Of a stretch of DNA of 64,000 nucleotides, positions 1 to 64,000 are shown one piece after another; the stretch's first letter is position 1; each line of letters starts with the position of its first letter. The notes below the pieces were generated by a model. The model worked only from the letters and a program-made list of their open reading frames with translations. It did not search any database and was not told where the DNA came from. Source of the DNA: an uncultured Flavihumibacter sp. (GTDB lineage Bacteria; Bacteroidota; Bacteroidia; Chitinophagales; Chitinophagaceae); NCBI GenBank assembly GCA_964245425.1, contig CAXTMV010000001.1, forward strand, positions 13,979 to 77,978, read 5' to 3'. A program made the translations under genes and the position numbers.

Positions 1-1
1 A

Positions 2-1297
2 CCCACCATTGGCAATTTCAATATCGTGGGCATTGGCGAAGTCTATAAGCCAGTTCCCAGTCGCGCAGACAGCATCGAGGCGGTTCATTTCAAAACTGCT
101 TTGAAGGATGCTTACGCTTTCGGAAGCATTGACTTTGTGCAACCAGTGAGGGCAGCATTGAATATGGCTGCCATTAACACACAGGCCGCCGCTGCCCTCC
201 ATCCCTCGGTTAGCATACAAAAGCGTTTATGGAGCCAATTAAAGATCCCCGATCGCATCAAAGCTGGCATGACGGAAACTTTTACACCGGTGATGGCTTA
301 TCCTGAACTGGATATGCCCATGTATAAGCCGTTAAGTGATTTGTCGGCTGAATTATTCCTTCCGAATATTAACCTGATTGCCCAGAATTCAGTGACCTTA
401 CTACAGAACAACCAGCGGTTCATTGAATCCTATATGGTGGGTCTCAACCATGAGATGTCAAGAGAACTGTTATGGCGGGAATACCCGACCGATCAGCGCG
501 GCAGCTATTTCAGGCAGTTCTGGGACATCAGTAATTTTCTACCCGTTTCCGGACAAATACCGGATGTATTACGGGAAAAGTTAAGGGATATATATCCGAT
601 TCACTTATGGCCAACCATCCCCAGTCCGCAGAAACCCCTTCAGCATAAGCTGGGTAAACACAATCCCCGGGCCGACAATAACCAGCCCGACAATATTGTA
701 ATGGTGGTTCGCGGAGACTTACTGAAAAGATATCCTACCGCCGTTATCTATGCGCAGTTAGCAGACTGGGGGAAAAACGCAAACGGCGTGGCGGATATTC
801 ATGAAGACAGGGTATTGATCGATCTGAGCGACGCAGAAAGACAAAACCCCGGCGACCATCCTGACAAAATACAGACGCCGCTTTTTCAGGCGAAAGTGGA
901 TCCGGATATTTATTTTTTCGGATTTGATCTTACCGCACAACAGGCACTTGGCGATCCAAACCCCAGCAGTACCAGTAATAAACCGGGCTGGTTTTTTGTG
1001 ATCAAGGAAAGGCCGGGCGAACCCCGGTTCGGGCTAGATGAAAATCTTTCTGCTCATATTTATAACTGGAATGATTTGTCCTGGCAAAATACAGGTATTG
1101 CAGATGGAAAAAACATCGTGCTCAACAGCAGCATTGTTATTGAAACCGACCCTGCACCAGGCACCGATAATAAGAACAACAAGGAAGATGCGCAGGCGCA
1201 GTGGAACCCGCAAACCAATGCGGCATCGCTCGCTTACATACTTTTCCAGGCACCTGTATTGGTTGCAGTACATGCCTCCAAAATGTTACCGGCATAA
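2..1297 (+). CDS. 5'-truncated CDS: C-terminal 431 aa of an uncharacterised large protein, the first visible gene of the giant-protein operon
   Basis: Frame 2 is open from nt 2 to the TAA at 1295-1297, with no stop before the GTG at 26 used by the ORF track. The gene therefore most likely starts left of the window. The gap to the next gene is 20 nt. No family recognised. Conspicuous motif: LNHEMSRELLWREYPTDQRGSYFRQFWD. Confidence 0.8.
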   Translation, partial: PTIGNFNIVGIGEVYKPVPSRADSIEAVHFKTALKDAYAFGSIDFVQPVRAALNMAAINTQAAAALHPSVSIQKRLWSQLKIPDRIKAGMTETFTPVMAYPELDMPMYKPLSDLSAELFLPNINLIAQNSVTLLQNNQRFIESYMVGLNHEMSRELLWREYPTDQRGSYFRQFWDISNFLPVSGQIPDVLREKLRDIYPIHLWPTIPSPQKPLQHKLGKHNPRADNNQPDNIVMVVRGDLLKRYPTAVIYAQLADWGKNANGVADIHEDRVLIDLSDAERQNPGDHPDKIQTPLFQAKVDPDIYFFGFDLTAQQALGDPNPSSTSNKPGWFFVIKERPGEPRFGLDENLSAHIYNWNDLSWQNTGIADGKNIVLNSSIVIETDPAPGTDNKNNKEDAQAQWNPQTNAASLAYILFQAPVLVAVHASKMLPA

Positions 1298-1317
1298 CCC
1301 ATCCTAACTGAATAAAG

Positions 1318-4300
1318 ATGACCGATTTTAAGCAACAACAAACGGATATTAAAACTGCGCGCCTGCAATCGGAAACGATTGCCCGGCAACTACGTGAAAC
1401 AAAAGAAAAACTGCGATCGGCTGAAACCCTTTTGCAAACTGCCGGCAGGATGGCCAACAACAGCAACACGGCCGATATAGCAACTTTGCAAAAGCTCCGC
1501 GACGGATTACAAACGCAACTGACAGATTTATACGGCAAAGTAAAATCGGCCACGCAAAACAGCCATGCATTACTGAATAGTTTTGCACAGGGAACTGACC
1601 CCACCAAGCAAATAACCGAACTAGACGATAGCTTCCCATTCCTGCTGTTTCCGTTAAGGCTGCAAACGCGGTTCAAAACAATCACGCAGGCAGGTGCGCT
1701 GCAACACGAATTGTGGCTGCGGATTTATCCAGATGATTGCCAGGTCAGTGCCAAAGAAGACATGTTGTCTGAATCTGAGATCACCTCTGTGCAATCTTTC
1801 TGGAAACAGATCTGGCAGGCTGGTGGCATGGAAGCAGACCAACGGGGCGCATGGAGAAACTTGGTGGATAATTTCGGGGCGGGCCGCGCATCATGGATAA
1901 CAGAAAAATATACTCCGCTAAACCCGGCCGACAAAAAGTTAAAACACAGCCAGCAGGATATCATACTTGTTATTGTACCCGGTAAATCTTTTACCGTGGC
2001 CCAGGAAACAGCGGCCTTTTCGTTCTGGCAAAAATACTGGCGGGCGGGTACCGATGCAGCTGCCCGGGACCAGGCAATCGCGGCTCTGAAGGCCGCTATA
2101 GGAGATACTGCTGTCAGCATGCTGACAGATTTCAGGCCTTTCAACCTCGACATCAATCCCCTTCCGGGATATCAGCGGGCAGACCTGGATGTGCAGGTGG
2201 TAAAACTCGTTTTTCCTGCCGCGGCAGACATTATTGCAGCAGGCGTTTCCTGGTTGCAGGCACCCGCCGTTAATACCCTGCCGGAAAGATTTGTGGCCAT
2301 GTGCTACAGCAACGGACAACTGGTTAAAGAACAAACCGGCAATTTGCTACCGGATAAACTGGCCACCGGGCCGGACCCTTCGCTTCCCGACAATGAACAA
2401 CTGAAAGCCACCGACGACGGCAATCTTTTTGTGAACGATGATCTTGCATGGATGGTTGATTTCGACATGGCCATTGCAGCCGGAATGGGCATGAAAATAA
2501 GCCTGACTGCCGATCAGGCACTAACAGGTTTCGACAAGATCATTGTGCTTGGCCTCAGGCTGTCATCGGATGCGCAGGACGGCGCCACACTGCTCGGTAA
2601 TTTATTCAGCAGTCATTATTACAGCAAAAATGGTTTTGGCCTCTTACCACAGGGAACACCTACCAACAATACGGAAAAAGAAGCGGCCGGCTACAGCAAA
2701 ACAGAAGACCCAGATCAGAGCTACAACAGGCTGTTCAATGCCAGCGAAAGTTATGCTGTTACGGCCGATCCATTACAGAAGAAAGACGGTCAGTGGCTGG
2801 CCGAATACCTGGGCATTGACCCATTGTTTTTCACGAAAACACAGGGTGCTGCGGGTCGCGACCAGGGAGAGGCACGGGCAATGAATATTGCTTTATGGCC
2901 GGCTACCCTGGGTTATTTTATGGAAGAAATGATGCATCCGGCGTTCAGCGCGGCCGATATCGCACAAACCCGCCTTTTCTTCAACCAGTATGTTTCCGGC
3001 AGGGGACCTGTACCTGCTATCAGGATTGGCAGGCAACCCTATGGTATCTTACCGGCTACCGCTTTTTCCCGGTTAAGCTTCAACGTTACTCCCACCATAC
3101 CCGGCATCCTGCCACTGCCAGTGAACACATTCATGCCCAGGTTATACAACGTGATCAAAAAAATAGACACCGATTGGGGAAACCTGGTGCCTGGTGTGGC
3201 CCATATCAGCAAAGACGGCGATACCGATCAATTACTGGTGGATATCCTCGGCCTTCATTCCGGTTCTGTTGAATTTCACCAGCGGTACCTTGAAAGCCTG
3301 GAACATATCTATAACCTGGTTTCACTACAGGGTGGCAGCGTGCAGGCCCAAACGGTGGCCGATATTACCAACCAGAAAGCTGCTGCCGTAACCAGGCTCA
3401 TAGGCTATAACTTCACCCAATTGCTACCCATCCTGCAGAAGTATTTCATGGGAAATTCCCACCCGCTAACAGGTCCGCTGGTCGATGATACACCGCTTTC
3501 AGAAACAGATCCGATCCGGAAGTACAGCGCCGATGGTAAAAACTATATTGAATGGCTGGCTGCCGCTACGGTGGAACAGGTACGAATACAGGATTTTGGC
3601 GGCCATCCTGCGCCTGCGGCACTTTTATATTTGATGCTGCGGCATGCGTTAATGATGGCACAAGCCGATGCAGCTGCTCAATTGCATGTTTCGAAAGGAT
3701 TGGAAACAGATAAAACCTTGTTTCATGACCCAGCCTTCATACAGGTGAAAGCGGCGGGTGGAGGCAAAAGCAAATGGGAATATCTCTATAAAAAAGAACC
3801 CCGCATTACAGGCGACGACACACAGATAAGTGACTATATCTACAAACCTGCTGTGCTCGGTAAGATTACCGAAACAAAAAACCTGGCCGATACGCTCCAG
3901 GCGCTGGCTTTTCTGGAAGGCAGTTCTACTTCTGCGCTCGAAAGAGTTTTTACCGAACATATCGATTGCTGCCAGTATCGCCTGGATGCATGGAGAACCG
4001 GGCTTGTGAATGCCAAATTAACGGAGCAACGCCGCCTGCAGCAAACGGGTGACAACTGGTCCAAAGGCATTTACCTGGGTTGTTATGGCTCGCTTGAAAA
4101 TATAAGGCCCAAAAAACAAGCGCTTGAACCGGTCGTATTGAGTGATGAACTAAAAAATATTTTCAGCGGCAGCGAGCCTCTGGTAAGAGACAATACCAAT
4201 TTGGGGTTTATTCATGCCCCGTCGCTCAACCAGGCGGCCACGGGGGCTATCTTGCGCAATGCTTTTGAAACACATAAAAGTGCCGACCCCCAGGCCGTAA

Positions 4301-6885
4301 ATCCTTTTGCCATCAACCTTTCTTCTGAGCGGGTACGGTTGGCCAACCAGTTTCTGGAAGGCATCCGCAACGGGCAATCGCTTGCCGCATTGCTGGGATA
4401 CCAGTTTGAAAGAGGGCTTCACGACAAATACGGTTTGGGGAAAGGCGAAGTCGATAAGTTTATTTATCCGCTTCGGAAACAATTCCCCCTGGTGGCTAAC
4501 CAGCTCAAAGAAACGCAGACAACGGGCGAAGACGACAAGAACACTCCGATTGATTCGCTGGAAGCCAGGAATGTAATAGACGGCTTACAATTGGTAAAAC
4601 ATATTCAATTGTCTGCGCAGCCATCGTACCCTTTCGGTATTGCAACCGGTACCGCACAAAATCAACTGCCCGTTGCCAATGCCGTACAAACACAGGCAAT
4701 CTCCCAGGAAGCGCAAAGACTCGTGGATATACAGGACGCCATTGCCGATATGGTAACAGCCGAAAGTGTTTACCAGTCTGTACAGGGCAATTTTGAAAGG
4801 GCTGCCGGAAATACCGATGCATTCAGCAAAGGCGGCTATCCACCGGACATACAGGTGGTGGATACGCCACGTACCGGCACCAGCCTTACACAGCGGGTAG
4901 GCATCCAGTTTGATACCGCCGCCAGCCCCTCCGACTCACCCTCTGCGGTGAAGCGCATGACGCCCAGGGCCGCACTGGAACCGTCTGTAAACAAATGGCT
5001 GGCAGACATCTTGCCGCCATCAGAAAAAGTGCTGTGCCGGGTTTCTTACCAATCGCCTGTAGGCGGTAGTAAAATAGAGCAAGTTATTTCACAGAAAGAT
5101 CTGGGTCTTCAATCGATTGATCTTTTGTACCTGTTTACATTAGACAACGAACAATCCATGACCCCCCTCAACGACCGGATGATGGGTTATATAAAAACAA
5201 CATTTGACCCGCATCCGGGGTTGCAGGTGAAAATTGAATACAGCAGGATCATCGACAACACTGACCGTTCCAACACCTCCTTTTTTGAACTGGCCGCATT
5301 GATCAGAAGCTTACGGAAATTGCTGCAGCAATCAAGAGCGCTGCACGCAGCCGATATCGGTTTACCACAGGAAATGCGCGGCGCAGATATCGTATACGAT
5401 CATGCGCAGTTGGCAGATCGGCTCAATATCCTCGCAAATGACCTGCGTGTACATGCGACGAACCTGGGTACACTGTTGAACAGCAATGCCAGCATTGAAC
5501 CGTTTATTGACGCGGCAAGTACCGAATTTCAATCGATTGCCCTCTTTGGCATACCCCAGGCTGCCATTGGTTTTATGTATGAGGGACGGAAAAATATCTA
5601 TACCACTGCAGGCGACAGGCTAACGGTCATGACCGAAAGATGGCGACAGAAAAACGCCGACTATACACTGACCATGTCTGGTTTCGATGCACAAGCCAAC
5701 ACAGCTGATATGATCCTGCTTCTGCAAAAAGCAGAACGGCTGATAGCTACCAGTTATGATTTGCCCATTCCGCCTTTGAACGATTACAAAAACAGTATCC
5801 AGGCAAAAAAAGCAGATTTCGATACCATATTCAACCAGCTTACCGCACTCCTAACTGCGCCCGTTACATCCGTTACGGATTATCTTGACCAATTGGATAT
5901 TGTATTGGCAAAGGCCGCCGAACACGACGCCATCGCCTTTAACACAGATACGCAGTTGAATAATACAGCAGCAGAAAGAATCCTGGCCGCAACGCTACTG
6001 GATCAAATCAAAGCAGCTTCCGGCAACCTGCTCTCCGAGCTGAATAAACGGCTGACCGATTATACCAACTTAACGGATGGGATCAACGATATCCCACTTA
6101 GCAGCGCCAAAACCGACCAGCTGATGAACGCGGCAAAGAAAATAGGAGGAGACGACGTACTTGTGTTGCCGCATTTTACACTGCCGGCATCGCAGGGCGA
6201 TGAATTGGAAAATGCTTATAACAATGGAAGCAGCCTGCTTAATTACCTCACTACCGTATTGAAAAAAACATCCCCGGTAGACGACTGGTTATACAGCCTC
6301 GCCAGGGTAAGGGAAAAATTATTCCAGCTCGAAAACAGTTTTGTACTGGCAGAAGGCCTTCGCCCCTCGCTGTCGTTGGCCCTTACGCCTTTGCAATTGC
6401 CGTTTCAAACCGGTGATCAGTATCGCTGGCTGGCCATGCAATACCACCAGGACGATGAAAATTTCGACATCCCGTCGGATACCCTGCTGTATACAGCACA
6501 TTACGCGTTGGGTTTTAGCAAACAGGCACCGCAATGCGGTGTGCTGATCGATGAATGGACGGAAGTCATTCCCTCCAAACAGGAAACAACCGGTATCAGT
6601 TTCCATTTCGACCAGCCGAATACGGAACCACCACAGGTAATGTTATTGGTAGTACCGCCTGTTATGAAGGGCAAATGGAACTGGGCCGATCTGGCAGACA
6701 GCGTGCTGGAAACTTTTGACCTGGCAAAAAAACGCGGCGTTGAACCGCAGCAACTGGATGGAACAGCCTATGCACAGTTTCTTCCCGCAACAGTAATGGC
6801 GGTAACGCTGTACTGGATTACCGTTGCCACCAACCTGGCCAATAACAATATGATTTATGATAAAATAAATACGGTAACCCGCTGA
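1318..6885 (+). CDS. uncharacterised giant protein, 1855 aa, with an N-terminal coiled coil
   Basis: Uninterrupted 5.6-kb ORF with an ATG start. No signal peptide. The first ~100 aa are heptad-like and rich in Q, L, K and E. These are followed by the motifs FPFLLFPLRLQTRF, LWLRIYPDD and RIGRQPYGILP. I found no catalytic signature (no Walker A, HExxH or YD/RHS). Confidence 0.9.
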   Translation: MTDFKQQQTDIKTARLQSETIARQLRETKEKLRSAETLLQTAGRMANNSNTADIATLQKLRDGLQTQLTDLYGKVKSATQNSHALLNSFAQGTDPTKQITELDDSFPFLLFPLRLQTRFKTITQAGALQHELWLRIYPDDCQVSAKEDMLSESEITSVQSFWKQIWQAGGMEADQRGAWRNLVDNFGAGRASWITEKYTPLNPADKKLKHSQQDIILVIVPGKSFTVAQETAAFSFWQKYWRAGTDAAARDQAIAALKAAIGDTAVSMLTDFRPFNLDINPLPGYQRADLDVQVVKLVFPAAADIIAAGVSWLQAPAVNTLPERFVAMCYSNGQLVKEQTGNLLPDKLATGPDPSLPDNEQLKATDDGNLFVNDDLAWMVDFDMAIAAGMGMKISLTADQALTGFDKIIVLGLRLSSDAQDGATLLGNLFSSHYYSKNGFGLLPQGTPTNNTEKEAAGYSKTEDPDQSYNRLFNASESYAVTADPLQKKDGQWLAEYLGIDPLFFTKTQGAAGRDQGEARAMNIALWPATLGYFMEEMMHPAFSAADIAQTRLFFNQYVSGRGPVPAIRIGRQPYGILPATAFSRLSFNVTPTIPGILPLPVNTFMPRLYNVIKKIDTDWGNLVPGVAHISKDGDTDQLLVDILGLHSGSVEFHQRYLESLEHIYNLVSLQGGSVQAQTVADITNQKAAAVTRLIGYNFTQLLPILQKYFMGNSHPLTGPLVDDTPLSETDPIRKYSADGKNYIEWLAAATVEQVRIQDFGGHPAPAALLYLMLRHALMMAQADAAAQLHVSKGLETDKTLFHDPAFIQVKAAGGGKSKWEYLYKKEPRITGDDTQISDYIYKPAVLGKITETKNLADTLQALAFLEGSSTSALERVFTEHIDCCQYRLDAWRTGLVNAKLTEQRRLQQTGDNWSKGIYLGCYGSLENIRPKKQALEPVVLSDELKNIFSGSEPLVRDNTNLGFIHAPSLNQAATGAILRNAFETHKSADPQAVNPFAINLSSERVRLANQFLEGIRNGQSLAALLGYQFERGLHDKYGLGKGEVDKFIYPLRKQFPLVANQLKETQTTGEDDKNTPIDSLEARNVIDGLQLVKHIQLSAQPSYPFGIATGTAQNQLPVANAVQTQAISQEAQRLVDIQDAIADMVTAESVYQSVQGNFERAAGNTDAFSKGGYPPDIQVVDTPRTGTSLTQRVGIQFDTAASPSDSPSAVKRMTPRAALEPSVNKWLADILPPSEKVLCRVSYQSPVGGSKIEQVISQKDLGLQSIDLLYLFTLDNEQSMTPLNDRMMGYIKTTFDPHPGLQVKIEYSRIIDNTDRSNTSFFELAALIRSLRKLLQQSRALHAADIGLPQEMRGADIVYDHAQLADRLNILANDLRVHATNLGTLLNSNASIEPFIDAASTEFQSIALFGIPQAAIGFMYEGRKNIYTTAGDRLTVMTERWRQKNADYTLTMSGFDAQANTADMILLLQKAERLIATSYDLPIPPLNDYKNSIQAKKADFDTIFNQLTALLTAPVTSVTDYLDQLDIVLAKAAEHDAIAFNTDTQLNNTAAERILAATLLDQIKAASGNLLSELNKRLTDYTNLTDGINDIPLSSAKTDQLMNAAKKIGGDDVLVLPHFTLPASQGDELENAYNNGSSLLNYLTTVLKKTSPVDDWLYSLARVREKLFQLENSFVLAEGLRPSLSLALTPLQLPFQTGDQYRWLAMQYHQDDENFDIPSDTLLYTAHYALGFSKQAPQCGVLIDEWTEVIPSKQETTGISFHFDQPNTEPPQVMLLVVPPVMKGKWNWADLADSVLETFDLAKKRGVEPQQLDGTAYAQFLPATVMAVTLYWITVATNLANNNMIYDKINTVTR

Positions 6886-6887
6886 TC

Positions 6888-8978
6888 ATGGATATAAAAT
6901 ATGCCATCCCCAATATTTCACAGGCGCTAACGCAAAGACTGTATCCGACCGTATTACTGTGGAATCGCCTGGAAGGCAGGCCCAGAACGCATGATTTTGA
7001 CCGCGCCCTGAAAGCGGAGCTAAGAGATGCGCTGTGGATGCTCACCAAACAGTGGCAGATGGGTGAGTTCGAAGGAGAGGATGCCGGTTCGCCGGTATTT
7101 GCAAAAGCACAGCTGTCTGCTACCCGGCTCAGTAAATATAAAGCCGCAGGGAATACCGCACAGGAGTACGAAGAAAACCTTCCCCTCGAAACAAAAGTAG
7201 AACAACGAAAGTTGGTGTTCGAGCGGGAAGGTCAGCGGGTAAGCCTCGATATCCGGCTGCTGATGGGGCGGCAATGGCTGAAATTAATCAAAGCTGTTCC
7301 CGGCGCCGCAGGCATGTTCATCGGCCTGTATCCTTTTCAGCTTCCGCCGCAGAACAACGCCTCCGCATTGCTGTATGCACATGCGAAAGACTGGCAGCAG
7401 TATGCTGCCATTAGCGGACGTTGCATGGATGGCTACCTGCTATACCAGTATTTAAAAGCGCAGTCGGTTCATCAGGCCTCAGACGGCCTTCAACCCATGC
7501 CATCAGACAGCGACAGGCAAAAGATTGATGCCGCCGGCGCTGTTTTTACCAGCTGGTTTGAAGCGCTTTACTATCAACCCGTCTCAGCCGACAACAACGC
7601 GTGGGAACCAGATCGGCTGGAATACCGGTTCGGCTGTTCCGCACCCGATGGAATAAAAGAAAAGGTACTGACCGCAGAAGAATATTACAGCGGCCATTTA
7701 GATTGGTATTCATTTAATTTCGATCCCACCCAATCTACCCTGGGCGCCGTGCCGGGTACGGATACCTCCATTACTGCCAAAAAAATTACCAATACTTTTA
7801 TTCCCGCCACCGTACAATTTCCGGGCATGCCCAATACGCGCTGGTGGACTTTTGAAGATGGTAAAACCAGTTTTGGCAACGTTAATCCATCCACCACCGA
7901 TCTTTCCAAATTATTACTGATGGAATTTGCACTGATCTATGCGAACGACTGGTTCATTGTTCCTTTTACTGTTCCCAATGGCTCGCTTGCCACCATAGAA
8001 GGCTTGTCAGTCACCAATAATTTCGGTGAAAGGTTCTGGATAACTGCCGCATCAAAAAACACCGGCAATCATTTGAAGGACTGGAATATGTTCAGTCTCG
8101 ATTCAAAAAAACTACCACCTTCCGTTCCCACTCCTTCTGCGGGCTTATTGCTGGCGCCCGCCGCTATTAAAGTGCAGCAGGGAAACCCGCTTGAAAACAT
8201 ACAATTGATCAGGGATGAGATGGCGAATATGGTTTGGGCGATAGAATCAGTTGTACCAGCCGTAACCGGCCAGGGCACAAATGGAAAAGAGTATGGCCAG
8301 GAAGTTTTTAATTACCAGCAAAACCTGGTACAGTTAAAATTAAAAATGGCCGGCGAAACCAACCTGTTGCTGGCAGATATCAATGCCATCAGCGGCACCC
8401 TGCCGGCGGGTTTGCAGGAAGCAAAAACAATACTGCAAAATATCCTGAACGCCCTCGCCAACCCTGTAAGCGATATTGTACTGTTGCAGGATCGGTTAGC
8501 CGATGCCAAACAAAAAATGAAAACCGAAGGAATGAATACCGTACATGAAACCGATGTATTGAACACGGATATCCCCTATGCCGCCAATATCAGCTACCAG
8601 GCAATGACTGCCGTTCCGGAACACTGGATACCCTTTGTGCCTGTGCATATAAAGGCTACTGATAACCGTGAGATTCAATTGCAACGTGCTTCCATGCTTA
8701 GGATTATTGAGGGGGATCCTGATATACCTGTAAAGATTAAAGCGCAGACCTCGTTGATGCGTGAAGGGCTTGACCAAATACCCAAACAGGCTTATTACCT
8801 GCATGAAGAAGAAGTGCCGAGGGCGGGCATTAATGTTTCTGTTGCCTTCCAGCGTACCCGCTGGACAAATGGCGAAGTATTTACCTGGGTGGGCAATGAA
8901 AAAACAAGTGGCAGGGGAGAAGGTTCCAGCGGGCTGGCTTTTGATAAGCTGGCAGATTCAAATGTAAACAACAAATAA
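6888..8978 (+). CDS. uncharacterised protein, 696 aa
   Basis: The ATG lies 2 nt after the preceding stop. No signal peptide. Motif blocks: LLWNRLEGRPRTHDFDRALKAELRDALWMLTKQWQMGEFEGEDAGSP and NTRWWTFEDG...EFALIYANDWFIVPF. No family recognised. Confidence 0.9.
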   Translation: MDIKYAIPNISQALTQRLYPTVLLWNRLEGRPRTHDFDRALKAELRDALWMLTKQWQMGEFEGEDAGSPVFAKAQLSATRLSKYKAAGNTAQEYEENLPLETKVEQRKLVFEREGQRVSLDIRLLMGRQWLKLIKAVPGAAGMFIGLYPFQLPPQNNASALLYAHAKDWQQYAAISGRCMDGYLLYQYLKAQSVHQASDGLQPMPSDSDRQKIDAAGAVFTSWFEALYYQPVSADNNAWEPDRLEYRFGCSAPDGIKEKVLTAEEYYSGHLDWYSFNFDPTQSTLGAVPGTDTSITAKKITNTFIPATVQFPGMPNTRWWTFEDGKTSFGNVNPSTTDLSKLLLMEFALIYANDWFIVPFTVPNGSLATIEGLSVTNNFGERFWITAASKNTGNHLKDWNMFSLDSKKLPPSVPTPSAGLLLAPAAIKVQQGNPLENIQLIRDEMANMVWAIESVVPAVTGQGTNGKEYGQEVFNYQQNLVQLKLKMAGETNLLLADINAISGTLPAGLQEAKTILQNILNALANPVSDIVLLQDRLADAKQKMKTEGMNTVHETDVLNTDIPYAANISYQAMTAVPEHWIPFVPVHIKATDNREIQLQRASMLRIIEGDPDIPVKIKAQTSLMREGLDQIPKQAYYLHEEEVPRAGINVSVAFQRTRWTNGEVFTWVGNEKTSGRGEGSSGLAFDKLADSNVNNK

Positions 8979-8985
8979 TATCCAT

Positions 8986-11568
8986 ATGGCTTGGTCAAGT
9001 CTATCCAACAGGCTGCAAAGTTTACCCGTACTTCTGGCAGGGCCCATCATCAGAAGAGCTGAAACAGCAGGTGTTTCCGTCTGGTTTATATTAAAGGAAA
9101 ACCGGCAACCTGTTTTATCTGTATACGACGGTAATACTGCTTCTTCGCCACTGATGACAGGTACGGCGGCCAACGGGATAAAGCTGGGCAATCTTGATCA
9201 TGTATATGCTTACTGCATTACTGCTGCCAGCAGCAGCAATGCAACTTTGGAAGCAGGCAAAAATTATTATTATGATATTGATTTCGGCAGCGAAAAATTG
9301 AGTGCCCTGAGTGCATCGTCAGAAAGCTTCGTTTCATTTTCTTATGATACGGCCGGTCGCCCCAGTTTTTCGCTTCCCCCCACAGACATGAATAGCGTGC
9401 GGCTGCTACACGGGTCATGCAGGAAAGCCCATGGCGAGGGGGAAGATGCACTGGAAGCGATTGATACCATACTCACCGGCGCTCTTTCCGGCAATACACT
9501 GGATCCTATAAAACGCCCCCATCAATTGTACTTTACGGGCGACCAGATTTATGCAGACGATGTAGCTGACCCGCTTTATTTTATGGTAGACGATGCGGCC
9601 AAGACATTGTTCGGACGGGAGGAGGCCATTTACACGACCGGAACAGATCCCAAACTTTTTTTTACCGCCGATGAACGAATGCCCGGCAAGCGAAATGAAA
9701 ATGATAAACTCTATACAGCTACCGGTTTTACATCAATGATAGAAGATACGCCAGAGTGCTCAAAAAGCCATCTGCTGACATTTCAGGAATATGCTGCCAT
9801 GTATCTGTTTGCCTGGTCGGATGTACTATGGCCGAAAACCATGAGCGACTGGCCAGATTTTGCAACTGTATTGCCGAAAGATAAAGACAAAAAAGTAGTA
9901 GAGTCGATGGATCCGTTTGATGGACCGCTGGAACTGACCGTGCCAACCGACAAAGGGCTGACTTTTGCGGACGAATGCATGCAACTGAAACGTTTTAAGA
10001 ACAGGCTGGCAAAAATAAGAAAGGCGCTGGCGAACATCCCTACCTATATGATTTTGGATGACCACGATATTACAGACGACTGGAACCTGAACTGGGCCTG
10101 GTGCCAGCAGGTATATTCAAAACCACTGGGGCGGCGCACCGTGCAAAATGGTTTACTGGCCTATACCATTTTCCAGGCATGGGGTAATACGCCTGATCGT
10201 TTTGCTACGGGCAAAGGCAGGGAACTATTGCAGCATATTAATGATTGGGATGGCAGTGATGGCGATCTGCCTGCACAAATGCAACAGCTGCTGAACATTC
10301 CTACCCTCAATAAAGACAGTCCGCCGGCTGATTTTGTACATCTTCCTGATACCATCGACTGGCATTTTTCTTATGAAGCATCCGGGTATACGATATTTTT
10401 TCTCGACTCCCGTACCTGGCGCCATTATCCGGCACCCGATGCCGTTGCTTTTGCCGGCCTGATCTGCGACGCCGGCTTCAATGCACAGCTGCCGGCAGTA
10501 TTGCCGGAAAAGCAGGTTGTACTGGTAGTGGCCCCTTGCCCCGTTATCGATGTTCCGTTTGTGGAAAGCCGGCAGAGAAAAGAAACCAGCCAGGATGATA
10601 TGCTGGACTCGGATTGTGAATCGTGGCCCCTGAACCGATACAGCTACGAAAAATTCTTTTCAACACTGGCTGCCCGTCTGCCCGTAAAAACAAATATGCG
10701 CCAGGGCGTTTTCGGCATCCTGTCGGGCGATGTTCATTTTGGTTTCTCAGCCCGTGCCCAGGTCTGGGGTAAAAAATTCCTGGCGGATAGCCACGATGGC
10801 ATTCAAACAAATGCGGTCTTTGCGCAACTGGTGTCCAGCGCATTTAAAAATTACCTGTCTAAGAAATGCTGCCATGGAAACACTTGCGGTCAGCGTATGA
10901 TCAGTGAATGGAAAAATACAGAAGAGATGCATATCAATGGCTATCCGCAGGGCTTGGCCGAGCCCTTAAATAATATCCCGGTCATAGGTCCACTGCTAAG
11001 CAATATGCTCCCGCCTTCTGAAAAGCGATTTGGTTTCAGGGTAACAACAGAAGGAGAAAGAGTGGTGGGCGACAGGATCGGATTTGTTATTGCCAACACC
11101 TACCCGTTTAAAGTAAACAACGAACCGGCAGTAGTGCTTACTTATGATGAGCTGAAACGCCAGCAGGTAACCAGCCTCAGCAGAACAGACTGGAAATACT
11201 ATTTGGACTGGCGGCTGGCGGAGAATACCGCCAGGTCTACGATTACCCCTACGGGTGTTCATACAGAACCACTTGACAGCATCTCGGGCCTCGCGGCTTA
11301 CCTGGCGCTGGCAAAAGACCATGGCTCAAACTATATTGATGTATGGGGCGATGGAAAAGAAATTGTTGGCCTTAACAACCTGGGTGAGATAGGGTTCCTG
11401 TTTGGAACGACCAAACAAATCAATCACAGTCTTTGGTGGCGGTTGAACCCTGCCAACAGCAATACCGTGCTTGACCCTTTTCCTCTATCGGTTTTTCATG
11501 TGCCTCTAAATTTTGATAACGATAAAGATTCGCTCGGAAATAACATTATAGAACCCGTCTTTCCATAA
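8986..11568 (+). CDS. PhoD-like metallophosphatase/phosphodiesterase-domain protein with a ~270-aa C-terminal extension (860 aa)
   Basis: PhoD-type motif series in the correct order:
- HGSC (nt 9409-9420)
- GDQIYADD (9538-9561)
- DDHDITDDW (10057-10083)
- FLDSRTWR
- SGDVH (10723-10737)
The start lies 7 nt after the previous stop. There is no Tat or Sec leader. Confidence 0.7.
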   Translation: MAWSSLSNRLQSLPVLLAGPIIRRAETAGVSVWFILKENRQPVLSVYDGNTASSPLMTGTAANGIKLGNLDHVYAYCITAASSSNATLEAGKNYYYDIDFGSEKLSALSASSESFVSFSYDTAGRPSFSLPPTDMNSVRLLHGSCRKAHGEGEDALEAIDTILTGALSGNTLDPIKRPHQLYFTGDQIYADDVADPLYFMVDDAAKTLFGREEAIYTTGTDPKLFFTADERMPGKRNENDKLYTATGFTSMIEDTPECSKSHLLTFQEYAAMYLFAWSDVLWPKTMSDWPDFATVLPKDKDKKVVESMDPFDGPLELTVPTDKGLTFADECMQLKRFKNRLAKIRKALANIPTYMILDDHDITDDWNLNWAWCQQVYSKPLGRRTVQNGLLAYTIFQAWGNTPDRFATGKGRELLQHINDWDGSDGDLPAQMQQLLNIPTLNKDSPPADFVHLPDTIDWHFSYEASGYTIFFLDSRTWRHYPAPDAVAFAGLICDAGFNAQLPAVLPEKQVVLVVAPCPVIDVPFVESRQRKETSQDDMLDSDCESWPLNRYSYEKFFSTLAARLPVKTNMRQGVFGILSGDVHFGFSARAQVWGKKFLADSHDGIQTNAVFAQLVSSAFKNYLSKKCCHGNTCGQRMISEWKNTEEMHINGYPQGLAEPLNNIPVIGPLLSNMLPPSEKRFGFRVTTEGERVVGDRIGFVIANTYPFKVNNEPAVVLTYDELKRQQVTSLSRTDWKYYLDWRLAENTARSTITPTGVHTEPLDSISGLAAYLALAKDHGSNYIDVWGDGKEIVGLNNLGEIGFLFGTTKQINHSLWWRLNPANSNTVLDPFPLSVFHVPLNFDNDKDSLGNNIIEPVFP

Positions 11569-11579
11569 TTTTTTTGCTT

Positions 11580-14500
11580 ATGGCAGAAACAATACAACAT
11601 ACCATTGTTAATGAGTTGCTGCAACTGACAAAACCATTGACAGGGGCATTGCACAGTGAGGAATCCATTGCGATTTTTTTCCTTCGCATGGGCTGGAATT
11701 TTGGTACCGATTCCGGAATGCCGATGGCCGTACTCGCTAATACCCTTGGCACACTGGCGCAATCAGCAGATTCAATCAAAGATCTGCTTGAACAGGAAGA
11801 TGCGGTGACCCTGGATAAGCTGGCAGCACTGTTGAGCCAGCTAAAATCCACTTTCGATTCCATCAGATCCTTACCCCAGGCATTTCAGGAGGCAAATCTT
11901 ACTGCAACGGAGGCAAAAGAAATTGCCGAAGACATTATTAGCCTGTTGATCGTCCAATACCTGAGCGACAATATACCCTCCCTGGCATCATTTTTCCGAT
12001 GGTTTGAAGTGATCGACCTTAAAAGCAGCGACCAGGTTCAGGCAACAGCTGCGGGAAAAATCATCCGCTTCCCTTATGCTTTTGAAATTATTAATACCAG
12101 CCGGCTGCAGAAATTGCTCAGCAATCCCTACACGGCATTCAGGGATATTTATATAATACCCTTCAACAGAACAACCATTGCCGGGGCAAAGCAATTCACT
12201 GACAAGCTATTTCCCAGGCTGGCCCAGCTGGCATCGGCTTTTGGCGCTGTTGCCGTATATGGCATCAAGCCTGCTTATGGAATTGACTTCGGAACCGTTG
12301 GCAATGACATGATAAGCGGCGCCCTCAGTCTCCGTTGGAAAATTGCACTTGGCCAGTTCTTTTTTGGTACTACTATTATGTACTCGCCCAGGGAACGGGC
12401 CAACCTGGGATGGGTGATCGTGCCTTATGGCGATTTAACCATGGATGCGAGCAACGGGAGCACCTACTTTTCACTGACATCGCATTTACAGGTTGGAGGC
12501 ATCGTCATCAGCGATGCAGGCGATGTTTCATTTGACGCAGGTGGGGACCTTACTAAAGTGGATGCCAGTTTCAATGCCGTCCGGCTACCCAAAGAGACAG
12601 CAGCACCCGTGCAAGTTTTTGGTGAGCAGGATGGAACGCATTTTGAAATCGGTTCGTTGGGTGTGGGAGCATCTTTTTCTATTGAAAGCGGCGGCCTGAA
12701 CTATGATGTTCATGTTGACATTAAAAAAGCAAAACTTGTCATAAGCGGTGCAGGGCAGGATGGCTTCCTGTCTGCCATACTACCTTCGAAACCGATTGAA
12801 ATACCTTTTGATTTCCTGTTGGGGTATTCTACAGAAAAATCATTATACCTTGGCGTTAGTGGCGGTCTTGAGCTGGCCTTGCCTGTGCATATAAGTATAT
12901 TGGATATACTGAATATTACGCAGGTAGTATTACAAGTGAAATTGCCGGGTAGTGGCCTGCAACTGGCCGCTGCCATTTCGGGCAATGTGAACCTTGGCCC
13001 TTTAACCATTTCATTTGAGCAAATAGGTCTGCAAAGCCAGCTGGATTGGATGTCTGAAGAGAAAAATATCGGGTTTGCGAATCTTTCTGTTGGATTTAAG
13101 CCCCCTAACGGGGTGGGCCTTGTAATAAATGCCGGCGGTGTAACGGGTGGCGGGTTTCTTAAATATGATGAAGATAAAGAGGAGTACTCAGGTGCCCTTG
13201 AACTTACGATCATCAATCTTATCAGTGCCAAAGCCATCGGTATCATAACCACTAAAATGCCCGATGGCAGCAAGGGTTTCTCTTTGCTCATCATCATCAC
13301 GGCTGAATTTTTGCCCCCTTACCAGCTCGGGTATGGATTTACACTCAATGCCGTTGGCGGACTGATCGGGCTGAACCGGACCGTTGTTCTCGACTCGCTG
13401 CGCGAAGGCGTACGCACCGGCGCAGTTAACCATATTATGTTTCCGCAGAATGTGGTAGCCAATGCGCCGGCTATTATCAACGATTTGAAAACCATTTTCC
13501 CGCCCCAGCAGGGGCATTTTCTCATCGGACCCATGGCCAAACTCGGATGGGGCACCCCTACCCTTATCACCCTGTCTTTCGGCCTCATCATCGAGATACC
13601 CGGCAATATTGCCATACTCGGTGTACTAAAGGTGGTGCTCCCCGATGACCAGGATCCGCTGGTCAACATTACGGTTAATTTTGCCGGTGTTCTCGACTTC
13701 GGCAAAAAAATGCTGCTCTTTGATTCTTCTCTCTATCAGTCGCGCATCCTTCAGATGACACTTGAAGGCGATATGTCGGTTCGTTTAAAATGGGGTAATG
13801 ATCCTGATTTTATTTTAACGGTTGGCGGGTTCCATCCGCAGTATACGCCACCACCACTTTCCCTGCCCACTCTTAAGCGTATAGCCATTACGGTATTAAA
13901 TAACAGTTACGGAAAAATAAGGCTGGAAGCTTACCAGGCGGTTACTTCCAATACAGTTCAGTTTGGTGCAAAGGCAGACCTGTTCTTTGGCCTGAGCTCT
14001 TTCTCGGTGGAAGGACATATGAGTTTTGATGCACTTTTCCAGTTTTCTCCTTTTGTATTCATTATCCAGGTAAGCGGGCATGTAAGCCTCAAAGCTTTTG
14101 GCGTAGGTGTCTTCAGCATCAGCCTGGATTTTTCTTTGCAGGGACCCACGCCCTGGAGAGCCAAGGGCTCCGGCAGCATCTCCTTTTTCTTCTTCAGCAT
14201 TTCTGCCGATTTTGATAAAACCTGGGGAGAAACAGATGATACCACTTTACCGCAGATCAATGTGTTGCCACAATTACTGGAAGAAATGGCAAAACCAGAA
14301 CAATGGATCGGTTTGGTGACAGCCGCCAATGGCCTGCTGGTGTCTTTGAGAAAACTGGATGAGGCCGACAGCAGCCTGTTGGTACATCCCGCAGGCGCAC
14401 TGATAGTACAGCAAAAATTAATGCCTCTTTTGCTCGATATCAATAAACTGGGCAATCAAAAAATAGCTGATATTAAAAGCGCCAGCCTGAGTGCCGCCCG

Positions 14501-15020
14501 CAGCGGCACAATTGACTTAGACCTTGCCCCAGTAAACGCAGCTTTTGCGCTGGCACAGTTCAAAGACATGACTGACGCCGACAAACTCTCCAGTCCGTCT
14601 TTTGAACAATTAATCGCCGGCGTCCGCATCAGCCTAGGCAACGGCACAATCGGCATGGGCAAAATGGTGCGGCGCGTGGTGGAATACGAGGAGATCATCA
14701 TCGATACAAAAAGAAAAAGACCTTTGAAAAAAGGACAGTCCGCCGGTTTGTTCAATCATTACCTGGTGGGCAATGCAGCTTCTAAATCCGTTTTATCTAA
14801 AAACTACCAAAACAGTCTGCAGCCATTTGCAGACAGGATAAACCTGCAGGAAGAAAGTTTTGCCGTGGCTTTCACAGACAACAACATCCTTTACCATGTC
14901 AATGCAAGTTTTAGCAGCAAGGCCATGGCCGATGATTACCTGAAAAAAGCAATCGCTGCCAACAGGAACCTGCAAGACAGTATTCATGTTATTGCCGTAA
15001 ACGAATTAAATAGTAATTAG
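11580..15020 (+). CDS. uncharacterised beta-rich giant protein (~1146 aa)
   Basis: 3.4-kb ORF. The ORF track starts at a TTG at 11574, but the ATG at 11580 is more plausible. The first ~200 aa are helical, followed by Gly-rich and hydrophobic strand-like sequence. Motifs: GGFLKYD..YSGALEL, GYGFTLNAVGGLIGLNR, VGGFHPQYTPPP. No family assigned with confidence. Confidence 0.85.
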   Translation: MAETIQHTIVNELLQLTKPLTGALHSEESIAIFFLRMGWNFGTDSGMPMAVLANTLGTLAQSADSIKDLLEQEDAVTLDKLAALLSQLKSTFDSIRSLPQAFQEANLTATEAKEIAEDIISLLIVQYLSDNIPSLASFFRWFEVIDLKSSDQVQATAAGKIIRFPYAFEIINTSRLQKLLSNPYTAFRDIYIIPFNRTTIAGAKQFTDKLFPRLAQLASAFGAVAVYGIKPAYGIDFGTVGNDMISGALSLRWKIALGQFFFGTTIMYSPRERANLGWVIVPYGDLTMDASNGSTYFSLTSHLQVGGIVISDAGDVSFDAGGDLTKVDASFNAVRLPKETAAPVQVFGEQDGTHFEIGSLGVGASFSIESGGLNYDVHVDIKKAKLVISGAGQDGFLSAILPSKPIEIPFDFLLGYSTEKSLYLGVSGGLELALPVHISILDILNITQVVLQVKLPGSGLQLAAAISGNVNLGPLTISFEQIGLQSQLDWMSEEKNIGFANLSVGFKPPNGVGLVINAGGVTGGGFLKYDEDKEEYSGALELTIINLISAKAIGIITTKMPDGSKGFSLLIIITAEFLPPYQLGYGFTLNAVGGLIGLNRTVVLDSLREGVRTGAVNHIMFPQNVVANAPAIINDLKTIFPPQQGHFLIGPMAKLGWGTPTLITLSFGLIIEIPGNIAILGVLKVVLPDDQDPLVNITVNFAGVLDFGKKMLLFDSSLYQSRILQMTLEGDMSVRLKWGNDPDFILTVGGFHPQYTPPPLSLPTLKRIAITVLNNSYGKIRLEAYQAVTSNTVQFGAKADLFFGLSSFSVEGHMSFDALFQFSPFVFIIQVSGHVSLKAFGVGVFSISLDFSLQGPTPWRAKGSGSISFFFFSISADFDKTWGETDDTTLPQINVLPQLLEEMAKPEQWIGLVTAANGLLVSLRKLDEADSSLLVHPAGALIVQQKLMPLLLDINKLGNQKIADIKSASLSAARSGTIDLDLAPVNAAFALAQFKDMTDADKLSSPSFEQLIAGVRISLGNGTIGMGKMVRRVVEYEEIIIDTKRKRPLKKGQSAGLFNHYLVGNAASKSVLSKNYQNSLQPFADRINLQEESFAVAFTDNNILYHVNASFSSKAMADDYLKKAIAANRNLQDSIHVIAVNELNSN

Positions 15021-15117
15021 ACCGCGCGGGAATGGAACGCTGATTTTTATGATGTAGCTGCAATAAAAGGTTGATGATATACTGTTCACAGCTGCACACG
15101 CCTTTGCAAAGCCCTGC

Positions 15118-16650
15118 CTACCCTGGCTTCATTATCTCCGCCACCGTTTTTTCCAGGTATTGTCTTGCTTCCAGCCGCGTGCGCAGCGTGCTGCCCGATA
15201 CCCGGTCCATTAAAAAACTTTTTGCCGCATCCTGCGGCGCTTTATTGATCTGACTTTTCATTACCACCTGCAGAAAACCCGGCAGGTTACCGCCATCAAT
15301 CGGGTCATTGTCCTGTTTGGCCGATACCTGGTTACTGCGCATGGCCGCCACCCGTTCCGGCGCTACCACAGCCGGTTCGGGCAAGTGTTGTGGTGTATTG
15401 GTTCTGGCCGTCGGCAAAGATGCCAGCGAGGTTACATTATTGGCGGCCGCATCTCGGTTAGTCAATGCCGGTAGTCCGAACACCGATTCCAGGGTGGCGG
15501 GTACAGACGCATGATCATACAAAAGGTGACTGATGCTGTTTTCCGTTGTATAGGCAGAAACTACAATGGCGGGCACCCTTACCCCGTAGCGCTTGAAATC
15601 AAAACCATACTGGTTGTATTTGCTTTGTGGCACGGTATCGCCGGGTGCAATGGCCGCCGGTGGTGCTGCATGATCATAGAATCCGCCATGCTCATCATAG
15701 GTAATGATCAGCAGGCTGTTCTCCCAAAGCGGCGAATTGCGAATGGCTTCATAGGTAGATTTGATCAGCGCTTCGCCATTCCTGATATCGTCCATGGGGT
15801 GTTGCGACTGACCGCCGGCGTAGGAATTATTAACGATATCGCCGTAATTGGGTTCAATAAACGTATACGAATAAGGATAGTTGCCATTGATATCGGACTG
15901 AAAACTTTCATAGGGATGTGTATCCCATATTTCGATGCCTTTCAGCGCTGCTACAATAGGAATAGAACCAATCAGCGGTTTTTTTTCTCCGCGGTAAAGC
16001 CGGTATCCCTTGTTGCCGCCAGGGTGCTGGCGGAACTGGTCGAAAATAGTACCATTGGGAAAGCGGAACCCGCGGATGGTTTCCCATTCTGTTGATTCTA
16101 TCAGCCTCGGACTGTGATCGAGCCCTCCCGAAGAAGCCGCGTGCACAAAGAACCGGTTGGGCCAGGTAGGCCCTGGCATGGATGCGTGCCAGTTATCACA
16201 AACAGCAAAGGCTTTCACCAGCGCATACAATACCGGCAGCTGCGCCGGCGCATTGTAGCATTTCATCACTTCTCCGAAATTAGGATTAGGCCCGCCCACT
16301 TTTGCGGATTTGGAAGTGGCGTAATTACTTACAAAACCGCTGTTGTTAATGGGCGGATAAGTTACGCCATCATATCGGGTACCCGCGCCACAGAGTTGTT
16401 CCAGCACGTCGGTGAACTCGTGGCCGGGATCGAATGGCATGATGTCATCGGCCGGGGTGCCGGCAGGATAGACCGTATCGTTAAAGCTATTTGAATTGTC
16501 TGCGCTGGCACCGTTGATGCTGGTAGCCTGCCCGGTACTGGCATCCACGCCGGTTAGACCGGAAAAACCGAGCATATGATCAAAAGACCTGTTTTCCAGC
16601 ATCAGTACAAAAACATGGGTAATCTTCGGGTTTGCCAGGTTTTGCGCCAT
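15118..16650 (-). CDS. phosphoesterase-family protein (phospholipase C / AcpA acid-phosphatase type), no signal peptide
   Basis: The N-terminus THVFVLMLENRSFDHMLGF is the hallmark of the PlcN/AcpA phosphoesterase family. The protein is 510 aa with an ATG start. It converges on the giant operon with a 97-nt gap. Confidence 0.8.
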   Translation of the reverse strand: MAQNLANPKITHVFVLMLENRSFDHMLGFSGLTGVDASTGQATSINGASADNSNSFNDTVYPAGTPADDIMPFDPGHEFTDVLEQLCGAGTRYDGVTYPPINNSGFVSNYATSKSAKVGGPNPNFGEVMKCYNAPAQLPVLYALVKAFAVCDNWHASMPGPTWPNRFFVHAASSGGLDHSPRLIESTEWETIRGFRFPNGTIFDQFRQHPGGNKGYRLYRGEKKPLIGSIPIVAALKGIEIWDTHPYESFQSDINGNYPYSYTFIEPNYGDIVNNSYAGGQSQHPMDDIRNGEALIKSTYEAIRNSPLWENSLLIITYDEHGGFYDHAAPPAAIAPGDTVPQSKYNQYGFDFKRYGVRVPAIVVSAYTTENSISHLLYDHASVPATLESVFGLPALTNRDAAANNVTSLASLPTARTNTPQHLPEPAVVAPERVAAMRSNQVSAKQDNDPIDGGNLPGFLQVVMKSQINKAPQDAAKSFLMDRVSGSTLRTRLEARQYLEKTVAEIMKPG

Positions 16651-16771
16651 CGATTCTTTTTTATGGTAAAATGATACCCGTAAATCTACAGCAGTATTGC
16701 CAGACCGGGACCTTATGTTTAATTAACAGGGGCCATCGCGGCCGGCAGTTGCCGGCCATTATTAAACGGCG

Positions 16772-16795
16772 AATCCCCACCGGTAGATGGGGATT
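16772..16795 (-). terminator. candidate intrinsic terminator downstream of the lipoprotein gene
   Basis: 8-bp stem aatcccca/tggggatt with an 8-nt loop, flanked by T-rich sequence. A second GC hairpin (ggccggc agtt gccggcc) lies at 16740-16757. Confidence 0.4.
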
Positions 16796-16866
16796 TGCTG
16801 TTTTCATAAAATGTTTAACAGGTTAATGGTCTTAATAATGGAGGGTGCATCCTGAACATCGATACT

Positions 16867-17655
16867 TTAGAGAAAACTGTGGCCTACTACTTTTATCGGC
16901 TCATTGTAGTTTTTCTGGAAGAAAATGATCTTTTCCATCAGGTCGGTAGTACCTCTTTTTGATTTGAGTACAATATCATAATAATTGCCTACACCGGTAG
17001 AACCAGTGGATCCGATATGGTAAACCGAGCTGTCTTTGATAACGCTGTAGTCTGATAAAGGTCCGAGGTCGGAGGCTTTTTCCAGGGCAGATTTCCATTG
17101 GTCGCGGGGCGTTATTTTGAAAGCATCATCAGAACACATATTCAGGGCCTGGTCGTAGTTATTGCTTTTCAGTGCGTCCATGTATTCTGTAGACTCTTTC
17201 TGGCTGGCGCCGATTTCTTTTATATAATTGGCATCAGAATGATCCCAGCGATAATTGTATATTTTCATGCTGCCGTCTTTTTCTTCGATCAGCGTAACAG
17301 AATCCCTTGATTTTCCGTATTGCCATTGTACATCAAAAGCAACGGTTACCATGGTGCCGGTGGTGGTAGAAGTGGAGATATTGAAACCGCTTGTTTTGGT
17401 AAAAGACTTCAGATCACCCAGTAAAATAGCATTCTTTTCCAGGTCTTTTGTCCAGTCTAATTTTGAATCGGTGGCAAAAGCTTTGTTGCTGCAGAATTCA
17501 ATGGCAGCAGGATAATCTTTTTTCTGCAGGTCGGTATAAAAGGTATTGGCTGTTATTTCTGCTTTTTTATTGAGTGCGCCTGCTCCGCAAGAGCTCAATG
17601 TTACAGCAAATAAAGATAATACGAGCAGTAAGTGAGTGGTGGATGTTGTTTTCAT
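16867..17655 (-). CDS. lipoprotein with two tandem copies of a ~105-aa domain
   Basis: Signal peptide with a lipobox-like LSSC. The two halves align: FYTDLQKKDYPAAIEFCSNKAF...WTKDLEK...LGDLKSF versus YMDALKSNNYDQALNMCSDDAF...WKSALEK...LGPLSDY. Confidence 0.8.
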   Translation of the reverse strand: MKTTSTTHLLLVLSLFAVTLSSCGAGALNKKAEITANTFYTDLQKKDYPAAIEFCSNKAFATDSKLDWTKDLEKNAILLGDLKSFTKTSGFNISTSTTTGTMVTVAFDVQWQYGKSRDSVTLIEEKDGSMKIYNYRWDHSDANYIKEIGASQKESTEYMDALKSNNYDQALNMCSDDAFKITPRDQWKSALEKASDLGPLSDYSVIKDSSVYHIGSTGSTGVGNYYDIVLKSKRGTTDLMEKIIFFQKNYNEPIKVVGHSFL

Positions 17656-17756
17656 GTTGTTTTATTTTAAATCAAAATTACGGTCCGCACCAAAGACCCG
17701 GAAGCAAAAATCATTGGCGGTGGCATTGTCTCCATATCCGGCGGCCTCCATGCTAC

Positions 17757-17882
17757 AATTGGCTGATCGGCTGACTGGCTGATTGGTGGGCTGGTTGCCT
17801 GGTTGTTCGAAAACGCTTATTATATATAACAGCGAGTCCCCAGCCGGTGATGTCTGTCAGCCAACCAACCGATCAACCAATT
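17757..17882 (-). repeat. 26-bp imperfect inverted repeat (arms 17757-17782 and 17857-17882) built from GGYTGAT-type units
   Basis: 22 of 26 positions are Watson-Crick complementary. The four mismatches are C.A or A.C on the + strand, and all become G.U wobbles on the - strand. The repeat lies in the 348-nt divergent intergenic region upstream of the lipoprotein gene. Confidence 0.6.
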
Positions 17883-18003
17883 ATAAGGCGGTTGCTGCCA
17901 GCTACCCCTGTATTCCCGCCAGTACTGTGTTGCTAAAAATCGACCCGCCGGGGCGTCCTATTTTTACAGTGTAATAAAATATTAACCACTAAAAAATAGC
18001 AAC

Positions 18004-18453
18004 ATGACAACTTCAGCAATGGTAACTGTTTATATTGGCCAGCTCTGCACAGAAATAGGCTGCACGCCGGAAAGCATCTACAGTAAACAATACAATTCAT
18101 GGTCTTTTACCCGGGGCTCCGCCACCATCGAGGTTTCACTTTGTTCTTATGAAACAGCCGTAAAGACCATCCGCACATTTGTACGTTGCTTTTCTGCCGT
18201 TTATCCCATTCCTGCCGACGCTACCAAGAAAGCACAATTGTTCCAGGAAGCCCTGCAAAACAACAGCACTTTAATGGGTGTTAAACTGGGCATTTTACCA
18301 GAAAAAGGGTATATGTACGCAATCGCAGAAAGAGATATAGACGGAATGGATTACGAAGAATTCAAAACCCTGGTTAGTGATTTGGGCTACTGGGCCGATT
18401 CACTGGATGATATGCTGAAAGAACGTTTTGGCGCCACGGCCAGCCTCAATTGA
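18004..18453 (+). CDS. small cytoplasmic protein, possibly YbjN-like
   Basis: 149-aa ORF with an ATG start and no TM segment. Its size and sequence pattern resemble YbjN / putative sensory-transduction-regulator proteins. The assignment is weak. Confidence 0.5.
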   Translation: MTTSAMVTVYIGQLCTEIGCTPESIYSKQYNSWSFTRGSATIEVSLCSYETAVKTIRTFVRCFSAVYPIPADATKKAQLFQEALQNNSTLMGVKLGILPEKGYMYAIAERDIDGMDYEEFKTLVSDLGYWADSLDDMLKERFGATASLN

Positions 18454-18490
18454 TCAACCGTATTATTAAAAAGGAAGTAAAAAAAGCAAT

Positions 18491-19159
18491 ATGTTACTCA
18501 ATATCTTTTTCGACAACATGAACCCCACCCTGGAACTGGTGCTCATCGGCGCATTCCTGATAGCCCTTTACTGGTTTGTATTGAGAAAATACAATTCACT
18601 TGGCCTGCGGCTGTTTGTTTTGTGCTTTCTGTTATTCATCGGTTGTTGCGAATGGTTGTATAAGGACGAAGCAAAACTGAAAAAAACCATTACCGCCGGT
18701 GAAGAGCATGTTGCTACCATCCTGTCAAAATCGCAAAAGCCGAAAAACACCAATGAAGTGGCCATTTCTTTTACTGCAAAAGACAATAGCACCGTTAATT
18801 CCAGCACCAGCGATTATGTTTCGAAAGAGGAATGGGACAAGTTTGAAGCAGGAAAGCCACTGTCCGTCTTGTATGTACCCAGCACCGGGCAGGTCTTTGT
18901 ACAGCAAAGCATCATGCGCTTTGCGGCCGACAAAATATACCTGTATTATTTCGCCGGTTTCTGGCTGGTACTGGGTATTGTTGTCTTTATCTGGTTGCGC
19001 AACTATAAAGTGGGCGTAGATGAGACAACCGGTAACGAATGGGTAATAAAACCGGGTGGCGATGTTATACTGGACGAGCGCAAGTCGCTAGTGTTCAGGG
19101 CTGCCAAACGATATAATATCATTTCAAAACTGGTACAGGTTTTTGGTAAGCAGCAGTAA
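18491..19159 (+). CDS. membrane protein: two N-terminal TM segments, a soluble middle domain and a C-terminal TM segment
   Basis: Hydrophobic segments LELVLIGAFLIALYWFVL, LRLFVLCFLLFIGCC and IYLYYFAGFWLVLGIVVFIWL. No family assigned. Confidence 0.7.
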   Translation: MLLNIFFDNMNPTLELVLIGAFLIALYWFVLRKYNSLGLRLFVLCFLLFIGCCEWLYKDEAKLKKTITAGEEHVATILSKSQKPKNTNEVAISFTAKDNSTVNSSTSDYVSKEEWDKFEAGKPLSVLYVPSTGQVFVQQSIMRFAADKIYLYYFAGFWLVLGIVVFIWLRNYKVGVDETTGNEWVIKPGGDVILDERKSLVFRAAKRYNIISKLVQVFGKQQ

Positions 19160-19283
19160 GCGTGATTATTGGGCGTACGACCACGACGCTATTAAAACGA
19201 CTTCTCCAAAGCAAATCTGATAGTTGAATAATAAGGATTGAATGCCGTCGCTGTTATTTTCCCGGCATCTGTACCATCCGGCC

Positions 19284-19314
19284 AAAGTCCCGCTTTTTTA
19301 CAAAGCGGGACTTT
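19284..19314 (+). terminator. intrinsic terminator hairpin
   Basis: Perfect 13-bp stem aaagtcccgcttt / aaagcgggacttt with the 5-nt loop tttac. It lies 125 nt after the stop of the 18491-19159 gene. Confidence 0.7.
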
Positions 19315-19364
19315 CATTATAATTTGCCGGCTACTGTATTTTATTTATTTTGTGATACGAACAC

Positions 19365-22300
19365 ATGATGAAAACACTCTGCCTATTTGTTATACTGGTT
19401 GCCTATGAACACGCAGGTGCGCAGTGGTTTAACAACGGCAGTACTTTCACTACTCAAAACGGTCTCAGTAACAACACCATTACCTGCCTGCAAAAAGACA
19501 GTCTTGGTTTTATATGGATTGGCACCCATGAAGGCCTCAACCGCTACGATGGCACTTCCTTTGTAAATGTGCTGAGCAATGCAAAAAACAACCTGCCCTC
19601 CAATAATATCACCCGGGTAGAATTTATCAGCAATACATTGATGGCGGTTGCCACCAATACCGGCTTGTGCCTGCTGAATACCACCACCTTCTCCGGCAAA
19701 AAAATTGATCTGCCTTACCTGCCGGCATTTCCGGGTACGGCCTTTTATATCGCCGACATCCTGTATAAAAAAGATACCAGGGAACTGTGGGTAGCCACCT
19801 GGCATGGCCTGTTTGTGCTGGATACGGCAGGCAATCTGAAAAAGAAAATGATGGCTTTGCCGTCCGAAATGAGCCATGGGCTGTTCGCCCGGCATCTGTT
19901 GAAAGATATTCATGGGCTTATCTATTTTTATTCGCAGCAGAAAAAGGGATTTTATTATCCTGATTTCGATCGTCAGCAATCTTTGCCCGAAGAGAAAAGA
20001 TTCGAAGGGTTTACCATGAATGCCCTGATGAACAACGATTATTCATTGATGGGATTGCAGATGCTGAACCAGCAATGTGTTTGCATTTTTTCAAAACTGC
20101 TGCCCACCGGCCGCGAAGAAAGAATTGTCTATTACAATATCAGTTCTGGCCGTAGTTTTAACGAAGCAGTGCAGGTGAATGGACCGTATGAAAAAAGGCT
20201 TTCAAACGCATACCCGCTGAATGATTCAATATTTATTATCAATTCATTTTTTGGTGAGCCATCATTGTACAATGCCAACCAGCATGAACTAAAACCTGCA
20301 ACAGACCACCCGCTTTGGTTTACTTCCTGGCCCGATGGCCTGGCCACTTATATATGCAGCGACAATAACAATATCTGGGTGGGCACTTCAAAAAACCTGC
20401 TCCAGTTTCCCCTGAAAACAGGTTTATTCAAGACCAATCCGCTGTTCACAAACGAAATAAAAAACCTGCAAAGCCTGGTGTCCTGCAATTATGGCATTTA
20501 CAGTAACCAGGCGCTTTGGGTTGCCTGCCTGGGTGCCGGCCTGTTCAGGATCGATACCCTGCACAATACATTTTCGGCTGTCTTTGACGGGTATACGCCT
20601 GCCGAATTTAAAAGAAAAATAATCAGTACGGAAGTGCATGACGCCGGTAGATCACTCTGGCTTTTTTCTTTGTATGGACCCGCTGCCGTTGACCCTGCCA
20701 CAAAAAAAATAAGCCTGATCAATGCTACTAATAAAGACAGCAGTTTTGATGCGGTAGCGTCTTACCCGCTGGCCGACAGCAAAGGTGATATATGGGCTAC
20801 CCTGCCTGATGGCATTACCAAATACAATATCATTACCAATACATTTATCAACTATAGAACCCGGTACAAAGGAGGCACATTTCCTTTACTGCGGGCGGGC
20901 CCCAAAACAGAAGACAACAAGGGTAATATATGGATGGTGCGGGATGACACGCTATTGAAAATGGATCCCATTACAGAACAGTTTTCCATTTCGCTGTTGA
21001 AAAAAAATGGCCGCGCCCTTCGGCCGGTTACCTGCCTGGCAAGCGACGACAGCGATATTATCTATATGAGTGTTGCGGGCTCACTGGGTATGTACTCCGT
21101 CTCTACCGGTAATATGGAACTGTATACCAAACAAACCGGCATTATTTCAACCGTTATCAATGAAATGGTAAGCGACAAAGAAGGAAATGCCTGGATCGCA
21201 ACTGAGGGCGGCCTGGTATTCTATGACCGGCAGAAAAAGAAATTCGCTTCTTTTACAAAAGCCGATGGTTTGCCGGACGACAATATCATCAGTATCAATT
21301 TTACAGATCCTGAAAAAAAGACCTTATTCCTCGGGTTTTCCAAAACCTATTGCCTTTTTGCGCCGCGTACTTTTTTACTGGAAGGGAAAGTACCGGAAAA
21401 TGTAATTACAGGCATGGAAGCAGGCGGACAGACTTTTGATGTGAACCAAAAACAGGTGTTATCCTACAAAGAAAATAATATATTCTTTACCTATACCGGT
21501 ATCAACTATAACCAGGGGCAGCAAAATAACTATGCCTGTATGCTGGAAAATTTTGACCAGGACTGGAAATATACCGGTACAGAACGAAGGGTAAATTATA
21601 TCAACCTGCCGCCGGGCAATTATGTGTTTAAAATAAAAAGTGCCAATTACCAGGGAGAATGGAATGAAATACCCGCCACCCTCGCATTTGAAATTACACC
21701 CCCTTTCTGGCAGCGTTGGTGGTTCCGTATACTGGTTGCCTGCGGGCTTATCTTCAGCGCTTTTTACCTGATAAAAAAACGGGAGCGTACGCTTCAAAAG
21801 GAAAACAATGTAAAACTACAGCTTAGTGAGTTGCGGATGCAGGCTTTGCGGGCACAGATGAATCCGCATTTTATTTTTAACAGCCTGAACAGCATTCAGA
21901 ATTATATACTCAGCAATAATACCATGGATGCCGCAGGCTACCTCTCTAAATTTGCCAAGCTGATGCGTCGCATCCTCGACCAATCTAAAAGTAATTTTCT
22001 ACCCCTGGCCGAAGTAATGGAAACACTGCAATTATACGTAGAAATAGAAGCTTTCCGTTTTAACCACGAATTCAGCTATACATTCGATATAGAACAGAAC
22101 GATGAATTACTGGACATGGATATGCCCCCCATGCTGTTACAGCCCTTTGTTGAAAATGCCATCCTTCACGGACTGATGCCGAAAAAAGGGGACAAGAAAT
22201 TATTGATCCGGTGCCGCCTGGTCGATAAGACAGTAGAAATTATCATTGACGATAATGGCGTTGGCCGCAGTAACAATATGGCACAGGCAGGTCATGTATC

Positions 22301-22442
22301 GCAGGGGGGGAAACTAACAACGGGCATGCTTGAAAGCCTGCAGCAGCTAAAAAACAGTAAGGTACATATTGAAATAACAGATAAAACAGACCAGACAATA
22401 CCGGCCGGTACCATTGTAAAACTCCTATTGCCATTAAATTAA
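19365..22442 (+). CDS. sensor histidine kinase, LytS/YehU type, with a periplasmic beta-propeller repeat region and a Y_Y_Y-like domain
   Basis: - N-terminal signal/anchor.
- Long repeat-rich ectodomain.
- Y_Y_Y-like segment NYVFKIKSANYQGEWNE.
- TM segment WWFRILVACGLIFSAFYLI.
- His_kinase motif QMNPHFIFNSLNSIQ.
- ATPase motif LLQPFVENAILHG. Confidence 0.9.
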   Translation: MMKTLCLFVILVAYEHAGAQWFNNGSTFTTQNGLSNNTITCLQKDSLGFIWIGTHEGLNRYDGTSFVNVLSNAKNNLPSNNITRVEFISNTLMAVATNTGLCLLNTTTFSGKKIDLPYLPAFPGTAFYIADILYKKDTRELWVATWHGLFVLDTAGNLKKKMMALPSEMSHGLFARHLLKDIHGLIYFYSQQKKGFYYPDFDRQQSLPEEKRFEGFTMNALMNNDYSLMGLQMLNQQCVCIFSKLLPTGREERIVYYNISSGRSFNEAVQVNGPYEKRLSNAYPLNDSIFIINSFFGEPSLYNANQHELKPATDHPLWFTSWPDGLATYICSDNNNIWVGTSKNLLQFPLKTGLFKTNPLFTNEIKNLQSLVSCNYGIYSNQALWVACLGAGLFRIDTLHNTFSAVFDGYTPAEFKRKIISTEVHDAGRSLWLFSLYGPAAVDPATKKISLINATNKDSSFDAVASYPLADSKGDIWATLPDGITKYNIITNTFINYRTRYKGGTFPLLRAGPKTEDNKGNIWMVRDDTLLKMDPITEQFSISLLKKNGRALRPVTCLASDDSDIIYMSVAGSLGMYSVSTGNMELYTKQTGIISTVINEMVSDKEGNAWIATEGGLVFYDRQKKKFASFTKADGLPDDNIISINFTDPEKKTLFLGFSKTYCLFAPRTFLLEGKVPENVITGMEAGGQTFDVNQKQVLSYKENNIFFTYTGINYNQGQQNNYACMLENFDQDWKYTGTERRVNYINLPPGNYVFKIKSANYQGEWNEIPATLAFEITPPFWQRWWFRILVACGLIFSAFYLIKKRERTLQKENNVKLQLSELRMQALRAQMNPHFIFNSLNSIQNYILSNNTMDAAGYLSKFAKLMRRILDQSKSNFLPLAEVMETLQLYVEIEAFRFNHEFSYTFDIEQNDELLDMDMPPMLLQPFVENAILHGLMPKKGDKKLLIRCRLVDKTVEIIIDDNGVGRSNNMAQAGHVSQGGKLTTGMLESLQQLKNSKVHIEITDKTDQTIPAGTIVKLLLPLN

Positions 22443-22447
22443 CGACT

Positions 22448-23221
22448 ATGCAACCCATCAGAACACTTATCATCGACGACGAAATGAATGCCCGCAATAC
22501 CATCAGGAATATGATCAGCCAGCTGAACCTGTCCGTTGATATCATCGGCGAAGCAGGCGATGCCGCAGAAGGGTTGGAAAAAATTCATTTATTACAACCC
22601 GAATTGCTTTTTCTTGACATACAGATGCCTGGCAAAACCGGTATTGAGCTGATGCAGGAAATGAATCGCGACAATATCCAGGTTATTTTTGTAACAGCCC
22701 ACCAGGGCTTTGCCATACAGGCCTTGAAGCTCAGCGCCATCGATTATATTCTGAAACCGGTTGACCCCGCCGACCTGAAAGAAGCAGTGGAAAAAGCCTT
22801 ACAGAAAAAAAACAAGCCGGTAACAGAGCAGTTATTATTATTTCAGCAGGCCCTGCAACACCTGCAACAGCCTACGCAAAAAGCGCCCGGCAAACTGGCC
22901 CTGTCAACCGCAGAAGGCGTGCTGTTTACAGATTTGAAAGATATTATCTGGATAGAATCGCTGACTGGCTATTGCAAATTCTACCTGGTGGCACAAAAAC
23001 CGGTTATCGTAAGCAAGAACCTGAAAGAATATGAAGACCTGCTGGCAGTACACCATTTTTTTCGCACCCACCAGAGCTCCGTGGTAAACCTGATGCATAT
23101 AAAAAAATATGTGCGTGGAGAGGGCGGCCAGGTCTGGATGAGCGATGGCAGCGAAATTGAAGTGGCGCGCAGAAGAAAAGAAGAACTCCTCACCAAAATG
23201 GCACAGATAAATATCCAGTGA
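22448..23221 (+). CDS. LytTR-family response regulator
   Basis: Receiver domain (LIIDDE, FLDIQMPGKTG) plus a C-terminal LytTR-type DNA-binding region. The gene starts 5 nt after the kinase gene. Confidence 0.9.
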   Translation: MQPIRTLIIDDEMNARNTIRNMISQLNLSVDIIGEAGDAAEGLEKIHLLQPELLFLDIQMPGKTGIELMQEMNRDNIQVIFVTAHQGFAIQALKLSAIDYILKPVDPADLKEAVEKALQKKNKPVTEQLLLFQQALQHLQQPTQKAPGKLALSTAEGVLFTDLKDIIWIESLTGYCKFYLVAQKPVIVSKNLKEYEDLLAVHHFFRTHQSSVVNLMHIKKYVRGEGGQVWMSDGSEIEVARRRKEELLTKMAQINIQ

Positions 23222-23231
23222 GCTATTTTTA

Positions 23232-23297
23232 TCGCACAGCGCCCGCAACGCAAACGAAAGTTGCTGGTACCCTGTTTGCTTTGCCGGCGCTGTGCGA
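23232..23297 (+). terminator. long GC-rich imperfect hairpin after the response-regulator gene (terminator or REP-like element)
   Basis: Perfect 12-bp outer stem tcgcacagcgcc / ggcgctgtgcga. Inner pairings gcaa/ttgc and gcaaac/gtttgc extend it. There is no trailing T-run. Confidence 0.35.
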
Positions 23298-23356
23298 CCA
23301 ATTGTGCCGCGGCCATTTACCAGCTTCCTTTACCGATTTATCTTTAGCTTTAAGCG

Positions 23357-24523
23357 ATGCGGTTCACAAAAATTTTTAAAGAATTTACAACAAGCGGAAA
23401 AGCCGGCGGCCTGTTGCTGGTGGCTTGCACAGTATTGTCGCTTGTACTGGCCAACAGCGCGGCCAGTAACTCCTATACACATTTTTTTCATCGCCACCTC
23501 AACCTGTCTTTCCTGTCAATTACCCTTGATTATAGTATAGAACATTGGATCAATGATGGTCTCATGGCAATATTTTTCTTGCTGGTGGGCCTCGAAATAG
23601 AAAGGGAATTGTACATCGGCGAATTGTCGAATATGAAAAATGCTTTATTACCGGTGCTGGCAGCTGCGGGCGGCATGCTTTTCCCGGCATTGATTCATTT
23701 TGCATTGAATGCCGGTCGGGCAACGCAGGCCGGTTTTGGCATTCCCATGGCAACAGATATTGCTTTCGCATTGGGTGTATTGTCACTGGCAGGCAGAAGA
23801 ATCCCTCTTTCTTTAAAAATATTCCTGGCTGCATTGGCCATCATAGACGATCTGGGCGCCATCACCGTTATTGCTTTATTCTATACCAAGGGTTTTTCCA
23901 TTTATTATTTTGGTACCGCCCTGCTTATTTTCGGGGCACTGTTCCTGGCCGGCCGAAAAAAAATGTATGTCCTGCCTGTTTACCTGCTGGGTGGCCTTAT
24001 CATGTGGTACTGCATGCTTAAATCGGGTGTACATGCCACCATCGCAGGTGTGTTGCTGGCCTTCGCCATCCCCTTTGAAAAAGAAAATGCAGGTGGTCTT
24101 TCGTATCGGTTGCAACATTTTTTACATAAGCCGGTGGCCTTTCTTATTCTTCCGTTGTTTGCACTGGCCAATACGGTCATTGTTTTTCCCGCGCATCCCG
24201 CCAGCAGTTTTACCAGCAGCAACGCAGTGGGTATTATGGCAGGTTTGTTACTGGGAAAATTTGCCGGCATATTTTTAATTTCCTGGCTGGCTATAAAAAT
24301 GAAATGGGCCAACCTGTCGGCAGAATTGGGCTGGAATCATTTAGCTGTCCTGTCGTTACTGGGTGGCATTGGCTTTACCATGAGCATATTCATCACCAAC
24401 CTGGCTTTTACCGATCCTCAAATCATTACCGCCTCAAAAATGAGCATCCTGCTGGCTTCTGTATCGGCGGCTGTTCTTGGATTGCTGGTGCTGAAAATAA
24501 CGGCGCTGGGTAAGCGCAGGTAA
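23357..24523 (+). CDS. nhaA: Na+/H+ antiporter NhaA
   Basis: Polytopic 388-aa protein with the NhaA-typical HWINDGLMAIFFLLVGLEIEREL and IIDDLGAI motifs. Confidence 0.9.
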   Translation: MRFTKIFKEFTTSGKAGGLLLVACTVLSLVLANSAASNSYTHFFHRHLNLSFLSITLDYSIEHWINDGLMAIFFLLVGLEIERELYIGELSNMKNALLPVLAAAGGMLFPALIHFALNAGRATQAGFGIPMATDIAFALGVLSLAGRRIPLSLKIFLAALAIIDDLGAITVIALFYTKGFSIYYFGTALLIFGALFLAGRKKMYVLPVYLLGGLIMWYCMLKSGVHATIAGVLLAFAIPFEKENAGGLSYRLQHFLHKPVAFLILPLFALANTVIVFPAHPASSFTSSNAVGIMAGLLLGKFAGIFLISWLAIKMKWANLSAELGWNHLAVLSLLGGIGFTMSIFITNLAFTDPQIITASKMSILLASVSAAVLGLLVLKITALGKRR

Positions 24524-24620
24524 GCGTATTGAAAAATCAGCGCGCAGAGCAAGCAGCGCCAACGGGGGTTTGCTGCCATTCTTTTCTCTGTTTACCCTGC
24601 TGGCGCTTGCGAAATTCTTT

Positions 24621-25529
24621 TTAATCGTGCCGCGCACCCTCTTTTACGGCAAACACATGCAGCACCTGCGGAAACAGGGCATCCATGGTTTCCAGCGCGC
24701 CTTTTGCAGACCCGGGCAAGGTAATAACAAGACTTTGTTTTATAAACCCGGCCACTCCCCTCGACAACATCGCATAAGGCATTCTATCCTGCCCGTAATG
24801 GCGGGCTGTTTCCATAATGCCGGGTATCTCCCTGTTCAGCAGGGGCCGAACAGCATCCGGTGTATTATCCCGTGCCGAAACACCTGTGCCACCTGTAAAA
24901 AGGATAAGATCGAAGCCTTTGTCTGCCAGGGCAGTCAGCTTTTCCTGTATCAGCGCGGTATCATCGGGAATGACATCATATACTTCCGTTTCTATCTGAA
25001 TATCTGATAATTTATTGATCACCGCTTTGCCGGCAGTATCTGTTTTACTGCCCTTTGAAACGCTATCCGAACAAACAACCACCGCGCAGCGGATGGCCGT
25101 TGTATTTTTTGCAAGGTCCGTTTTGCCGCCTTCCTTGCTGACTAGTTTTATATTGCTTATTTCAACGGATTTATCGATGGGTTTCAGCATATCATAAATG
25201 GTGAGCGCAGTAATAGCGGCACCGTGCATGGCTTCTACTTCCACCCCCGTTTTATACACAGTGTGCACTTCAACAGTAATAACAATGGCCATTTCTGCCA
25301 GGGCATAGGTAATGGCCGCATACTCAACCGGCAGCGGGTGGCAATCGGGTATGGAATCGCTGGTCTTTTTAACGGCCAGCAGCCCGGCGGCCCGCGAGAA
25401 TTCCAGCACATCGCCTTTTGGAACGGTTCTTTGCGCTACTGCCTGGATGGTGCGGGGGTCAGAACCCCTTACGGTGGCAATGGCAATGGCTTTGCGAAGG
25501 GTATTATTCTTATGGGTAATATTGACCAT
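24621..25529 (-). CDS. moaC: bifunctional molybdenum cofactor biosynthesis protein, a MoaC-MoaB/MogA fusion
   Basis: The N-terminal half has MoaC motifs (IPDCHPLP, KTGVEVEAMHGAAITALTIYDMLK). The C-terminal half is MoaB/MogA-like (AVVVCSDS, LILFTGGTGVSARDNTPDAV). Confidence 0.85.
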   Translation of the reverse strand: MVNITHKNNTLRKAIAIATVRGSDPRTIQAVAQRTVPKGDVLEFSRAAGLLAVKKTSDSIPDCHPLPVEYAAITYALAEMAIVITVEVHTVYKTGVEVEAMHGAAITALTIYDMLKPIDKSVEISNIKLVSKEGGKTDLAKNTTAIRCAVVVCSDSVSKGSKTDTAGKAVINKLSDIQIETEVYDVIPDDTALIQEKLTALADKGFDLILFTGGTGVSARDNTPDAVRPLLNREIPGIMETARHYGQDRMPYAMLSRGVAGFIKQSLVITLPGSAKGALETMDALFPQVLHVFAVKEGARHD

Positions 25530-25532
25530 GCT

Positions 25533-25985
25533 TTAGCGGTTAATTTTCCATTGATGGGTTTCGTCTTCCAGGATTTCTTTTCCCCAAACCGGTAATTCGA
25601 TTTTCAGGCGTTCAACTGTTTCAGCACAGGCATCTATGGCCGCTTTCCGGTGTGGCGAAGAAGTAAAAACAAACAGGCATATTTCCCCGCAGGCAATCCT
25701 GCCCAGGCTATGGTAAACATGCATGCAACTAAGTGTATATTTTGCAAAAACCGCTTCACGGATCTCATGCATTTTTTCGTTTGCCATTTCTTCATAAGCC
25801 GTGTAATCGATGGCGATGCACTTTTTCCCTTCTATTGTATCAGCCCTTACCTGCCCCAAAAAAATACTGTGACCACCTATCACCGTGCGCGTACTATGCT
25901 GTTGAATACTGTCGGCAATAAACGCAGCGCCAATGGCGCCATGGATAAAAATATTTTTGGGAGCAGCTGTCGCCATATTGTACAA
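25533..25985 (-). CDS. moaE: molybdopterin synthase catalytic subunit MoaE
   Basis: 150 aa, MoaE-like sequence (GGHSIFLGQVR, PVWGKE), within the moa operon. Confidence 0.8.
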   Translation of the reverse strand: MYNMATAAPKNIFIHGAIGAAFIADSIQQHSTRTVIGGHSIFLGQVRADTIEGKKCIAIDYTAYEEMANEKMHEIREAVFAKYTLSCMHVYHSLGRIACGEICLFVFTSSPHRKAAIDACAETVERLKIELPVWGKEILEDETHQWKINR

Positions 25986-27101
25986 TTATTGTTGCGCTTT
26001 CCAGTGCAGGATGCCCTTTGCCAGGCTGAATATTTTTTTTGACTCTCCGAATTTACCGGCCAGTCGCTTCGCCGCCGCTGCACTTCTTCTGCCCGACTGA
26101 CAAAATAAAATGATGGTATTACTACCTGTAACGATCAAGTGATTTTCAATATCACCGGGCGAGACTTGCATATGCGCAAATTCATATACGGCCGGCATTT
26201 CGCCCGGTTCACGAACATCTACCACCAGTACATTTTCTTTTATCCTTAATGCATCAAAACCAGCGGCATCTATCTCAAAAGACTGACCGGGTTGCTCACA
26301 TAGCCAGTTATAATCCATTTTTTCAAAGGCAGCCTGGCTGGCTGGCAGCAGCTGGCGGGTACCGGTTGCTGCAGACAATTCAAATACAGAGACCTGGTTA
26401 TCGAGCAAATTATAGGTGAGCAATTTATTGATCAAAGAAGTGCCCGTACCTGATATCAGTTTAATGGTTTCACTTGCTTGCAGGGTGCCAATGATACCCG
26501 GCAATACGCCCAACACGCCTGTTTCTGCACAATTGGCTACTTCGCCCGCGGCCGGTGGCTGCGGAAAAAGATCGCGGTAATTAACGGAGGGCTCTCCACT
26601 CACCGGCGAGCAATTGAATATGGCCACCTGTCCTTCAAATTTTGAGACAGCGCCGTACACCAGCGGTTTGTTAAGCAACACACAGGCGTCGTTCAGGAGG
26701 TAACGGGTGGCAAAATTATCCGTGCCGTCAAGAACAATATCATAGTCTTGCAGCAGGTTAAAGGCATTGGAAACGGTTACCTGTTCATTATATGCCCTGA
26801 TAGTGATATCCGGGTTAAGCCTTTGCAGCGCAGCTGTTGCGCAGCTTGCTTTGGGAAGACCGGTATCTGCCACTGTATACAATACCTGCCTGTGCAGGTT
26901 ATGCAGTGAAACATAGTCGTGGTCTGCAATGCCAATGGTGCCAACACCGGCGGCTGCCAGGTATTGTAAGGCAGGGCAGCCCAATCCGCCGGCACCTACT
27001 ACCAGTACTTTTGCTGCTAACAGCTTTTGTTGCCCGGCATGCCCGAATCCGGTAAGGATAGTCTGTCGGCGGTATCTTTCATATGTACTGTTATCACTCA
27101 T
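25986..27101 (-). CDS. moeB: MoeB/ThiF-type adenylyltransferase with a C-terminal rhodanese domain (MoeZ-like)
   Basis: Motifs RYRRQ, VLVVGAGGLGCP and the CxxC region, plus a C-terminal rhodanese-like segment (ILFCQSGRRS). The gene abuts moaE. Confidence 0.85.
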   Translation of the reverse strand: MSDNSTYERYRRQTILTGFGHAGQQKLLAAKVLVVGAGGLGCPALQYLAAAGVGTIGIADHDYVSLHNLHRQVLYTVADTGLPKASCATAALQRLNPDITIRAYNEQVTVSNAFNLLQDYDIVLDGTDNFATRYLLNDACVLLNKPLVYGAVSKFEGQVAIFNCSPVSGEPSVNYRDLFPQPPAAGEVANCAETGVLGVLPGIIGTLQASETIKLISGTGTSLINKLLTYNLLDNQVSVFELSAATGTRQLLPASQAAFEKMDYNWLCEQPGQSFEIDAAGFDALRIKENVLVVDVREPGEMPAVYEFAHMQVSPGDIENHLIVTGSNTIILFCQSGRRSAAAAKRLAGKFGESKKIFSLAKGILHWKAQQ

Positions 27102-27106
27102 AGTTG

Positions 27107-27343
27107 TTAGCCGCCCGAAAAAGGTGGCAGTAAAGCCACCCGCGCTGTTTCATGCAGCAGGGTATTTGACTGGATGGTTTTTTTGTCTATGGCAATCGTG
27201 TATCTGACGCCCTGCATGGCGGGGTACAACGCATTGATGGCACGTACCAGTGCATCGGTATCGGGTATATTTTCAAGCATAAGGGGCGAGTGCCCGGTAA
27301 TATCCGTTAACTGCCCAAACAAATCAACTTGTACCTGTGTCAT
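27107..27343 (-). CDS. moaD: molybdopterin synthase sulfur-carrier subunit MoaD
   Basis: 78 aa ending in GG. It is the first gene of the moa operon. Confidence 0.8.
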   Translation of the reverse strand: MTQVQVDLFGQLTDITGHSPLMLENIPDTDALVRAINALYPAMQGVRYTIAIDKKTIQSNTLLHETARVALLPPFSGG

Positions 27344-27549
27344 ACCTTTTATTTATGGCCATTGCGAAAGGCCTGCCGGATTCATCGGCCGTTGCCGGAT
27401 CTCTTTGCAAAGTTATCGGTTTATTGAGTATAACCGCGCTGTCCCGTGGTGAACACAGCCGCGCATCTGAAGAGCAGTAAACAGCACAGTTGATTATTTT
27501 GTTCTTTTGGTTGATGCGTCCGGACCGGGCTTTTTGAAAGGACGTCCTC

Positions 27550-28800
27550 TTATGCTTCAAATTTTTTGAAGATAGAACTGGCCACATGGCCGCCAAAGCC
27601 AAATGTGTTATTGAGCACGTAATTGACCGGCTGCTGAAGGGATTGACCGAGTACGATTTTCAATCCTTCGGGTATTTTTTCATCCAGTTCCGTTGTGTTG
27701 ATGGTGGGCGGAATGATATTGTCTTTTATTGCCAGCACGCTGATAATGCTTTCTATGGCACCGGCAGCACCCAGCAAATGACCGGTCATTGATTTGGTGG
27801 CGCTGATGGCAACCGGCAAATCGCCAAAAGCCCTTTTAATGCCATGCAATTCACTGATATCGCCCAATGGGGTGGAAGTGGCGTGCACATTGATATAGTC
27901 TATTTTGTCGGCGGTCAGCGCCGCATCGTCCAGCGCCTTGGTAATGCCCAGGTATGCACCCAGTCCGTCTGGCGGTGTACCCGTGAGGTGATAGGCATCG
28001 CCGGCCATACCGCCGCCGGCCATCTCCGCATAAATAACGGCGCCTCTTCTCCTGGCATGTTCATATTCTTCCAGCACCAGGGCACCTGCGCCCTCACCCA
28101 TTACAAAGCCATCGCGGTGTTTATCGAATGGCCTGGAGGCTGTTGCATATTGCTCATTGTTTTTTGACAGGGCCTGGGCAGAATTGAACCCGCCAACAGA
28201 AGAGGGCGTGATGGCCGCTTCAGATCCGCCCGCAATCATGATAGTGGCTTTTCCCAAACGGATGGTATCAAAAGCATTGATGATGGCTGTGTTGGAAGAA
28301 GCACAGGCAGAGACTGTGCAATAATTGGGACCGTACAGTTTGTTGCGGATAGATATAACACCGGCCGCAATGTCCACTATCATTTTTGGAATAAAATAAG
28401 GGTTGAACCTGGGTGTGCCATCCCCGGTATGAAATTCCCGCAATTGCTCTTCAAAAGTGCCAATGCCCCCGTTGCCGGAAGCCCAGATAACACCAATATC
28501 ATATCGCTCCCGTTCATCCATAACCGAAAAGTCCAGGCCGGCATCCCTGATGGCTTCATCGGTAGCAGCAATGGCGTATTGTGTAAAGAGATCGTATTTC
28601 TTTATTTCTTTTTTATCTATGAATGCTTCTGCATTGAAACCTTTCAGCTCGCAGGCAAAATGGGTTTTGAATTTTGCGGTATCAAATTTGGTTATCGGGC
28701 CTGCCCCGCTTTTGCCGGCGATAATATGTTGCCAGAATTCAGCTACTGAATTACCCAGCGGTGTTAATGCACCCAAACCTGTTATCACTACTCTTTTCAT
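27550..28800 (-). CDS. fabF: beta-ketoacyl-ACP synthase II
   Basis: 416 aa with MKRVVITGLG, an active-site ACASS context, HATSTP and GFGGH motifs typical of FabF. Confidence 0.9.
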   Translation of the reverse strand: MKRVVITGLGALTPLGNSVAEFWQHIIAGKSGAGPITKFDTAKFKTHFACELKGFNAEAFIDKKEIKKYDLFTQYAIAATDEAIRDAGLDFSVMDERERYDIGVIWASGNGGIGTFEEQLREFHTGDGTPRFNPYFIPKMIVDIAAGVISIRNKLYGPNYCTVSACASSNTAIINAFDTIRLGKATIMIAGGSEAAITPSSVGGFNSAQALSKNNEQYATASRPFDKHRDGFVMGEGAGALVLEEYEHARRRGAVIYAEMAGGGMAGDAYHLTGTPPDGLGAYLGITKALDDAALTADKIDYINVHATSTPLGDISELHGIKRAFGDLPVAISATKSMTGHLLGAAGAIESIISVLAIKDNIIPPTINTTELDEKIPEGLKIVLGQSLQQPVNYVLNNTFGFGGHVASSIFKKFEA

Positions 28801-29015
28801 AATATATTACGCTGCTGTTGTCCTTATTTTTAGTTACAGGCGGCAAAAGTAGGCCGCAATTAATAGAATGACAATTATATTATTAGCCGCTCAGGCGATA
28901 AATACCCTGCTGCAAAGACCGTCTCACCTGCCCGCTCCCTAATATATATACCGAACGGTATTATATATAACGGGGCCGGACCTTTTTTGTTGGCATTTCA
29001 TTAAAATAAGCAGCT

Positions 29016-29045
29016 GTTCGCATCGCGGGCGGCCTGGCTGCGAAC
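29016..29045 (-). terminator. candidate terminator after the Met-rich OM protein gene
   Basis: 7-bp stem gttcgca/tgcgaac with a GC-rich 16-nt loop, followed on the minus strand by cttatttt. Confidence 0.35.
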
Positions 29046-29050
29046 GATTT

Positions 29051-30463
29051 TTACCTCTTCCCGTTCATTTTTGCCGGATATATTCGCAGGTATACTTCTG
29101 CCGCCAGCGGATTTTTTCCATACAGGTAATCCAGGCTGGCCGGCGCATGGTAAAAACTGGCCTGTGCGCCCAGCGCCAGCCGGGTTTGTTTTACCTGCAG
29201 GAGATCATAATTAAACCCGAGCGTAAAAGCGTTTACTGGAAAAAGTACCTGGCTGGTATTGGCGGGCTCAATGATGCCAAGCTCTTCATTTGATTTCTGT
29301 ACCCATTCGTACCGTAGATAAACGGCCGTTTGCTGTTTCCGCCAGCTGGCTTCTGCCAGTGCAGCGTTTTCAGCTGCCTGTTCCGCCGTCTTATTCATCC
29401 CCCACAATAAGGTAAAGTCGATGCTGCCGTTACCGGCCAGCGATGCGCTGTAAATGGCGGAAGCGGTTGTCCGGTGTACATCATCCTGCGGGTGCAGCAG
29501 CTCGGGGCTCTTCAGGAATCCGTGTGATACCTGCAGGGCCCAATGTACGGCAGGGTTATACGAGAGACGCCCGCTCCAGGAATCGAAACGGGGTTTATCA
29601 AAATCGTATCTTTTGTCGTCCGGTTCGCGGCCGGTAAAAGATGAAGCTTCCAGTTTAAAATTGCTATAACGTACACCAATGGTTGCAACACCAAATGTAA
29701 TATGGGTGGCATCGGCCCAATGGTGCGATAAAGGCGCATCCGGGTTCGGCAGTGCTGAAGGGCGGTGCATAAATGCCACCGGCCCCAGGGCCGGTTCGCC
29801 GGGATAGCCTGCATAAAAGACAATATCTGTTTTCTTTGACACCGCCAGGGTATACCCGACCGACAATTCAGAAAAAAGATCATGCGGATGCTGCCGATCA
29901 ATGATCGGTTGCCCTTTGTAAGACTCCCCGCTCTGGAAGAGCAGCGGATACCCATTACCACCCGTCAGTGCATCCAGCGAAGACATGATGCTGAAACGGA
30001 ATAATCCTTTTTCACCTACTGTTCTTTGTCCCATCAGCATCAGCCAATCGGGCGCATCCCATTTTTTTGCACCCCGGCTGCCTTTATTGGTTATGTCCTG
30101 GTTATCGTACCGAAAAAAAAGATTGCCATGCAGCATATACATCCACTTGCCTTCGTGAAACATGTAGCCATACATGGGCGCCGCATCGGGCAGCCAGCCG
30201 GTACCGGATCCATTCCTGCTCATGGGCAGGTTCCTGGAGAAAGCGTGGCTCATGTCGCCAGTCATATCCATATCGCCCATGTCCATGCCTGCCATCGGCA
30301 TCGTATCCTGCGGGTTATCCTTTTTTTTCACCGCGTGCTGGTCTTCATCCATTGTCATGGCATGTTGCTGTGCCGTTACAGACCCCGGCAGAAAAAAAAT
30401 ACAGCCAAGCATCCATACAAATATCCCGGGTATTGCAACTTGTTGCTGCAGGATACCTTGCAT
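29051..30463 (-). CDS. putative outer-membrane beta-barrel protein with an N-terminal Met/His/Asp-rich segment
   Basis: I prefer the ATG at 30463, which gives a signal peptide MQGILQQQVAIPGIFVWMLGCIFFLPGSVTA (the ORF track starts at 30541). The mature N-terminus is HAMTMDEDQH...DTMPMAGMDMGDMDMTGDMSH. The remainder shows alternating beta-strand-like sequence. Confidence 0.65.
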   Translation of the reverse strand: MQGILQQQVAIPGIFVWMLGCIFFLPGSVTAQQHAMTMDEDQHAVKKKDNPQDTMPMAGMDMGDMDMTGDMSHAFSRNLPMSRNGSGTGWLPDAAPMYGYMFHEGKWMYMLHGNLFFRYDNQDITNKGSRGAKKWDAPDWLMLMGQRTVGEKGLFRFSIMSSLDALTGGNGYPLLFQSGESYKGQPIIDRQHPHDLFSELSVGYTLAVSKKTDIVFYAGYPGEPALGPVAFMHRPSALPNPDAPLSHHWADATHITFGVATIGVRYSNFKLEASSFTGREPDDKRYDFDKPRFDSWSGRLSYNPAVHWALQVSHGFLKSPELLHPQDDVHRTTASAIYSASLAGNGSIDFTLLWGMNKTAEQAAENAALAEASWRKQQTAVYLRYEWVQKSNEELGIIEPANTSQVLFPVNAFTLGFNYDLLQVKQTRLALGAQASFYHAPASLDYLYGKNPLAAEVYLRIYPAKMNGKR

Positions 30464-30618
30464 GTGTTGGCGGGCCAGTTTTATAAAATGGAAATCTATT
30501 TTTCCGCTGCCCGTCTGCCTGTTCGCTTTTCTGCCTGCCATATCATTTAAAGGTGAAACACCTTGATTTATTCAATAGACAGCCTGCATGGCTATGAAAG
30601 CAATTTCTTATACTCCAT

Positions 30619-32517
30619 CTACCGGTTAACTACAAACTTGATCGTCTGATCATTGTTGCCGGCCACCAGCCTGCAATAGTAAAGCCCGGCTGTCAGCCTT
30701 GCAGGAAGCGATATATAAATGAGGTTATCGCCTGCGTTGTAGGGCATATTGTTAACCGGTTGTTTGATGACCTGGCCGGCACCATCTGTTATTTTGATAG
30801 AAACCATTTCCCTTCTTTTTAAATGAAGCTTAATGGTGAGGCGATCTTTTACAGGATTGGGAAACAATGTATAAGAGAAATAGGCTGCCGGTGCGCTGCT
30901 GACCGTATCCGGTTTCAGGGCGGTAATTACCAGCGGCGCCAGTATCAAGGCTGGTGAACCGGTTAATGGAACATGTTGCGGTGACACCAGCGAATTGCTA
31001 TTGGTTTGTGAATAATCCCAGCTCCGGAGGTTCAGTTGCGTGGGCAGGCTGATAGCCGGCGGAAAAGAATAGCTGGCGCTGGCTGTCTCGCTATAGTCTG
31101 TAGTGGTGGAGGCCCATAGTACATAAACATAATCACCGATGGCGTTCTTGAAAGCACCCCCGCGCACACCGGCGGGCAATGCCATTGTTTTAGTCTGGTT
31201 GGTATCGACTTTAAAACCGCTCAATGCATCAGAAAATGTTTTATAGGCAATGCCCGAACTATTATATTGCTGGTTATAAGGGCCAATGGTATCGTTGGAA
31301 TTATTGCCCGGGCCGGTTCCGGCCAGCGGCTGGTAAAAGCCCACCACCTGGAAGGGGTCAGTGGCAGCTGCATAACTGGTATTATCGCCGATAGAAAAAA
31401 TATATACCTGGCTGATATTGTTCAGCTGACTGTAAATAACAGCTTTCATATCATAATTGCGCTGCGCCTCATCGCCACCGATATAGGTACCAATAGGTTT
31501 GCGCGGAATATTATTTTCCGTGTTGATATATACTTTTTTCGGGTATACGATATTGTTATATCCGCGATCGGACAATACTTTTTCAATGTCTTTTTTTCGA
31601 TTGATGAACTGGTCGATGGCGGCATCCGAATGGCGGTTATTGGATAAGTCGTACATCGGGTAATAATGAAAACTTACACAGTCGAAATAAGCGCCGCCGG
31701 TAGCAGGATAATCAGGGGTAATGGCACCACCGGCCGGGTTATCGGTATTCCGGAGCATTACATCGTAGAACGAAGGATAACCGGTACCGCCCATTGATAC
31801 ATAGGCCGATGGATCCACCGATTTTACTACCTCGTACACAATACGGAGCGCCCGGATATAATTGAATACCGGTGCTTTCAGGTTTGTCAGTTCACAGGCG
31901 CCGGGGTTATTATCCCACCAGTTGCCCGGGTCGCCGGGTGACCGCCAGCCGTTCTGGCCATTGTCGAAATCGGGTTCATTGACTATTTCCCAAAATTTTA
32001 TCCATTGCTTGTAACGGGTAACCGTGTTATATACATAGAGCGCCAGGTAATTATTTTCATTTACCGGTGTTCCATTTGCGCCGCCGTCCCAGATGGGTTC
32101 GTATAGATTGCTCCAGAGCTTGCTGGCATCGGTACAGCCAGGGTATATCGTATTGTCTTTGTGCGCGGCGGTAGGTGTTTCAAACCAGATGGTATTGTCT
32201 TGTATGCCCAGCCGTTTGTAATAAGCAAACAAATTCAGGTACACATCGTAACCCCAGTCAGAAAAAAATTGTTCGGGCAGGGGTTGGTGCATGGTTTTAA
32301 TACCTGCCCCTTTTATATTCCTGGCGGGATTGCCGGCTTCTATATCAGCCATAGCAAATATATTCCAGGTATCATAATAACCCGCATTACTCCCAAAGAG
32401 GTAATTGCCATTATAAGCCGGAACCGCACCAGCCGTATTGGCATTGAAATTAACCTGCGAGTAAGAAGAGATCCCCAGGAAAAACAATAGGCTGAACAAG
32501 CTGTAAAACTGCTTCAT
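30619..32517 (-). CDS. secreted glycoside hydrolase (clan GH-A-like, NEP motif) with a T9SS C-terminal sorting domain
   Basis: Signal peptide MKQFYSLFSLLFFLGISSYSQ. Motif FWEIVNEPDF. The C-terminal ~85 aa (LFPNPVKDRLTIKL...GLYYCRLV...IKFVVNR) match the Por/T9SS secretion tail pattern. Confidence 0.75.
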   Translation of the reverse strand: MKQFYSLFSLLFFLGISSYSQVNFNANTAGAVPAYNGNYLFGSNAGYYDTWNIFAMADIEAGNPARNIKGAGIKTMHQPLPEQFFSDWGYDVYLNLFAYYKRLGIQDNTIWFETPTAAHKDNTIYPGCTDASKLWSNLYEPIWDGGANGTPVNENNYLALYVYNTVTRYKQWIKFWEIVNEPDFDNGQNGWRSPGDPGNWWDNNPGACELTNLKAPVFNYIRALRIVYEVVKSVDPSAYVSMGGTGYPSFYDVMLRNTDNPAGGAITPDYPATGGAYFDCVSFHYYPMYDLSNNRHSDAAIDQFINRKKDIEKVLSDRGYNNIVYPKKVYINTENNIPRKPIGTYIGGDEAQRNYDMKAVIYSQLNNISQVYIFSIGDNTSYAAATDPFQVVGFYQPLAGTGPGNNSNDTIGPYNQQYNSSGIAYKTFSDALSGFKVDTNQTKTMALPAGVRGGAFKNAIGDYVYVLWASTTTDYSETASASYSFPPAISLPTQLNLRSWDYSQTNSNSLVSPQHVPLTGSPALILAPLVITALKPDTVSSAPAAYFSYTLFPNPVKDRLTIKLHLKRREMVSIKITDGAGQVIKQPVNNMPYNAGDNLIYISLPARLTAGLYYCRLVAGNNDQTIKFVVNR

Positions 32518-32595
32518 ATAACAGGTTAAACAATTACTTTGCCAGAAAGAGGACCGTATGGCTGATGGGGGGATTGATTGTCAAAAGGCTTTGGT

Positions 32596-33780
32596 CTATC
32601 GGCCGGTTAGCTGGCGGTAAGCAGCTTTCAGAAAAGGCCAGGCGGGCAGAGAGCTAATGATACGCAAATCCGTTGCAAAGGAAGATTGGTTGTCTAAGAA
32701 GCGGAAGATATCGGCCGTATTATTTTTTTTGAACAGGCGGGTAAATAGTTCACTGCCGGTTAGATCATGGCCCGTCAGCACCCGCAGCAGTACGGCATCG
32801 TACCATCGAAATCTTTTGGCCGTGGCAGCCGGGCGTAGGTGAGGCCCAAAGCAATTGTTTCTTATCTGATCAATGATCGCATGGCTCTGCTGCTGTATGA
32901 ATTGGAAAGTATACCCGGAAGAAGCTTTTGTCTGACCACCGGCCGTACCAATATGGTACATGCCATCTGCATACCAGGGAAATTGGGCACTCGTCATCGG
33001 AATGACCCCGAATTCTTTTTCAAGGATGCTGTAATCCGGGAGTTGCAGAAAATCCCGTATGTATTGCTGCAAGCCCTCTTCGTAACGGGCATCCGCCAAT
33101 ATATTTTCCGAGAAAAGCGTATATTCTACCAGGGCACGATTGTTTGCCAGCGGCAATACATACAAAAAACTGGTTCCATGAAGCTGCGGCGTCCGAAAAT
33201 CCATCAATACTGCTTCTGCCGGGTCAAAGAAAGGCCGGTTGGTCTCAATCATCCAGCCTTTGAAATGTTGCAGCAGGTGCACGCCCGGTTGTTGCTTTAC
33301 GGTTGCCGCCTTCCAGGTAGAATTGAAGACGACTGCTCCGCTAAAGAAAGTCTCCTGGCCGTTGATGCAGAGTTGCAGTTGCCCGTTCCGGACAACGGGT
33401 GCTGTTATTTCAGCATACAGGGTGTCTATATTCAACTGTTGTTGCAGTATCTTATTGCAATAGCGGTAGAAATCGATCCCGCGGATCATTTTATAGCGGT
33501 AGGGAAGGATGTTAAACCGGCCGGAATAGGTAGTGGAATAAAACCGGATGCGATCCCATTCTTTGCAGACCACCGGCTCAAAAAAACCCGGCTTGTTTTC
33601 CCAGAAACACCAGGTGCGGTCGTTTTTTTCTTTTGGTTCCCGATCTATCAGCAATACCTGCTTACCGGTCAGCAGCCCGGCATTTATCATCCGGGTAAGC
33701 AGGCTCAGTGCAGCACAGCCGGCGCCAATAAATATATAGTCGTATTTCTTCAATGGGCCCTGGATCTTTTTATCGCACAA
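32596..33780 (-). CDS. crtY: lycopene beta-cyclase
   Basis: FAD-binding N-terminus YDYIFIGAGCAALSL, 394 aa, located within the carotenoid cluster. Confidence 0.8.
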   Translation of the reverse strand: MCDKKIQGPLKKYDYIFIGAGCAALSLLTRMINAGLLTGKQVLLIDREPKEKNDRTWCFWENKPGFFEPVVCKEWDRIRFYSTTYSGRFNILPYRYKMIRGIDFYRYCNKILQQQLNIDTLYAEITAPVVRNGQLQLCINGQETFFSGAVVFNSTWKAATVKQQPGVHLLQHFKGWMIETNRPFFDPAEAVLMDFRTPQLHGTSFLYVLPLANNRALVEYTLFSENILADARYEEGLQQYIRDFLQLPDYSILEKEFGVIPMTSAQFPWYADGMYHIGTAGGQTKASSGYTFQFIQQQSHAIIDQIRNNCFGPHLRPAATAKRFRWYDAVLLRVLTGHDLTGSELFTRLFKKNNTADIFRFLDNQSSFATDLRIISSLPAWPFLKAAYRQLTGR

Positions 33781-33872
33781 AGCAATCGGCGTTAACAGGG
33801 TAATGCCAAAAACCGCTGATGGCCCTGTGCAAGTATTTTTTGCGTGTCGCGCACTTTTTTCTCCTTGTTCCC

Positions 33873-34343
33873 TTAGCGCATTGCCCTGTCGCGTTTCACT
33901 TTTTCCCAGTATTTTTTTGCCACGTACAGCATACCGAACGACTCGCCATGTTCTTTGCCCAGGTGTTTATGGTGCATTTTATGCGCCCAACGGACGGTTT
34001 TTATATACCTGTTTTTAGATCGGGTGAACCATTTTATCCGTTGGTGAATGATAACATCGTGTACCAGGAAATATGCGGCGCCATAAGCCATTACGCCAAA
34101 ACCAACTGCCTGCAGCCAGTAGATGCCGCGCAGTGTACCAAAGAGAATGCTGCAAAAACTGGGTATGGCAAAAATGATAAAAAAAGCATCGTTGCGTTCA
34201 AAAAACCCGGGCCCCTTTTTATGGTGATCTTCGTGCAGGTACCAAAGAAAGCCGTGCATAACAAATTTATGGGTGGCCCATGACACGCCCTCCATAAAAA
34301 GGAAAACGCCTGTTACAATGCCTGTATATGCTAACCAATGCAT
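33873..34343 (-). CDS. crtZ: beta-carotene hydroxylase
   Basis: Histidine boxes HKFVMH, HEDHH and HKMHH of the fatty-acid hydroxylase superfamily. I chose the start at M27 (ATG at 34343) because it removes the 68-nt overlap with idi that the longest ORF (start 34421) creates. Confidence 0.8.
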   Translation of the reverse strand: MHWLAYTGIVTGVFLFMEGVSWATHKFVMHGFLWYLHEDHHKKGPGFFERNDAFFIIFAIPSFCSILFGTLRGIYWLQAVGFGVMAYGAAYFLVHDVIIHQRIKWFTRSKNRYIKTVRWAHKMHHKHLGKEHGESFGMLYVAKKYWEKVKRDRAMR

Positions 34344-34353
34344 TAGTTTTAAT

Positions 34354-34896
34354 TTATGCGCATTTTTTTTCAAAAGACTGCGTCTCCATCCATTTTTCAA
34401 TGATAGGGAAAGCGATGGCAAACCAGCTGCTGTATTTAGCCGGGTGACTTTGCAGTGATTCCCGGATGGCCGTCAGGCTTTTATAACAATAATCATTCAC
34501 TTCTTCCGGCGCAGGATGTATAGGGCCGTCGTACACGCCCGCATATACATGATCAAATTCATATTCCGTTAAACCGTTTTCAAAAGCAGAACGATAGGTG
34601 AATGCAAACGCCTTTTCGAGGCCCGTATCAAATCCCATTTCGTACTGTAGCCTGGCTGCGGCGGCCGCCTGCGTATCCTCTCCCGGTCTGGGATGGCTGC
34701 AACAAGCATTGGTCCACAACCCCGCGCTGTGGTATTTTTTAAGTGAACGCTGCTGCAACAGCATTTCTCCGCGGCTGTTAAAAATAAACACGCTGAAAGC
34801 GCGGTGCAGCAATGCCTTGCGGTGGGCTTCCATTTTCTCCATGGTGCCTACGGGTTCGTCCTGCTCGTTTACCAGTATGATGTCGTGTATCAGCAA
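34354..34896 (-). CDS. idi: isopentenyl-diphosphate delta-isomerase, type 1 (Nudix)
   Basis: Motifs HRAFSVFIFN, WTNACCSHP and EYEFDHV are typical of type-1 IDI. Confidence 0.85.
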   Translation of the reverse strand: MLIHDIILVNEQDEPVGTMEKMEAHRKALLHRAFSVFIFNSRGEMLLQQRSLKKYHSAGLWTNACCSHPRPGEDTQAAAAARLQYEMGFDTGLEKAFAFTYRSAFENGLTEYEFDHVYAGVYDGPIHPAPEEVNDYCYKSLTAIRESLQSHPAKYSSWFAIAFPIIEKWMETQSFEKKCA

Positions 34897-34959
34897 TGTT
34901 TGTTTATTTAAGCAAATGTAAGGATTAGTTGATGGGTTGACCAGTTGATTGGTAAGGTA

Positions 34960-35817
34960 TTATCCTGCAGCGCGGATCAGGTTCAGCTGGTTTTTCAATC
35001 CTGCCCGGATAATGATCAGTGCCTTGCTGTAATTGGGTATGCGTATCCGTTCTTCCATGATGCGGGCGGGTTTTACCTTCCTGATTTTTTTAAATAAAGA
35101 CAGGTAATATTTGTATGCCACATACACGCCGAACCGCGCTTTGATGGGCAGGTGCAGGATACCGGGAAAGGCGCTGGTAAAATCCTGCTGGATATCTGCT
35201 TCGATTTTCAATTTTTCGCTGCTGGTAAAATTTTCAAAATCGCAACCGGGAAAGTATACCCTGTTCAGCCCATCATAATCTGCTTTTACATCGCGGAGAA
35301 AATTTACTTTTTGAAAGGCTGCTCCCAGCGAGCGGGCCGGTGCTTTTAATTTTTCATATTTTTCTGCATTGCCTTCGCAGAAAATATACAGGCACATCAG
35401 CCCAACGGCTTCTGCCGACCCATAAATATATTCCATGTATCCATCGTAGTGATAGGCGCGCTTGTTCAAATCCATTTCCATGCTGCAGAAAAAAGCGTCA
35501 ATGAGTCCAAGGTCTATTCCATATTCATTTACGGTTTTCTGAAAGCTGTTCAATATGGGGTTAAGGCTGATACCACGCCTGATGGAAGCATGGGTTTCCT
35601 GCTTGAACTGTTCCAGCAGTACAGCCTTGTCAAACGCATGAAAGCTGTCTACAATCTCGTCGGCAAACCGTACAAATCCATAGATATTAAATATGGGTTG
35701 CCGCAGATCACGGTGCAGCAGCTTAATCGCGGAAAAAAACGAAGTGCTGTATTGTTCTGTTGTATCACGGCTGCAACGTTCGCTCAGTGTATGAAACAGG
35801 TGCATCATGGTATACAA
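34960..35817 (-). CDS. crtB: phytoene synthase
   Basis: Squalene/phytoene synthase motifs YGFVRFADEIVD and LGAAFQKVNFLRDV. Confidence 0.9.
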   Translation of the reverse strand: MYTMMHLFHTLSERCSRDTTEQYSTSFFSAIKLLHRDLRQPIFNIYGFVRFADEIVDSFHAFDKAVLLEQFKQETHASIRRGISLNPILNSFQKTVNEYGIDLGLIDAFFCSMEMDLNKRAYHYDGYMEYIYGSAEAVGLMCLYIFCEGNAEKYEKLKAPARSLGAAFQKVNFLRDVKADYDGLNRVYFPGCDFENFTSSEKLKIEADIQQDFTSAFPGILHLPIKARFGVYVAYKYYLSLFKKIRKVKPARIMEERIRIPNYSKALIIIRAGLKNQLNLIRAAG

Positions 35818-35915
35818 TTTTTTTTTGGCGCTGGGCAGTTAATACTGTAAAATATATTTTTTGTAAACCTCATTCATTATCTGTTTTGTATAATCCTGCT
35901 TTTACCTGCGCGGGC

Positions 35916-37412
35916 TTAAACAATACTTTGAAATCCTTCATTACCAAAATGCTTCAGCACTTCGGCCGCTACTACTTCACCACTGATCAGTGATGGCGGC
36001 ACACCGGGGCCGGGAACGGTTAGCTGGCCGGTATAGAAAAGGTTTTTTACCTTTTTGCTTCTGCAGGATGGTTTCAGCATAGCCGTTTGCAAAAGGGTGT
36101 TGGCCAGGCCGTATGCATTACCTTTAAAAGAATTGTATTCGCTGATAAAATCGCTTATGGCAAAAGACTGCTGGTATATTACATGCGGCCTTATCGCTTC
36201 GCCCAACCGATGTTCCAGCCGATCAGTAATGACGTTAAAATAATGCGCCCGCATTTCTTCGTCGTCGCCCTGCAAACCGGCTGCTACCGGTACCAGTAAA
36301 AATAAATTCTCACAACCTACGGGCGCAACATGGTTATCGGTGACCGAAGTGGCGCTTGCATAGAACATAGGCGCTGCAGGCCATTTTTTTGTATCATAAA
36401 TTTCGCTGGCATGCGCTTCAAAAGAAGTATCAAAGAACAGGGAATGGTGGCGGATGCCCTTGAGTCGTTTGTCTAATCCTATATAATACAGGAGGCAGGA
36501 AGGCGCCATTACCCTTTTATTCCACCAGCTTTCGCTGTAAGACCGAAAAGACGCCGGCAACCAATTGGTTTCTGCATGATGGTAATCGGCCCCCACAATT
36601 ACCACTTCGGCTGTCCATGCGGCATTTCTTGTGATCACTTCAGTAGCCAGGCCATCGTTGATGCCTATACGCTGCACATCTTCGTTGAAGTAAAACTGCA
36701 CCCCTTTTTCAAGGGCAATATTGTACATGGCGGTTACTACACTGTACATGCCGCCATCGGGGTACCAGGTTCCACCTGCTATATCTGCATGATTCATTAA
36801 ACTATATAAGGCCGGAATGTCTTTCGGCAAAGCGCCTAAAAACAACACCGGGAATTCAAGCAATTGCCTGAGCCTGGGATGCTGAAAATATTTGCGCACA
36901 TGCCGGCTGAAAGAGGTAAATACATCCAGTTTGTAAACGCCTTTCAAAAAACCCGCATCCAGGAATTCTATGTAGGACTGGCCGGGTTTAAAAACCAGTT
37001 TCTCCATTCCAATCTTATATTTATAGGCTGCTTCTGCGAGAAAAGCCTCCAGCCTTTTACCAGCACCGGGCTCCAGACTTTCAAATAATTCCTTAACAGC
37101 CGTTTCGCCTGCAGGAATATCTGTGTAATCCTCTTTCCAATATACGCGGTAGGAAGGGTCCAGTCTTTTGAGTGGGTACAGATCTGTCCTCTTTTTTCCA
37201 AACTGGGTAAAATATCTCTCAAAGATATCGGGCATCCAGTACCAGCTGGGGCCCATATCAAATACAAAACCGTTTGCCTTCAGCTGCCGCGCCCGGCCAC
37301 CCGGGCCACTGTGTTTTTCCAGGACAGTAACCTGCCAGCCTGCTTTCGCCATAAAGGAAGCGGCAGAAAGTCCGGCAAAACCGCTACCGATGACAATCAC
37401 TTTTTTTGACAA
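35916..37412 (-). CDS. crtI: phytoene desaturase
   Basis: N-terminus KKVIVIGSGFAGLSAA, 498 aa, CrtI-like C-terminal motif FYTGQLTVPGPGVP. Confidence 0.9.
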   Translation of the reverse strand: MSKKVIVIGSGFAGLSAASFMAKAGWQVTVLEKHSGPGGRARQLKANGFVFDMGPSWYWMPDIFERYFTQFGKKRTDLYPLKRLDPSYRVYWKEDYTDIPAGETAVKELFESLEPGAGKRLEAFLAEAAYKYKIGMEKLVFKPGQSYIEFLDAGFLKGVYKLDVFTSFSRHVRKYFQHPRLRQLLEFPVLFLGALPKDIPALYSLMNHADIAGGTWYPDGGMYSVVTAMYNIALEKGVQFYFNEDVQRIGINDGLATEVITRNAAWTAEVVIVGADYHHAETNWLPASFRSYSESWWNKRVMAPSCLLYYIGLDKRLKGIRHHSLFFDTSFEAHASEIYDTKKWPAAPMFYASATSVTDNHVAPVGCENLFLLVPVAAGLQGDDEEMRAHYFNVITDRLEHRLGEAIRPHVIYQQSFAISDFISEYNSFKGNAYGLANTLLQTAMLKPSCRSKKVKNLFYTGQLTVPGPGVPPSLISGEVVAAEVLKHFGNEGFQSIV

Positions 37413-37431
37413 AGCCTTTTTTCGGATATGA

Positions 37432-37932
37432 TTAAAACCGTTGAACTTGCGCTTTCAACAACTTGCGGGCAAAATGTATCCTGCTTTTAATGGTACCCAG
37501 CGGCTCACCCAGCATCTGGGCTATTTCATGGTATTTATACCCATCGAAATACAACAGGAAAGGATTCCGGAAAATATCGGGCAGGTTATGAACAGCCTGC
37601 TGTATATCCTTGATTTTTAATATACTCTCCGCCGCATTGGCGGTACTCACCTGGGCCTGGTTTAATAAAAAATCATTGGGCGTATTGTCAAAAATGGTGT
37701 TCTGCTTTGCCTTTCTGCGGTAGTTGTTGATAAATATATTCCGCATGATGGTGTACAACCATGCTTTTATATTGGTACCAACATTGTACTTGTCTTTATT
37801 GGCCAATGCCCGGTATAAGGTTTCCTGGTATAAATCCTGTGCTGCATCAGAATCTCTCGTAAGGGTGATTGCGAAAGGTTTTAAAAATTCCGAATTGTTA
37901 ACCAGCATTTGACTGAAATCTATTGATGCCAT
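37432..37932 (-). CDS. ECF-type RNA polymerase sigma-70 factor
   Basis: Region 2 (AAQDLYQETLYRAL) and region 4.2 (YHEIAQMLGEPLGTIKSRIHFARKLL). The gene ends 19 nt upstream of crtI, so it is probably co-transcribed. Confidence 0.85.
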   Translation of the reverse strand: MASIDFSQMLVNNSEFLKPFAITLTRDSDAAQDLYQETLYRALANKDKYNVGTNIKAWLYTIMRNIFINNYRRKAKQNTIFDNTPNDFLLNQAQVSTANAAESILKIKDIQQAVHNLPDIFRNPFLLYFDGYKYHEIAQMLGEPLGTIKSRIHFARKLLKAQVQRF

Positions 37933-37935
37933 AAC

Positions 37936-37976
37936 AATTGTGTTTAAGTATTAGGATAACAAAATTAAACACAATT
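37936..37976 (-). promoter_or_regulatory. 12-bp perfect inverted repeat overlapping a putative Bacteroidota-type promoter of the sigma/crt operon (candidate operator)
   Basis: Arm aattgtgtttaa (37936-37947) and arm ttaaacacaatt (37965-37976) are separated by a 17-nt spacer. On the minus strand, TAATTTTG (37960-37967) fits the TAnnTTTG -7 box and overlaps the right arm. A TTG lies about 21 nt further upstream. The left arm ends 3 nt from the ATG. Confidence 0.45.
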
Positions 37977-38154
37977 AAGGAGAAAAACCAAATTTAAGAT
38001 CTTAAGAATGCGTTAACAGCCGATTTTGGTTATTCTTATTTTGTATTTAATAGTGTAATGACAGCAGATCGGTACAAATTACATACCGCAGTAGCGTGGA
38101 TGCATTATTGTCATTAAACCTGTTATAAGCGGTAATAAAACCGGCGGCAGAGGA

Positions 38155-39033
38155 TCAAATGCCGGATATATAGTCAATCACCTCCTGCAAAGAGGTCTTA
38201 AAGCTGACTTTTGCCGGTAATTGTTTTTTGTAGGATCCGGTGAGTTGGCCAGAAATAACGAGGGGAAAATTTTCCAGCCGGGCCTGTACCTGGTTAAGGA
38301 ACTTCTCAAAATTGAAATTGCCGGTGGCGGATGTAAGATGGGTATACAGGTAATCGGGCTTTTTTAGCTTACTGACATATTCAATATCTGCGGCCGGCAC
38401 ATTGGCACCCAGGTACAGCGTTTTGATACCCCTTGTCTTTAGCAGGTAAGAAATATACAGCAGGCCCAGCTCATGGTGTTCTCCCTCTGGCAGGAAAAGC
38501 AATACCAGTTTTTGCGTGCTGATATGGGTAAACACTGTTTCAATACCTGCAATCAGTTTTTGCCGGATGATATTGGTAACCAGGTGCTCCTGCGCAGGGT
38601 TGATATGATTGGCCAGCCATAATATACCGATTCTTTCAAGAAAAGGAAAAATAACCTGTGTAATGGCTTTGTCGAATCCCCGCACCGTAATATAATTATC
38701 CATTACTTCTTCAAAACGATCCATGTTCATGTCTACCATGTACTGTATCATATCATTGATGATACGTTCCTGCTGGGCCTGCGTATTGGAAAGGGAAACT
38801 ATCTTGTCGTGTATCTCTACCGGGCTCATTTTATTAATGTGCGAGATCTTGAACCCGTATTTATTGAGGAGGGAGATATTGAGTATCTTTTTTAATTCTT
38901 CATTGGTATAATAGCGGATATTGGTTTGGGTGCGTTGCGGTTTAATAAAAGCATAGCGCTGTTCCCAGATGCGGATGGTATGGGCCTTAATGCCTGACAG
39001 GTTTTCAAGATCTTTTATAGTAAACGCGTTCAT
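38155..39033 (-). CDS. MerR-family regulator with a B12-binding domain (CarH/LitR-type light-responsive repressor)
   Basis: - MerR HTH: FTIKDLENLSGIKAHTIRIWEQRY.
- W-x9-EH motif: W139...E149-H150.
- E-x-H-x-x-G cobalamin lower-ligand motif: EHHELG, aa 185-190. Confidence 0.75.
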   Translation of the reverse strand: MNAFTIKDLENLSGIKAHTIRIWEQRYAFIKPQRTQTNIRYYTNEELKKILNISLLNKYGFKISHINKMSPVEIHDKIVSLSNTQAQQERIINDMIQYMVDMNMDRFEEVMDNYITVRGFDKAITQVIFPFLERIGILWLANHINPAQEHLVTNIIRQKLIAGIETVFTHISTQKLVLLFLPEGEHHELGLLYISYLLKTRGIKTLYLGANVPAADIEYVSKLKKPDYLYTHLTSATGNFNFEKFLNQVQARLENFPLVISGQLTGSYKKQLPAKVSFKTSLQEVIDYISGI

Positions 39034-39203
39034 ACAACAAAAACATCCCTGACCCGGAAATGTTTGCCATTCAGTTGCATTTTAATAAAAAAGGGGGCAA
39101 AAGTTAAACAAAATAAAAGTAAAGAAAAGATTTTGCTTGTAAAAGATTGAAATTAAGTGGGATATGATTTTTGGCCCTTCGGCCGATGGGAATGGGCGGG
39201 CGC

Positions 39204-40484
39204 CTACAGGCTCCAGTATTGCCGGCTGGTAATTTTATTCTTATAAATGCCCTTCAGGTCAAAGATCATGGCAGCCGGGCTTGAAATCATACTGAAATAA
39301 GCATCGTCCAGGGCATAATAGGCACGGTGGGGCACAGTTATGATAACCGCATCGTAATCGTTGTCCGTATGGCTGCTCAGCGCCAATCCATATTCTGCCT
39401 GCACTTCTGCTGGCTGCGCGTAAGGGTCTTCTACATCTACCCGAATATTAAAAGCCAGCAATTCTTTTACGGTGTCGATGATTTTAGAATTGCGGATATC
39501 GCTTACATTTTCTTTAAAGGTGACGCCTTTTACCAGCACTTTTGGGTGAGTGGCATGGCGGAGTACATGGGTAATTACCTTCCTGGCCACATAACGGGCC
39601 ATCGCATCGTTGATAAAGCGGCTGGCAGCTATCACTTTTGAGTCGTACCCGAGTGAAGCCGCGTTATAGGTGAGGTAATATGGATCCACCCCAATGCAAT
39701 GCCCGCCCACCAGCCCTGGCTGGAACGGCAGGAAATTCCATTTGGTGGCCGCTGCTTCAATTACATCGAAGGTGTTGATGCCCATATGATCAAAAATCAG
39801 TGATAGTTCATTCATCAGGGCAATGTTCAGATCGCGCTGCACATTCTCCACAATCTTACTGGCTTCCGCCACTTTTATGGAAGATGCCCGGTGAACACCG
39901 GCGGTCACAATTAATTCATACACACGCGCAATTTCATGCAAGGATGCTGCATCAATGCCGGCCACTACTTTTACCACCGTCTGCAAAGTATTTTTAACAT
40001 CGCCCGGATTAATTCTCTCCGGCGAATAACCCAGTTTAAAATCGATACCTGCTTTCAGACCGGATAAGGCTTCCAGCACCGGCAAACAATCTTCTTCTGT
40101 GCAGCCCGGATAGGTGGTGGATTCGTATACCACGTAATCCCCCGGTTTAAGCAGGCCGCCCAGCACCCTGGAAGCATCCAGCAATGGCGCTAAATCAGGC
40201 AGGTTGTGTTTATTAATTGGAGTAGGCACTACCACAATGAAAAAAGAAGCCTGTGCCAGTATGGCCGGATCGGATGTGAACAGTATCTGACTATTTCCGA
40301 ATGATTCAGGGCCGGCTTCACCGCGGGGATCAACCTGCCGGCACAAACGTTCAATCTTTTCGGGGTCGTTATCGAACCCAATCACAGAAATTTTCTTCGC
40401 AAAAGCAAGCGCCAGCGGCAAACCTACATAACCAAGCCCTATCACCGCCAGTTTACTTTCTTTATCAACCAATTGCCTGTACAT
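39204..40484 (-). CDS. nucleotide-sugar 6-dehydrogenase (UDP-GlcNAc/GalNAc dehydrogenase type, WbpA/WbpO/TviB-like)
   Basis: N-terminal Rossmann motif LAVIGLGYVGLPLA, catalytic GGHCIGVDPYY motif, 426 aa. Confidence 0.85.
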   Translation of the reverse strand: MYRQLVDKESKLAVIGLGYVGLPLALAFAKKISVIGFDNDPEKIERLCRQVDPRGEAGPESFGNSQILFTSDPAILAQASFFIVVVPTPINKHNLPDLAPLLDASRVLGGLLKPGDYVVYESTTYPGCTEEDCLPVLEALSGLKAGIDFKLGYSPERINPGDVKNTLQTVVKVVAGIDAASLHEIARVYELIVTAGVHRASSIKVAEASKIVENVQRDLNIALMNELSLIFDHMGINTFDVIEAAATKWNFLPFQPGLVGGHCIGVDPYYLTYNAASLGYDSKVIAASRFINDAMARYVARKVITHVLRHATHPKVLVKGVTFKENVSDIRNSKIIDTVKELLAFNIRVDVEDPYAQPAEVQAEYGLALSSHTDNDYDAVIITVPHRAYYALDDAYFSMISSPAAMIFDLKGIYKNKITSRQYWSL

Positions 40485-40553
40485 AATTATTGGCTGCGCG
40501 GGAATGCCTTTTTACATTCGCCCAACGCATAAGCTTTTTAATGTTCGTTTGTG

Positions 40554-41294
40554 TTACAACGTAAGTAAAGGATTCTGCAACTTGCCGCCGGCCAGTAATT
40601 GCTGCACAACCGGCATCATGTTCCTTCCAGCCCGGAGCGCCTCCAGGTGACGCTGGTGATGCAAATCGGTGCCCACAAAATCTATGTATTGCCTGTTTAC
40701 CAACCAGGCGGCCAGGTCTTGCACCACTTTGCCATAATAGCCGGCTACCGAAAGCAGGTTGAGCTGAAAAAAGCAGCCCATATTTTTAAAATCGTCGTAA
40801 ACGGCTCGGTTACCAGAAAAATAAGTGTACCGTTCCGGGTGCGCCAGCACGGGCTCATATCCTTTTATCTGCAGGTTAAATAATTGTTCCTTCAGATCAA
40901 AAGGCGCTGCTACAAAAGAAAATTCCACCAGTACTTTTTTACCGGTTATCGTAAGCAATGGTTTTTCGTTATTTACCAGGCCGTCAAAATAGTCGTCCAT
41001 AAAATATTCTGCTGCAATACGCATATTGTTATGCTGCGTGCTGTTATGCTGCAGGTTTTTCAATGCGGTATCAATTGTACCAGGCGTATTTTTATACAGA
41101 TCCCACATAATATGCGGCGTGGCAATGAACTGCCGGAAGCCAAGATCTTCCAGCCCTTTTTTCAGTTCCGCCGAAGCAGCAGTGTCTGCTGCGCCATCGT
41201 CAATACCGGGCAACAGGTGTGAATGCATGTCTGTTACCAGGTCGCTGAAATTGACAGGCGAAGCAGGATATTTTCTTTTAAAGATGGAGAACAT
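40554..41294 (-). CDS. PHP-family protein-tyrosine phosphatase (CpsB/CapC/YwqE type)
   Basis: The DMHSHLLPGIDDGA N-terminal motif and HPERY motif are characteristic of CpsB-type phosphatases. Confidence 0.85.
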   Translation of the reverse strand: MFSIFKRKYPASPVNFSDLVTDMHSHLLPGIDDGAADTAASAELKKGLEDLGFRQFIATPHIMWDLYKNTPGTIDTALKNLQHNSTQHNNMRIAAEYFMDDYFDGLVNNEKPLLTITGKKVLVEFSFVAAPFDLKEQLFNLQIKGYEPVLAHPERYTYFSGNRAVYDDFKNMGCFFQLNLLSVAGYYGKVVQDLAAWLVNRQYIDFVGTDLHHQRHLEALRAGRNMMPVVQQLLAGGKLQNPLLTL

Positions 41295-42040
41295 TATTTC
41301 ATCAGGTATTGTGGAATTTTTCTCAGCGGCTTCAGATAAACGGTAAAAAAATGCGGGCGTTTGTTGTTTAATTTCCAGGCCTTGGCATCTTCCCTGTTTG
41401 CCCGGATGCGGTTGCGGAGCGAGGCATTGCTGATACCCCCCGAACGCATTTTTACCAACACTTCCGGTATATAGGCAGCATGAAAATGATGCCGGTATAA
41501 AATGCGCAGCATCATTTCATAATCAGCGGCGCTTTTTAGCTCGGTGTTGAACAGACCTACTTTTTCATATACCGATCTTCGCACAAAAAAAGTAGGATGC
41601 GGCGGCATCCATCCATATAAAAAATTCCGGTGGTTGAATTTGCCGGCCTTCCAGGTGCGGAGGATCTTCGACAGGTTGTGCTGCTGCACATATTGAAGAT
41701 CGCCATATACACAATGAACGGCGGGATCACGAAAAGCGGCCGCCACTTTTTTTAATACGGAATCACTTGCATATACATCGTCGCTGTTCAGGATGCCCAC
41801 TACATCGCCGGTTACCATGGCAAACCCTTTGTTCATGGCATAGTAAAGGCCGTTGTCTTTTTCCGATACCCATTTACTGATATGTGCATGCGACTGAACG
41901 ATGCCCATTGTGCCATCGGTGGAAGCGCCATCTACCAGGATATGTTCCAGGTCTTCGTACGCCTGGCGCTGCACACTGTCGATGGTATCTTTCAGCGTTG
42001 CAGCGCTGTTATACGATACGGTAATAATGGATATACGCAT
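41294..42040 (-). CDS. family 2 glycosyltransferase
   Basis: Motif MRISIITVSYNS...VDGASTDGT. I chose the start at ATG 42040, which avoids an overlap with the upstream gene (the longest ORF starts at 42124). Confidence 0.8.
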   Translation of the reverse strand: MRISIITVSYNSAATLKDTIDSVQRQAYEDLEHILVDGASTDGTMGIVQSHAHISKWVSEKDNGLYYAMNKGFAMVTGDVVGILNSDDVYASDSVLKKVAAAFRDPAVHCVYGDLQYVQQHNLSKILRTWKAGKFNHRNFLYGWMPPHPTFFVRRSVYEKVGLFNTELKSAADYEMMLRILYRHHFHAAYIPEVLVKMRSGGISNASLRNRIRANREDAKAWKLNNKRPHFFTVYLKPLRKIPQYLMK

Positions 42041-42054
42041 ACAATGGCCGGCAC

Positions 42055-42780
42055 TTATTTTTTTCCCGCTATAAGAAAGAGGGCAATGATCGATAGCAGC
42101 AGTGAAGTTAATACAACTAACCATACAGCCGGCATACCTGTTGGGGTCTTTGCAGCTATGGGTGTGAGGACGGTTGCCGGCGCGGGTGGTAACACCGGTA
42201 CCGCTACGGCAACTGCCATGCCATTGGTATGTGAAACAGACAAATGAAAAGCGGCATGAAAGGGCCGGCCTTCCGGCTGGTGCTGAACACCCAGCTGGTT
42301 GAACGGCGTGGCCTTAAACCGGTTGTCTGCTTTTACCATTGCTTCCTTGGCAGCAAACAATCCCGCAAATGAAGCGTATGAATCGGGCTGCAGGATGCAA
42401 TAAGCAATCTCTGTTGCCGAAAAGTTCATGGTATAAAAAGGATCTTCCCGGAAATCTGCAGTAACAGGCATGGCGCTTACCATTTCCATATCAATGCCGA
42501 TAGCAGTTCCTGCAGGTCTATTGACCGGGCCGGAGGCTGCATACACTTCCGCCGGTTGTACCGTACCGTTAGATGCGCCCGTGCGCTGTAAAAGGTCGCC
42601 AAACGTGCGTACCTGCTGGTAATCTTTTACAGTAATGCCTTCTGCAGCCAGTTTTGCATACATGCGGTGCAATAAAATGGAACTGCTTACCGCTGATCGA
42701 TCGATGACAGTGGCCGGCAGTAATTGTTCGGGTGGTATCTTTAAGAAAATACCCAGTATTTCTTTTATTTTTTCCTCCAT
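42055..42780 (-). CDS. fusion protein: carrier-protein-like domain, AcpS-type 4'-phosphopantetheinyl transferase and a C-terminal TM anchor
   Basis: - aa 1-70 are ACP/PCP-like (RSAVSSSILLHRMYAKL).
- aa 90-195 carry AcpS motifs (IGIDMEMV, LFAAKEAMVKA, SVSHTNGMAVAVAV).
- The last ~25 aa (AVWLVVLTSLLLSIIALFLIAGKK) are hydrophobic. Confidence 0.65.
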   Translation of the reverse strand: MEEKIKEILGIFLKIPPEQLLPATVIDRSAVSSSILLHRMYAKLAAEGITVKDYQQVRTFGDLLQRTGASNGTVQPAEVYAASGPVNRPAGTAIGIDMEMVSAMPVTADFREDPFYTMNFSATEIAYCILQPDSYASFAGLFAAKEAMVKADNRFKATPFNQLGVQHQPEGRPFHAAFHLSVSHTNGMAVAVAVPVLPPAPATVLTPIAAKTPTGMPAVWLVVLTSLLLSIIALFLIAGKK

Positions 42781-42782
42781 AA

Positions 42783-44099
42783 TTAAAATCCTTTAAAACA
42801 ACGCTGGCAAATATGGCCATCGCGGCCATCGGGTTGTACACAGGCCACGAACCCCACATCTGCTAAATCTTCTGCCAGGGTGGTATAACATTTAAAACAA
42901 TGGATCGCCCGGGTGCGGTAACGGCTGTCTGCCCGGTAAGATTCTATTCGTTCTTTCAGCTCCTGCAGAAAACGGGCCACTAGTTTACCCTCTGTTACCC
43001 GGTGATCGAAAGTAATACTAACGGTACAGCGGTTCAATTGATGGTCAATGGCCGCAATGCCCAGGATAGCGCTGTTCATCATATTTACCAGTGGCCGGAA
43101 AAAACTGACGCCTTCTGCCGATAAATCCGTGATGGTAAAACTGATATCGGTCAGATCGGTGATAGCCAGTTTATCATCCAGGTATTTTTCAGACAGCTGC
43201 AGGATGCCGGCTTCTATCTCTGCCAGTTTCATGTCGTTTGTACGGGGCAGCTTTAATACTTTCAGGCCTTTATCGATGTCGATGGCAAAACCAATATTCA
43301 CTTCTTTATAAACAGCTGTTTCCGCACCGGTGAAATACGCATTGAGCGGCGAATATTTTTTCAGCAGGCGCGCTGTTTCATATATTACCAGGGGCAATAG
43401 AGAATCTTTCAGGTAGGCCATTGATGGGTTCACCTGCTCAAAAAGACCGCCTGTTTCAATAAAAGTATTAATGGTGCTGGTTAAGCCGCCGGATTGTACT
43501 TCCGACAAATATTCTATTTCCCTTCTTTTGCCGGAAGATAATTTTTCAACGATGAACCTATTGGGATCTGCAACGGGTGCTGCTTTGGCTTTAACCGGCT
43601 GGGGCGCCGTGTTGTTGCCAGCGGCCTGAACGGGCTGGCCAATGCCCAGCAGCGTTTCCACTTCTGCCTTGCTCACAAAATCACGCCCGCTGAACAATGC
43701 ACGACTGGCCCCTGTGCTCAGCAATAACTTTTCAGCAGCCGCAGAAAACAGCGTATCACCATTCCATTGCGCGGGGCTTGCGCTGGCTGCTGCCGGTACG
43801 GTTGCCCGCTGGCCATTCAGTACCGGCTTGCCGTTAGAAAGCGTTTCCAGTTCTGATGCATCGGTAAAAATTTTGGCCACCAGTTCATTTACCTCATAGT
43901 CTTTTCCTGTTTCGCAGAAGTACTGCACGTATCCTTCCGCTTCTGCTTCCACCTCGTAGGTTGTTTTAGAGGTTTCAAATACCATCAGCTGGTCGCCCTT
44001 TTTTACTTTTTGCCCGCTGGTAAACGAAATGGCCACCACCGTAAGACTGGTGTCATTTACCGCCAGCAGGGGCACTTTTATTTCCTGTAAGACTGCCAT
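42783..44099 (-). CDS. 2-oxoacid dehydrogenase E2-type acyltransferase with a lipoyl domain and an extra C-terminal 4-Cys tail
   Basis: - Lipoyl-lysine motif: VFETSKTTYEVEA.
- PSBD-like segment: SAAAEKLLLSTGAS...KAEVETLL.
- Catalytic motif: FDHRVTEG.
- C-terminal tail: CFKC...x27...CQRC. Confidence 0.8.
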   Translation of the reverse strand: MAVLQEIKVPLLAVNDTSLTVVAISFTSGQKVKKGDQLMVFETSKTTYEVEAEAEGYVQYFCETGKDYEVNELVAKIFTDASELETLSNGKPVLNGQRATVPAAASASPAQWNGDTLFSAAAEKLLLSTGASRALFSGRDFVSKAEVETLLGIGQPVQAAGNNTAPQPVKAKAAPVADPNRFIVEKLSSGKRREIEYLSEVQSGGLTSTINTFIETGGLFEQVNPSMAYLKDSLLPLVIYETARLLKKYSPLNAYFTGAETAVYKEVNIGFAIDIDKGLKVLKLPRTNDMKLAEIEAGILQLSEKYLDDKLAITDLTDISFTITDLSAEGVSFFRPLVNMMNSAILGIAAIDHQLNRCTVSITFDHRVTEGKLVARFLQELKERIESYRADSRYRTRAIHCFKCYTTLAEDLADVGFVACVQPDGRDGHICQRCFKGF

Positions 44100-46045
44100 T
44101 AGCTGAAAGTTTCATTTATTTCACGGATGATCCTGTTTTTTCCGGGCACTACTATGTTCTCCAGCGATTTCACAGAAGGTATGGGCACCGGGTAGGCCGC
44201 AATTCTTTTTACTTTGATGCCGGTGCCGGCTATTTCTGCTACGGCAGCCAGCAGCTCGGCGCCGATACCTGCAAATGCAGTGCCTTCTTCGATTACCAGC
44301 AGCCGGCCGGTTTTCTGCGCCGAGACAGCCACCAGGTCTGCCGGCAATTGCGATATCAGGCAGGGCACAATCAGTTCCGGCTTAAAATCTGTCTCCACAA
44401 AAATATCTTCCAGTGCGGCCGCTGTTAAATCGGCCATGCCGCCATATGCAACGATGGTAAGGGTAGGTTGCGACAGGGCGGGGCGTATACGCACCACCGG
44501 AAAAACATCGTGGTTGCGTTCGTACACAAAATGGGCCGATGCCTGCTGCATTATTTTTTTTCCATAATCCGTTTTGTTTTCAATAACCAGTACGGGGTGC
44601 TTTTCTTCGTACACAGATTCATACACAACAGCGGGGTGTATAAAGGTATTTAAGGCAATTGTTTTTATATTATCGATACCCACCAGGAATTTATCGAGTG
44701 TCTGCGAATGGGTGGGACCATAGCCCCTGCGGGCGCCCATGGGCGTGCGTATTACCACCGGGCAGTTCACCTTTTTATTAAACATGTGGTGAAACTTGGA
44801 AGCATGGTTCACTATCTGGTCAAAGGCCAGGGTCATGAAATCGCCAAACATGATTTCAGCAAAAGGCTTGAAACCATTCAATGCCAGCCCGTTCGATATG
44901 CCGGTGATAGCAGATTCGGAAATGGGGGTAGAGAACACCTGGCCGGGCCGCAGCTGCGATAATTCTTTGGTAACCTTAAAAGCCCCGCCATAGGGTGAGA
45001 GGATATCTTCTCCCAAAAAAACGGTGCTGGCATCCTGTTCTATCTTATCCCTGAAAAAACGATTGATCAGTTCTACCTGTCTTTTATTAACAGGTTCCAG
45101 GGCTGCCCAGGTATTATCGGTTGTGTATGGCCGGTATTCATAATAGGCGGCAATGGGCAAATCTTCTTCCTGCAGGATTTCTTCCACCATATGATCAATC
45201 TCTTCGCTGATGGCCTCCTGGTATATTTTGTAATACGCGGGCGATTCCTGTTCAAATACCTGCAAAAAATCTTTTTCGCGGAAGCTGTTCACTACGGCGG
45301 GATCGCGGTCATCGTCTCCCTTTGAATGCGCATTCAGGCGGTAGGTTTCTACCAGGAAAAAAGCCGGCCTGGTTTCTGTTCGCACATAATCGATGGCACT
45401 CTTTGCATCGCCTATCAGCGCGGCAGGATCCCAGGTATCGCCCTTAAATGTTTTTATACCGAATGCCGCGGCCCTGGCACGGATATCGCCCGCCAGGTTA
45501 ATGTGCTGGGGGGTAGACTGTGCAAAAAAATTGTTTTCGCAAACGATCAGCAGGGGCACTTCCCATTTGGAAATGATATTCATGGTTTCATACAGGGCGC
45601 CTTCACCCAGGGTGCCATCGCCGATATACACCACGCCGATAGCACCGTTTTGCCGCAGTTTGTTGCCCAGTGCGTACCCGGCCGCTACCGGAACAATGCC
45701 ACCCTGTATGCCATTCGAGAAAAAATTATTGTTGCAAAGGTGCTGGCTGCTGCCAATACCACCACTGGTACCGGAGGCTTTTCCCAGCAGTTCCGCCAGC
45801 AGCCCCCTCGTATCGCCTGTAAAAGCTATGTAATGGCCGTGACAACGATGGTTGGAAAAAACAAAATCCTTTTTTTTAAGCTGGCCGGCGAAGGCGATAG
45901 CAGAAAATTCCTGTCCCACGCAGGTATGAACGGTGCCGTTCAATTTCCCTTCAGAGAACAGCTGCAGGAATTTCTCTTCCACCTTCCGTATGCGGATGGC
46001 TTCTTTGATCTGTCGGTGAGATATATTGAGTTTTGCTGCGTACAT
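44099..46045 (-). CDS. TPP-dependent 2-oxoacid dehydrogenase E1 component, fused alpha-beta subunits
   Basis: The alpha part carries the TPP motif YIGDGTLGEGALYETMNIISKWEVPLLIVCENN. The beta part carries FLGEDILSPYGGAFKVTKEL...STPISESAITG. Single 648-aa ORF. Confidence 0.85.
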   Translation of the reverse strand: MYAAKLNISHRQIKEAIRIRKVEEKFLQLFSEGKLNGTVHTCVGQEFSAIAFAGQLKKKDFVFSNHRCHGHYIAFTGDTRGLLAELLGKASGTSGGIGSSQHLCNNNFFSNGIQGGIVPVAAGYALGNKLRQNGAIGVVYIGDGTLGEGALYETMNIISKWEVPLLIVCENNFFAQSTPQHINLAGDIRARAAAFGIKTFKGDTWDPAALIGDAKSAIDYVRTETRPAFFLVETYRLNAHSKGDDDRDPAVVNSFREKDFLQVFEQESPAYYKIYQEAISEEIDHMVEEILQEEDLPIAAYYEYRPYTTDNTWAALEPVNKRQVELINRFFRDKIEQDASTVFLGEDILSPYGGAFKVTKELSQLRPGQVFSTPISESAITGISNGLALNGFKPFAEIMFGDFMTLAFDQIVNHASKFHHMFNKKVNCPVVIRTPMGARRGYGPTHSQTLDKFLVGIDNIKTIALNTFIHPAVVYESVYEEKHPVLVIENKTDYGKKIMQQASAHFVYERNHDVFPVVRIRPALSQPTLTIVAYGGMADLTAAALEDIFVETDFKPELIVPCLISQLPADLVAVSAQKTGRLLVIEEGTAFAGIGAELLAAVAEIAGTGIKVKRIAAYPVPIPSVKSLENIVVPGKNRIIREINETFS

Positions 46046-46084
46046 GGTCCGTTGGTTTACACCAGGGATGACCCCTACATCGTT

Positions 46085-46639
46085 TTAATAAATTTTTCTT
46101 TCTATGACCGGTATGGCCGGGTTGCCTTTATAAATAATATAAGGCTGCAGGTTTTTTTCTGCTACCGAATTCATACCAAGTATGCTATGCGAGCCGGCAG
46201 TAACACCGCCAAAAACAACGGCCCTGGCACCAATCCAAACCCCGTCTTCCAGCACCACCGGCAGTGAGATGAAATCGAATTGTTCTTTTGTATGGTCATG
46301 GCTGCCGGTCAACAGCAAAGCACCCTGAGAAATCGTAACATGGCTGCCGATCAGTACTTCAGACAGGTTGTCGATCCACACGTCTTCTCCAATCCAGGCA
46401 TGGTCGCCGATGTTTAGTTTCCAGGGAAACTTGATATTAACACCGGGCTTTATCAGCACTCCCTTGCCCAGGGTGGCGCCAAAGGCCTTCAGAAAAAATA
46501 CTTTCAGCCCGGAAAAAATATTAAACGGGTTTTTAAAAAAAATAATATTCACCAGGTACCATAAAACCTGTTTGGGCTTTGAGGCACCAATTTGCAGGGT
46601 GGTACGATAGAGGCCGTTATTTACTTTTTTAACACTCAT
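46085..46639 (-). CDS. hexapeptide-repeat O-acetyltransferase (WcaF-like)
   Basis: WcaF-type N-terminus (LWYLVNIIFFKNPF...LKAFGATLGKGVLIKP) and left-handed beta-helix repeats. Confidence 0.8.
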   Translation of the reverse strand: MSVKKVNNGLYRTTLQIGASKPKQVLWYLVNIIFFKNPFNIFSGLKVFFLKAFGATLGKGVLIKPGVNIKFPWKLNIGDHAWIGEDVWIDNLSEVLIGSHVTISQGALLLTGSHDHTKEQFDFISLPVVLEDGVWIGARAVVFGGVTAGSHSILGMNSVAEKNLQPYIIYKGNPAIPVIERKIY

Positions 46640-47781
46640 GAAAACAATTGCAAATATTGTTGTTTTAAAGCAGGGTTGCCGATAAACTTACCGGCAAATT
46701 GCCAGGCTTGTTCGCAGCAGGCTGCAAAGGTAACCTGATTCCAGGCGGCAGCAGTTTCAAGGGCCGCCGTAAACGCGGTAACCTCATTCAATGGCAGGTC
46801 CCAACCCATTCCTTTTTCCCGGAGTTGCAGCCAGGGTGTCTGATCGCTGATCAATACAGGGCGGCCGGCCAGGAAGGCTTCAAAAATAGAATGTCCGAAA
46901 TTCTCGCCCCTGGTAGGCAATACAAATAAATGATTGTCTTGCAAAAGAGCCGGCAGTGCATGATTGGGCAAAGAGCCGTTGTACTGCACCTGTATATGGG
47001 CAGGCAAATCTGCCATGATTGATTGGCATTGTTGCCAGTAAGCCGCGTCTTCTATGGGACCAACAATCGTAAGCACAACGGCTGCCTGCACGGGGCGCAA
47101 TGCCTCCAGCAGGAACATTAGATTTTTAATGGGATGTACACGGGCAATGAATATGCATTTCAATTGCCCGGGCGTTTTGCTTCTGATGGAAAGGGCCAAT
47201 TGCCGGGTATTGGGCAAATCATCGGCTGTCAGCACTTCACTACCGGGAAAGAAATCCAGTATGGCGTTTTTCTCTCTTTCACTGGTGGCATGAAAGCGAA
47301 CTTTTTTGTGGATGCTCATCCACCTGAATAATTTCAGGAAAGGGCTTTTTTTATATGTTTTGATGGCCAGTGCGCTTTGGTACAGGGCACCGCGCGGACT
47401 TACCACTACCCGGCTGCTGATAATACCTTTCCATTTCAGCCACAGGGGATACACCACAAACCAGGGAGAAAAAAGGTGGTTCAGGTAAACAAAATCAGGC
47501 TGCAGGGTGGTGGTAACGGTCCTGATCTGTTTTGCGTTGAGTTTCTTTTTGCAGGCATAATATACCATGCAGCCGTCGTCTGCTGCTTTTATCCAGGTAT
47601 CGGTCACAACGCCTGCATAGGGTGTTGTTTCGCCCAGGTCGGTATCGGAGGTAAACACATAGATCGCGTAGTCTTCTTTCATCAGGTGAATAAAATTCAG
47701 GCAGGAGGTGACTGGCCCGCCGGCTTTATAACCGGGGCTGAACCAATCTATGAACAGTAGAATAACAGGTTTGGGAGCCAT
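46636..47781 (-). CDS. GT-B glycosyltransferase (GT4-like)
   Basis: C-terminal ENFGHSIFEAFLAGRPVLISD motif. I chose the start at ATG 47781, 2 nt after the upstream stop (the longest ORF starts at 47814). Confidence 0.8.
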   Translation of the reverse strand: MAPKPVILLFIDWFSPGYKAGGPVTSCLNFIHLMKEDYAIYVFTSDTDLGETTPYAGVVTDTWIKAADDGCMVYYACKKKLNAKQIRTVTTTLQPDFVYLNHLFSPWFVVYPLWLKWKGIISSRVVVSPRGALYQSALAIKTYKKSPFLKLFRWMSIHKKVRFHATSEREKNAILDFFPGSEVLTADDLPNTRQLALSIRSKTPGQLKCIFIARVHPIKNLMFLLEALRPVQAAVVLTIVGPIEDAAYWQQCQSIMADLPAHIQVQYNGSLPNHALPALLQDNHLFVLPTRGENFGHSIFEAFLAGRPVLISDQTPWLQLREKGMGWDLPLNEVTAFTAALETAAAWNQVTFAACCEQAWQFAGKFIGNPALKQQYLQLFS

Positions 47782-47783
47782 TT

Positions 47784-50108
47784 TTATTTTGTGAAACGGA
47801 TACTGGTATTGCAATCGCCGGCTGAAACCCGGGAAACAAGAATAGAAGAAGCACCGGACGGCGCAGCCAAAAATTTACGAGGCATCGCTTTGCGATCATC
47901 TGCCAGCATTTCAGGAAAATAATCATCCATTTTTACATTTCCCCTGCTGGTATCGTTAACAGTAAAAATATAATCGCATTTTTTATCGCCTGGTATAAAA
48001 CACTGCGTGTTAAGTCCGGCAGCTGCTACGCGGTAATTGGTCTGTGCTGTAAGAAATTTAAGCGGGTCAAGTGCAAAATAAAAATGAATATTCCAAAGCA
48101 ACAGGCTTAACTGGGGATTATTTTCCTGCACGCTGATGCCTCCCTGGAAGTACATATTTAACAAACTTATTTTACCTGCAAATCTATGAATGACCAATGT
48201 TGGCGTACTATCAGCTTTATTGGATGCTACCATTGCACCATCGATGGTTATTCTTCCGGTACCCGTAAAATCAAGTGGCTGGCGCATAGCTCCTTCCCAC
48301 CAGCAGTCTTTTACTACCGCCACGGCATTTTTATCAACGGCCAGCCCTGCAAACTGGGCACCAAAGCAATACAATGCCGCGGTACCTTTTCCTTGTTGCA
48401 CCAGCGGCCCGCCTGTTATTGTATTGCCATCAGAAAAGAAAGAATTGGATTCCTGTACATACAGGTAGTCTAAGCCATCGGCGGCAACAGCATGGTGAGA
48501 ATTCGTATACAGCTGCTCTACAAAAGCCTGTGAACCCGGCTGGTCAACATTGCTGCATTGAATGCCATCTGTGCCGTTCATTGTATTGGTAAAATCGCCC
48601 AGTTGCAGATCCCTGATGACTACTTTTGTGGGGCCCTTTACATTGATCAATGCCTTACCCTTCGGAAAGTTTGCGGAAGGAATCAGCATCGTTGCATGCA
48701 AAAAGCCTTCGCCGGTCATTTGAAGATCGGCGCCGGCCGGAATAGCCAATGGCTGATCAAGCATAAACCGGCCCTGGGGAAAATAAATAAGAGCCTTCCT
48801 GTCTTTTGATTGCATGGCCTGGTTGATCAGGTCCTGTATCGCCGCCGAACCCGATCCGGCGGGTACAGCAAAAAGGGCGCGTGTTACAGTAATGGGCATT
48901 TTTTCCTGGGCACTGGTAAAAGGCGTTTCATTCTTTTGTACGGAAATATCATTTTTGTCGCCATACGAAAACAGCGTGGAAGCCGGCCGGGTAAATTTGA
49001 CCACTTTGCTGTTCCGGTAATTGTTATTAATAGACAATACCTGCGAATGGCCACCCTCAAGACCACCTGTTTCTACAAAGCTGCTGACTGATTTTCCGCT
49101 TGATGAATCGAACTGGTTATCCAGCAGCGTAATTTTTCCGAGGTGATAAGAGATAATGGGTATTTCCTTGGGCGCAATGACCGTATTGCCCTGGAATATT
49201 CTTTTGAATGGGTTTGAACTGGCGCCCTGGTCGTAACAAAAATGGGTGGCATTTTCACTGTAACAGCCCCTTAATGAAATATAATAACTGTTTGTATTTT
49301 CCACATCCGAGTAACAGTTACTGAAATAGGAGCGGTAGACATGGTAATTACCCGAATTGCATTTTACACCGAAACTGCACTTGATAAACTTACAATCCCA
49401 GATCCAGTAATCCAGCGCATTGTATCCTTTTACCTGGATGCCGGTTTCGCAGTTATCAAAGACGCAACGGCGGATGGATACTTCAGCATCCATGGCACCT
49501 GTTCCTTCTCCCTGCACCGTTCCGCCACTGATACCGAATTTACAATTGCCTGTAAAAACATTGTCAGATATTTCTATGTTGGTGGGTGCCGAACTGCGGC
49601 TTCTCTCGTTGTTATCCTGATCTTTCCAGTGAATGCCCAATGCTTCCATATTCTTACGGCCATTGGCATTCCAGGTAATACGGCTTACCTTAAAATAGGC
49701 CGACCCGTTAGCGGTGAACATGGTATCGCTGTCGGCGCCTATCCATCGGATGCTCACCGAAGCCGGCGATTCACCGATAAGGCTTACGCCTATTTTACCT
49801 TTTAAGAGTAAGGTGGCGGAAATATTATACGTGCCGGCCGGCAGGTAAATAACTGCGTAGGCTTTTTTTTCCATATTGAAATGGGCCAGTGGCTGGCTCA
49901 GGGAGTCAAGGGCCTGCTGAATAGCCCTGGTATCATCTGTTATGCCATCTGCTTTTGCCTTGAACCTCGTTTTTACATTTGCCCAGCCCGGTAAAGGGCC
50001 ATTGAACTCTTCGAGCTGCTGCGAAAACAAGCCCTCAGCAACAAAACATAAGAATGCCATTATAATTGTCCCCGCAAAAAAACGGTTGGGCGATGGGTCA
50101 GTGTTCAT
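47784..50108 (-). CDS. right-handed beta-helix (pectate-lyase-superfamily) protein with an N-terminal signal/anchor
   Basis: The motif KADGITDDTRAIQQALD is typical of pectate-lyase-3-type domains. A second similar unit occurs around GSGSAAIQDLINQAMQ. Hydrophobic N-terminus: FFAGTIIMAFLCFVAEGLFS. Confidence 0.7.
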   Translation of the reverse strand: MNTDPSPNRFFAGTIIMAFLCFVAEGLFSQQLEEFNGPLPGWANVKTRFKAKADGITDDTRAIQQALDSLSQPLAHFNMEKKAYAVIYLPAGTYNISATLLLKGKIGVSLIGESPASVSIRWIGADSDTMFTANGSAYFKVSRITWNANGRKNMEALGIHWKDQDNNERSRSSAPTNIEISDNVFTGNCKFGISGGTVQGEGTGAMDAEVSIRRCVFDNCETGIQVKGYNALDYWIWDCKFIKCSFGVKCNSGNYHVYRSYFSNCYSDVENTNSYYISLRGCYSENATHFCYDQGASSNPFKRIFQGNTVIAPKEIPIISYHLGKITLLDNQFDSSSGKSVSSFVETGGLEGGHSQVLSINNNYRNSKVVKFTRPASTLFSYGDKNDISVQKNETPFTSAQEKMPITVTRALFAVPAGSGSAAIQDLINQAMQSKDRKALIYFPQGRFMLDQPLAIPAGADLQMTGEGFLHATMLIPSANFPKGKALINVKGPTKVVIRDLQLGDFTNTMNGTDGIQCSNVDQPGSQAFVEQLYTNSHHAVAADGLDYLYVQESNSFFSDGNTITGGPLVQQGKGTAALYCFGAQFAGLAVDKNAVAVVKDCWWEGAMRQPLDFTGTGRITIDGAMVASNKADSTPTLVIHRFAGKISLLNMYFQGGISVQENNPQLSLLLWNIHFYFALDPLKFLTAQTNYRVAAAGLNTQCFIPGDKKCDYIFTVNDTSRGNVKMDDYFPEMLADDRKAMPRKFLAAPSGASSILVSRVSAGDCNTSIRFTK

Positions 50109-51294
50109 AGGTATAACTATCTGTTTTGGATAAACGCGTCAGCATTTCAGTCATGTATTGTATTACCTGTGCGGGCTTAATGGCCTGCATACAAATATTA
50201 TTGCCGCAGGTTTCGCTGAAACAAATGGAACAATGCACATTTTCGGTCCTGAATGCGAGGTTGTATCCATCATCGGGCGGGTACCACTTGCCGGCAAAAT
50301 CGCGGGAACTGAAGAGCCCCAGAACAGGCGTACCTACGGCGTAAGAAAGGTGCATGGGGCCGGTGTCATTGCTAAGTGTTAGCACGGATCTTTTTAAAGC
50401 AATGGCACTCTGCATAGGTGTAAGCCGCCCACAAAAATTAACAACACCCGGCAGCTGCTCCAATGTTTTTACCAAATCAAGATCGCCTTTTCCGCCGATA
50501 AGCATGACCGCATACTCGCCGGAAAAAGATTCAATGACCTCTTTAAAATAATTGATCGGCCAGCGGTTCAGCGGCCGCTGGGCACCTGTTACTATTGCAA
50601 TGATTTTCTTATGCGCCAGCTGGCTTTCCTGGAACAAGCGGTCTACCACTACTTCGTCTGCCGGGGTTAATTTTAACGGGTAAGAATAATCCGGTGATGT
50701 TGCAATGCCGTTTTGTTTTACTATTTTCAATAACCGTTATGTTTCATTCAGGAAAACGGCAAATTTTTCCTGCGTTTTTTTAAAATGACGAACGGTTGAC
50801 AGTTCCCATCCCCATCCTGTTCTGGCCACCAGCCGGAAAAAAACAATATCGCGCAACAGGCGCATAAAGGTTGTTTCGCGTTGCGGCAATTGTATTACCA
50901 GGTCAAATTTTCGTTCTTTTAAAACCTGCAGCAGTTTTTTTTTGTCCATGCCCAGGTAGTCAATAATAGCATCGTAGAGCCGGGGATTCAACACATGTTC
51001 TACGCTGATATGGTTGGCGGTGCCGGCATTGGCCAGCAGTGTAATCTCAGCTGCCGGAAATTGTTGCCGGATAGCGGCTATGGAGGGCGCTGCGCAGATA
51101 TTATCGCCCAAAGACCCGGTTCTGAAAATCAATATATTTTTTACGGCAGCACCGGGCTTGCGGTACAGCATCCATACCAGCAAATGCAATAGGGCATTCT
51201 GGAAAGACAGCCATCCTTTTACCCATAACAATTGGCACTTTTCAATAAAAGATGGAACGCTGCGGTTTTTATCTGCCCAGGGTGATAAAGACAT
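50098..51294 (-). pseudogene. family 9 glycosyltransferase (heptosyltransferase-like) interrupted by one in-frame TAA
   Basis: The N-terminal half is 50737-51294 (ILIFRTGSLGDNICAAP). The C-terminal half is 50098-50730 (IIAIVTGAQRPLNRWP, SNDTGPMHLSYAVGTPVLGLF). Both are in the same frame, separated only by ...FLNET-TAA(50737-50739)-R-L-[TTG]. Confidence 0.7.
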
Positions 51295-52709
51295 TACTGG
51301 AAAGCGAATTTTACTTTTTGCCTGACTTGTTTTACCACACCCATCAATGGCGGGTAGGATTTATAAATCATAAAGACGAAAACAGAGGACTTGATCACTG
51401 AATTCAGGATCTGGAGGGTATCGGCTTCCAGCGAATAGGTGACCTGGTAAAAGAGTACCGGTATCCAGAATAATAACAATGGAATTTTTAGCGACAGGCG
51501 AAAGAGTTTCAGGTAGGCCCAGCGGATAAACATTCCAAGGCATAACATAAATGCGATGCCGCCATTTACCCCAAAACTTCCATAGGCTTCGCCCAGCGGC
51601 CCAACATTGGTTGACCAGTTGGTTATTTTAAACCCCGCATAATACTGCATATTGAACTTACCCCCCGATTCCGGTTTTTCGGGCCAGAGAAACCTGGGTA
51701 CAAAGGAGGATGTGGCATTATAGAAAAGCTGCTTTCCATTATCATGTGCTTTAAACCTTGGAAACTGCCTGAGCACCAACCCAACATTAAAACCCTGGTT
51801 AAAGCGCACATAAATCGGAAAGAATGCATTTACATCCAGCAAGGAAGAAACATTTGTAATTTTTTCTGACAATATATTACTGAAAAGGATGGCTTTGCTG
51901 TCATTGTACCCCTTGCCCCAGATCACTTTACGATAGGATAGCTTTACAGATTGGAGTACCACCAGGAAGAAAACACCAAAAAGAAAAATGGCTGTTTTTT
52001 TGAATAAAGAAGTTTTTTTGCCAATAAAAAGAAAAGAAAATAAGGTGATGCCCATATAGGCAATCTCCGTAAACATACCGCCCAATGCCTTGGCAAAAAT
52101 AAATACAATAAAAAGGGTAATGGCTATTTTCCGGTACCGCAACGATTTATTAAAGTAGATGTACAGCAGCCCTGCATATGAACTGGTATAGAGTAAATTG
52201 GCGGGGTATTGCAGCGATTGGGGAAGAAAGGGACCAGCGTATAAAAAAAACAAACCGGTTATAATAAGAATCAGGCCCGCATGCGGGCTAATTTTCAGGT
52301 AATTGCCAGCCCGCTTCAGGTATTCCACCATATAATTGCCCTCATCTGAAAAACCATTTCTTCTTACCGGCCAGCACAGCGCCGCAATAAATGCCGCCAT
52401 AGCCGGTAGGGCAAATGAAAAATACACGGAGTCTTTTACCGGCATATAAGATACCCAGAGCCTCGACAAGGTATTGGTACTGGTATACCAGACATAACCC
52501 AGCCAGGGCATTACCAGGCAGAATACACACCCGTGCAAACCAATCAGCTCGCGCAGAACGATGCCCTTACCCAGTTTATTCAGTACAGAAAAAACAACCG
52601 ACAGGGTTAATAATACGGTTAAAACCGGGTAATACTCACTGTAAAAAATGGAGAACAGGAAGATCGTCCACTGAATACCTGAAAAAAAATAGGCGCTTTT
52701 GTTATTCAT
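51294..52709 (-). CDS. polytopic membrane protein, Wzy-type polymerase/ligase-like
   Basis: 471 aa with at least 10 hydrophobic segments, located in a polysaccharide locus. No sharp motif, so the assignment rests on context and topology. Confidence 0.55.
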   Translation of the reverse strand: MNNKSAYFFSGIQWTIFLFSIFYSEYYPVLTVLLTLSVVFSVLNKLGKGIVLRELIGLHGCVFCLVMPWLGYVWYTSTNTLSRLWVSYMPVKDSVYFSFALPAMAAFIAALCWPVRRNGFSDEGNYMVEYLKRAGNYLKISPHAGLILIITGLFFLYAGPFLPQSLQYPANLLYTSSYAGLLYIYFNKSLRYRKIAITLFIVFIFAKALGGMFTEIAYMGITLFSFLFIGKKTSLFKKTAIFLFGVFFLVVLQSVKLSYRKVIWGKGYNDSKAILFSNILSEKITNVSSLLDVNAFFPIYVRFNQGFNVGLVLRQFPRFKAHDNGKQLFYNATSSFVPRFLWPEKPESGGKFNMQYYAGFKITNWSTNVGPLGEAYGSFGVNGGIAFMLCLGMFIRWAYLKLFRLSLKIPLLLFWIPVLFYQVTYSLEADTLQILNSVIKSSVFVFMIYKSYPPLMGVVKQVRQKVKFAFQ

Positions 52710-52740
52710 AATAAAAAAACCGGGGCGGCACCGGGCAGCC

Positions 52741-53598
52741 CTATATTGCTTTTTTTGTTGCGTATATCATCAGACCGCCTTTGGTGACAATGTCTGTCAG
52801 TAAAACGGTCTTATTGTTCTCGATGGTATATAACTGGTATCCGAATTGTTTTAAGAGCCGCTGGGCACTGCCTTTTTCAACGCCTTTTGCCAGGTCTTCG
52901 GCCCAATCAATGAATTCAAAGAAGATATCCGGTGCGTCAGCAGCACTCAGCAACTTTTCGCCCCCTTTGAAAGCATAGTATTCGTATCCCTCAATGTCTA
53001 TTTTAATTAAATCTACTTTTTGGATGCCGGCATTTGCCAGCAGGGTATCCAGCTGTATGGTTTCTACGTCGATGGCCTGGTCTGTGAAAACGGATGATAA
53101 AGACCCGGTACCGAATTTGTCTTTGGGACTGAAAAAGGGCAGTATCTTTTTATCTTCATCAAAAAGGGCAAAGTTAAAAAGGGAGACGGTAGGCTCCAGT
53201 CCGTTTCCTTTGATATTCTGTTTCAGGTAATTAAAAATCCAGGGCGCGGCCTCCACGCAAAGTGTTTTTACATCGGGCCTTCTCTTGCATAAAGGAATGG
53301 TAATGGCGCCGATATTGGCGCCCAGGTCAAGAAAAACACCATTTTGCGGAAGCCGGCTTAATAAAAAATGATGGGTATCATATTCATGAATGCCGTTGAT
53401 GAATATTTCAAAAGCCAAATGTTCTTTCAGGTTGGGCAACAGGTAGCGGCAGTTGTACCGGCCATTTACCCAGATATCGTTCAGATCATTTATTTCATTT
53501 TTGAAAAAAATCCTCGACAAAAAATGCTTGCCTTTGAACTCCGGCAATTTTCGCATTAACTTTTCAATCATATGCTTTAAGTGGCTTTGTATTATCAA
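52741..53598 (-). CDS. FkbM-family methyltransferase
   Basis: SAM motif VFLDLGANIGAITI and IDIEGYEYYAF. Alternative starts at 53571 or 53556 would reduce or remove the 35-nt overlap with the upstream gene. Confidence 0.75.
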   Translation of the reverse strand: MIIQSHLKHMIEKLMRKLPEFKGKHFLSRIFFKNEINDLNDIWVNGRYNCRYLLPNLKEHLAFEIFINGIHEYDTHHFLLSRLPQNGVFLDLGANIGAITIPLCKRRPDVKTLCVEAAPWIFNYLKQNIKGNGLEPTVSLFNFALFDEDKKILPFFSPKDKFGTGSLSSVFTDQAIDVETIQLDTLLANAGIQKVDLIKIDIEGYEYYAFKGGEKLLSAADAPDIFFEFIDWAEDLAKGVEKGSAQRLLKQFGYQLYTIENNKTVLLTDIVTKGGLMIYATKKAI

Positions 53599-54727
53599 GC
53601 TTATTTAATATTTCCACCAGCGCCTGTTCTGCCGTATAAGAATCATGCCGGTAGTGTAAAGCATCCCTGTTTACCAGGTCTTTCAGCACGTACAAAGATA
53701 AGTCTTCGAAAGCGACTGGCACCATACGCGGAAAGCTGCCGGCGGTTGCATACTGGCTGGCGGTAACCATTTGTTGGGGAAACCAGGCATCCAATGCAGA
53801 AACATGGTATTCAAACAGCTTATTGGGCGCATTGTAAATATAATTTGGGATATGGCCCTTGTACAGGATTACCCCTATGTCATACTGTTGCAGGATAACA
53901 GGTAATTCATGGTAGTTTACCTGGCCTTTAAAGCGGATATAAGGGCTTTGCAGGCCGGCCAGGTAATCCATTACTTCGGATTCTATCGTCAACGCATAAA
54001 TATCCCAGGTGGCCTGGCCATCCTGCCGGATGATCCATTCTGCAAATTCGCGGGTATACATGCTGTTCATGCCCAGTGAACCAACCTGAATAAAGCGGAC
54101 CGGAAAACAAATGGGTTGTTTTTTTTCGATGGCCCAGCTTTGCGGCGGGTAATTGGGCAGGATGTATTTTTTTTTGATTTGCACGCTCGGCATATCCGCC
54201 AAAAAAAAATGCATTCTTTCTTTATTGGTATGCGATACCCATTCGGCGGCACGATACAAACGCATTTCAAGCGCATGAAACCACCTTAGCAGGCGCATAC
54301 CACCGGCATATTCTTCTTTCGACATATACTCGTGGTAGTGAATAAATACGCGGCAAGACCGGTTAAAGAAAGTCTTATAGCACCAGGCGGGGAAGGATGA
54401 AATGGTATCGTAATACAATACCGTATCCGGCCGGTGGCCAATCAACTGAACAACGGTTTTTATATAATAGGACAAATAATGGCGAAGGCGGCTTACCAGG
54501 CCCCTGGTATTTGCGGAGCCGAATCGCTTTATTTCAACAGAAGGCCGGGGTGCCTGGTAGACATCCAGTTCTTTTATTGCACAGGGTGTACTATACACCC
54601 GTAATGGCTGGTCGGCTGCAGGGTGCTGCGCCGCCCAGCCATTGATTAGGTTCATGACCGGTGGGTAAAGCTCCAGCGGCAGAAAATGCAGCAGCGCTGT
54701 TTTTTGTATGACCGGGCCTGGCTGCAA
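53564..54727 (-). CDS. GT-B-like glycosyltransferase (uncharacterised)
   Basis: 387 aa. The C-terminal NAPNKLFEYHVSALDAWFP resembles the GT-B nucleotide-sugar-binding helix. Polysaccharide-locus context. Confidence 0.55.
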   Translation of the reverse strand: MQPGPVIQKTALLHFLPLELYPPVMNLINGWAAQHPAADQPLRVYSTPCAIKELDVYQAPRPSVEIKRFGSANTRGLVSRLRHYLSYYIKTVVQLIGHRPDTVLYYDTISSFPAWCYKTFFNRSCRVFIHYHEYMSKEEYAGGMRLLRWFHALEMRLYRAAEWVSHTNKERMHFFLADMPSVQIKKKYILPNYPPQSWAIEKKQPICFPVRFIQVGSLGMNSMYTREFAEWIIRQDGQATWDIYALTIESEVMDYLAGLQSPYIRFKGQVNYHELPVILQQYDIGVILYKGHIPNYIYNAPNKLFEYHVSALDAWFPQQMVTASQYATAGSFPRMVPVAFEDLSLYVLKDLVNRDALHYRHDSYTAEQALVEILNKLDNTKPLKAYD

Positions 54728-54728
54728 A

Positions 54729-55751
54729 TCAGTTTTTTTCTATGGCCGACAATAAAGCCATGGCTCTTTGCCTGTACATATGATCTTTCACCAGTAGGGC
54801 CTGCGCATTTTTTTTCATGGTTTCTATCGCTGTTTTGTTTTCCATGGCATACCTGATCTGGGCAACCAGGCTGTCTTTATCAGAAAAATAAAGCAGGTGT
54901 TCCTTATCCTGGAAGATGGCCGCCATTTCCGGGCCGGCCGAACAAATCTGGGCGCCTCCGGACGAGAATATCTCAAAAAAACGCATATTCACCGCGGGGT
55001 AATTATTGGTGTCCATTACATTGAGGCTTAGCAATGAGTTCTGAACAATGTCTGTAAAGGCTTTTCCGTACAAAGGTTTGTTACCGGCTACCTTTTTCAG
55101 TGGTTTAAAGGTACAACGCTGCCAATAGGGACCGGTAACTTTTAAACGAAGCCCTTCAAATGATTCATAGATGATGCGCAGGGCGGCTTCTCTTTCCGGC
55201 CGCCAGGAGCCAACAAAATTAATATCGTAGCGGTAATTATCTTTTGTTACCGCTGGTTCAAAATGCGCCTTTACATCTCCGGCAAAAGGTATCCAGCAGG
55301 TATTTTTTGCCCCCATGGCAGCGAATGCTTTTAATGAACTGCTGCTGTAAGAAGCAACCAGGTCTGTGAGTGCCAGGCTGCTGTGGATATAACGGTTCAT
55401 ATTGGGTAATGGATCTGCCCAATACCAGGCAATAAGGGTATCCGGCGACACCGTTTTGATATACGCAAATGTACCAGGCAGCACCTGGGCACCGGTAAAA
55501 GCCAGTACGATGTCTGGCTTTTCTGCCAATACTTGTTCGGCCAGTTCCTTATTGGCTTTCCGCAGCCAGGATTCTACCGGAAAAAAAAGATGCAGGCGAT
55601 AAGCCCATTTACCCGGCCTGGCATATTTCTGTACTTTTTGTTTGGTATCGAACAGGGTTACTGTATGACCCAGGGCCAGGAAGGCTTCATAATAGGCCAT
55701 CTCCAGGCAATGGCTATCCGTTTCCCCGATTATTAAAATATGTTTCGCCAT
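54729..55751 (-). CDS. GT-B glycosyltransferase (CgeB-like)
   Basis: The C-terminal NMRFFEIFSSGGAQI...FQDKEHLLYF pattern is like the CgeB/Glyco_trans_1_2 family. Confidence 0.6.
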   Translation of the reverse strand: MAKHILIIGETDSHCLEMAYYEAFLALGHTVTLFDTKQKVQKYARPGKWAYRLHLFFPVESWLRKANKELAEQVLAEKPDIVLAFTGAQVLPGTFAYIKTVSPDTLIAWYWADPLPNMNRYIHSSLALTDLVASYSSSSLKAFAAMGAKNTCWIPFAGDVKAHFEPAVTKDNYRYDINFVGSWRPEREAALRIIYESFEGLRLKVTGPYWQRCTFKPLKKVAGNKPLYGKAFTDIVQNSLLSLNVMDTNNYPAVNMRFFEIFSSGGAQICSAGPEMAAIFQDKEHLLYFSDKDSLVAQIRYAMENKTAIETMKKNAQALLVKDHMYRQRAMALLSAIEKN

Positions 55752-56786
55752 TTATTTCTTGATCAGTTTATAGATAGCCGGCTTCAATTTTTTGAAAACA
55801 AAGACCGGTACGGAAAACCCTATCAGGATAGCCAGGTAATAATATACCTTTATTTTTATTTTCTGGAATGAACTGATTTCTTTGTACTGCGCAAACCCGG
55901 TGGGGTTTACACCTTTGGCCATGGCAGCCGCTCCCACAAAAGATCCATTGCTCCGGTAATCAATGAACCAGAAAGGAACGGTAAACCGGTATATGTTTTT
56001 CAGTACTTTATAGGTCACTGCTGTCATGTCGGCCCCTGCATCCCTGAATCCTTCCGTTACGGCCCACACTACCTGCCTGAGCCCCCCGTCTATCGGCTTG
56101 AATTCACTCCATTTTTTCATCAGTGTATCGCGGTAAGAATTGGCCATGGAGCCGTCGATCCTGATGTCTTTTATGACCAGCGGAACATTGTACATAAAGA
56201 AACGGCCACCGGCGGTTATAATGCGTGCTGCAAAATACATCTGCACAAAAACACTGCCGTCTGCCTTGCTGGTGTTCACCTGTTCAAAAACATCTTTCCT
56301 GATAAAGATGCCAGCCACATAGCTGAAAGAGCGGTAATATTTTAATGCCACTGCTTCTCCGGAACCGATTACTGCCGTACAAAAGGCCCTGGCCATTACG
56401 GTGTCGGGGCTTTTGTCTTCCGTATAATTACAAAAACCGAGCTCCGGCAATTGTTTTTCCTGCAAAAAATTAACCAGTTGCTGAATGCCGCCGCTCCCGT
56501 TCAGGGTATCGTCGTTCCCCATCATCATGCAATAATCGCCGGTGGCCAGTTCCAGGCTTTTGCGCAGGTTGGCATCATACCCCACATTTACCGGGTGCCG
56601 GTGATAGACCAGCGGGTATTTATAGGCAGCCTGCATTTTTCTGATTTCTTCTTCCGTATTGTCGGTAGAAGCATCATCGCTGATCACTATTTCGATGTGC
56701 GGGTAATCCTGTTCTGCAATAACAGACAGGTTTTTCAGCAGGTATTGTATCCTGTTGTACTGGGGAATGCAAAGAGAAATTTTCAT
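55752..56786 (-). CDS. family 2 glycosyltransferase with C-terminal membrane segments
   Basis: Motifs MKISLCIPQYNR and ISDDASTDNT, a DxD-like GNDDT, and a hydrophobic C-terminus. Confidence 0.8.
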   Translation of the reverse strand: MKISLCIPQYNRIQYLLKNLSVIAEQDYPHIEIVISDDASTDNTEEEIRKMQAAYKYPLVYHRHPVNVGYDANLRKSLELATGDYCMMMGNDDTLNGSGGIQQLVNFLQEKQLPELGFCNYTEDKSPDTVMARAFCTAVIGSGEAVALKYYRSFSYVAGIFIRKDVFEQVNTSKADGSVFVQMYFAARIITAGGRFFMYNVPLVIKDIRIDGSMANSYRDTLMKKWSEFKPIDGGLRQVVWAVTEGFRDAGADMTAVTYKVLKNIYRFTVPFWFIDYRSNGSFVGAAAMAKGVNPTGFAQYKEISSFQKIKIKVYYYLAILIGFSVPVFVFKKLKPAIYKLIKK

Positions 56787-56834
56787 AAGTACGGTCGAAA
56801 AAGCATAAGTATAAATAACAAGTTTATTGTATTG

Positions 56835-57836
56835 TCATAGCCAGGACAAAACGCGCTGCACTCTTTCCCGCCATGACCATTGCTGGCTGCGTGTGGCCTG
56901 CATCCGCAGGGCAACTTGGTGATGTGCGGCTCTTGCCTCCCACAATGTCTTCAATTGCTGGTGTATGCTCTCTACGGTAGCAGGCCAGGCAAGGCGCTGC
57001 ACAGCACCCGGAAAAAGCAAATCTTCAAAAAGACTGTTTTCGGGTGCTTTACCAATCATGACTGTACCCGCTGCAGCTGCTTCAAACCAACGGCAGGTAA
57101 TAGGGTGCAGGTGTCCCGCCCTGTCAGGAGTGGTAAGTTCTACCGGCCAGGAAAAAGTAAATACGCTGTGGTTCAGGTGCCAGGCATATTGCTGGTAAAG
57201 ATCACGCCCATCCAGGTTTTTTTCCCATGAGGCCGCCATCGTGTAATCGTAATAAAGATGATGGTCTGCGCAGAATGATTTTACTGCTTCATGGTAAATA
57301 GGGTTTCTTCGCCCGAAAGCAGAGAAAGGTATTGTACGCTCATGCAGTTGCAGGGGTGTAAAAAAAGATGTATCAGTCGCCTGCTCCAAAGTATACCATT
57401 TCCGGCCGGTTAGCTGCTCCAGATCCGGCACCGCGTCATTGAAAGAAGTAATTAGCATATCCCAGTCGGAATTGCTGAATAATTTCTTAATCAGCGGATA
57501 TTGAGAAGGCAATGTATCAAAAATATACAAGATCTTCTTCTTGTATTGCCCCTGCCAGTTTTTAAACTGATCCAGCTGATAATTTTCGGGTCCCATTAAT
57601 ATGTACCAGGCAATATCTGCTTTTTCATTATTCCAGGCCTGGGGGGGAAACCAGTTACGGTATTTAGCCCGGGTCATGCCATGACCAAAATGTTTTTTTA
57701 ATAGTGGTGATAACCGGTGCACGGGAATTTCTGAAACAGTTGCCCCTGCTTCTTGTATGATAGCTTCTTCAAAAGAACGGAGCGTACCATATTCTTTTCC
57801 TTCGTGAGACATATCTGTAAGAACAACTTGTTTCAT
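56835..57836 (-). CDS. GT-B-like glycosyltransferase (uncharacterised)
   Basis: The C-terminal RWFEAAAAGTVMIG motif is of the CgeB-like GT-B type. 333 aa. Confidence 0.5.
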   Translation of the reverse strand: MKQVVLTDMSHEGKEYGTLRSFEEAIIQEAGATVSEIPVHRLSPLLKKHFGHGMTRAKYRNWFPPQAWNNEKADIAWYILMGPENYQLDQFKNWQGQYKKKILYIFDTLPSQYPLIKKLFSNSDWDMLITSFNDAVPDLEQLTGRKWYTLEQATDTSFFTPLQLHERTIPFSAFGRRNPIYHEAVKSFCADHHLYYDYTMAASWEKNLDGRDLYQQYAWHLNHSVFTFSWPVELTTPDRAGHLHPITCRWFEAAAAGTVMIGKAPENSLFEDLLFPGAVQRLAWPATVESIHQQLKTLWEARAAHHQVALRMQATRSQQWSWRERVQRVLSWL

Positions 57837-57843
57837 AAAAGGA

Positions 57844-59004
57844 TCAGACTTTGAACTTCGCTTTTAAAGTAAGAAAATATTTCTCGAATCCATAATAGGA
57901 AGCCGTACTGACGGCCGCTACCAACAGCAGGTTTACTGGAAGGTAATTCCACGAAAATGCCGCCATTGGAAAATGAGCAGGCGCCAGCAAAAACAATTGC
58001 TGCCATACATAAATACTATATGACAGCCGGCCTACCAGTTTTGCCCCCCGGCTGTTCAGTAACCTGAAGAGAAGATCTTTAGCCGGCATGATATTGCACA
58101 AAATAATGGCAGCAAAAATAATGGCTGTACAAGTGGTACCAAAAGGGAGAAGCAATTTTCCTAACTTTCCATGCAGCGTTGCATATGAAATCAGCCAAAC
58201 CAATAAAAAGCCAGCCAAGGTTATAATAATTTTATACCGGCTAAAAAAAAGAGGATTAATAATTCCTTTACCGGCAATGATAGCAACCATTGACCCGATA
58301 AAGATGCTGTCTGCATCGTTGATAAAAGGTGCCAGCAGAACTTTTGCAAAGGAAGGATGGTAATAAACAAACACCCTTAACAGGGGCGCAATGGCAATGA
58401 ATAGCGCAGCCACAACAATGGCCAGCCGAGTACTTTTTTTAAACACGGATGGCCATAGGAGATAATATTGCTCTTCCACCGCCAGTGACCAACTGTGTAC
58501 GATTGACCAGTTGGAAGAAGTAATAATAAAATTTGTGAGATAAAGGGCTGCCATGCCGAAAGCCAGTTTATCGGTTGGCAGGTGCAAATACCAGCCGATT
58601 GCCAGCACTACCAGTATATAAAGATAAAAAACCGGAAAAATGCGAAGAAAACGCCGAATGTAAAATTTTTTCAGGTTAATACCGCGCGTGTTGATTTTCT
58701 CTTTAATCAGCAAAGTAGTAATCAAAAATCCACTGATTACAAAGAAAAGCTTTACACCCAGTTGGCCGCCGCCAAAAATTGTATCCAGGATTTGAAATCC
58801 TGTTGCGGGCATGTTCAATGAATTCCGCAGATGCCCTGCCAAAACCCATAAAATAGCAACCGCTCTCAAACCATCCAACGAGGGTATGTTATTTATGGAA
58901 AGATAAGAGGGCATGTTAAAAGAACCTCTCCAAAAAATTGTCAGTGCTTTTTTGATCATGTAAACAAAGAACTTATTCTTTCCATCAACACCTGGCGATG
59001 CCAC
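57844..59004 (-). CDS. membrane acyltransferase family 3 (sugar O-acyltransferase)
   Basis: Motifs LDGLRAVAILWVLAGH and FFVISGFLIT, with about 10 TM segments. Confidence 0.85.
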   Translation of the reverse strand: MASPGVDGKNKFFVYMIKKALTIFWRGSFNMPSYLSINNIPSLDGLRAVAILWVLAGHLRNSLNMPATGFQILDTIFGGGQLGVKLFFVISGFLITTLLIKEKINTRGINLKKFYIRRFLRIFPVFYLYILVVLAIGWYLHLPTDKLAFGMAALYLTNFIITSSNWSIVHSWSLAVEEQYYLLWPSVFKKSTRLAIVVAALFIAIAPLLRVFVYYHPSFAKVLLAPFINDADSIFIGSMVAIIAGKGIINPLFFSRYKIIITLAGFLLVWLISYATLHGKLGKLLLPFGTTCTAIIFAAIILCNIMPAKDLLFRLLNSRGAKLVGRLSYSIYVWQQLFLLAPAHFPMAAFSWNYLPVNLLLVAAVSTASYYGFEKYFLTLKAKFKV

Positions 59005-59021
59005 GATAATCAGCTACAGTC

Positions 59022-60197
59022 TTATACAATTCGCACATTACTTTTTCGGTTTTCGGCCATAGAACCGATAATTTTTTCAATCCGCCCAACCTGATTGGCA
59101 TATGTGTTCATGCGTGCATACGCTTTCCGTTTCTCCTGCAGACCTGGATTGTTGTGAAACCGAAGATTTTGCATCACTTCCTTAAACAGGCGCAGAAGCC
59201 CATGGTTATTATTGCGGCTACGGACCATCTGTAGCAGTTCAGGTTTATCTTGATAAGCAGATACATTATTGGCAATGATTACTTTACCGGTACTCAGGTA
59301 TTCCATTATTTTATGGTAATTGGTACCCCTGCTCTGATCTCTTTCTACATCATAACATATCAGGAAAGCATCCATGCGTTGTAAGGCAAGCGCCAACTGA
59401 ACCTGGTTGATGGGACCGTGCATAAGCAGGCCAAGATTTTTCAGCTCTTCCAGGAAGGCTTTTGTTTCTTCTGTTGCCGAGCCGCCTATATTATTATTGG
59501 CTGTTGAAAAAGGTCCCCAGTATTCAAAAACAACAGCATGGTTTTCAGCAATGATCTTTAAAAGCGTTGGGCGGTCAACATCTTCCCGCAGCAGGTTGCC
59601 GGAGATACCTACATGAATATTTTTTTTATCGGCCGGGCCGCTAACCGGCACAGACAGAAAATCGTCTCCGATGCCATGGTTGATGAGGTGCCTGGGTTGT
59701 GCAAAGCCACTGTATTTCTCCAGTATTTCAGTTGTAACAGAAAAAATAACCTGCGAACCTTCTGCTGCCCGGATGGCTTCTGCGTTGGGCGGCTCATCTA
59801 CCGGCTGGAATATCTTGAAGGGCTTTTTACCGAAAAATTTAAATGGATACAGGTGTCCCTGGTCGAAAGACCAGACAATATCTACCTGCCTGTTTAGCTG
59901 TTGCAATATTTTTTTAACGTGAAAGCGCATCAGCCAGTGAAATAACCAGAGGGCATGAAATTTAAACACGAATGGAAAAGACAGGCGGTGATCGATTATA
60001 AACAGGTTATGGTGGGTACAGGATGTGCTGATCTGTACCTGGCCGGGCTTTTTATTACCTCCTGTCTCCGGCGGATTCAGAAAGTATACCCGGTTCCCCA
60101 TTTTGGCCAAGGCAATGGCATAATGATGTTTCGAAATAAACATCTGCCCCCAGGCCTGGGGCGAAACGATCACAATGGTCTTGTTTTTCAAAGGCAT
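59022..60197 (-). CDS. GT-B glycosyltransferase
   Basis: 391 aa. The C-terminal NYHKIMEYLSTGKVIIANN resembles the GT1/GT4 family. Confidence 0.6.
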   Translation of the reverse strand: MPLKNKTIVIVSPQAWGQMFISKHHYAIALAKMGNRVYFLNPPETGGNKKPGQVQISTSCTHHNLFIIDHRLSFPFVFKFHALWLFHWLMRFHVKKILQQLNRQVDIVWSFDQGHLYPFKFFGKKPFKIFQPVDEPPNAEAIRAAEGSQVIFSVTTEILEKYSGFAQPRHLINHGIGDDFLSVPVSGPADKKNIHVGISGNLLREDVDRPTLLKIIAENHAVVFEYWGPFSTANNNIGGSATEETKAFLEELKNLGLLMHGPINQVQLALALQRMDAFLICYDVERDQSRGTNYHKIMEYLSTGKVIIANNVSAYQDKPELLQMVRSRNNNHGLLRLFKEVMQNLRFHNNPGLQEKRKAYARMNTYANQVGRIEKIIGSMAENRKSNVRIV

Positions 60198-60305
60198 CCT
60201 CAGGGCTAGATTTAGTAGTAGTAGTAAGCGTTTACCTTTATCTAAACCTGAAAATAAGCCTAAAAAACTATTTCGGGTGCATTTATCTAAACAAATTAAG
60301 TGTTT

Positions 60306-61334
60306 TTACTTATGTTTTAATGTCTGCAAGCCCTGCTTTTTGGCCGCCTGCTGGTAGATTTTTTCAATAATGGCTACGGTCTTCATTCCTTCTTCCGTGC
60401 TGATATAAACCGGTTCCTTGTTTTGCAGAAAGGCGACCAGGTTTTCATATACTTTGTCGTGATTACTCATAGAGCCCTGGTATTTGCCATAGTCATTGGC
60501 CCCTTTGCCTGCGGGCAGGTTCTCTATTGTATATCCCTCAATATCCTGGTAATCTATCCGGTTCAGGTATTCACCGCCAATTTTTACCGTTCCTTTTTCA
60601 CCGAAAATGGTCAGTGACCCTTCCATGTTTTTGCAATGGCTGTTTACGGTATAATGCAGGGTACCGGTAATGCCGTTTGTAAATTCAAGTAGTACCACAC
60701 CGGTATCTTCAAAATCAATGATTCCCTTGTGCGCATAATTATTCAGTATGGCGGCCACCTGTTTCACGTCTCCGATCATCCAATACAACAGGTCAATAAA
60801 ATGACTGAACTGCGTAAACAAGGTACCGCCATCCATTTCCATGGTACCCTTCCAGGAATTATGGTAGTAAGCGGCGTCGCGGTTCCAGAAACAATTCAGC
60901 TGTATGCTGTAAATACGCCCCAGCCGGTTTTCGGTCAATAATTTTTTCACGGCCTGAACAGGCGGGTTAAACCGGTTCTGTTTTACCACGAAAAGGCTTT
61001 TGCCGACCTTTGCTGCTGCATCCATCATGGCCGCGCAATCAAGCGATGTCAGCGCCATCGGCTTTTCGCACAAGACATGTATGCCGGCTTCCAGTGCCTG
61101 GATGCTCTGTGCTGCATGAAGCCCATTGGGCGTACAAACCGTTACCACATCAAGGCCGGTTTCGGCGGCCAGCATGGCGTCGAGGCTGTAATAGGCTTTC
61201 GCATCAAATGCCTGTGCGAGTGCGTCGGCTTTCTCTTTTACCGTATCGCAAACGGCTACCAGTTTTCCGTTTCGGGCAATATGTTCTGCATGTCTTTGTG
61301 CAATACGTCCACAACCCACCAATGCAAATCTCAT
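60306..61334 (-). CDS. Gfo/Idh/MocA-family oxidoreductase (WbpB-like sugar-nucleotide dehydrogenase)
   Basis: N-terminal Rossmann motif MRFALVGCGRIAQRH, EKP motif (LCEKPMA), 342 aa, polysaccharide-locus context. Confidence 0.8.
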   Translation of the reverse strand: MRFALVGCGRIAQRHAEHIARNGKLVAVCDTVKEKADALAQAFDAKAYYSLDAMLAAETGLDVVTVCTPNGLHAAQSIQALEAGIHVLCEKPMALTSLDCAAMMDAAAKVGKSLFVVKQNRFNPPVQAVKKLLTENRLGRIYSIQLNCFWNRDAAYYHNSWKGTMEMDGGTLFTQFSHFIDLLYWMIGDVKQVAAILNNYAHKGIIDFEDTGVVLLEFTNGITGTLHYTVNSHCKNMEGSLTIFGEKGTVKIGGEYLNRIDYQDIEGYTIENLPAGKGANDYGKYQGSMSNHDKVYENLVAFLQNKEPVYISTEEGMKTVAIIEKIYQQAAKKQGLQTLKHK

Positions 61335-61350
61335 GGTACTTGTTTTTTTG

Positions 61351-62517
61351 TTACTTGAATAGTCTACGCATTTTTGCTGTTTTAATGAGTAAACGCATGT
61401 ATTGGTTGTGCAAGTGGGTGTCTGTTTTAAAGGCAGTATGCGGCTTTACCGGCAACTGCATGATAGCTGAGAAGGCGGCTTCGGTAAGCCCCAGCTTTTT
61501 TAATACGTAATTTTTATCCTGCTCTTTTTCTGTTTCCGTGAGCAAGGGCTTTTCCAGTTTTTCTACTGCCTGCTGCCGGGTTAACTGGCCTGAACAGATC
61601 AGGGTAGACAGGTGCGCCTTTCGTTTATCGATGTGAAATTTTTCCGGCAGGATATAAGCCTGGAAAAATTTGGTAAAAACAGATTCATAGTGTTTGCCGC
61701 CATAGTCGCGCCAGCCAAGTTCCTGCTGCAACAGTGTTTTAGCGGCTTCCTTGTTATAGTCCAGGTAGTTCAGCACAGAGACCGGTCTTAATTTAAGGAT
61801 GGCAGAATAATAGACATGCTTCCTGAAATTAAAAGTGGGGTATGTCTTCAACGGTTTCTTTCCATACCTCCCGTGAATGTCTTTAAGGTTGGCATAGTCC
61901 ATTTTCCGGTACAACCAGGAGGGCGGCATAATATATTCTGTTACCAGGTTGGTACCACTGATGATATAGCCGATCTTTTTTTCTTTTGCCAGTTTATACA
62001 GGGTTGAAAAAATAGCATGATCGGATACCACTTCAATATCTACCACCGATGCCTGCAGGTAAGCCAGCTGAATATCCCTGAACTCTTCCCAGTTTACGAC
62101 CAGCGTATACAGGTCAATGCCCAGGCGACTGGTGATTCTTTCAATATTCTCTACAGCCAGCGCCGAATTCCATCCGTTGTCGAGGTGTACCGCCAATGGC
62201 CGTAAGCCATATTGTTTTACCAGCCAAGCTACATAACTGCTGTCTATTCCGCCACTGAGCCCGATCAGGCAATCGTATTGTTTTCCCTGCCCGTTTTTTT
62301 TTATCCCGGCTACCAGTTTTTCGGTGGCTTCTTTGCCCGCAGTTCCTGTCAGCAGTTGCTTTTTTTCGGCAGCCCGGTATTCATGGTAATAATTACAGAC
62401 GCCGTTTTCGTCAAACCGAATATCCGGATCTGCGATATTATCCATCACGGTGATGGTGCATTGCCGGTAGCCGGCGGCGTCTTTTGATACAATCATAGAT
62501 CTGTAAAACAGTAACAT
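61351..62517 (-). CDS. N-acetyl-sugar amidotransferase (WbpG/PP-loop type)
   Basis: PP-loop motif GLSGGIDSSY and the N-terminal Cys-containing segment CTITVMDNIADPDIRFDENGVCNYY are typical of the LPS amidotransferase family. Confidence 0.8.
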   Translation of the reverse strand: MLLFYRSMIVSKDAAGYRQCTITVMDNIADPDIRFDENGVCNYYHEYRAAEKKQLLTGTAGKEATEKLVAGIKKNGQGKQYDCLIGLSGGIDSSYVAWLVKQYGLRPLAVHLDNGWNSALAVENIERITSRLGIDLYTLVVNWEEFRDIQLAYLQASVVDIEVVSDHAIFSTLYKLAKEKKIGYIISGTNLVTEYIMPPSWLYRKMDYANLKDIHGRYGKKPLKTYPTFNFRKHVYYSAILKLRPVSVLNYLDYNKEAAKTLLQQELGWRDYGGKHYESVFTKFFQAYILPEKFHIDKRKAHLSTLICSGQLTRQQAVEKLEKPLLTETEKEQDKNYVLKKLGLTEAAFSAIMQLPVKPHTAFKTDTHLHNQYMRLLIKTAKMRRLFK

Positions 62518-62527
62518 CCAGGGCTTT

Positions 62528-63304
62528 TCATGCCCTATCCACCTGCGAAAAAAACTGTTCCTGCAACTGTTGTTGGGAGGGATAACTAATCAATACTGCT
62601 TTGTGCGGCCGCTGTAAGACAAACATGCTGCCAGCCGCTACTGCCGAGGCACCTGCGCGAACCGCTGTGGCAAAATCAGCCAAAGAAGCAGCACCCCCTG
62701 CAGCTATAACGGGTATGCGTACGGCCGAACTTACCAGGCTGATCAATGCGGGGGAATACCCGGCAAAACTTCCGTCTTTATCGATATCCTGTAATAAAAG
62801 CTCACCAGCGCCGGCGGTTTCCATATTGCGCGCAAACGCCACAGGGTCTATACCGGTTTTTACAGACCCGTTATTACCGTATACTTTATACTGTCCCCAG
62901 GCATTTTTCTTAACATCCATTGAAACAACAATACTTTGGCTGCCTGCCCACCTGGCGGCTTCCTGTATTAAGCCGGGGTTGGTGATGGCGCTTTGGTTGA
63001 TGATCACTTTTTCTATTCCGCTGTTGATCATCTCTTTTATTTGATTGATGCTGCTGATGCCGCCGCCACAGGCGAGGGGCATAAATGCTTCGCCCGCCAG
63101 TTGTTTTAACTGGCTGATGCGGGGACCGCGCTTTTCTGCCGTGGCAGATATATCGAGCACCACCATCTCATCTACTTCTTTCTCGTTGAATATCTTTACT
63201 GCGTTAATCGGATCGCCAATGTATTGGTGATTCCGGAACCGGACAGATTTAACCAGTCCGCCGTTTTGTATCAATAAAACCGGTATCACGCGGATCCTTT
63301 TCAT
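62528..63304 (-). CDS. HisF-like imidazole-glycerol-phosphate-synthase cyclase-subunit paralogue
   Basis: Motifs RVIPVLLIQNGGLVKS and ACGGGI. TIM-barrel HisF pattern. Confidence 0.8.
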   Translation of the reverse strand: MKRIRVIPVLLIQNGGLVKSVRFRNHQYIGDPINAVKIFNEKEVDEMVVLDISATAEKRGPRISQLKQLAGEAFMPLACGGGISSINQIKEMINSGIEKVIINQSAITNPGLIQEAARWAGSQSIVVSMDVKKNAWGQYKVYGNNGSVKTGIDPVAFARNMETAGAGELLLQDIDKDGSFAGYSPALISLVSSAVRIPVIAAGGAASLADFATAVRAGASAVAAGSMFVLQRPHKAVLISYPSQQQLQEQFFSQVDRA

Positions 63305-63316
63305 GCTGACCCACCA

Positions 63317-63934
63317 CTAATAATATTTTACAAAATTTTCCAGCAGCTTCAATCCATATTTATGGCTTTTTTCGGGGTGAAACTGTACAGCCACTATATT
63401 ATCACGTTCAAGCGCAGCCGTAAATGGCTGTCCATGTGTAGCCGATGCCAGCACATCTGCCCCATTATCTGCCGTTACATGATAGGAATGCACAAAATAG
63501 AAACGCGGTTCGGGGTACATATCCGTAAACAAGCGGGAGGACTTATTTAGCGTTAGATCTGTCCAGCCCATATGCGGTATCCTGCAACCATCCGGCAGCT
63601 GGTCCGCGTTGAATTTGATTGTTTTCCCTTTTATCCAGCCAAGACCAGGCAATACACCTTCGTCGCTTCCTTCCGTCATCAACTGCATGCCTACACAGAT
63701 GCCCAATACGGGTATATGATCTTCCATCACTTTTTTTTGCAGTATGCGCTGCAGGCCGGCTTCCTGCAGTTTGCCTGCGCAGGTATCAAAGGCACCCACT
63801 CCCGGCAATATCAGTTTACCTGCTTTTTCAAGTTCGTCTTCTGTACCGGCAGTATGAGCTGTTACACCCATTTTTGCCAGCATATTTTGTATGGAAAAAA
63901 CATTCCCCGCACCGTAATCAACAATAGAAATCAT
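63317..63934 (-). CDS. HisH-like glutamine amidotransferase paralogue
   Basis: Motifs MISIVDYGAGNVFS and LGICVGMQL (catalytic Cys) and a C-terminal VAVQFHPEKS. Confidence 0.85.
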   Translation of the reverse strand: MISIVDYGAGNVFSIQNMLAKMGVTAHTAGTEDELEKAGKLILPGVGAFDTCAGKLQEAGLQRILQKKVMEDHIPVLGICVGMQLMTEGSDEGVLPGLGWIKGKTIKFNADQLPDGCRIPHMGWTDLTLNKSSRLFTDMYPEPRFYFVHSYHVTADNGADVLASATHGQPFTAALERDNIVAVQFHPEKSHKYGLKLLENFVKYY

Positions 63935-64000
63935 GGGGCTAGTCCATCTCCATGTTAAAGATCCTGCAAAAACGCCTCAAGGCCATTGCCCTAAAATAGA

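Follow-up and report, generated by a model that had tools for sequence, protein, structure and literature searches.

What kind of system is encoded by a run of giant genes of which only one resembles a known enzyme? The question is raised by the first 15 kb of the stretch of DNA analyzed here (the window; 64,000 nucleotides of a contig from an uncultured Flavihumibacter sp., Bacteroidota). Positions 2..15020 are filled by five ORFs, all on the + strand: g1 (2..1297; the C-terminal 431 aa of a protein truncated at the window edge), g2 (1318..6885; 1855 aa), g3 (6888..8978; 696 aa), g4 (8986..11568; 860 aa, a putative PhoD-type metallophosphatase) and g5 (11580..15020; 1146 aa from its ATG, a DUF6603 protein). 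The successive gaps measure 20, 2, 7 and 5 or 11 nt, the last being 11 nt from the g5 ATG, which is also the start of an identical public protein (P0121), and 5 nt from a TTG at 11574 that would give 1148 aa. The downstream neighbor of g5 is a convergent gene (15118..16650), and on its other side the cluster probably extends leftward past the window edge. The co-directional layout, sizes and tiny gaps are those reported by an earlier sequence-only reading, which proposed a multi-protein system, conserved but unnamed, in which one enzyme can be recognized. Identical copies of g3, g4 and g5 are encoded on a public contig of 121,422 nt. Promoter and terminator consensus scans over the cluster returned chance-level matches only; the evidence for an operon is therefore the close spacing and the conserved synteny, not such signals.

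Single-sequence scans of g1–g5 against Pfam, NCBIfam, PADLOC and PHROGs detected DUF6603 and a weak PhoD match only. The absences listed in the sequence-only reading are borne out: regular expressions find no Walker A motif (P-loop), HExxH or YD-repeat array in the five proteins (YD motif count 0–1), a Kyte-Doolittle scan finds no hydrophobic N-terminal segment that could serve as a leader in g2–g5, and neither Pfam nor PHROGs yields a phage sheath, tube or baseplate match. Pfam likewise detects no NTPase domain in the window's proteins. The 14 motif strings that it quoted as conserved islands are all present and fall on columns that are invariant, or nearly so, in the family alignments. Its label "orphan" must be dropped, since these proteins have thousands of homologs and g5 falls in Pfam DUF6603. 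Comparison by hhalign revealed no hidden paralogy between the four core families. A phage origin was rejected, as g3 relatives are missing from IMG/VR and DUF6603 from GenBank phages, where the sole g2–g3 match is an UNVERIFIED faecal scaffold.

The families of g1, g2 and g3 have no model in Pfam, NCBIfam, PHROGs or PADLOC, and neither these three nor g5 has a relative among solved structures by PDB profile searches, supplemented by Foldseek for the g3 and g5 models. The g1 sequence itself matches nothing in Pfam, NCBIfam, PADLOC or PHROGs, its family profile matches no PDB sequence, and family members scanned singly against Pfam share no consistent domain; a few DUF4131 matches among the members scanned were discounted as reflecting the transmembrane hairpin. 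The window portion of g1 includes the island LNHEMSRELLWREYPTDQRGSYFRQFWD (nt 443-526, + strand), invariant in the family alignment, and is 61% identical to residues 675-1107 and 682-1119 of the g1 proteins of loci L001 and L175, respectively. Relatives are ~1,110–1,120 aa long, and from these we judge the N-domain and central hydrophobic hairpin that lie left of the window edge. The hairpin is found in 31 of 34 canonical relatives and is absent from cyanobacterial, actinobacterial and archaeal versions. In L001, the one protein considered in this respect, the charge distribution flanking the hairpin suggests that both large g1 domains are cytoplasmic.

The g2 protein, of an unnamed family, has a coiled-coil-like N-terminal segment, and its conserved islands are FPFLLFPLRLQTRF (nt 1633-1674), LWLRIYPDD (nt 1711-1737) and RIGRQPYGILP (nt 3022-3054), all on the + strand. 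Homologs of ~1,800–1,950 aa lie directly upstream of g3 in 62/62 genome loci. No consistent Pfam match emerged among 25 family members, and the PDB profile matches of the family were set aside as coiled-coil noise. The g3 protein differs from the usual ~620-aa form by a lineage-specific helical insert (~aa 483-563; nt 8334-8576). Its homologs number >3,464, and the family comprises 4,973 clusters at 50% identity (E<=1e-3), with members in at least 588 of 185,579 species-representative genomes. The AF2 model of g3 (pLDDT 71.7, pTM 0.68) returned nothing significant in Foldseek, with best E-values of 0.83 (PDB) and 0.083 (BFVD), and its predicted fold matches nothing known.

The profile match of g5 to Pfam PF20248 is significant over the full length (E 2.6e-126, 422.6 bits, profile positions 7–501 of 502) and places the protein in the DUF6603 family; all 29 listed g5 homologs carry the same precomputed match. 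In TTG-start numbering the domain spans aa 445-1002 (~nt 12906-14579, + strand), and it encloses the islands GYGFTLNAVGGLIGLNR (nt 13329-13379) and VGGFHPQYTPPP (nt 13821-13856), both also on the + strand. Within the AF2 model (pLDDT 76.3, pTM 0.45), aa 1 to ~245 are mainly helical and are followed by long antiparallel strands from ~250 to 890, with short helices near 604–639. We therefore describe g5 as a predicted helical head joined to a giant antiparallel β-meander. The family profile matches no PDB sequence, and Foldseek reports weak local similarity of the model to SlpA, LptD, the ushers FimD/PapC, ApoB100 and SprA (best E 5.7e-5 to 1e-3; TM <=0.2). These similarities, together with the membrane hairpin of most g1 proteins, would fit a housekeeping apparatus for the biogenesis or remodeling of the envelope or cell surface. 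Here DUF6603 would handle lipids or polymers as a β-barrel, β-belt or groove, and its partner would be an enzyme of wall-polymer remodeling, such as a phosphodiesterase with teichoic-acid-like or phospholipid substrates. The TM values count against such a role, as do the lack of a signal peptide and the presence of the system in monoderms and in archaea, which have no outer membrane.

The enzymatic signature of the cluster resides in g4. The sequence-only reading had recognized a PhoD-like core in this protein, and the assignment is upheld by invariant motifs and by the PF09423 scores of its relatives. The motifs HGSCRK (nt 9409-9426), GDQIYADD (nt 9538-9561) and DDHDITDDW (nt 10057-10083) are family-invariant, as is GDVH within GDVHFG (nt 10726-10743), all on the + strand. 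Across 10 g4-family members, the invariant residues comprise H142, C145 and R146; G185, D186, Y189, D191 and D192; D358, D359, H360, D364, D365 and W366; and G581, D582 and H584, positions that we take to be the catalytic and metal-ligand motifs of PhoD (SC.., GD.IY.., DDHE/D, GD.H). Pfam PhoD (PF09423) scores 15.5 bits on g4 itself, below the cutoff of 27, and 29.9 bits on its relative from locus L085, above it. PhoD matches occur in 5/44 partner proteins encoded upstream of DUF6603 (best E 3.8e-10), and PF09423 is precomputed for most of 120 listed g4 homologs; the family profile found no match among PDB sequences. The N-terminus of g4, MAWSSLSNRLQSLPVLLAGPIIRR, contains neither a Tat signal (RR plus hydrophobic core) nor a hydrophobic segment by Kyte-Doolittle scan. 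These data point to a divergent, leaderless PhoD-type metallophosphatase. It shares with the PhoD family the four metal-binding and catalytic motifs and a PhoD_N-like start (LAGPIIRR...VWF), but lacks the twin-arginine signal of canonical secreted PhoD and is ~250 residues longer at its C-terminus; like those of a subset of its own family, its gene immediately precedes one for DUF6603. Relatives in this position were found in Bacteroidota, cyanobacteria, Streptomyces and one haloarchaeon.

Whether these genes belong together can be judged from their order in other genomes. The arrangement g1-g2-g3 is found in 62/62 genome loci, which represent at least 10 bacterial phyla. In 56 of the 62 the gene to the left of g1 is DUF6603, the flank stopping inside g1 in the other six, and g1 follows DUF6603 in 65/68 metagenome loci. 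The closest relative of the window's cluster, L175, likewise has a DUF6603 gene upstream of g1. Over 100 loci have the canonical order enzyme-DUF6603-g1-g2-g3, and the window's order, g1-g2-g3-PhoD-DUF6603, recurs in L001 and in Leptolyngbya PCC 7375, a strain with two copies of the system. The window contains what we use as a working definition of the system: co-directional g1-g2-g3, an adjacent DUF6603 gene and an enzyme directly upstream of the latter. Paenibacillus, Streptomyces and haloarchaea all have members of the family, and plasmids of haloarchaea, Streptomyces and Rhizobium carry the full set of genes. Identity across phyla is 40–60%. Same-order co-occurrence in unrelated phyla, which the sequence-only reading had proposed as a check, is thus very strong and reaches archaea, and with no match to a known machine this conserved order supports its central claim of an unnamed multi-protein system with one recognizable enzyme. 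In more than ten bacterial phyla and in haloarchaea, some 17 kb of coding sequence has been preserved intact with an unchanged gene order; conservation this strong argues for an important and mechanistically constrained function. Unusually high conservation would also suit a housekeeping envelope apparatus; carriage on plasmids, several copies per genome and a tally of at least 588 among the 185,579 species representatives count against a core housekeeping role. No conserved gene follows g3, and no conserved secretion, lysis or energy-supplying gene was found near the system across the loci. Pentapeptide-repeat proteins adjoin it in three loci, which is not general.

The gene upstream of DUF6603 is the variable element. 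One to six tightly spaced co-directional genes occupy this position in 50/61 loci, and include trypsin/NAL1-like proteases (often in tandem), S8 subtilases, M14 and M64-like peptidases, PhoD-like and class-A β-lactamase-like proteins, tyrosinase and galactose-oxidase-like proteins; g4 is an exchangeable accessory rather than a core part. Read by eye, the N-termini of these enzymes are hydrophilic and have no signal-peptide-like core. Most of the partner enzyme families are normally extracytoplasmic. Core proteins and partners also carry fused modules in particular lineages: g3 can bear a lamin-tail domain, g2 BGTF or decapeptide repeats and DUF6603 a Kelch module, g1 can be interrupted by VCBS repeats, and one g4-like partner includes a peptidoglycan-binding region. 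These labels derive in part from annotators' names and are weakly verified; regular expressions find no peptidoglycan-binding motif in the Streptomyces partner, for which a weak PDB match supports the annotators' label, and the VCBS insert has no PDB match. From the usual location of the partner families and the surface-type binding modules, we infer that the enzyme's target lies outside the cytoplasm. The M14, β-lactamase-like and PhoD partners could plausibly act on wall polymers, and this, with the peptidoglycan-binding fusion, is again compatible with envelope remodeling; the changing class of enzyme is not, and altogether we regard a housekeeping envelope role as improbable.

The protease partners bear on two further readings. 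They have in common a helical C-terminal domain of ~125 aa, which also occurs on one subtilase and is not detectable in g4 or the core proteins. Such a dedicated, docking-like domain, on leaderless enzymes of classes that would do harm unconfined in the cytoplasm and are encoded beside a giant β-sheet protein, could belong to a scaffold or compartment inside the cell in which the partner enzyme is sequestered or organized as cargo, with no export, and the lack of an encoded energy source would fit. However, Pfam, PDB profiles and Foldseek disclose no similarity to encapsulins, microcompartments or vaults, no obvious metabolic logic joins proteases, PhoD and tyrosinase, and the binding-module fusions and membrane hairpin would go unexplained, so that a container of this kind seems more doubtful still than an envelope apparatus. 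The second reading is the main rival to the one that we prefer: an intracellular, membrane-associated anti-phage or abortive-infection system. In such a system g1–g3 would sense or transduce infection and activate a protease or other hydrolase, which would free DUF6603 as a membrane-perforating β-sheet protein or would itself kill the cell, a logic like that of gasdermin-plus-protease and swappable-effector defence systems. In many relatives 1–4 tandem protease genes indeed lie directly upstream of the β-rich protein, every component is leaderless and the effector-like gene is swappable. Mobility fits as well: the system is found on plasmids, at high identity in distant lineages and twice in Leptolyngbya PCC 7375, and several loci sit beside tyrosine-recombinase trios, transposases, toxin-antitoxin pairs or helicase/primase-like genes. 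PADLOC-DB v2 gave two sub-significant matches among g1–g5, PDC-S45 (E 0.05) and, in g5, the gasdermin model bGSDM (E 0.0057 over 32 residues), the latter in keeping with a defence role; no protein has a significant match. The core, moreover, is devoid of NTPases, nucleases and sensor-type repeats (TPR, WD40, LRR), and in many loci the flanking genes serve ordinary housekeeping or polysaccharide utilization and do not form defence islands. As cytoplasmic defence effectors, partners such as tyrosinase, galactose oxidase, M14 carboxypeptidase and PhoD would be atypical, as would lamin-tail, VCBS, Kelch and peptidoglycan-binding fusions, and DUF6603 measures ~1,150 aa against ~250 aa for gasdermins. 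We consider a defence role unlikely, if less so than an envelope or compartment function.

The reading that we prefer, with a probability of roughly 0.38, is of an undescribed two-module system that deploys a hydrolase on an envelope target. Module 1 would be g1-g2-g3, three unrelated giant proteins in fixed order, and module 2 a variable, signal-peptide-less enzyme followed by DUF6603, here g4 and g5. All proteins would be synthesized and assembled in the cytoplasm, and in most lineages the hydrophobic hairpin of g1 would tether the complex to the membrane. The conserved scaffold would be provided by g1–g3, with target-binding modules added to g1, g2 or g3 in some lineages, and DUF6603, with its helical head and long β-meander, would be the dedicated carrier, shell or conduit for the enzyme. 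The exchangeable hydrolase would then be deployed onto an extracytoplasmic target, for instance envelope polymers of the producing cell or of a different one. The cluster encodes no NTPase, so that its release or firing would have to draw on lysis, stored conformational energy or host factors. Several observations sit awkwardly with deployment. Signal peptides are absent from all components, and no conserved secretion, lysis or energy gene lies nearby; the L001 charges suggest cytoplasmic g1 domains, and the hairpin is missing from cyanobacterial, actinobacterial and archaeal g1. No immunity-like small gene lies beside g4 within the window, tyrosinase and galactose oxidase would be odd toxin payloads, an identity of 45–60% across phyla would be unusually high for arms-race proteins, and the supporting binding-module fusions are in part those weakly verified labels. 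A more specific form of the proposal, in which four families make up an unrecognized, leaderless and NTPase-free bacterial and archaeal nanomachine that carries the exchangeable hydrolase across or onto the envelope, is correspondingly more tentative. The sequence-only reading had left a delivery machine and a defence complex side by side; both still stand, and the evidence leans toward delivery.

Either reading would give functions to thousands of "hypothetical proteins" and to DUF6603, and the exchangeable-enzyme module offers an experimental handle. If the system delivers or exports its enzyme, prokaryotes would have a novel means of deploying folded enzymes that needs neither Sec nor Tat nor ATP; if it serves defence, it would be among the largest and most widespread defence systems still undescribed. 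Literature searches on DUF6603 (PF20248, IPR046538) and on such a cluster found nothing relevant, and with no described machine matched the system appears to be new.

How, then, does it compare with machines that are known? The sequence-only reading had named Tc toxins, eCIS/T6SS and TamB/AsmA as possible matches; significant similarity was found to none of these, nor to the listed defence systems. AsmA/TamB-like proteins have an N-terminal membrane anchor and an AsmA or DUF490 domain, and are confined to diderm bacteria. With them and with giant β-barrel or β-belt proteins g5 shares a predicted run of long antiparallel strands, but it has no signal peptide, N-terminal anchor or AsmA/TamB Pfam match, and DUF6603 systems occur in monoderms and haloarchaea, which have no outer membrane. 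An AsmA/TamB identity was rejected on the missing Pfam match, the missing N-terminal hydrophobic segment and the occurrence of the family in Paenibacillus, Streptomyces and haloarchaea. Machines of the contractile injection type (eCIS, T6SS and phage-tail-like), which are built of sheath, tube, baseplate and spike proteins and an AAA+ ATPase, were likewise rejected, with no Pfam or PHROGs match and no Walker A motif. Gasdermin-protease operons resemble the many relatives in which one to four proteases precede a β-sheet-rich protein, all leaderless; DUF6603 is, however, ~4–5 times larger (~1,150 vs ~250 aa), three more giant genes are obligatory here, and the window pairs DUF6603 with a phosphatase rather than a protease. 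Tc toxins differ in that their domains (VRP1, SpvB, TcdB_toxin_mid, RHS) go undetected in g1–g5 by Pfam and NCBIfam and the YD-repeat array is missing; the 50 top-ranking PDB matches that Foldseek gives for the g5 model include no Tc chain, and g3 has no significant match. The payload here is a separate gene rather than a C-terminal fusion to TcC, and the present system also extends to archaea. Both are nonetheless leaderless operons of giant proteins with an exchangeable enzymatic payload, a large β-sheet-rich component, lineage-specific binding domains and no NTPase. Should the nanomachine reading prove true, the genes described here would represent a new pathway for exporting proteins or delivering effectors, of the rank of Tc toxins or contractile injection systems.

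The window opens with 15 kb occupied by five co-directional genes on the forward strand: g1 (2–1297, an ORF of 431 aa open at the window edge), g2 (1318–6885, 1855 aa), g3 (6888–8978, 696 aa), g4 (8986–11568, 860 aa) and g5 (11580–15020, 1146 aa from the ATG used as the start in an identical public protein, or 1148 aa from a TTG at 11574). Their intergenic gaps are 20, 2, 7 and 11 (or 5) nt. This layout bears out the sequence-only reading, whose quoted motif islands were all found in g1–g5, at alignment positions that are invariant, or close to it, within the families. None of the five contains a Walker A motif, HExxH or a YD-repeat array, as that reading had claimed, and the absence of an N-terminal hydrophobic segment from g2–g5 is in line with its description of the proteins as leaderless. 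Scans for promoter and terminator consensus sequences over the cluster region stayed at chance level, so the case for an operon stands on spacing and synteny.

With a convergent gene next, the cluster closes at 15020. That gene (15118–16650, reverse strand) codes for a phosphoesterase of PF04185 (phospholipase C/acid phosphatase family, E 2.6e-65), a second one close to the PhoD-like g4; it is probably unrelated to the system, being encoded on the opposite strand and lacking conserved proximity to the system elsewhere. Beyond this gene come a Reg_prop/Y_Y_Y hybrid sensor kinase (19365–23221, forward strand) and then a LytTR response regulator, both typical of Bacteroidota chromosomes, and further along are a Na+/H+ antiporter, the molybdenum cofactor genes MoaC/MoaB and ThiF-rhodanese, and FabF. 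This neighboring gene content suggests a Bacteroidota-like chromosome.

The five proteins had been called orphans, a label that g3 alone overturns with more than 3,464 homologs at 42–64% identity. An exhaustive HMMER search places 4,973 clusters (at 50% identity) in the g3 family at E ≤ 1e-3, 1,958 of them at E ≤ 1e-30, and in a scan that took a single genome for each GTDB species, g3 turned up in at least 588, the matches listed including Bacteroidota, Chloroflexota, Acidobacteriota, Pseudomonadota, Actinomycetota, Bacillota, Cyanobacteriota, Chlorobi-like lineages and WPS-2. Same-order co-occurrence across phyla, proposed beforehand as a check on the idea of a multi-protein system, was found in every locus with a full upstream flank: g1-g2-g3 is conserved in 62/62, with a DUF6603 gene directly left of g1 in 56 and the flank ending inside g1 in the other six. 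No conserved gene follows g3 in the relatives' loci. A reciprocal metagenome scan with a DUF6603 alignment recovered 80 loci; 68 of them extend far enough to show the next gene, and in 65 of these g1 follows DUF6603. These loci define a system of two modules, exceptionally conserved and widespread, comprising g1-g2-g3 and a variable enzyme paired with a DUF6603 protein (g4 and g5 in the window). Both g3 and DUF6603 also occur on thirteen plasmids, from Streptomyces, Nocardia, Rhizobium, Gemmatirosa, Paraburkholderia and four haloarchaeal genera; those of Halalkalicoccus and Salinigranum repeat the canonical order, (enzyme)-DUF6603-g1-g2-g3.

In the window, the enzyme and DUF6603 genes follow g3 instead of preceding g1. 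This order recurs in locus L001 (g3 59% identical) and, as g1-g2-g3-PhoD-DUF6603, in Leptolyngbya sp. PCC 7375, which carries two divergent copies, one per gene order (L067, canonical, and L173; JH993797.1, about 3.05 Mb and 0.41 Mb, respectively). The closest relative with genomic context, L175 (g3 64% identical; Logan SRR16630573 contig, 1–17935), has DUF6603 genes on both sides of g1-g2-g3, and a further DUF6603 gene may therefore lie beyond the window's left edge. In L175 an 807-aa protein with no relation to g4 precedes the downstream DUF6603 gene, and an aspartic-protease-like gene and an S8 peptidase follow that DUF6603 gene, an arrangement which suggests that a system can be equipped with several modules of enzyme plus DUF6603.

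Several flanks merit separate record. The system is bordered by two or three tyrosine recombinase genes on plasmids of S. europaeiscabiei and Rhizobium lusitanum (a trio in the latter), where the flanks also hold pentapeptide-repeat proteins; L001 has a pentapeptide-repeat gene after the system. A general pentapeptide-repeat association was rejected, as a search of the remaining ~160 loci with a repeat-pattern regex picked out L001 only. A divergent RHS repeat-associated core-domain protein lies a few kb from the system on a S. longwoodensis plasmid (L177, 3951–7268, reverse strand), a single case. Homologs of g2 (1816 aa) and g3 (676 aa) were also located at 30085–37339 (reverse strand) of MT835531.1, a human fecal scaffold labeled 'UNVERIFIED: Bacteriophage sp.'; the record is unverified and unannotated, and may be a bacterial contig mislabeled as phage.

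The single sequences of g1, g2 and g3 have no match in Pfam, NCBIfam, PADLOC or PHROGs, and 25–35 members of the g1 and g2 families scanned singly against Pfam likewise gave none. Family profiles of g1, g2, g3 and g5 found nothing among PDB sequences beyond coiled-coil noise, and by hhalign these four core families are mutually unrelated. Foldseek matched an AlphaFold2 model of g3 (pLDDT 71.7, pTM 0.68) to nothing in PDB (best E 0.83) or BFVD (best E 0.083). Residues ~483–563 of g3 (window 8334–8576) form an insert of ~80 aa with predicted long helices (pLDDT about 90), shared with a minority of ~675–730-aa family members and missing from the ~620-aa majority. The g1 family features a very hydrophobic helical hairpin at about residues 605–650, between its N- and C-domains, in 31/34 canonical members; for the window's g1 its position lies immediately outside the window, to the left. 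In the one flank inspected, that of L001, the basic residues bordering the hairpin on either side suggest that both large g1 domains face the cytoplasm. The hairpin is absent from cyanobacterial (including both Leptolyngbya copies), actinobacterial and haloarchaeal versions, and S. longwoodensis g1, annotated as VCBS repeat-containing, has an insert of ~880 aa at this position. Other additions include a lamin-tail domain at the haloarchaeal g3 C-terminus (Pfam E 7e-21), decapeptide or 'BGTF surface' repeats within the g2 of haloarchaea, HHH_3 and weak Laminin_G_3 domains in some extended g3 proteins, and Kelch propellers in actinobacterial DUF6603 proteins.

The DUF6603 protein g5 is a clear member of its Pfam family (E 2.6e-126). 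Its AlphaFold2 model (pLDDT 76.3, pTM 0.45) has a mainly helical N-terminus of ~245 residues, then a stretch of long antiparallel strands (residues ~250–890), interrupted solely by short helices near 604–639. Foldseek returned only low-TM (≤0.2) similarity to SlpA, LptD, FimD/PapC, ApoB100 and SprA, and the modeled likeness to giant β-barrels or belts is a description of shape, not of family membership. The g4 protein itself scores only 15.5 bits against Pfam PhoD; its PhoD-type assignment, made earlier from sequence alone, holds because most of its 120 best homologs have precomputed PhoD matches, its relatives score above threshold, and four PhoD-type motifs (HGSCRK, GDQIYADD, DDH[D/E]ITDDW and GDVH) are invariant in ten family members. 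It has no Tat or Sec signal. Relatives of g4 lie just upstream of DUF6603 in Mariniflexile (45% identity), Salinigranum (31% over the full length) and Streptomyces longwoodensis, the last with a C-terminal extension annotated as peptidoglycan-binding, a label weakly supported by a PDB match. The family is wider than the system, with some stand-alone cyanobacterial homologs (Calothrix), and g4 is thus an exchangeable accessory recruited to DUF6603, rather than a core part.

In 50/61 metagenome loci, one to six co-directional genes abut the DUF6603 start, mostly with gaps to DUF6603 of about -30 to +30 nt. Clustering and Pfam assigned these to trypsin/NAL1-like proteases of ~500 aa (the largest class, often as 2–4 tandem paralogs), g4-type PhoD-like phosphatases, S8 subtilases, M14 carboxypeptidases, M64-like peptidases, class-A β-lactamase-like and tocopherol-cyclase-like proteins, one tyrosinase and one galactose/glyoxal-oxidase-like protein. 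At the N-terminus these partners are hydrophilic and lack signal peptides. Among the proteins encoded just upstream of DUF6603 in L091–L168, all trypsin/NAL1-like partners (e.g. L114:7557–9095) possess a private helical C-terminal domain of ~125 aa (consensus ...LVNHNRRVTVAWHRSKGPAF...), also found on one S8 subtilase (L103) and not in g4 or the core proteins. This domain may serve for docking.

We favor, at a probability of roughly 0.4, a complex that would assemble in the cytoplasm and deploy an exchangeable hydrolase onto a target beyond it, with proteases possibly docked through their C-terminal domain. The partner enzymes are leaderless here, though most belong to classes whose usual place of action is outside the cytoplasm; the enzyme is in every case linked to DUF6603; a dedicated domain is present on the proteases; several core proteins independently gained binding modules typical of surface-exposed proteins; and there is no NTPase or nucleic-acid-related domain. 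Against such delivery, genes for export, lysis or immunity are not conserved near the system, the predicted g1 topology is cytoplasmic, tyrosinase and galactose oxidase would be odd payloads, and conflict proteins are not usually this conserved. Tandem proteases, leaderless components, and plasmid and recombinase contexts support the main rival, a membrane-associated system for defense or abortive infection, in which effectors would be swappable and a protease would trigger a β-sheet pore; we consider this rival unlikely given the lack of a PADLOC match, the absence of sensor and NTPase domains, and the many ordinary flanks. An envelope-biogenesis apparatus or an intracellular container is less likely.

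DUF6603 (PF20248, IPR046538) is mentioned nowhere in the literature searched, descriptive searches were equally empty, and annotators name the system's proteins 'hypothetical' or after their added domains only. Membership of the Tc toxin, contractile injection or AsmA/TamB machines, which would have spoken against an undescribed system, was tested and every test failed. Predicted structures of g1, g2, g4 or complexes might link the system to a known machine. Overall, judged by profile searches and the g3 and g5 models, it appears to fit no known kind and we rate it as categorically new, with a logic similar to that of Tc toxins.

Follow-up and report, generated by a model that had tools for sequence, protein, structure and literature searches.

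A candidate carrier-loading E1/E2 cassette for glycan acylation in a bacterial polysaccharide locus

Gene organization and domain architecture of the cassette

The window (the whole 64-kb stretch of DNA that was analyzed) contains three adjoining minus-strand genes inside a polysaccharide locus, transcribed in the order E1, E2, carrier-PPTase. They encode an E1 with fused α and β modules (44099-46045; 648 residues), a lipoyl-E2 (42783-44099; 438 residues) and a carrier domain fused to an AcpS-type 4'-phosphopantetheinyl transferase (PPTase) with a C-terminal membrane anchor (42055-42780; 241 residues). As read from the sequence, the E1/E2 junction (CAGC TAATG GCA) is a 1-nt overlap, while the E2/carrier-PPTase junction (TTT TAA TT ATG GAG) leaves a 2-nt gap. 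Each of these open reading frames, their order and their junctions had been called in an initial annotation made from sequence alone, and all held exactly.

The genes around the triad, also on the minus strand, are those of glycan assembly. A WcaF-family hexapeptide (left-handed β-helix) acyltransferase is encoded at 46085..46639 (NCBIfam NF007797, 212.7 bits versus a cut-off of 192) and is translationally coupled, via an ATGA overlap, to a GT4 glycosyltransferase gene (46636..47814), which was assigned by Pfam and synteny and is conserved in the Bacteroidota version of the module. On the other side lies a TuaG/WcaE-like GT2 glycosyltransferase (41294..42040; Pfam, NCBIfam and synteny). The longest GT2 reading frame begins at 42124; the true start is likely the ATG at 42040, 15 nt past the carrier-PPTase stop. 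Pfam further identified CpsB, a UDP-sugar dehydrogenase and an Acyl_transf_3 protein (57844-59004) in the window, and the initial description of the neighbors as glycosyltransferases and acetyltransferases was thus borne out. So was the claim that there is no E3, at least within the 64-kb window: no CxxxxC redox-disulfide motif was present in its six frames and no Pyr_redox_dim-type protein was found among the window ORFs scanned. A nearby E3, combined with clustering among housekeeping PDH/BCKDH enzymes, was an outcome that the annotation itself had named as refuting.

The E1 is of the ThDP-dependent type, with an α module formed by residues 17–289 (Pfam E1_dh, 1.7e-43) and a β module formed by residues 329–495 (Transket_pyr, 1.4e-22) and 526–639 (Transketolase_C, 2e-15). 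Its motifs are intact, including the ThDP motif (G142-D-G...N172), Glu377 (PISE), and His240 (HSKGD) and His446 (THSQ), the two histidines being typical of 2-oxoacid E1 enzymes. The E2 combines a Biotin_lipoyl domain (residues 6–77, 6e-9) with a 2-oxoacid_dh acyltransferase catalytic domain (residues 222–388, 5e-34). The lipoyl lysine is Lys45 (in ETSKT; nt 43965-43967) and the catalytic motifs are FTITDLS at 321 (Thr324) and DHRVTEG at 365 (His366); the lipoyl lysine and catalytic histidine are invariant in a family alignment of 45 sequences. The fused E1 and the lipoyl domain and DHRxxEG motif of the E2, as first annotated, are therefore supported by Pfam and by the motifs. The proposed PSBD-like segment of the E2 (residues 117–151, nt 43647-43751) is less secure, as it has no Pfam match in this protein and is backed only by alignment to two tandem repeats in P0203, another protein of the family, where Pfam recognizes one of the two as E3_binding. 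The E2 also carries a Cys-rich, zinc-ribbon-like tail (residues 400–438, nt 42786-42902; C401, C404, C431 and C434), which had gone unremarked in the annotation and is found in 117 of the 150 best cluster representatives.

The N-terminal domain of the third protein (residues 1–70, 42571..42780) is predicted to be an ACP-like carrier. The evidence for this is a predicted structure together with a conserved serine, and phosphopantetheinylation is unproven. Sequence profile methods were blind to the domain: Pfam returned nothing at E=10, a profile search against the PDB reached only E~1, and hhalign against E. coli AcpP matched helix 1 alone. By contrast, the AlphaFold model of residues 1–72 (pLDDT 85) places helices at 2–13, 34–46 and 60–69. 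When it was compared with the PDB by Foldseek, acyl or peptidyl carrier proteins and carrier domains made up the great majority of the top 50 matches (TM 0.64–0.78, rmsd ~2–3 Å), some of them standing alone and others being the chain matched within a larger complex. Ser34, the predicted phosphopantetheine site (IDRSAVSS-S34-ILLHRMYAKL; nt 42679-42681), sits where predicted helix II begins, is invariant in the family, and its motif is kept in distant homologs. The carrier domain of the initial annotation hence stands on its predicted fold.

The PPTase domain (residues 93–195, 42196..42504) is more firmly identified and held as annotated. It matches Pfam ACPS at residues 93–176 (6e-9, 36.3 bits versus a cut-off of 25), its best PDB match by phmmer is the PPT domain of yeast FAS (2WAS), and Foldseek recovers 2WAT/2WAS and bacterial AcpS with TM ~0.7. 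The catalytic residues Asp97 and Glu99 (GIDME) and Lys145, Glu146 and Lys150 (AAKEAMVKA) fall in invariant columns. Following a Pro/Ala-rich linker is a predicted transmembrane helix (residues 217–239, 42064..42132), a feature that the annotation did not contain. The hydrophobic segment is conserved in the Bacteroidota family and is missing from the two non-Bacteroidota stand-alone homologs examined (L056 and L058).

Relatives of the E1 and E2 and conservation of the cassette

The nearest annotated relative of the E1 is, by far, RenH (45% identity over 99% of the length; 553 bits versus 245–336 bits for aco/pdh enzymes), while RenI and the E2 share 29% identity and the FETSKT lipoyl motif. After RenH, the closest annotated relatives are ACP-E1a-E1b-E2 cassettes within NRPS/PKS clusters. 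In neighbor-joining trees the E1 and the E2 each group, at 100% bootstrap, with RenH/RenI and the carrier-loading E1/E2 proteins of NRPS/PKS clusters, in a clade that leaves out the pdhAB-lpdA and aco enzymes (100/100). Outgroup sampling in these trees was limited to four enzymes, and neither a bona fide BCKDH nor an OGDH was included; the phylogenetic check suggested with the annotation therefore came out in its favor as to pdh/aco-type enzymes, with BCKDH not sampled. Scores against the NCBIfam PDH, OGDH and acetoin equivalogs all reach only 25–50% of the cut-off. Fifteen E1 residues are clade-specific (for example, GSSQH replaces GGSMH), among them polar substitutions near the ThDP site (Met to Gln101, Val to Gln114 and Gln to Thr445) that are common to the BGC-type enzymes assigned to ketose-derived C2 units. 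The E1 α half scores highest with PDH-type E1α models (TIGR03182, 197 bits in NCBIfam) and gives ~104 bits with human PDHA1.

Synteny of the cassette extends over 51 species, for the most part Chitinophagaceae. The order GT4-WcaF-E1-E2-carrier/PPTase-GT2, with the WcaF-like gene directly upstream of E1, holds in every one of the 43 fetched loci with enough upstream sequence to show it. GT4 is also present in a minimal Bacteroidales module (L054), and GT2 comes next after the carrier-PPTase gene in L060 and in almost every Chitinophagaceae locus. More widely, clustering of the E2 family at 50% identity gives 383 or more clusters from eight or more phyla, and the triad recurs outside Bacteroidota in glycan loci of many phyla (at least 8). 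The survey proposed with the annotation thus favors it, the triad being a conserved cassette of glycan loci. In one locus (L061) the triad stands without an acyltransferase or glycan genes nearby.

Of 11 distant contexts, 10 have a hexapeptide acyltransferase gene no more than two genes from the triad, and the enzymes come from subfamilies that are not orthologous to each other. Because such enzymes recur beside the triad, the WcaF-like protein is supported, by association only, as a user of the acyl-S-carrier, a role that the annotation had suggested as possible. LpxA and LpxD are hexapeptide acyltransferases able to use acyl-ACP. WcaF-family enzymes characterized so far use acetyl-CoA, and no sequence sign of a switch to a protein-bound donor was seen. 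Support for the suggested link to the Acyl_transf_3 protein (57844-59004) is weak. In 14 related loci an AT3 ortholog is inserted between WcaF and E1, but it is a different one and is missing from that place in the window; one locus has an MBOAT there, and most cassettes have neither.

The E2 and carrier-PPTase genes are 0–10 nt apart in nearly every locus. Moreover, two independent gene fusions occur in the same E2 clade, an E2::carrier::PPTase protein (L057/P0181) and a lipoyl-E2::PP-binding::sulfotransferase protein (P0215), which supports coupling of the E2 to the carrier.

A proposed acyl-loading route and its alternatives

The reading that we favor, with a probability of roughly 0.62 and no biochemical evidence for any step, is that the cassette is dedicated to loading an acyl group, onto a carrier instead of CoA, for the decoration of a glycan. 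The fused E1 would form a short ThDP adduct, of two carbons or another length, most likely dihydroxyethyl-ThDP from a ketose phosphate by homology to RenH/Qnc-type enzymes, or alternatively hydroxyalkyl-ThDP from a 2-oxoacid, and would reductively acylate lipoyl-Lys45 of the E2. The E2 catalytic domain (His366) would then pass the acyl group to the Ser34 phosphopantetheine thiol, the carrier having been converted to its holo form by its own fused PPTase. The zinc-ribbon tail may dock the carrier-PPTase protein, and in Bacteroidota the C-terminal helix would keep the carrier at the inner membrane. The WcaF-family enzyme would use the acyl-S-carrier as donor to acylate a sugar in the repeat unit under assembly, with the flanking GT4 and GT2 helping to build that unit. 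A housekeeping E3 of the cell would re-oxidize the dihydrolipoamide, with the PSBD-like segment perhaps as its docking site. As to the acyl group, glycolyl is the best guess by analogy, albeit one slightly more apt to be wrong than right; acetyl, propionyl or another short acyl group is possible. The annotation had left this identity open, rightly so, as it is undetermined. Records of glycolyl esters or amides in bacterial polysaccharides are very scarce, the only instance in PMC5378307 being a possible N-glycolyl legionaminic acid.

The alternative that survives best, and remains possible, keeps the same architecture and, on the model of the pepteridine pathway, substitutes a 2-oxoacid donor. 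Oxidative decarboxylation of pyruvate, 2-oxobutyrate, hydroxypyruvate or a branched 2-oxoacid would place acetyl, propionyl, glycolyl or isobutyryl on the carrier for transfer to the glycan. The PDH-type scores of the E1 α half, the retained His240 and His446, and the pepteridine precedent, whose cluster lacks an E3 (PMC5384830), speak for it. Against it are the far closer match to RenH and the polar Gln101, Gln114 and Thr445; in addition, acetyl-CoA is plentiful, so a machine for acetyl alone seems wasteful.

An unlikely alternative is that the E1 and E2 are a private 2-oxoacid dehydrogenase giving acyl-CoA to the WcaF-like enzyme, with the carrier-PPTase in a separate role such as feeding a membrane acyltransferase (AT3/MBOAT) or priming a lipid anchor. 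Canonical E2 proteins do transfer to CoA, acyl-CoA is the WcaF-family donor, and the AT3 and MBOAT genes found between WcaF and E1 in some loci fit this scheme, as does the fact that the MBOAT protein DltB takes its substrate from the carrier protein DltC. However, E2 and carrier share one polypeptide in two independent relatives, their genes are otherwise tightly spaced, the entire clade, NRPS/PKS members included, goes with a carrier protein, and most cassettes lack AT3 and MBOAT.

We consider it very unlikely that the E1 branches sugars in the manner of AviB1/AviB2 or YerE, adding a two-carbon branch to a keto-sugar nucleotide with E2 and carrier as accessories. PDH-E1-like proteins have been implicated in two-carbon branched sugars, and some distant contexts (L056) hold deoxysugar and C-methyltransferase genes. 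Yet a lipoyl-E2, carrier and PPTase are needless for branching and are strictly co-inherited with the E1, the E2 lipoyl lysine and catalytic histidine are invariant, and a Pfam scan found no 4,6-dehydratase or keto-sugar genes adjoining the cassette in the window. Finally, an ordinary catabolic or housekeeping 2-oxoacid or acetoin dehydrogenase present by chance, which the Pfam domains, identical to those of PDH, BCKDH and acetoin dehydrogenase, would allow, is all but excluded, being contradicted by the trees, the glycan-gene synteny kept across phyla, the low equivalog scores and the absence of an E3 from the window, and set apart by the unusual zinc-ribbon tail and fused carrier-PPTase.

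Comparison with known carrier-loading E1/E2 systems

The initial annotation drew an analogy with the Qnc system, in which an acyl unit passes from lipoamide to an ACP rather than to CoA. Computation supports this analogy, with the transfer itself unproven. In the renieramycin cluster, RenH and RenI form the E1/E2 pair, which is assigned to Qnc-type C2 (glycolyl) supply (PMC13249901), an assignment that itself rests only on homology to Qcn7/Qcn9; the function of the Qnc/Scl/Ren systems is described in PMC6335953 and PMC13249901. In the pepteridine E1/E2-T-C system the proposed substrates are 2-oxobutyrate and pyruvate, and the BGC precedents likewise lack an E3, the host E3 being proposed to serve (PMC5384830). 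No paper describing the cassette in a glycan context was found in the literature searched. It is thus likely a known kind of carrier-loading E1/E2 system in an apparently undescribed glycan-locus form. If the favored reading is true, PDH-style machinery that loads a carrier protein would be used for surface sugar polymers in many bacterial phyla: the Qnc, Nap, Ren and Scl systems serve secondary metabolism, whereas the present cassette apparently serves a polysaccharide pathway.

Architecture of the cassette and its locus

The cassette comprises three minus-strand genes encoding a fused alpha-beta E1 (44099-46045, 648 aa), an E2 (42783-44099, 438 aa) and a carrier-PPTase protein (42055-42780, 241 aa). 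The E1 and E2 genes overlap by 1 nt (TAATG) and a 2-nt gap separates E2 from the carrier-PPTase gene (TAA-TT-ATG); re-reading the ORFs and junctions from the sequence reproduced the initial annotation exactly. Pfam divides the E1 into E1_dh (residues 17-289), Transket_pyr (329-495) and Transketolase_C (526-639) modules, and the ThDP motif GDG(142)...NN(172), His240, Glu377 and His446 are all intact. The protein therefore has what a ThDP-dependent E1 requires, namely an alpha ThDP-binding module and beta pyrimidine-binding and C-terminal modules.

The E2 contains a Pfam lipoyl domain (residues 6-77), with the lipoyl Lys45 in ETSKT, and a catalytic domain (222-388), with the motifs FTITDLS and DHRVTEG, the latter bearing His366. 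Lys45, Thr324 and His366 are unchanged across 45 family members. The initial annotation had reported that no E3 is present, and this held for the 64-kb window: a six-frame search revealed no redox-disulfide motif of E3 and its scanned ORFs included no dihydrolipoyl dehydrogenase. Nor did the called-gene tables of related loci fetched by exact-protein look-up contain a Pyr_redox-family (E3-type) gene. The PSBD-like E2 segment, residues 117-151, has its homologues in a tandem pair of repeats of the related protein P0203, and one of the pair matches Pfam E3_binding; an E3 supplied in trans could hence still dock.

The E2 ends in a Cys-rich, zinc-ribbon-like tail (residues 400-438, window 42786-42902; CFKC...ICQRC, with C401, C404, C431 and C434). 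This tail is kept in 45 of 45 family E2s, and 117 of the best 150 E2 cluster representatives have a C-terminal CxxC...CxxC tail. It is absent from RenI, the E2 of the renieramycin gene cluster, from the other E2s of NRPS/PKS clusters (BGC-type E2s) and from an E2::carrier::PPTase fusion. Its loss where E2 and carrier-PPTase are fused suggests, if weakly, that the tail may normally serve to dock the carrier-PPTase protein.

The carrier domain is the least secure element of the initial annotation. No Pfam match to PP-binding (PF00550) was found in the N-terminal domain even at E=10, the carrier-PPTase family profile reached only E about 1 against the PDB, and hhalign matched helix I alone to E. 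coli AcpP; the domain is thus identified by structure prediction only. When 20 family members are aligned, the N-terminus contains a strongly conserved stretch, IDRSAVxS-S34-ILLHRMYAKL, whose Ser34 is invariant. AlphaFold models, with pLDDT values of 85.7 for the whole protein and 85.4 for residues 1-72 alone, place helices at residues 2-13, 34-46 and 60-69, and the best 50 Foldseek PDB matches of the isolated domain were overwhelmingly acyl or peptidyl carrier proteins or carrier domains (TM 0.64-0.78, rmsd about 2-3 Å, as a lone chain or the matched chain of a larger complex). The accompanying E-values were merely 0.01-0.2 because the domain is short. Ser34 lies at the N-terminus of predicted helix II, the canonical phosphopantetheine site. 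The N-terminal ~70 aa are likely a carrier domain, a well-supported prediction in which the fold comes from a model and phosphopantetheinylation is inferred. A predicted ACP-like fold with an invariant Ser34, encoded with E1 and E2, satisfies the requirement for a dedicated carrier in Qnc-type systems, the carrier-loading precedents of secondary metabolism.

Support for the fused AcpS-type PPTase, also part of the initial annotation, comes from Pfam ACPS at residues 93-176 (36.3 bits against a cut-off of 25), from the invariance of D97, E99, K145, E146 and K150 (Mg/CoA-binding Asp, Glu and Lys) and from resemblance in sequence and fold to the yeast FAS PPT domain and bacterial AcpS (TM about 0.7 to 2WAT/AcpS). 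The domain is likely an AcpS-type 4'-phosphopantetheinyl transferase, its activity and trimer formation being inferred. The protein then continues through a Pro/Ala linker to a predicted transmembrane helix (217-239), which had previously gone unmentioned. Among distant homologues, the carrier motif including the Ser is kept in all three examined, and the membrane anchor is missing in both stand-alone examples, from loci L056 and L058.

The surroundings are those of a long same-strand polysaccharide locus, as had been claimed, which encodes GT4, WcaF-family acetyltransferase, GT2, CpsB, UDP-sugar dehydrogenase, GT9, FkbM methyltransferase, Acyl_transf_3 and GFO/IDH/MocA oxidoreductase proteins and a WbuX/HisF/HisH-like trio. 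The immediate neighbours are glycosyltransferases and the WcaF-family acyltransferase, and the cassette locus contains no NRPS/PKS genes. The WcaF-like neighbour (46085-46639) belongs to its family by NCBIfam NF007797 (212.7 bits against a cut-off of 192), a score that does not show whether its donor is CoA- or carrier-bound. As its longest ORF, the GT2 gene (41294-42124) overlaps the carrier-PPTase gene by 70 nt; its true start is likely the ATG at 42040 (MRISIITVSYN...), since this lies 15 nt past the upstream stop and matches the start of homologues.

Several other features of the window were recorded. A 774-aa protein with a pectate-lyase-like/RHGA-epimerase domain (47784-50108) overlaps the GT4 gene, and proteins of this type recur beside GT4 in L005, L006, L030, L032, L039 and L043; in L020 one lies downstream of the cassette. 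At 61351-63934 a tRNA_Me_trans-like (WbuX/PseA-type amidotransferase) gene stands with HisF-like and HisH-like genes, a trio typical of acetamidino-sugar formation, and the locus continues past the window end. Directly downstream of the polysaccharide locus (32596-39033) lie genes for a LitR/CarH-like MerR/B12-binding regulator (38155-39033), an ECF sigma factor (37432-37932), phytoene desaturase (35916-37412), phytoene synthase (34960-35817) and lycopene cyclase (32596-33780). The MerR gene holds the same place beside the locus in many Chitinophagaceae, a position that hints at possible light-linked regulation. Four very large plus-strand ORFs (1855, 696, 860 and 1148 aa; 1318-15020) are unrelated to the cassette; the 696-aa ORF, the sole one of the four scanned, had no Pfam match.

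Spread of the cassette and its acyltransferase partners

At 90% clustering there are 464 relatives of the carrier-PPTase fusion; those with names are Chitinophagaceae, and the closest to the window protein are Chitinophagaceae MAGs. Scanning one genome per species located the fusion in 51 species, including members of Niastella, Puia, Ferruginibacter, Segetibacter, Pollutibacter and Pinibacter, together with one Bacteroidales MAG and one "deltaproteobacterial" MAG. The gene order GT4, WcaF-like, an insert of 0-2.5 kb, E1, E2 and carrier/PPTase was found in 43 of 43 upstream-informative loci; 12 further loci fall outside this count, being cut by contig ends or having the WcaF gene downstream (L051). 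After the carrier/PPTase gene the fetched loci usually have GT2, with CpsB further along. The Bacteroidales MAG has a minimal GT4-GT4-WcaF-E1-E2-carrier/PPTase set between unrelated genes.

An exhaustive HMMER search with the E2 recovered 383 cluster representatives (50% identity) at E<=1e-30. The family spans at least 8 phyla, its named members including Magnetococcales, Planctomycetota, Candidatus Velthaea, Desulfobacterales, Omnitrophota, Pelagicoccus (Verrucomicrobiota), SAR324 and Fibrobacterota. Across hundreds of protein clusters the annotation of the cassette is merely generic, either "2-oxo acid dehydrogenase subunit E2" or "holo-ACP synthase". In all 11 contexts examined outside Chitinophagaceae the order is E1, E2 and ACPS-domain protein. 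In nine the cassette is surrounded by glycan-biosynthesis genes, at the least one adjacent glycosyltransferase and at the most a complete locus that includes exosortase, Wzx/Wzy, KpsC/S-like, deoxysugar or CMP-sugar genes; the setting of L057, L059 and L061 is exceptional or uncertain. These counts constitute the survey of the triad in polysaccharide loci that had been proposed with the initial annotation.

A hexapeptide acyltransferase occurs within one or two genes of the triad in 10 of the 11 distant contexts. The partners are non-orthologous, WcaF-family in Bacteroidota and WbbJ/LacA/Maa-like elsewhere, which argues that the link between triad and acyltransferase is functional rather than inherited. 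The proposal that the WcaF-like enzyme uses the donor is thus supported by association, the transfer itself being inferred. Known WcaF-family enzymes use acetyl-CoA, and LpxA and LpxD are hexapeptide-repeat acyltransferases that use acyl-ACP. Acyl-CoAs are the accepted donors for polysaccharide acylation, and for AT3 enzymes specifically the accepted donor is acyl-CoA, not ACP (PMC9558356). Because the known WcaF-family and AT3 donors are CoA esters, a protein-bound donor for glycan acylation would be new.

In 14 loci the WcaF-E1 insert is an orthologous Acyl_transf_3, 50-65% identical among loci (L017, L019, L022, L024, L030, L032, L033, L034, L036, L037, L046, L048, L049 and L055), and in L014 (about 2400-4730) the slot is filled by an MBOAT and a 314-aa unknown protein. 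It is possible that these membrane acyltransferases also draw on the acyl-carrier. The window has no AT3 orthologue between its WcaF-like gene and E1. Its AT3 at 57844-59004, the other donor user initially suggested, is only 25-29% identical to the AT3 embedded in related cassettes, and we down-weighted its link to the cassette on this non-orthology.

Two fusions within the same E2 clade support the view that the E2 serves the carrier, acyl transfer being inferred. P0181, from L057, joins lipoyl-E2, carrier and PPTase in a single 625-aa chain without the zinc-ribbon tail, and P0215 (834 aa, JGI metagenome) joins lipoyl-E2 to a PP-binding domain (Pfam 1.6e-10) and a sulfotransferase. A further protein of this clade, P0200 (496 aa), carries a carboxymuconolactone-decarboxylase-like domain after its lipoyl-E2.

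Two of the distant loci have unusual settings. In L057 (Logan SRR22388066 contig, 8067-13115) the E1 and the E2::carrier::PPTase fusion are accompanied by a 370-aa hexapeptide-like protein in what looks like a conjugative element (TraH, TraF), beside Lamassu-like genes (LmuB_C, AAA_23); horizontal transfer may help to spread the cassette. L061 (GCA_027426555.1, 2598-6890) has the triad without a hexapeptide acyltransferase or glycan genes, adjoining a chorismate-binding enzyme, and is conceivably an intermediate between glycan-type and natural-product-type cassettes. A Leptospira lead, resting on the presumed presence of PDH-E1-like genes in Leptospira rfb loci and on a Pfam "LIC12162" neighbour in L070, another related locus, remained unsubstantiated, a second protein search returning no Leptospira names.

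Relationship to natural-product and housekeeping enzymes

The comparison set comprised 72,556 plasmids. The best match of the E1 is RenH, the E1 of the renieramycin cluster of Candidatus Endohaliclona, with 45% identity over 99% of the length (553-555 bits), and RenH is itself a fused alpha-beta E1. For the E2, RenI gave the sole matches at E<=1e-20 (29% identity, 162-164 bits), the FETSKT lipoyl motif being common to both. RenJ, encoded beside RenI, shows no similarity to the carrier-PPTase protein. The next E1 matches, at 381-405 bits, belong to NRPS/PKS clusters of Streptomyces and Paenibacillus ordered ACP-E1alpha-E1beta-E2, and for generic aco/pdh enzymes the range is 245-336 bits. Among solved structures even the nearest are distant relatives, with about 100 bits for each half of the E1 and 59 bits for the E2. 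None of the NCBIfam PDH, OGDH and acetoin equivalogs reached its cut-off, scores being ~25-50% of the cut-offs (top scores of 196.9 against 393.9 for E1 and 110.2 against 449 for E2).

The NJ trees of E1 (628 columns) and E2 (360 columns) both unite the glycan-type and BGC-type enzymes in a single clade (100% bootstrap) that leaves out Priestia pdhAB-E2-lpdA, Caballeronia acoABC and the Sphingobium and Rhizobium E1. Within it the acyltransferase-linked glycan-type sequences are a subclade with 100% support, and the E1 of L061, the triad without an acyltransferase, pairs with RenH (89%). The phylogeny that had been suggested as a check thus places the cassette with BGC-type and Ren enzymes and outside pdh/aco enzymes. 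These trees are NJ only, with few outgroups and without Qnc/Nap, BCKDH or OGDH sequences, and the link to Qnc rests on RenH/RenI and on the ACP-E1a-E1b-E2 cassettes of Streptomyces and Paenibacillus BGCs.

At fifteen E1 positions the joint clade is invariant and every outgroup differs, with, for instance, GSSQH replacing GGSMH, three residues deleted after His102, Gln114, and GPTHSQ replacing AAQHSQ. Polar clade-specific residues near the ThDP site are common to the window E1 and the BGC-type enzymes and are indirect evidence only, as the residue analysis gave clade signatures without a substrate assignment.

Proposed mechanism, rival readings and known systems

In the reading we prefer, to which we assign a probability of about 0.62, E1 and E2 load an acyl group on their own carrier for glycan decoration. 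The E1 would form a ThDP adduct and reductively acylate lipoyl-Lys45 of the E2, whose catalytic domain would hand the acyl group on to the self-priming carrier, at the phosphopantetheine of Ser34. The neighbouring hexapeptide acyltransferase would then put it on a repeat-unit sugar, and a housekeeping E3 would recycle the lipoamide. The domain integrity, homology, fusions and synteny of the cassette are shown; all chemical steps are inferred, without biochemistry. As to the acyl group, we favour a ketose-derived glycolyl because of the RenH homology and the polar clade-specific E1 residues near the ThDP site, an argument by analogy that leaves this assignment tentative and short of even odds.

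The main rival, which remains possible, is that the group comes from a 2-oxoacid, as acetyl, propionyl or some other short acyl; the clade signatures of the E1 do not assign a substrate. Readings of the E1 as a sugar-branching enzyme or of the pair as acyl-CoA-producing were each ranked low. Ranked low as well is a housekeeping PDH/BCKDH/OGDH/acetoin complex, against which stand equivalog scores below cut-off, the lack of an E3 and the separate clade (100% bootstrap, limited outgroups).

The carrier-loading reading has a bolder form, which we consider more apt to be wrong than right: a widespread, unrecognised glycan-decoration route in many phyla via ketose-derived glycolyl on a carrier. A C2 unit from a central ketose phosphate would undergo oxidation on lipoamide, giving a glycolyl thioester to be held on the self-priming carrier until hexapeptide acyltransferases install it as O- or N-glycolyl groups. 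If true, it would be the first case of polysaccharide modification supplied by an acyl donor system that depends on both a lipoyl group and a carrier protein, and its genes could serve to predict which glycans bear acyl groups other than acetyl.

The acyl groups on bacterial polysaccharides determine how antigenic these polymers are, how phages and the immune system recognise them, and what physical properties they have. Recruitment of the secondary-metabolism logic of E1/E2 to carrier protein into glycan biosynthesis, if true, could provide a genetic basis for unusual hydroxyacyl substituents whose genes are unknown, such as those on the nonulosonic acids of Tannerella, which carry N-glyceroyl and possibly N-glycolyl groups (PMC5378307). 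Its genomic signature would be the E1 fusion, the zinc-ribbon-tailed E2, the carrier::PPTase and the hexapeptide acyltransferase, and the cassette offers compact, self-priming carrier-loading parts for engineering. Published precedents show that loading of this kind, from E1/E2 to a carrier, is already known. What is new is its setting among glycan genes, the pairing with a hexapeptide acyltransferase, the fusion of carrier and PPTase (membrane-anchored in Bacteroidota) and the E2 zinc-ribbon tail; the literature searched contained no description of the cassette in a glycan or polysaccharide context.

With PDH, BCKDH, OGDH and AcoABC the cassette shares ThDP E1 alpha/beta modules, a lipoyl domain, a PSBD-like segment and a CAT-like E2 with the DHR motif. 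By contrast, it lacks an E3, its E1 is fused, its proposed acceptor is a carrier protein, and it differs from pdh/aco enzymes in clade and in its NCBIfam scores. D-alanylation by DltC/DltB and acylation by LpxA/LpxD likewise deliver a carrier-bound (amino)acyl group to an envelope glycopolymer or glycolipid, but in those systems the carrier is charged by an adenylating ligase (DltA) or through fatty-acid synthesis, with no lipoyl-dependent E1/E2 involved.

The pepteridine pathway of Photorhabdus employs an E1-like protein and Plu2796, an E2-T-C fusion, with proposed priming of the carrier arm in place of CoA (PMC5384830). Its cluster has no E3, the host supplying one, and its E2 is fused to a carrier as in P0181 and P0215, a likeness drawn from the published architecture without sequence comparison to Plu2796. 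It differs in that the donors are 2-oxoacids (2-oxobutyrate, pyruvate) and the acceptor is tetrahydropterin, reached via an NRPS condensation domain (PMC5384830).

The Qnc/Nap (QncN/QncL/QncM; Qcn7/Qcn9), Scl and Ren systems have ThDP E1 modules, a lipoyl-E2 and a dedicated carrier, with E3 absent from the cluster (PMC6335953, PMC13249901). In the scleric acid cluster, SclQ1-4 and SclP provide ACP, E1alpha, E1beta, lipoyl-E2 and also a dedicated PPTase (PMC6335953). RenH/RenI, whose function is itself only homology-assigned, were assigned by homology to Qcn7/Qcn9 as converting ketose sugars to a glycolyl unit (PMC13249901); the ketose phosphate donor and glycolyl product belong to these precedents and are only inferred for the window cassette. 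Those systems reside in NRPS/PKS clusters and an NRPS domain takes the acyl group, whereas here the setting is a polysaccharide locus and the putative recipient a hexapeptide acyltransferase. The zinc-ribbon E2 tail and a carrier fused to its own AcpS-type PPTase, membrane-anchored in Bacteroidota, further distinguish the window cassette from these relatives.
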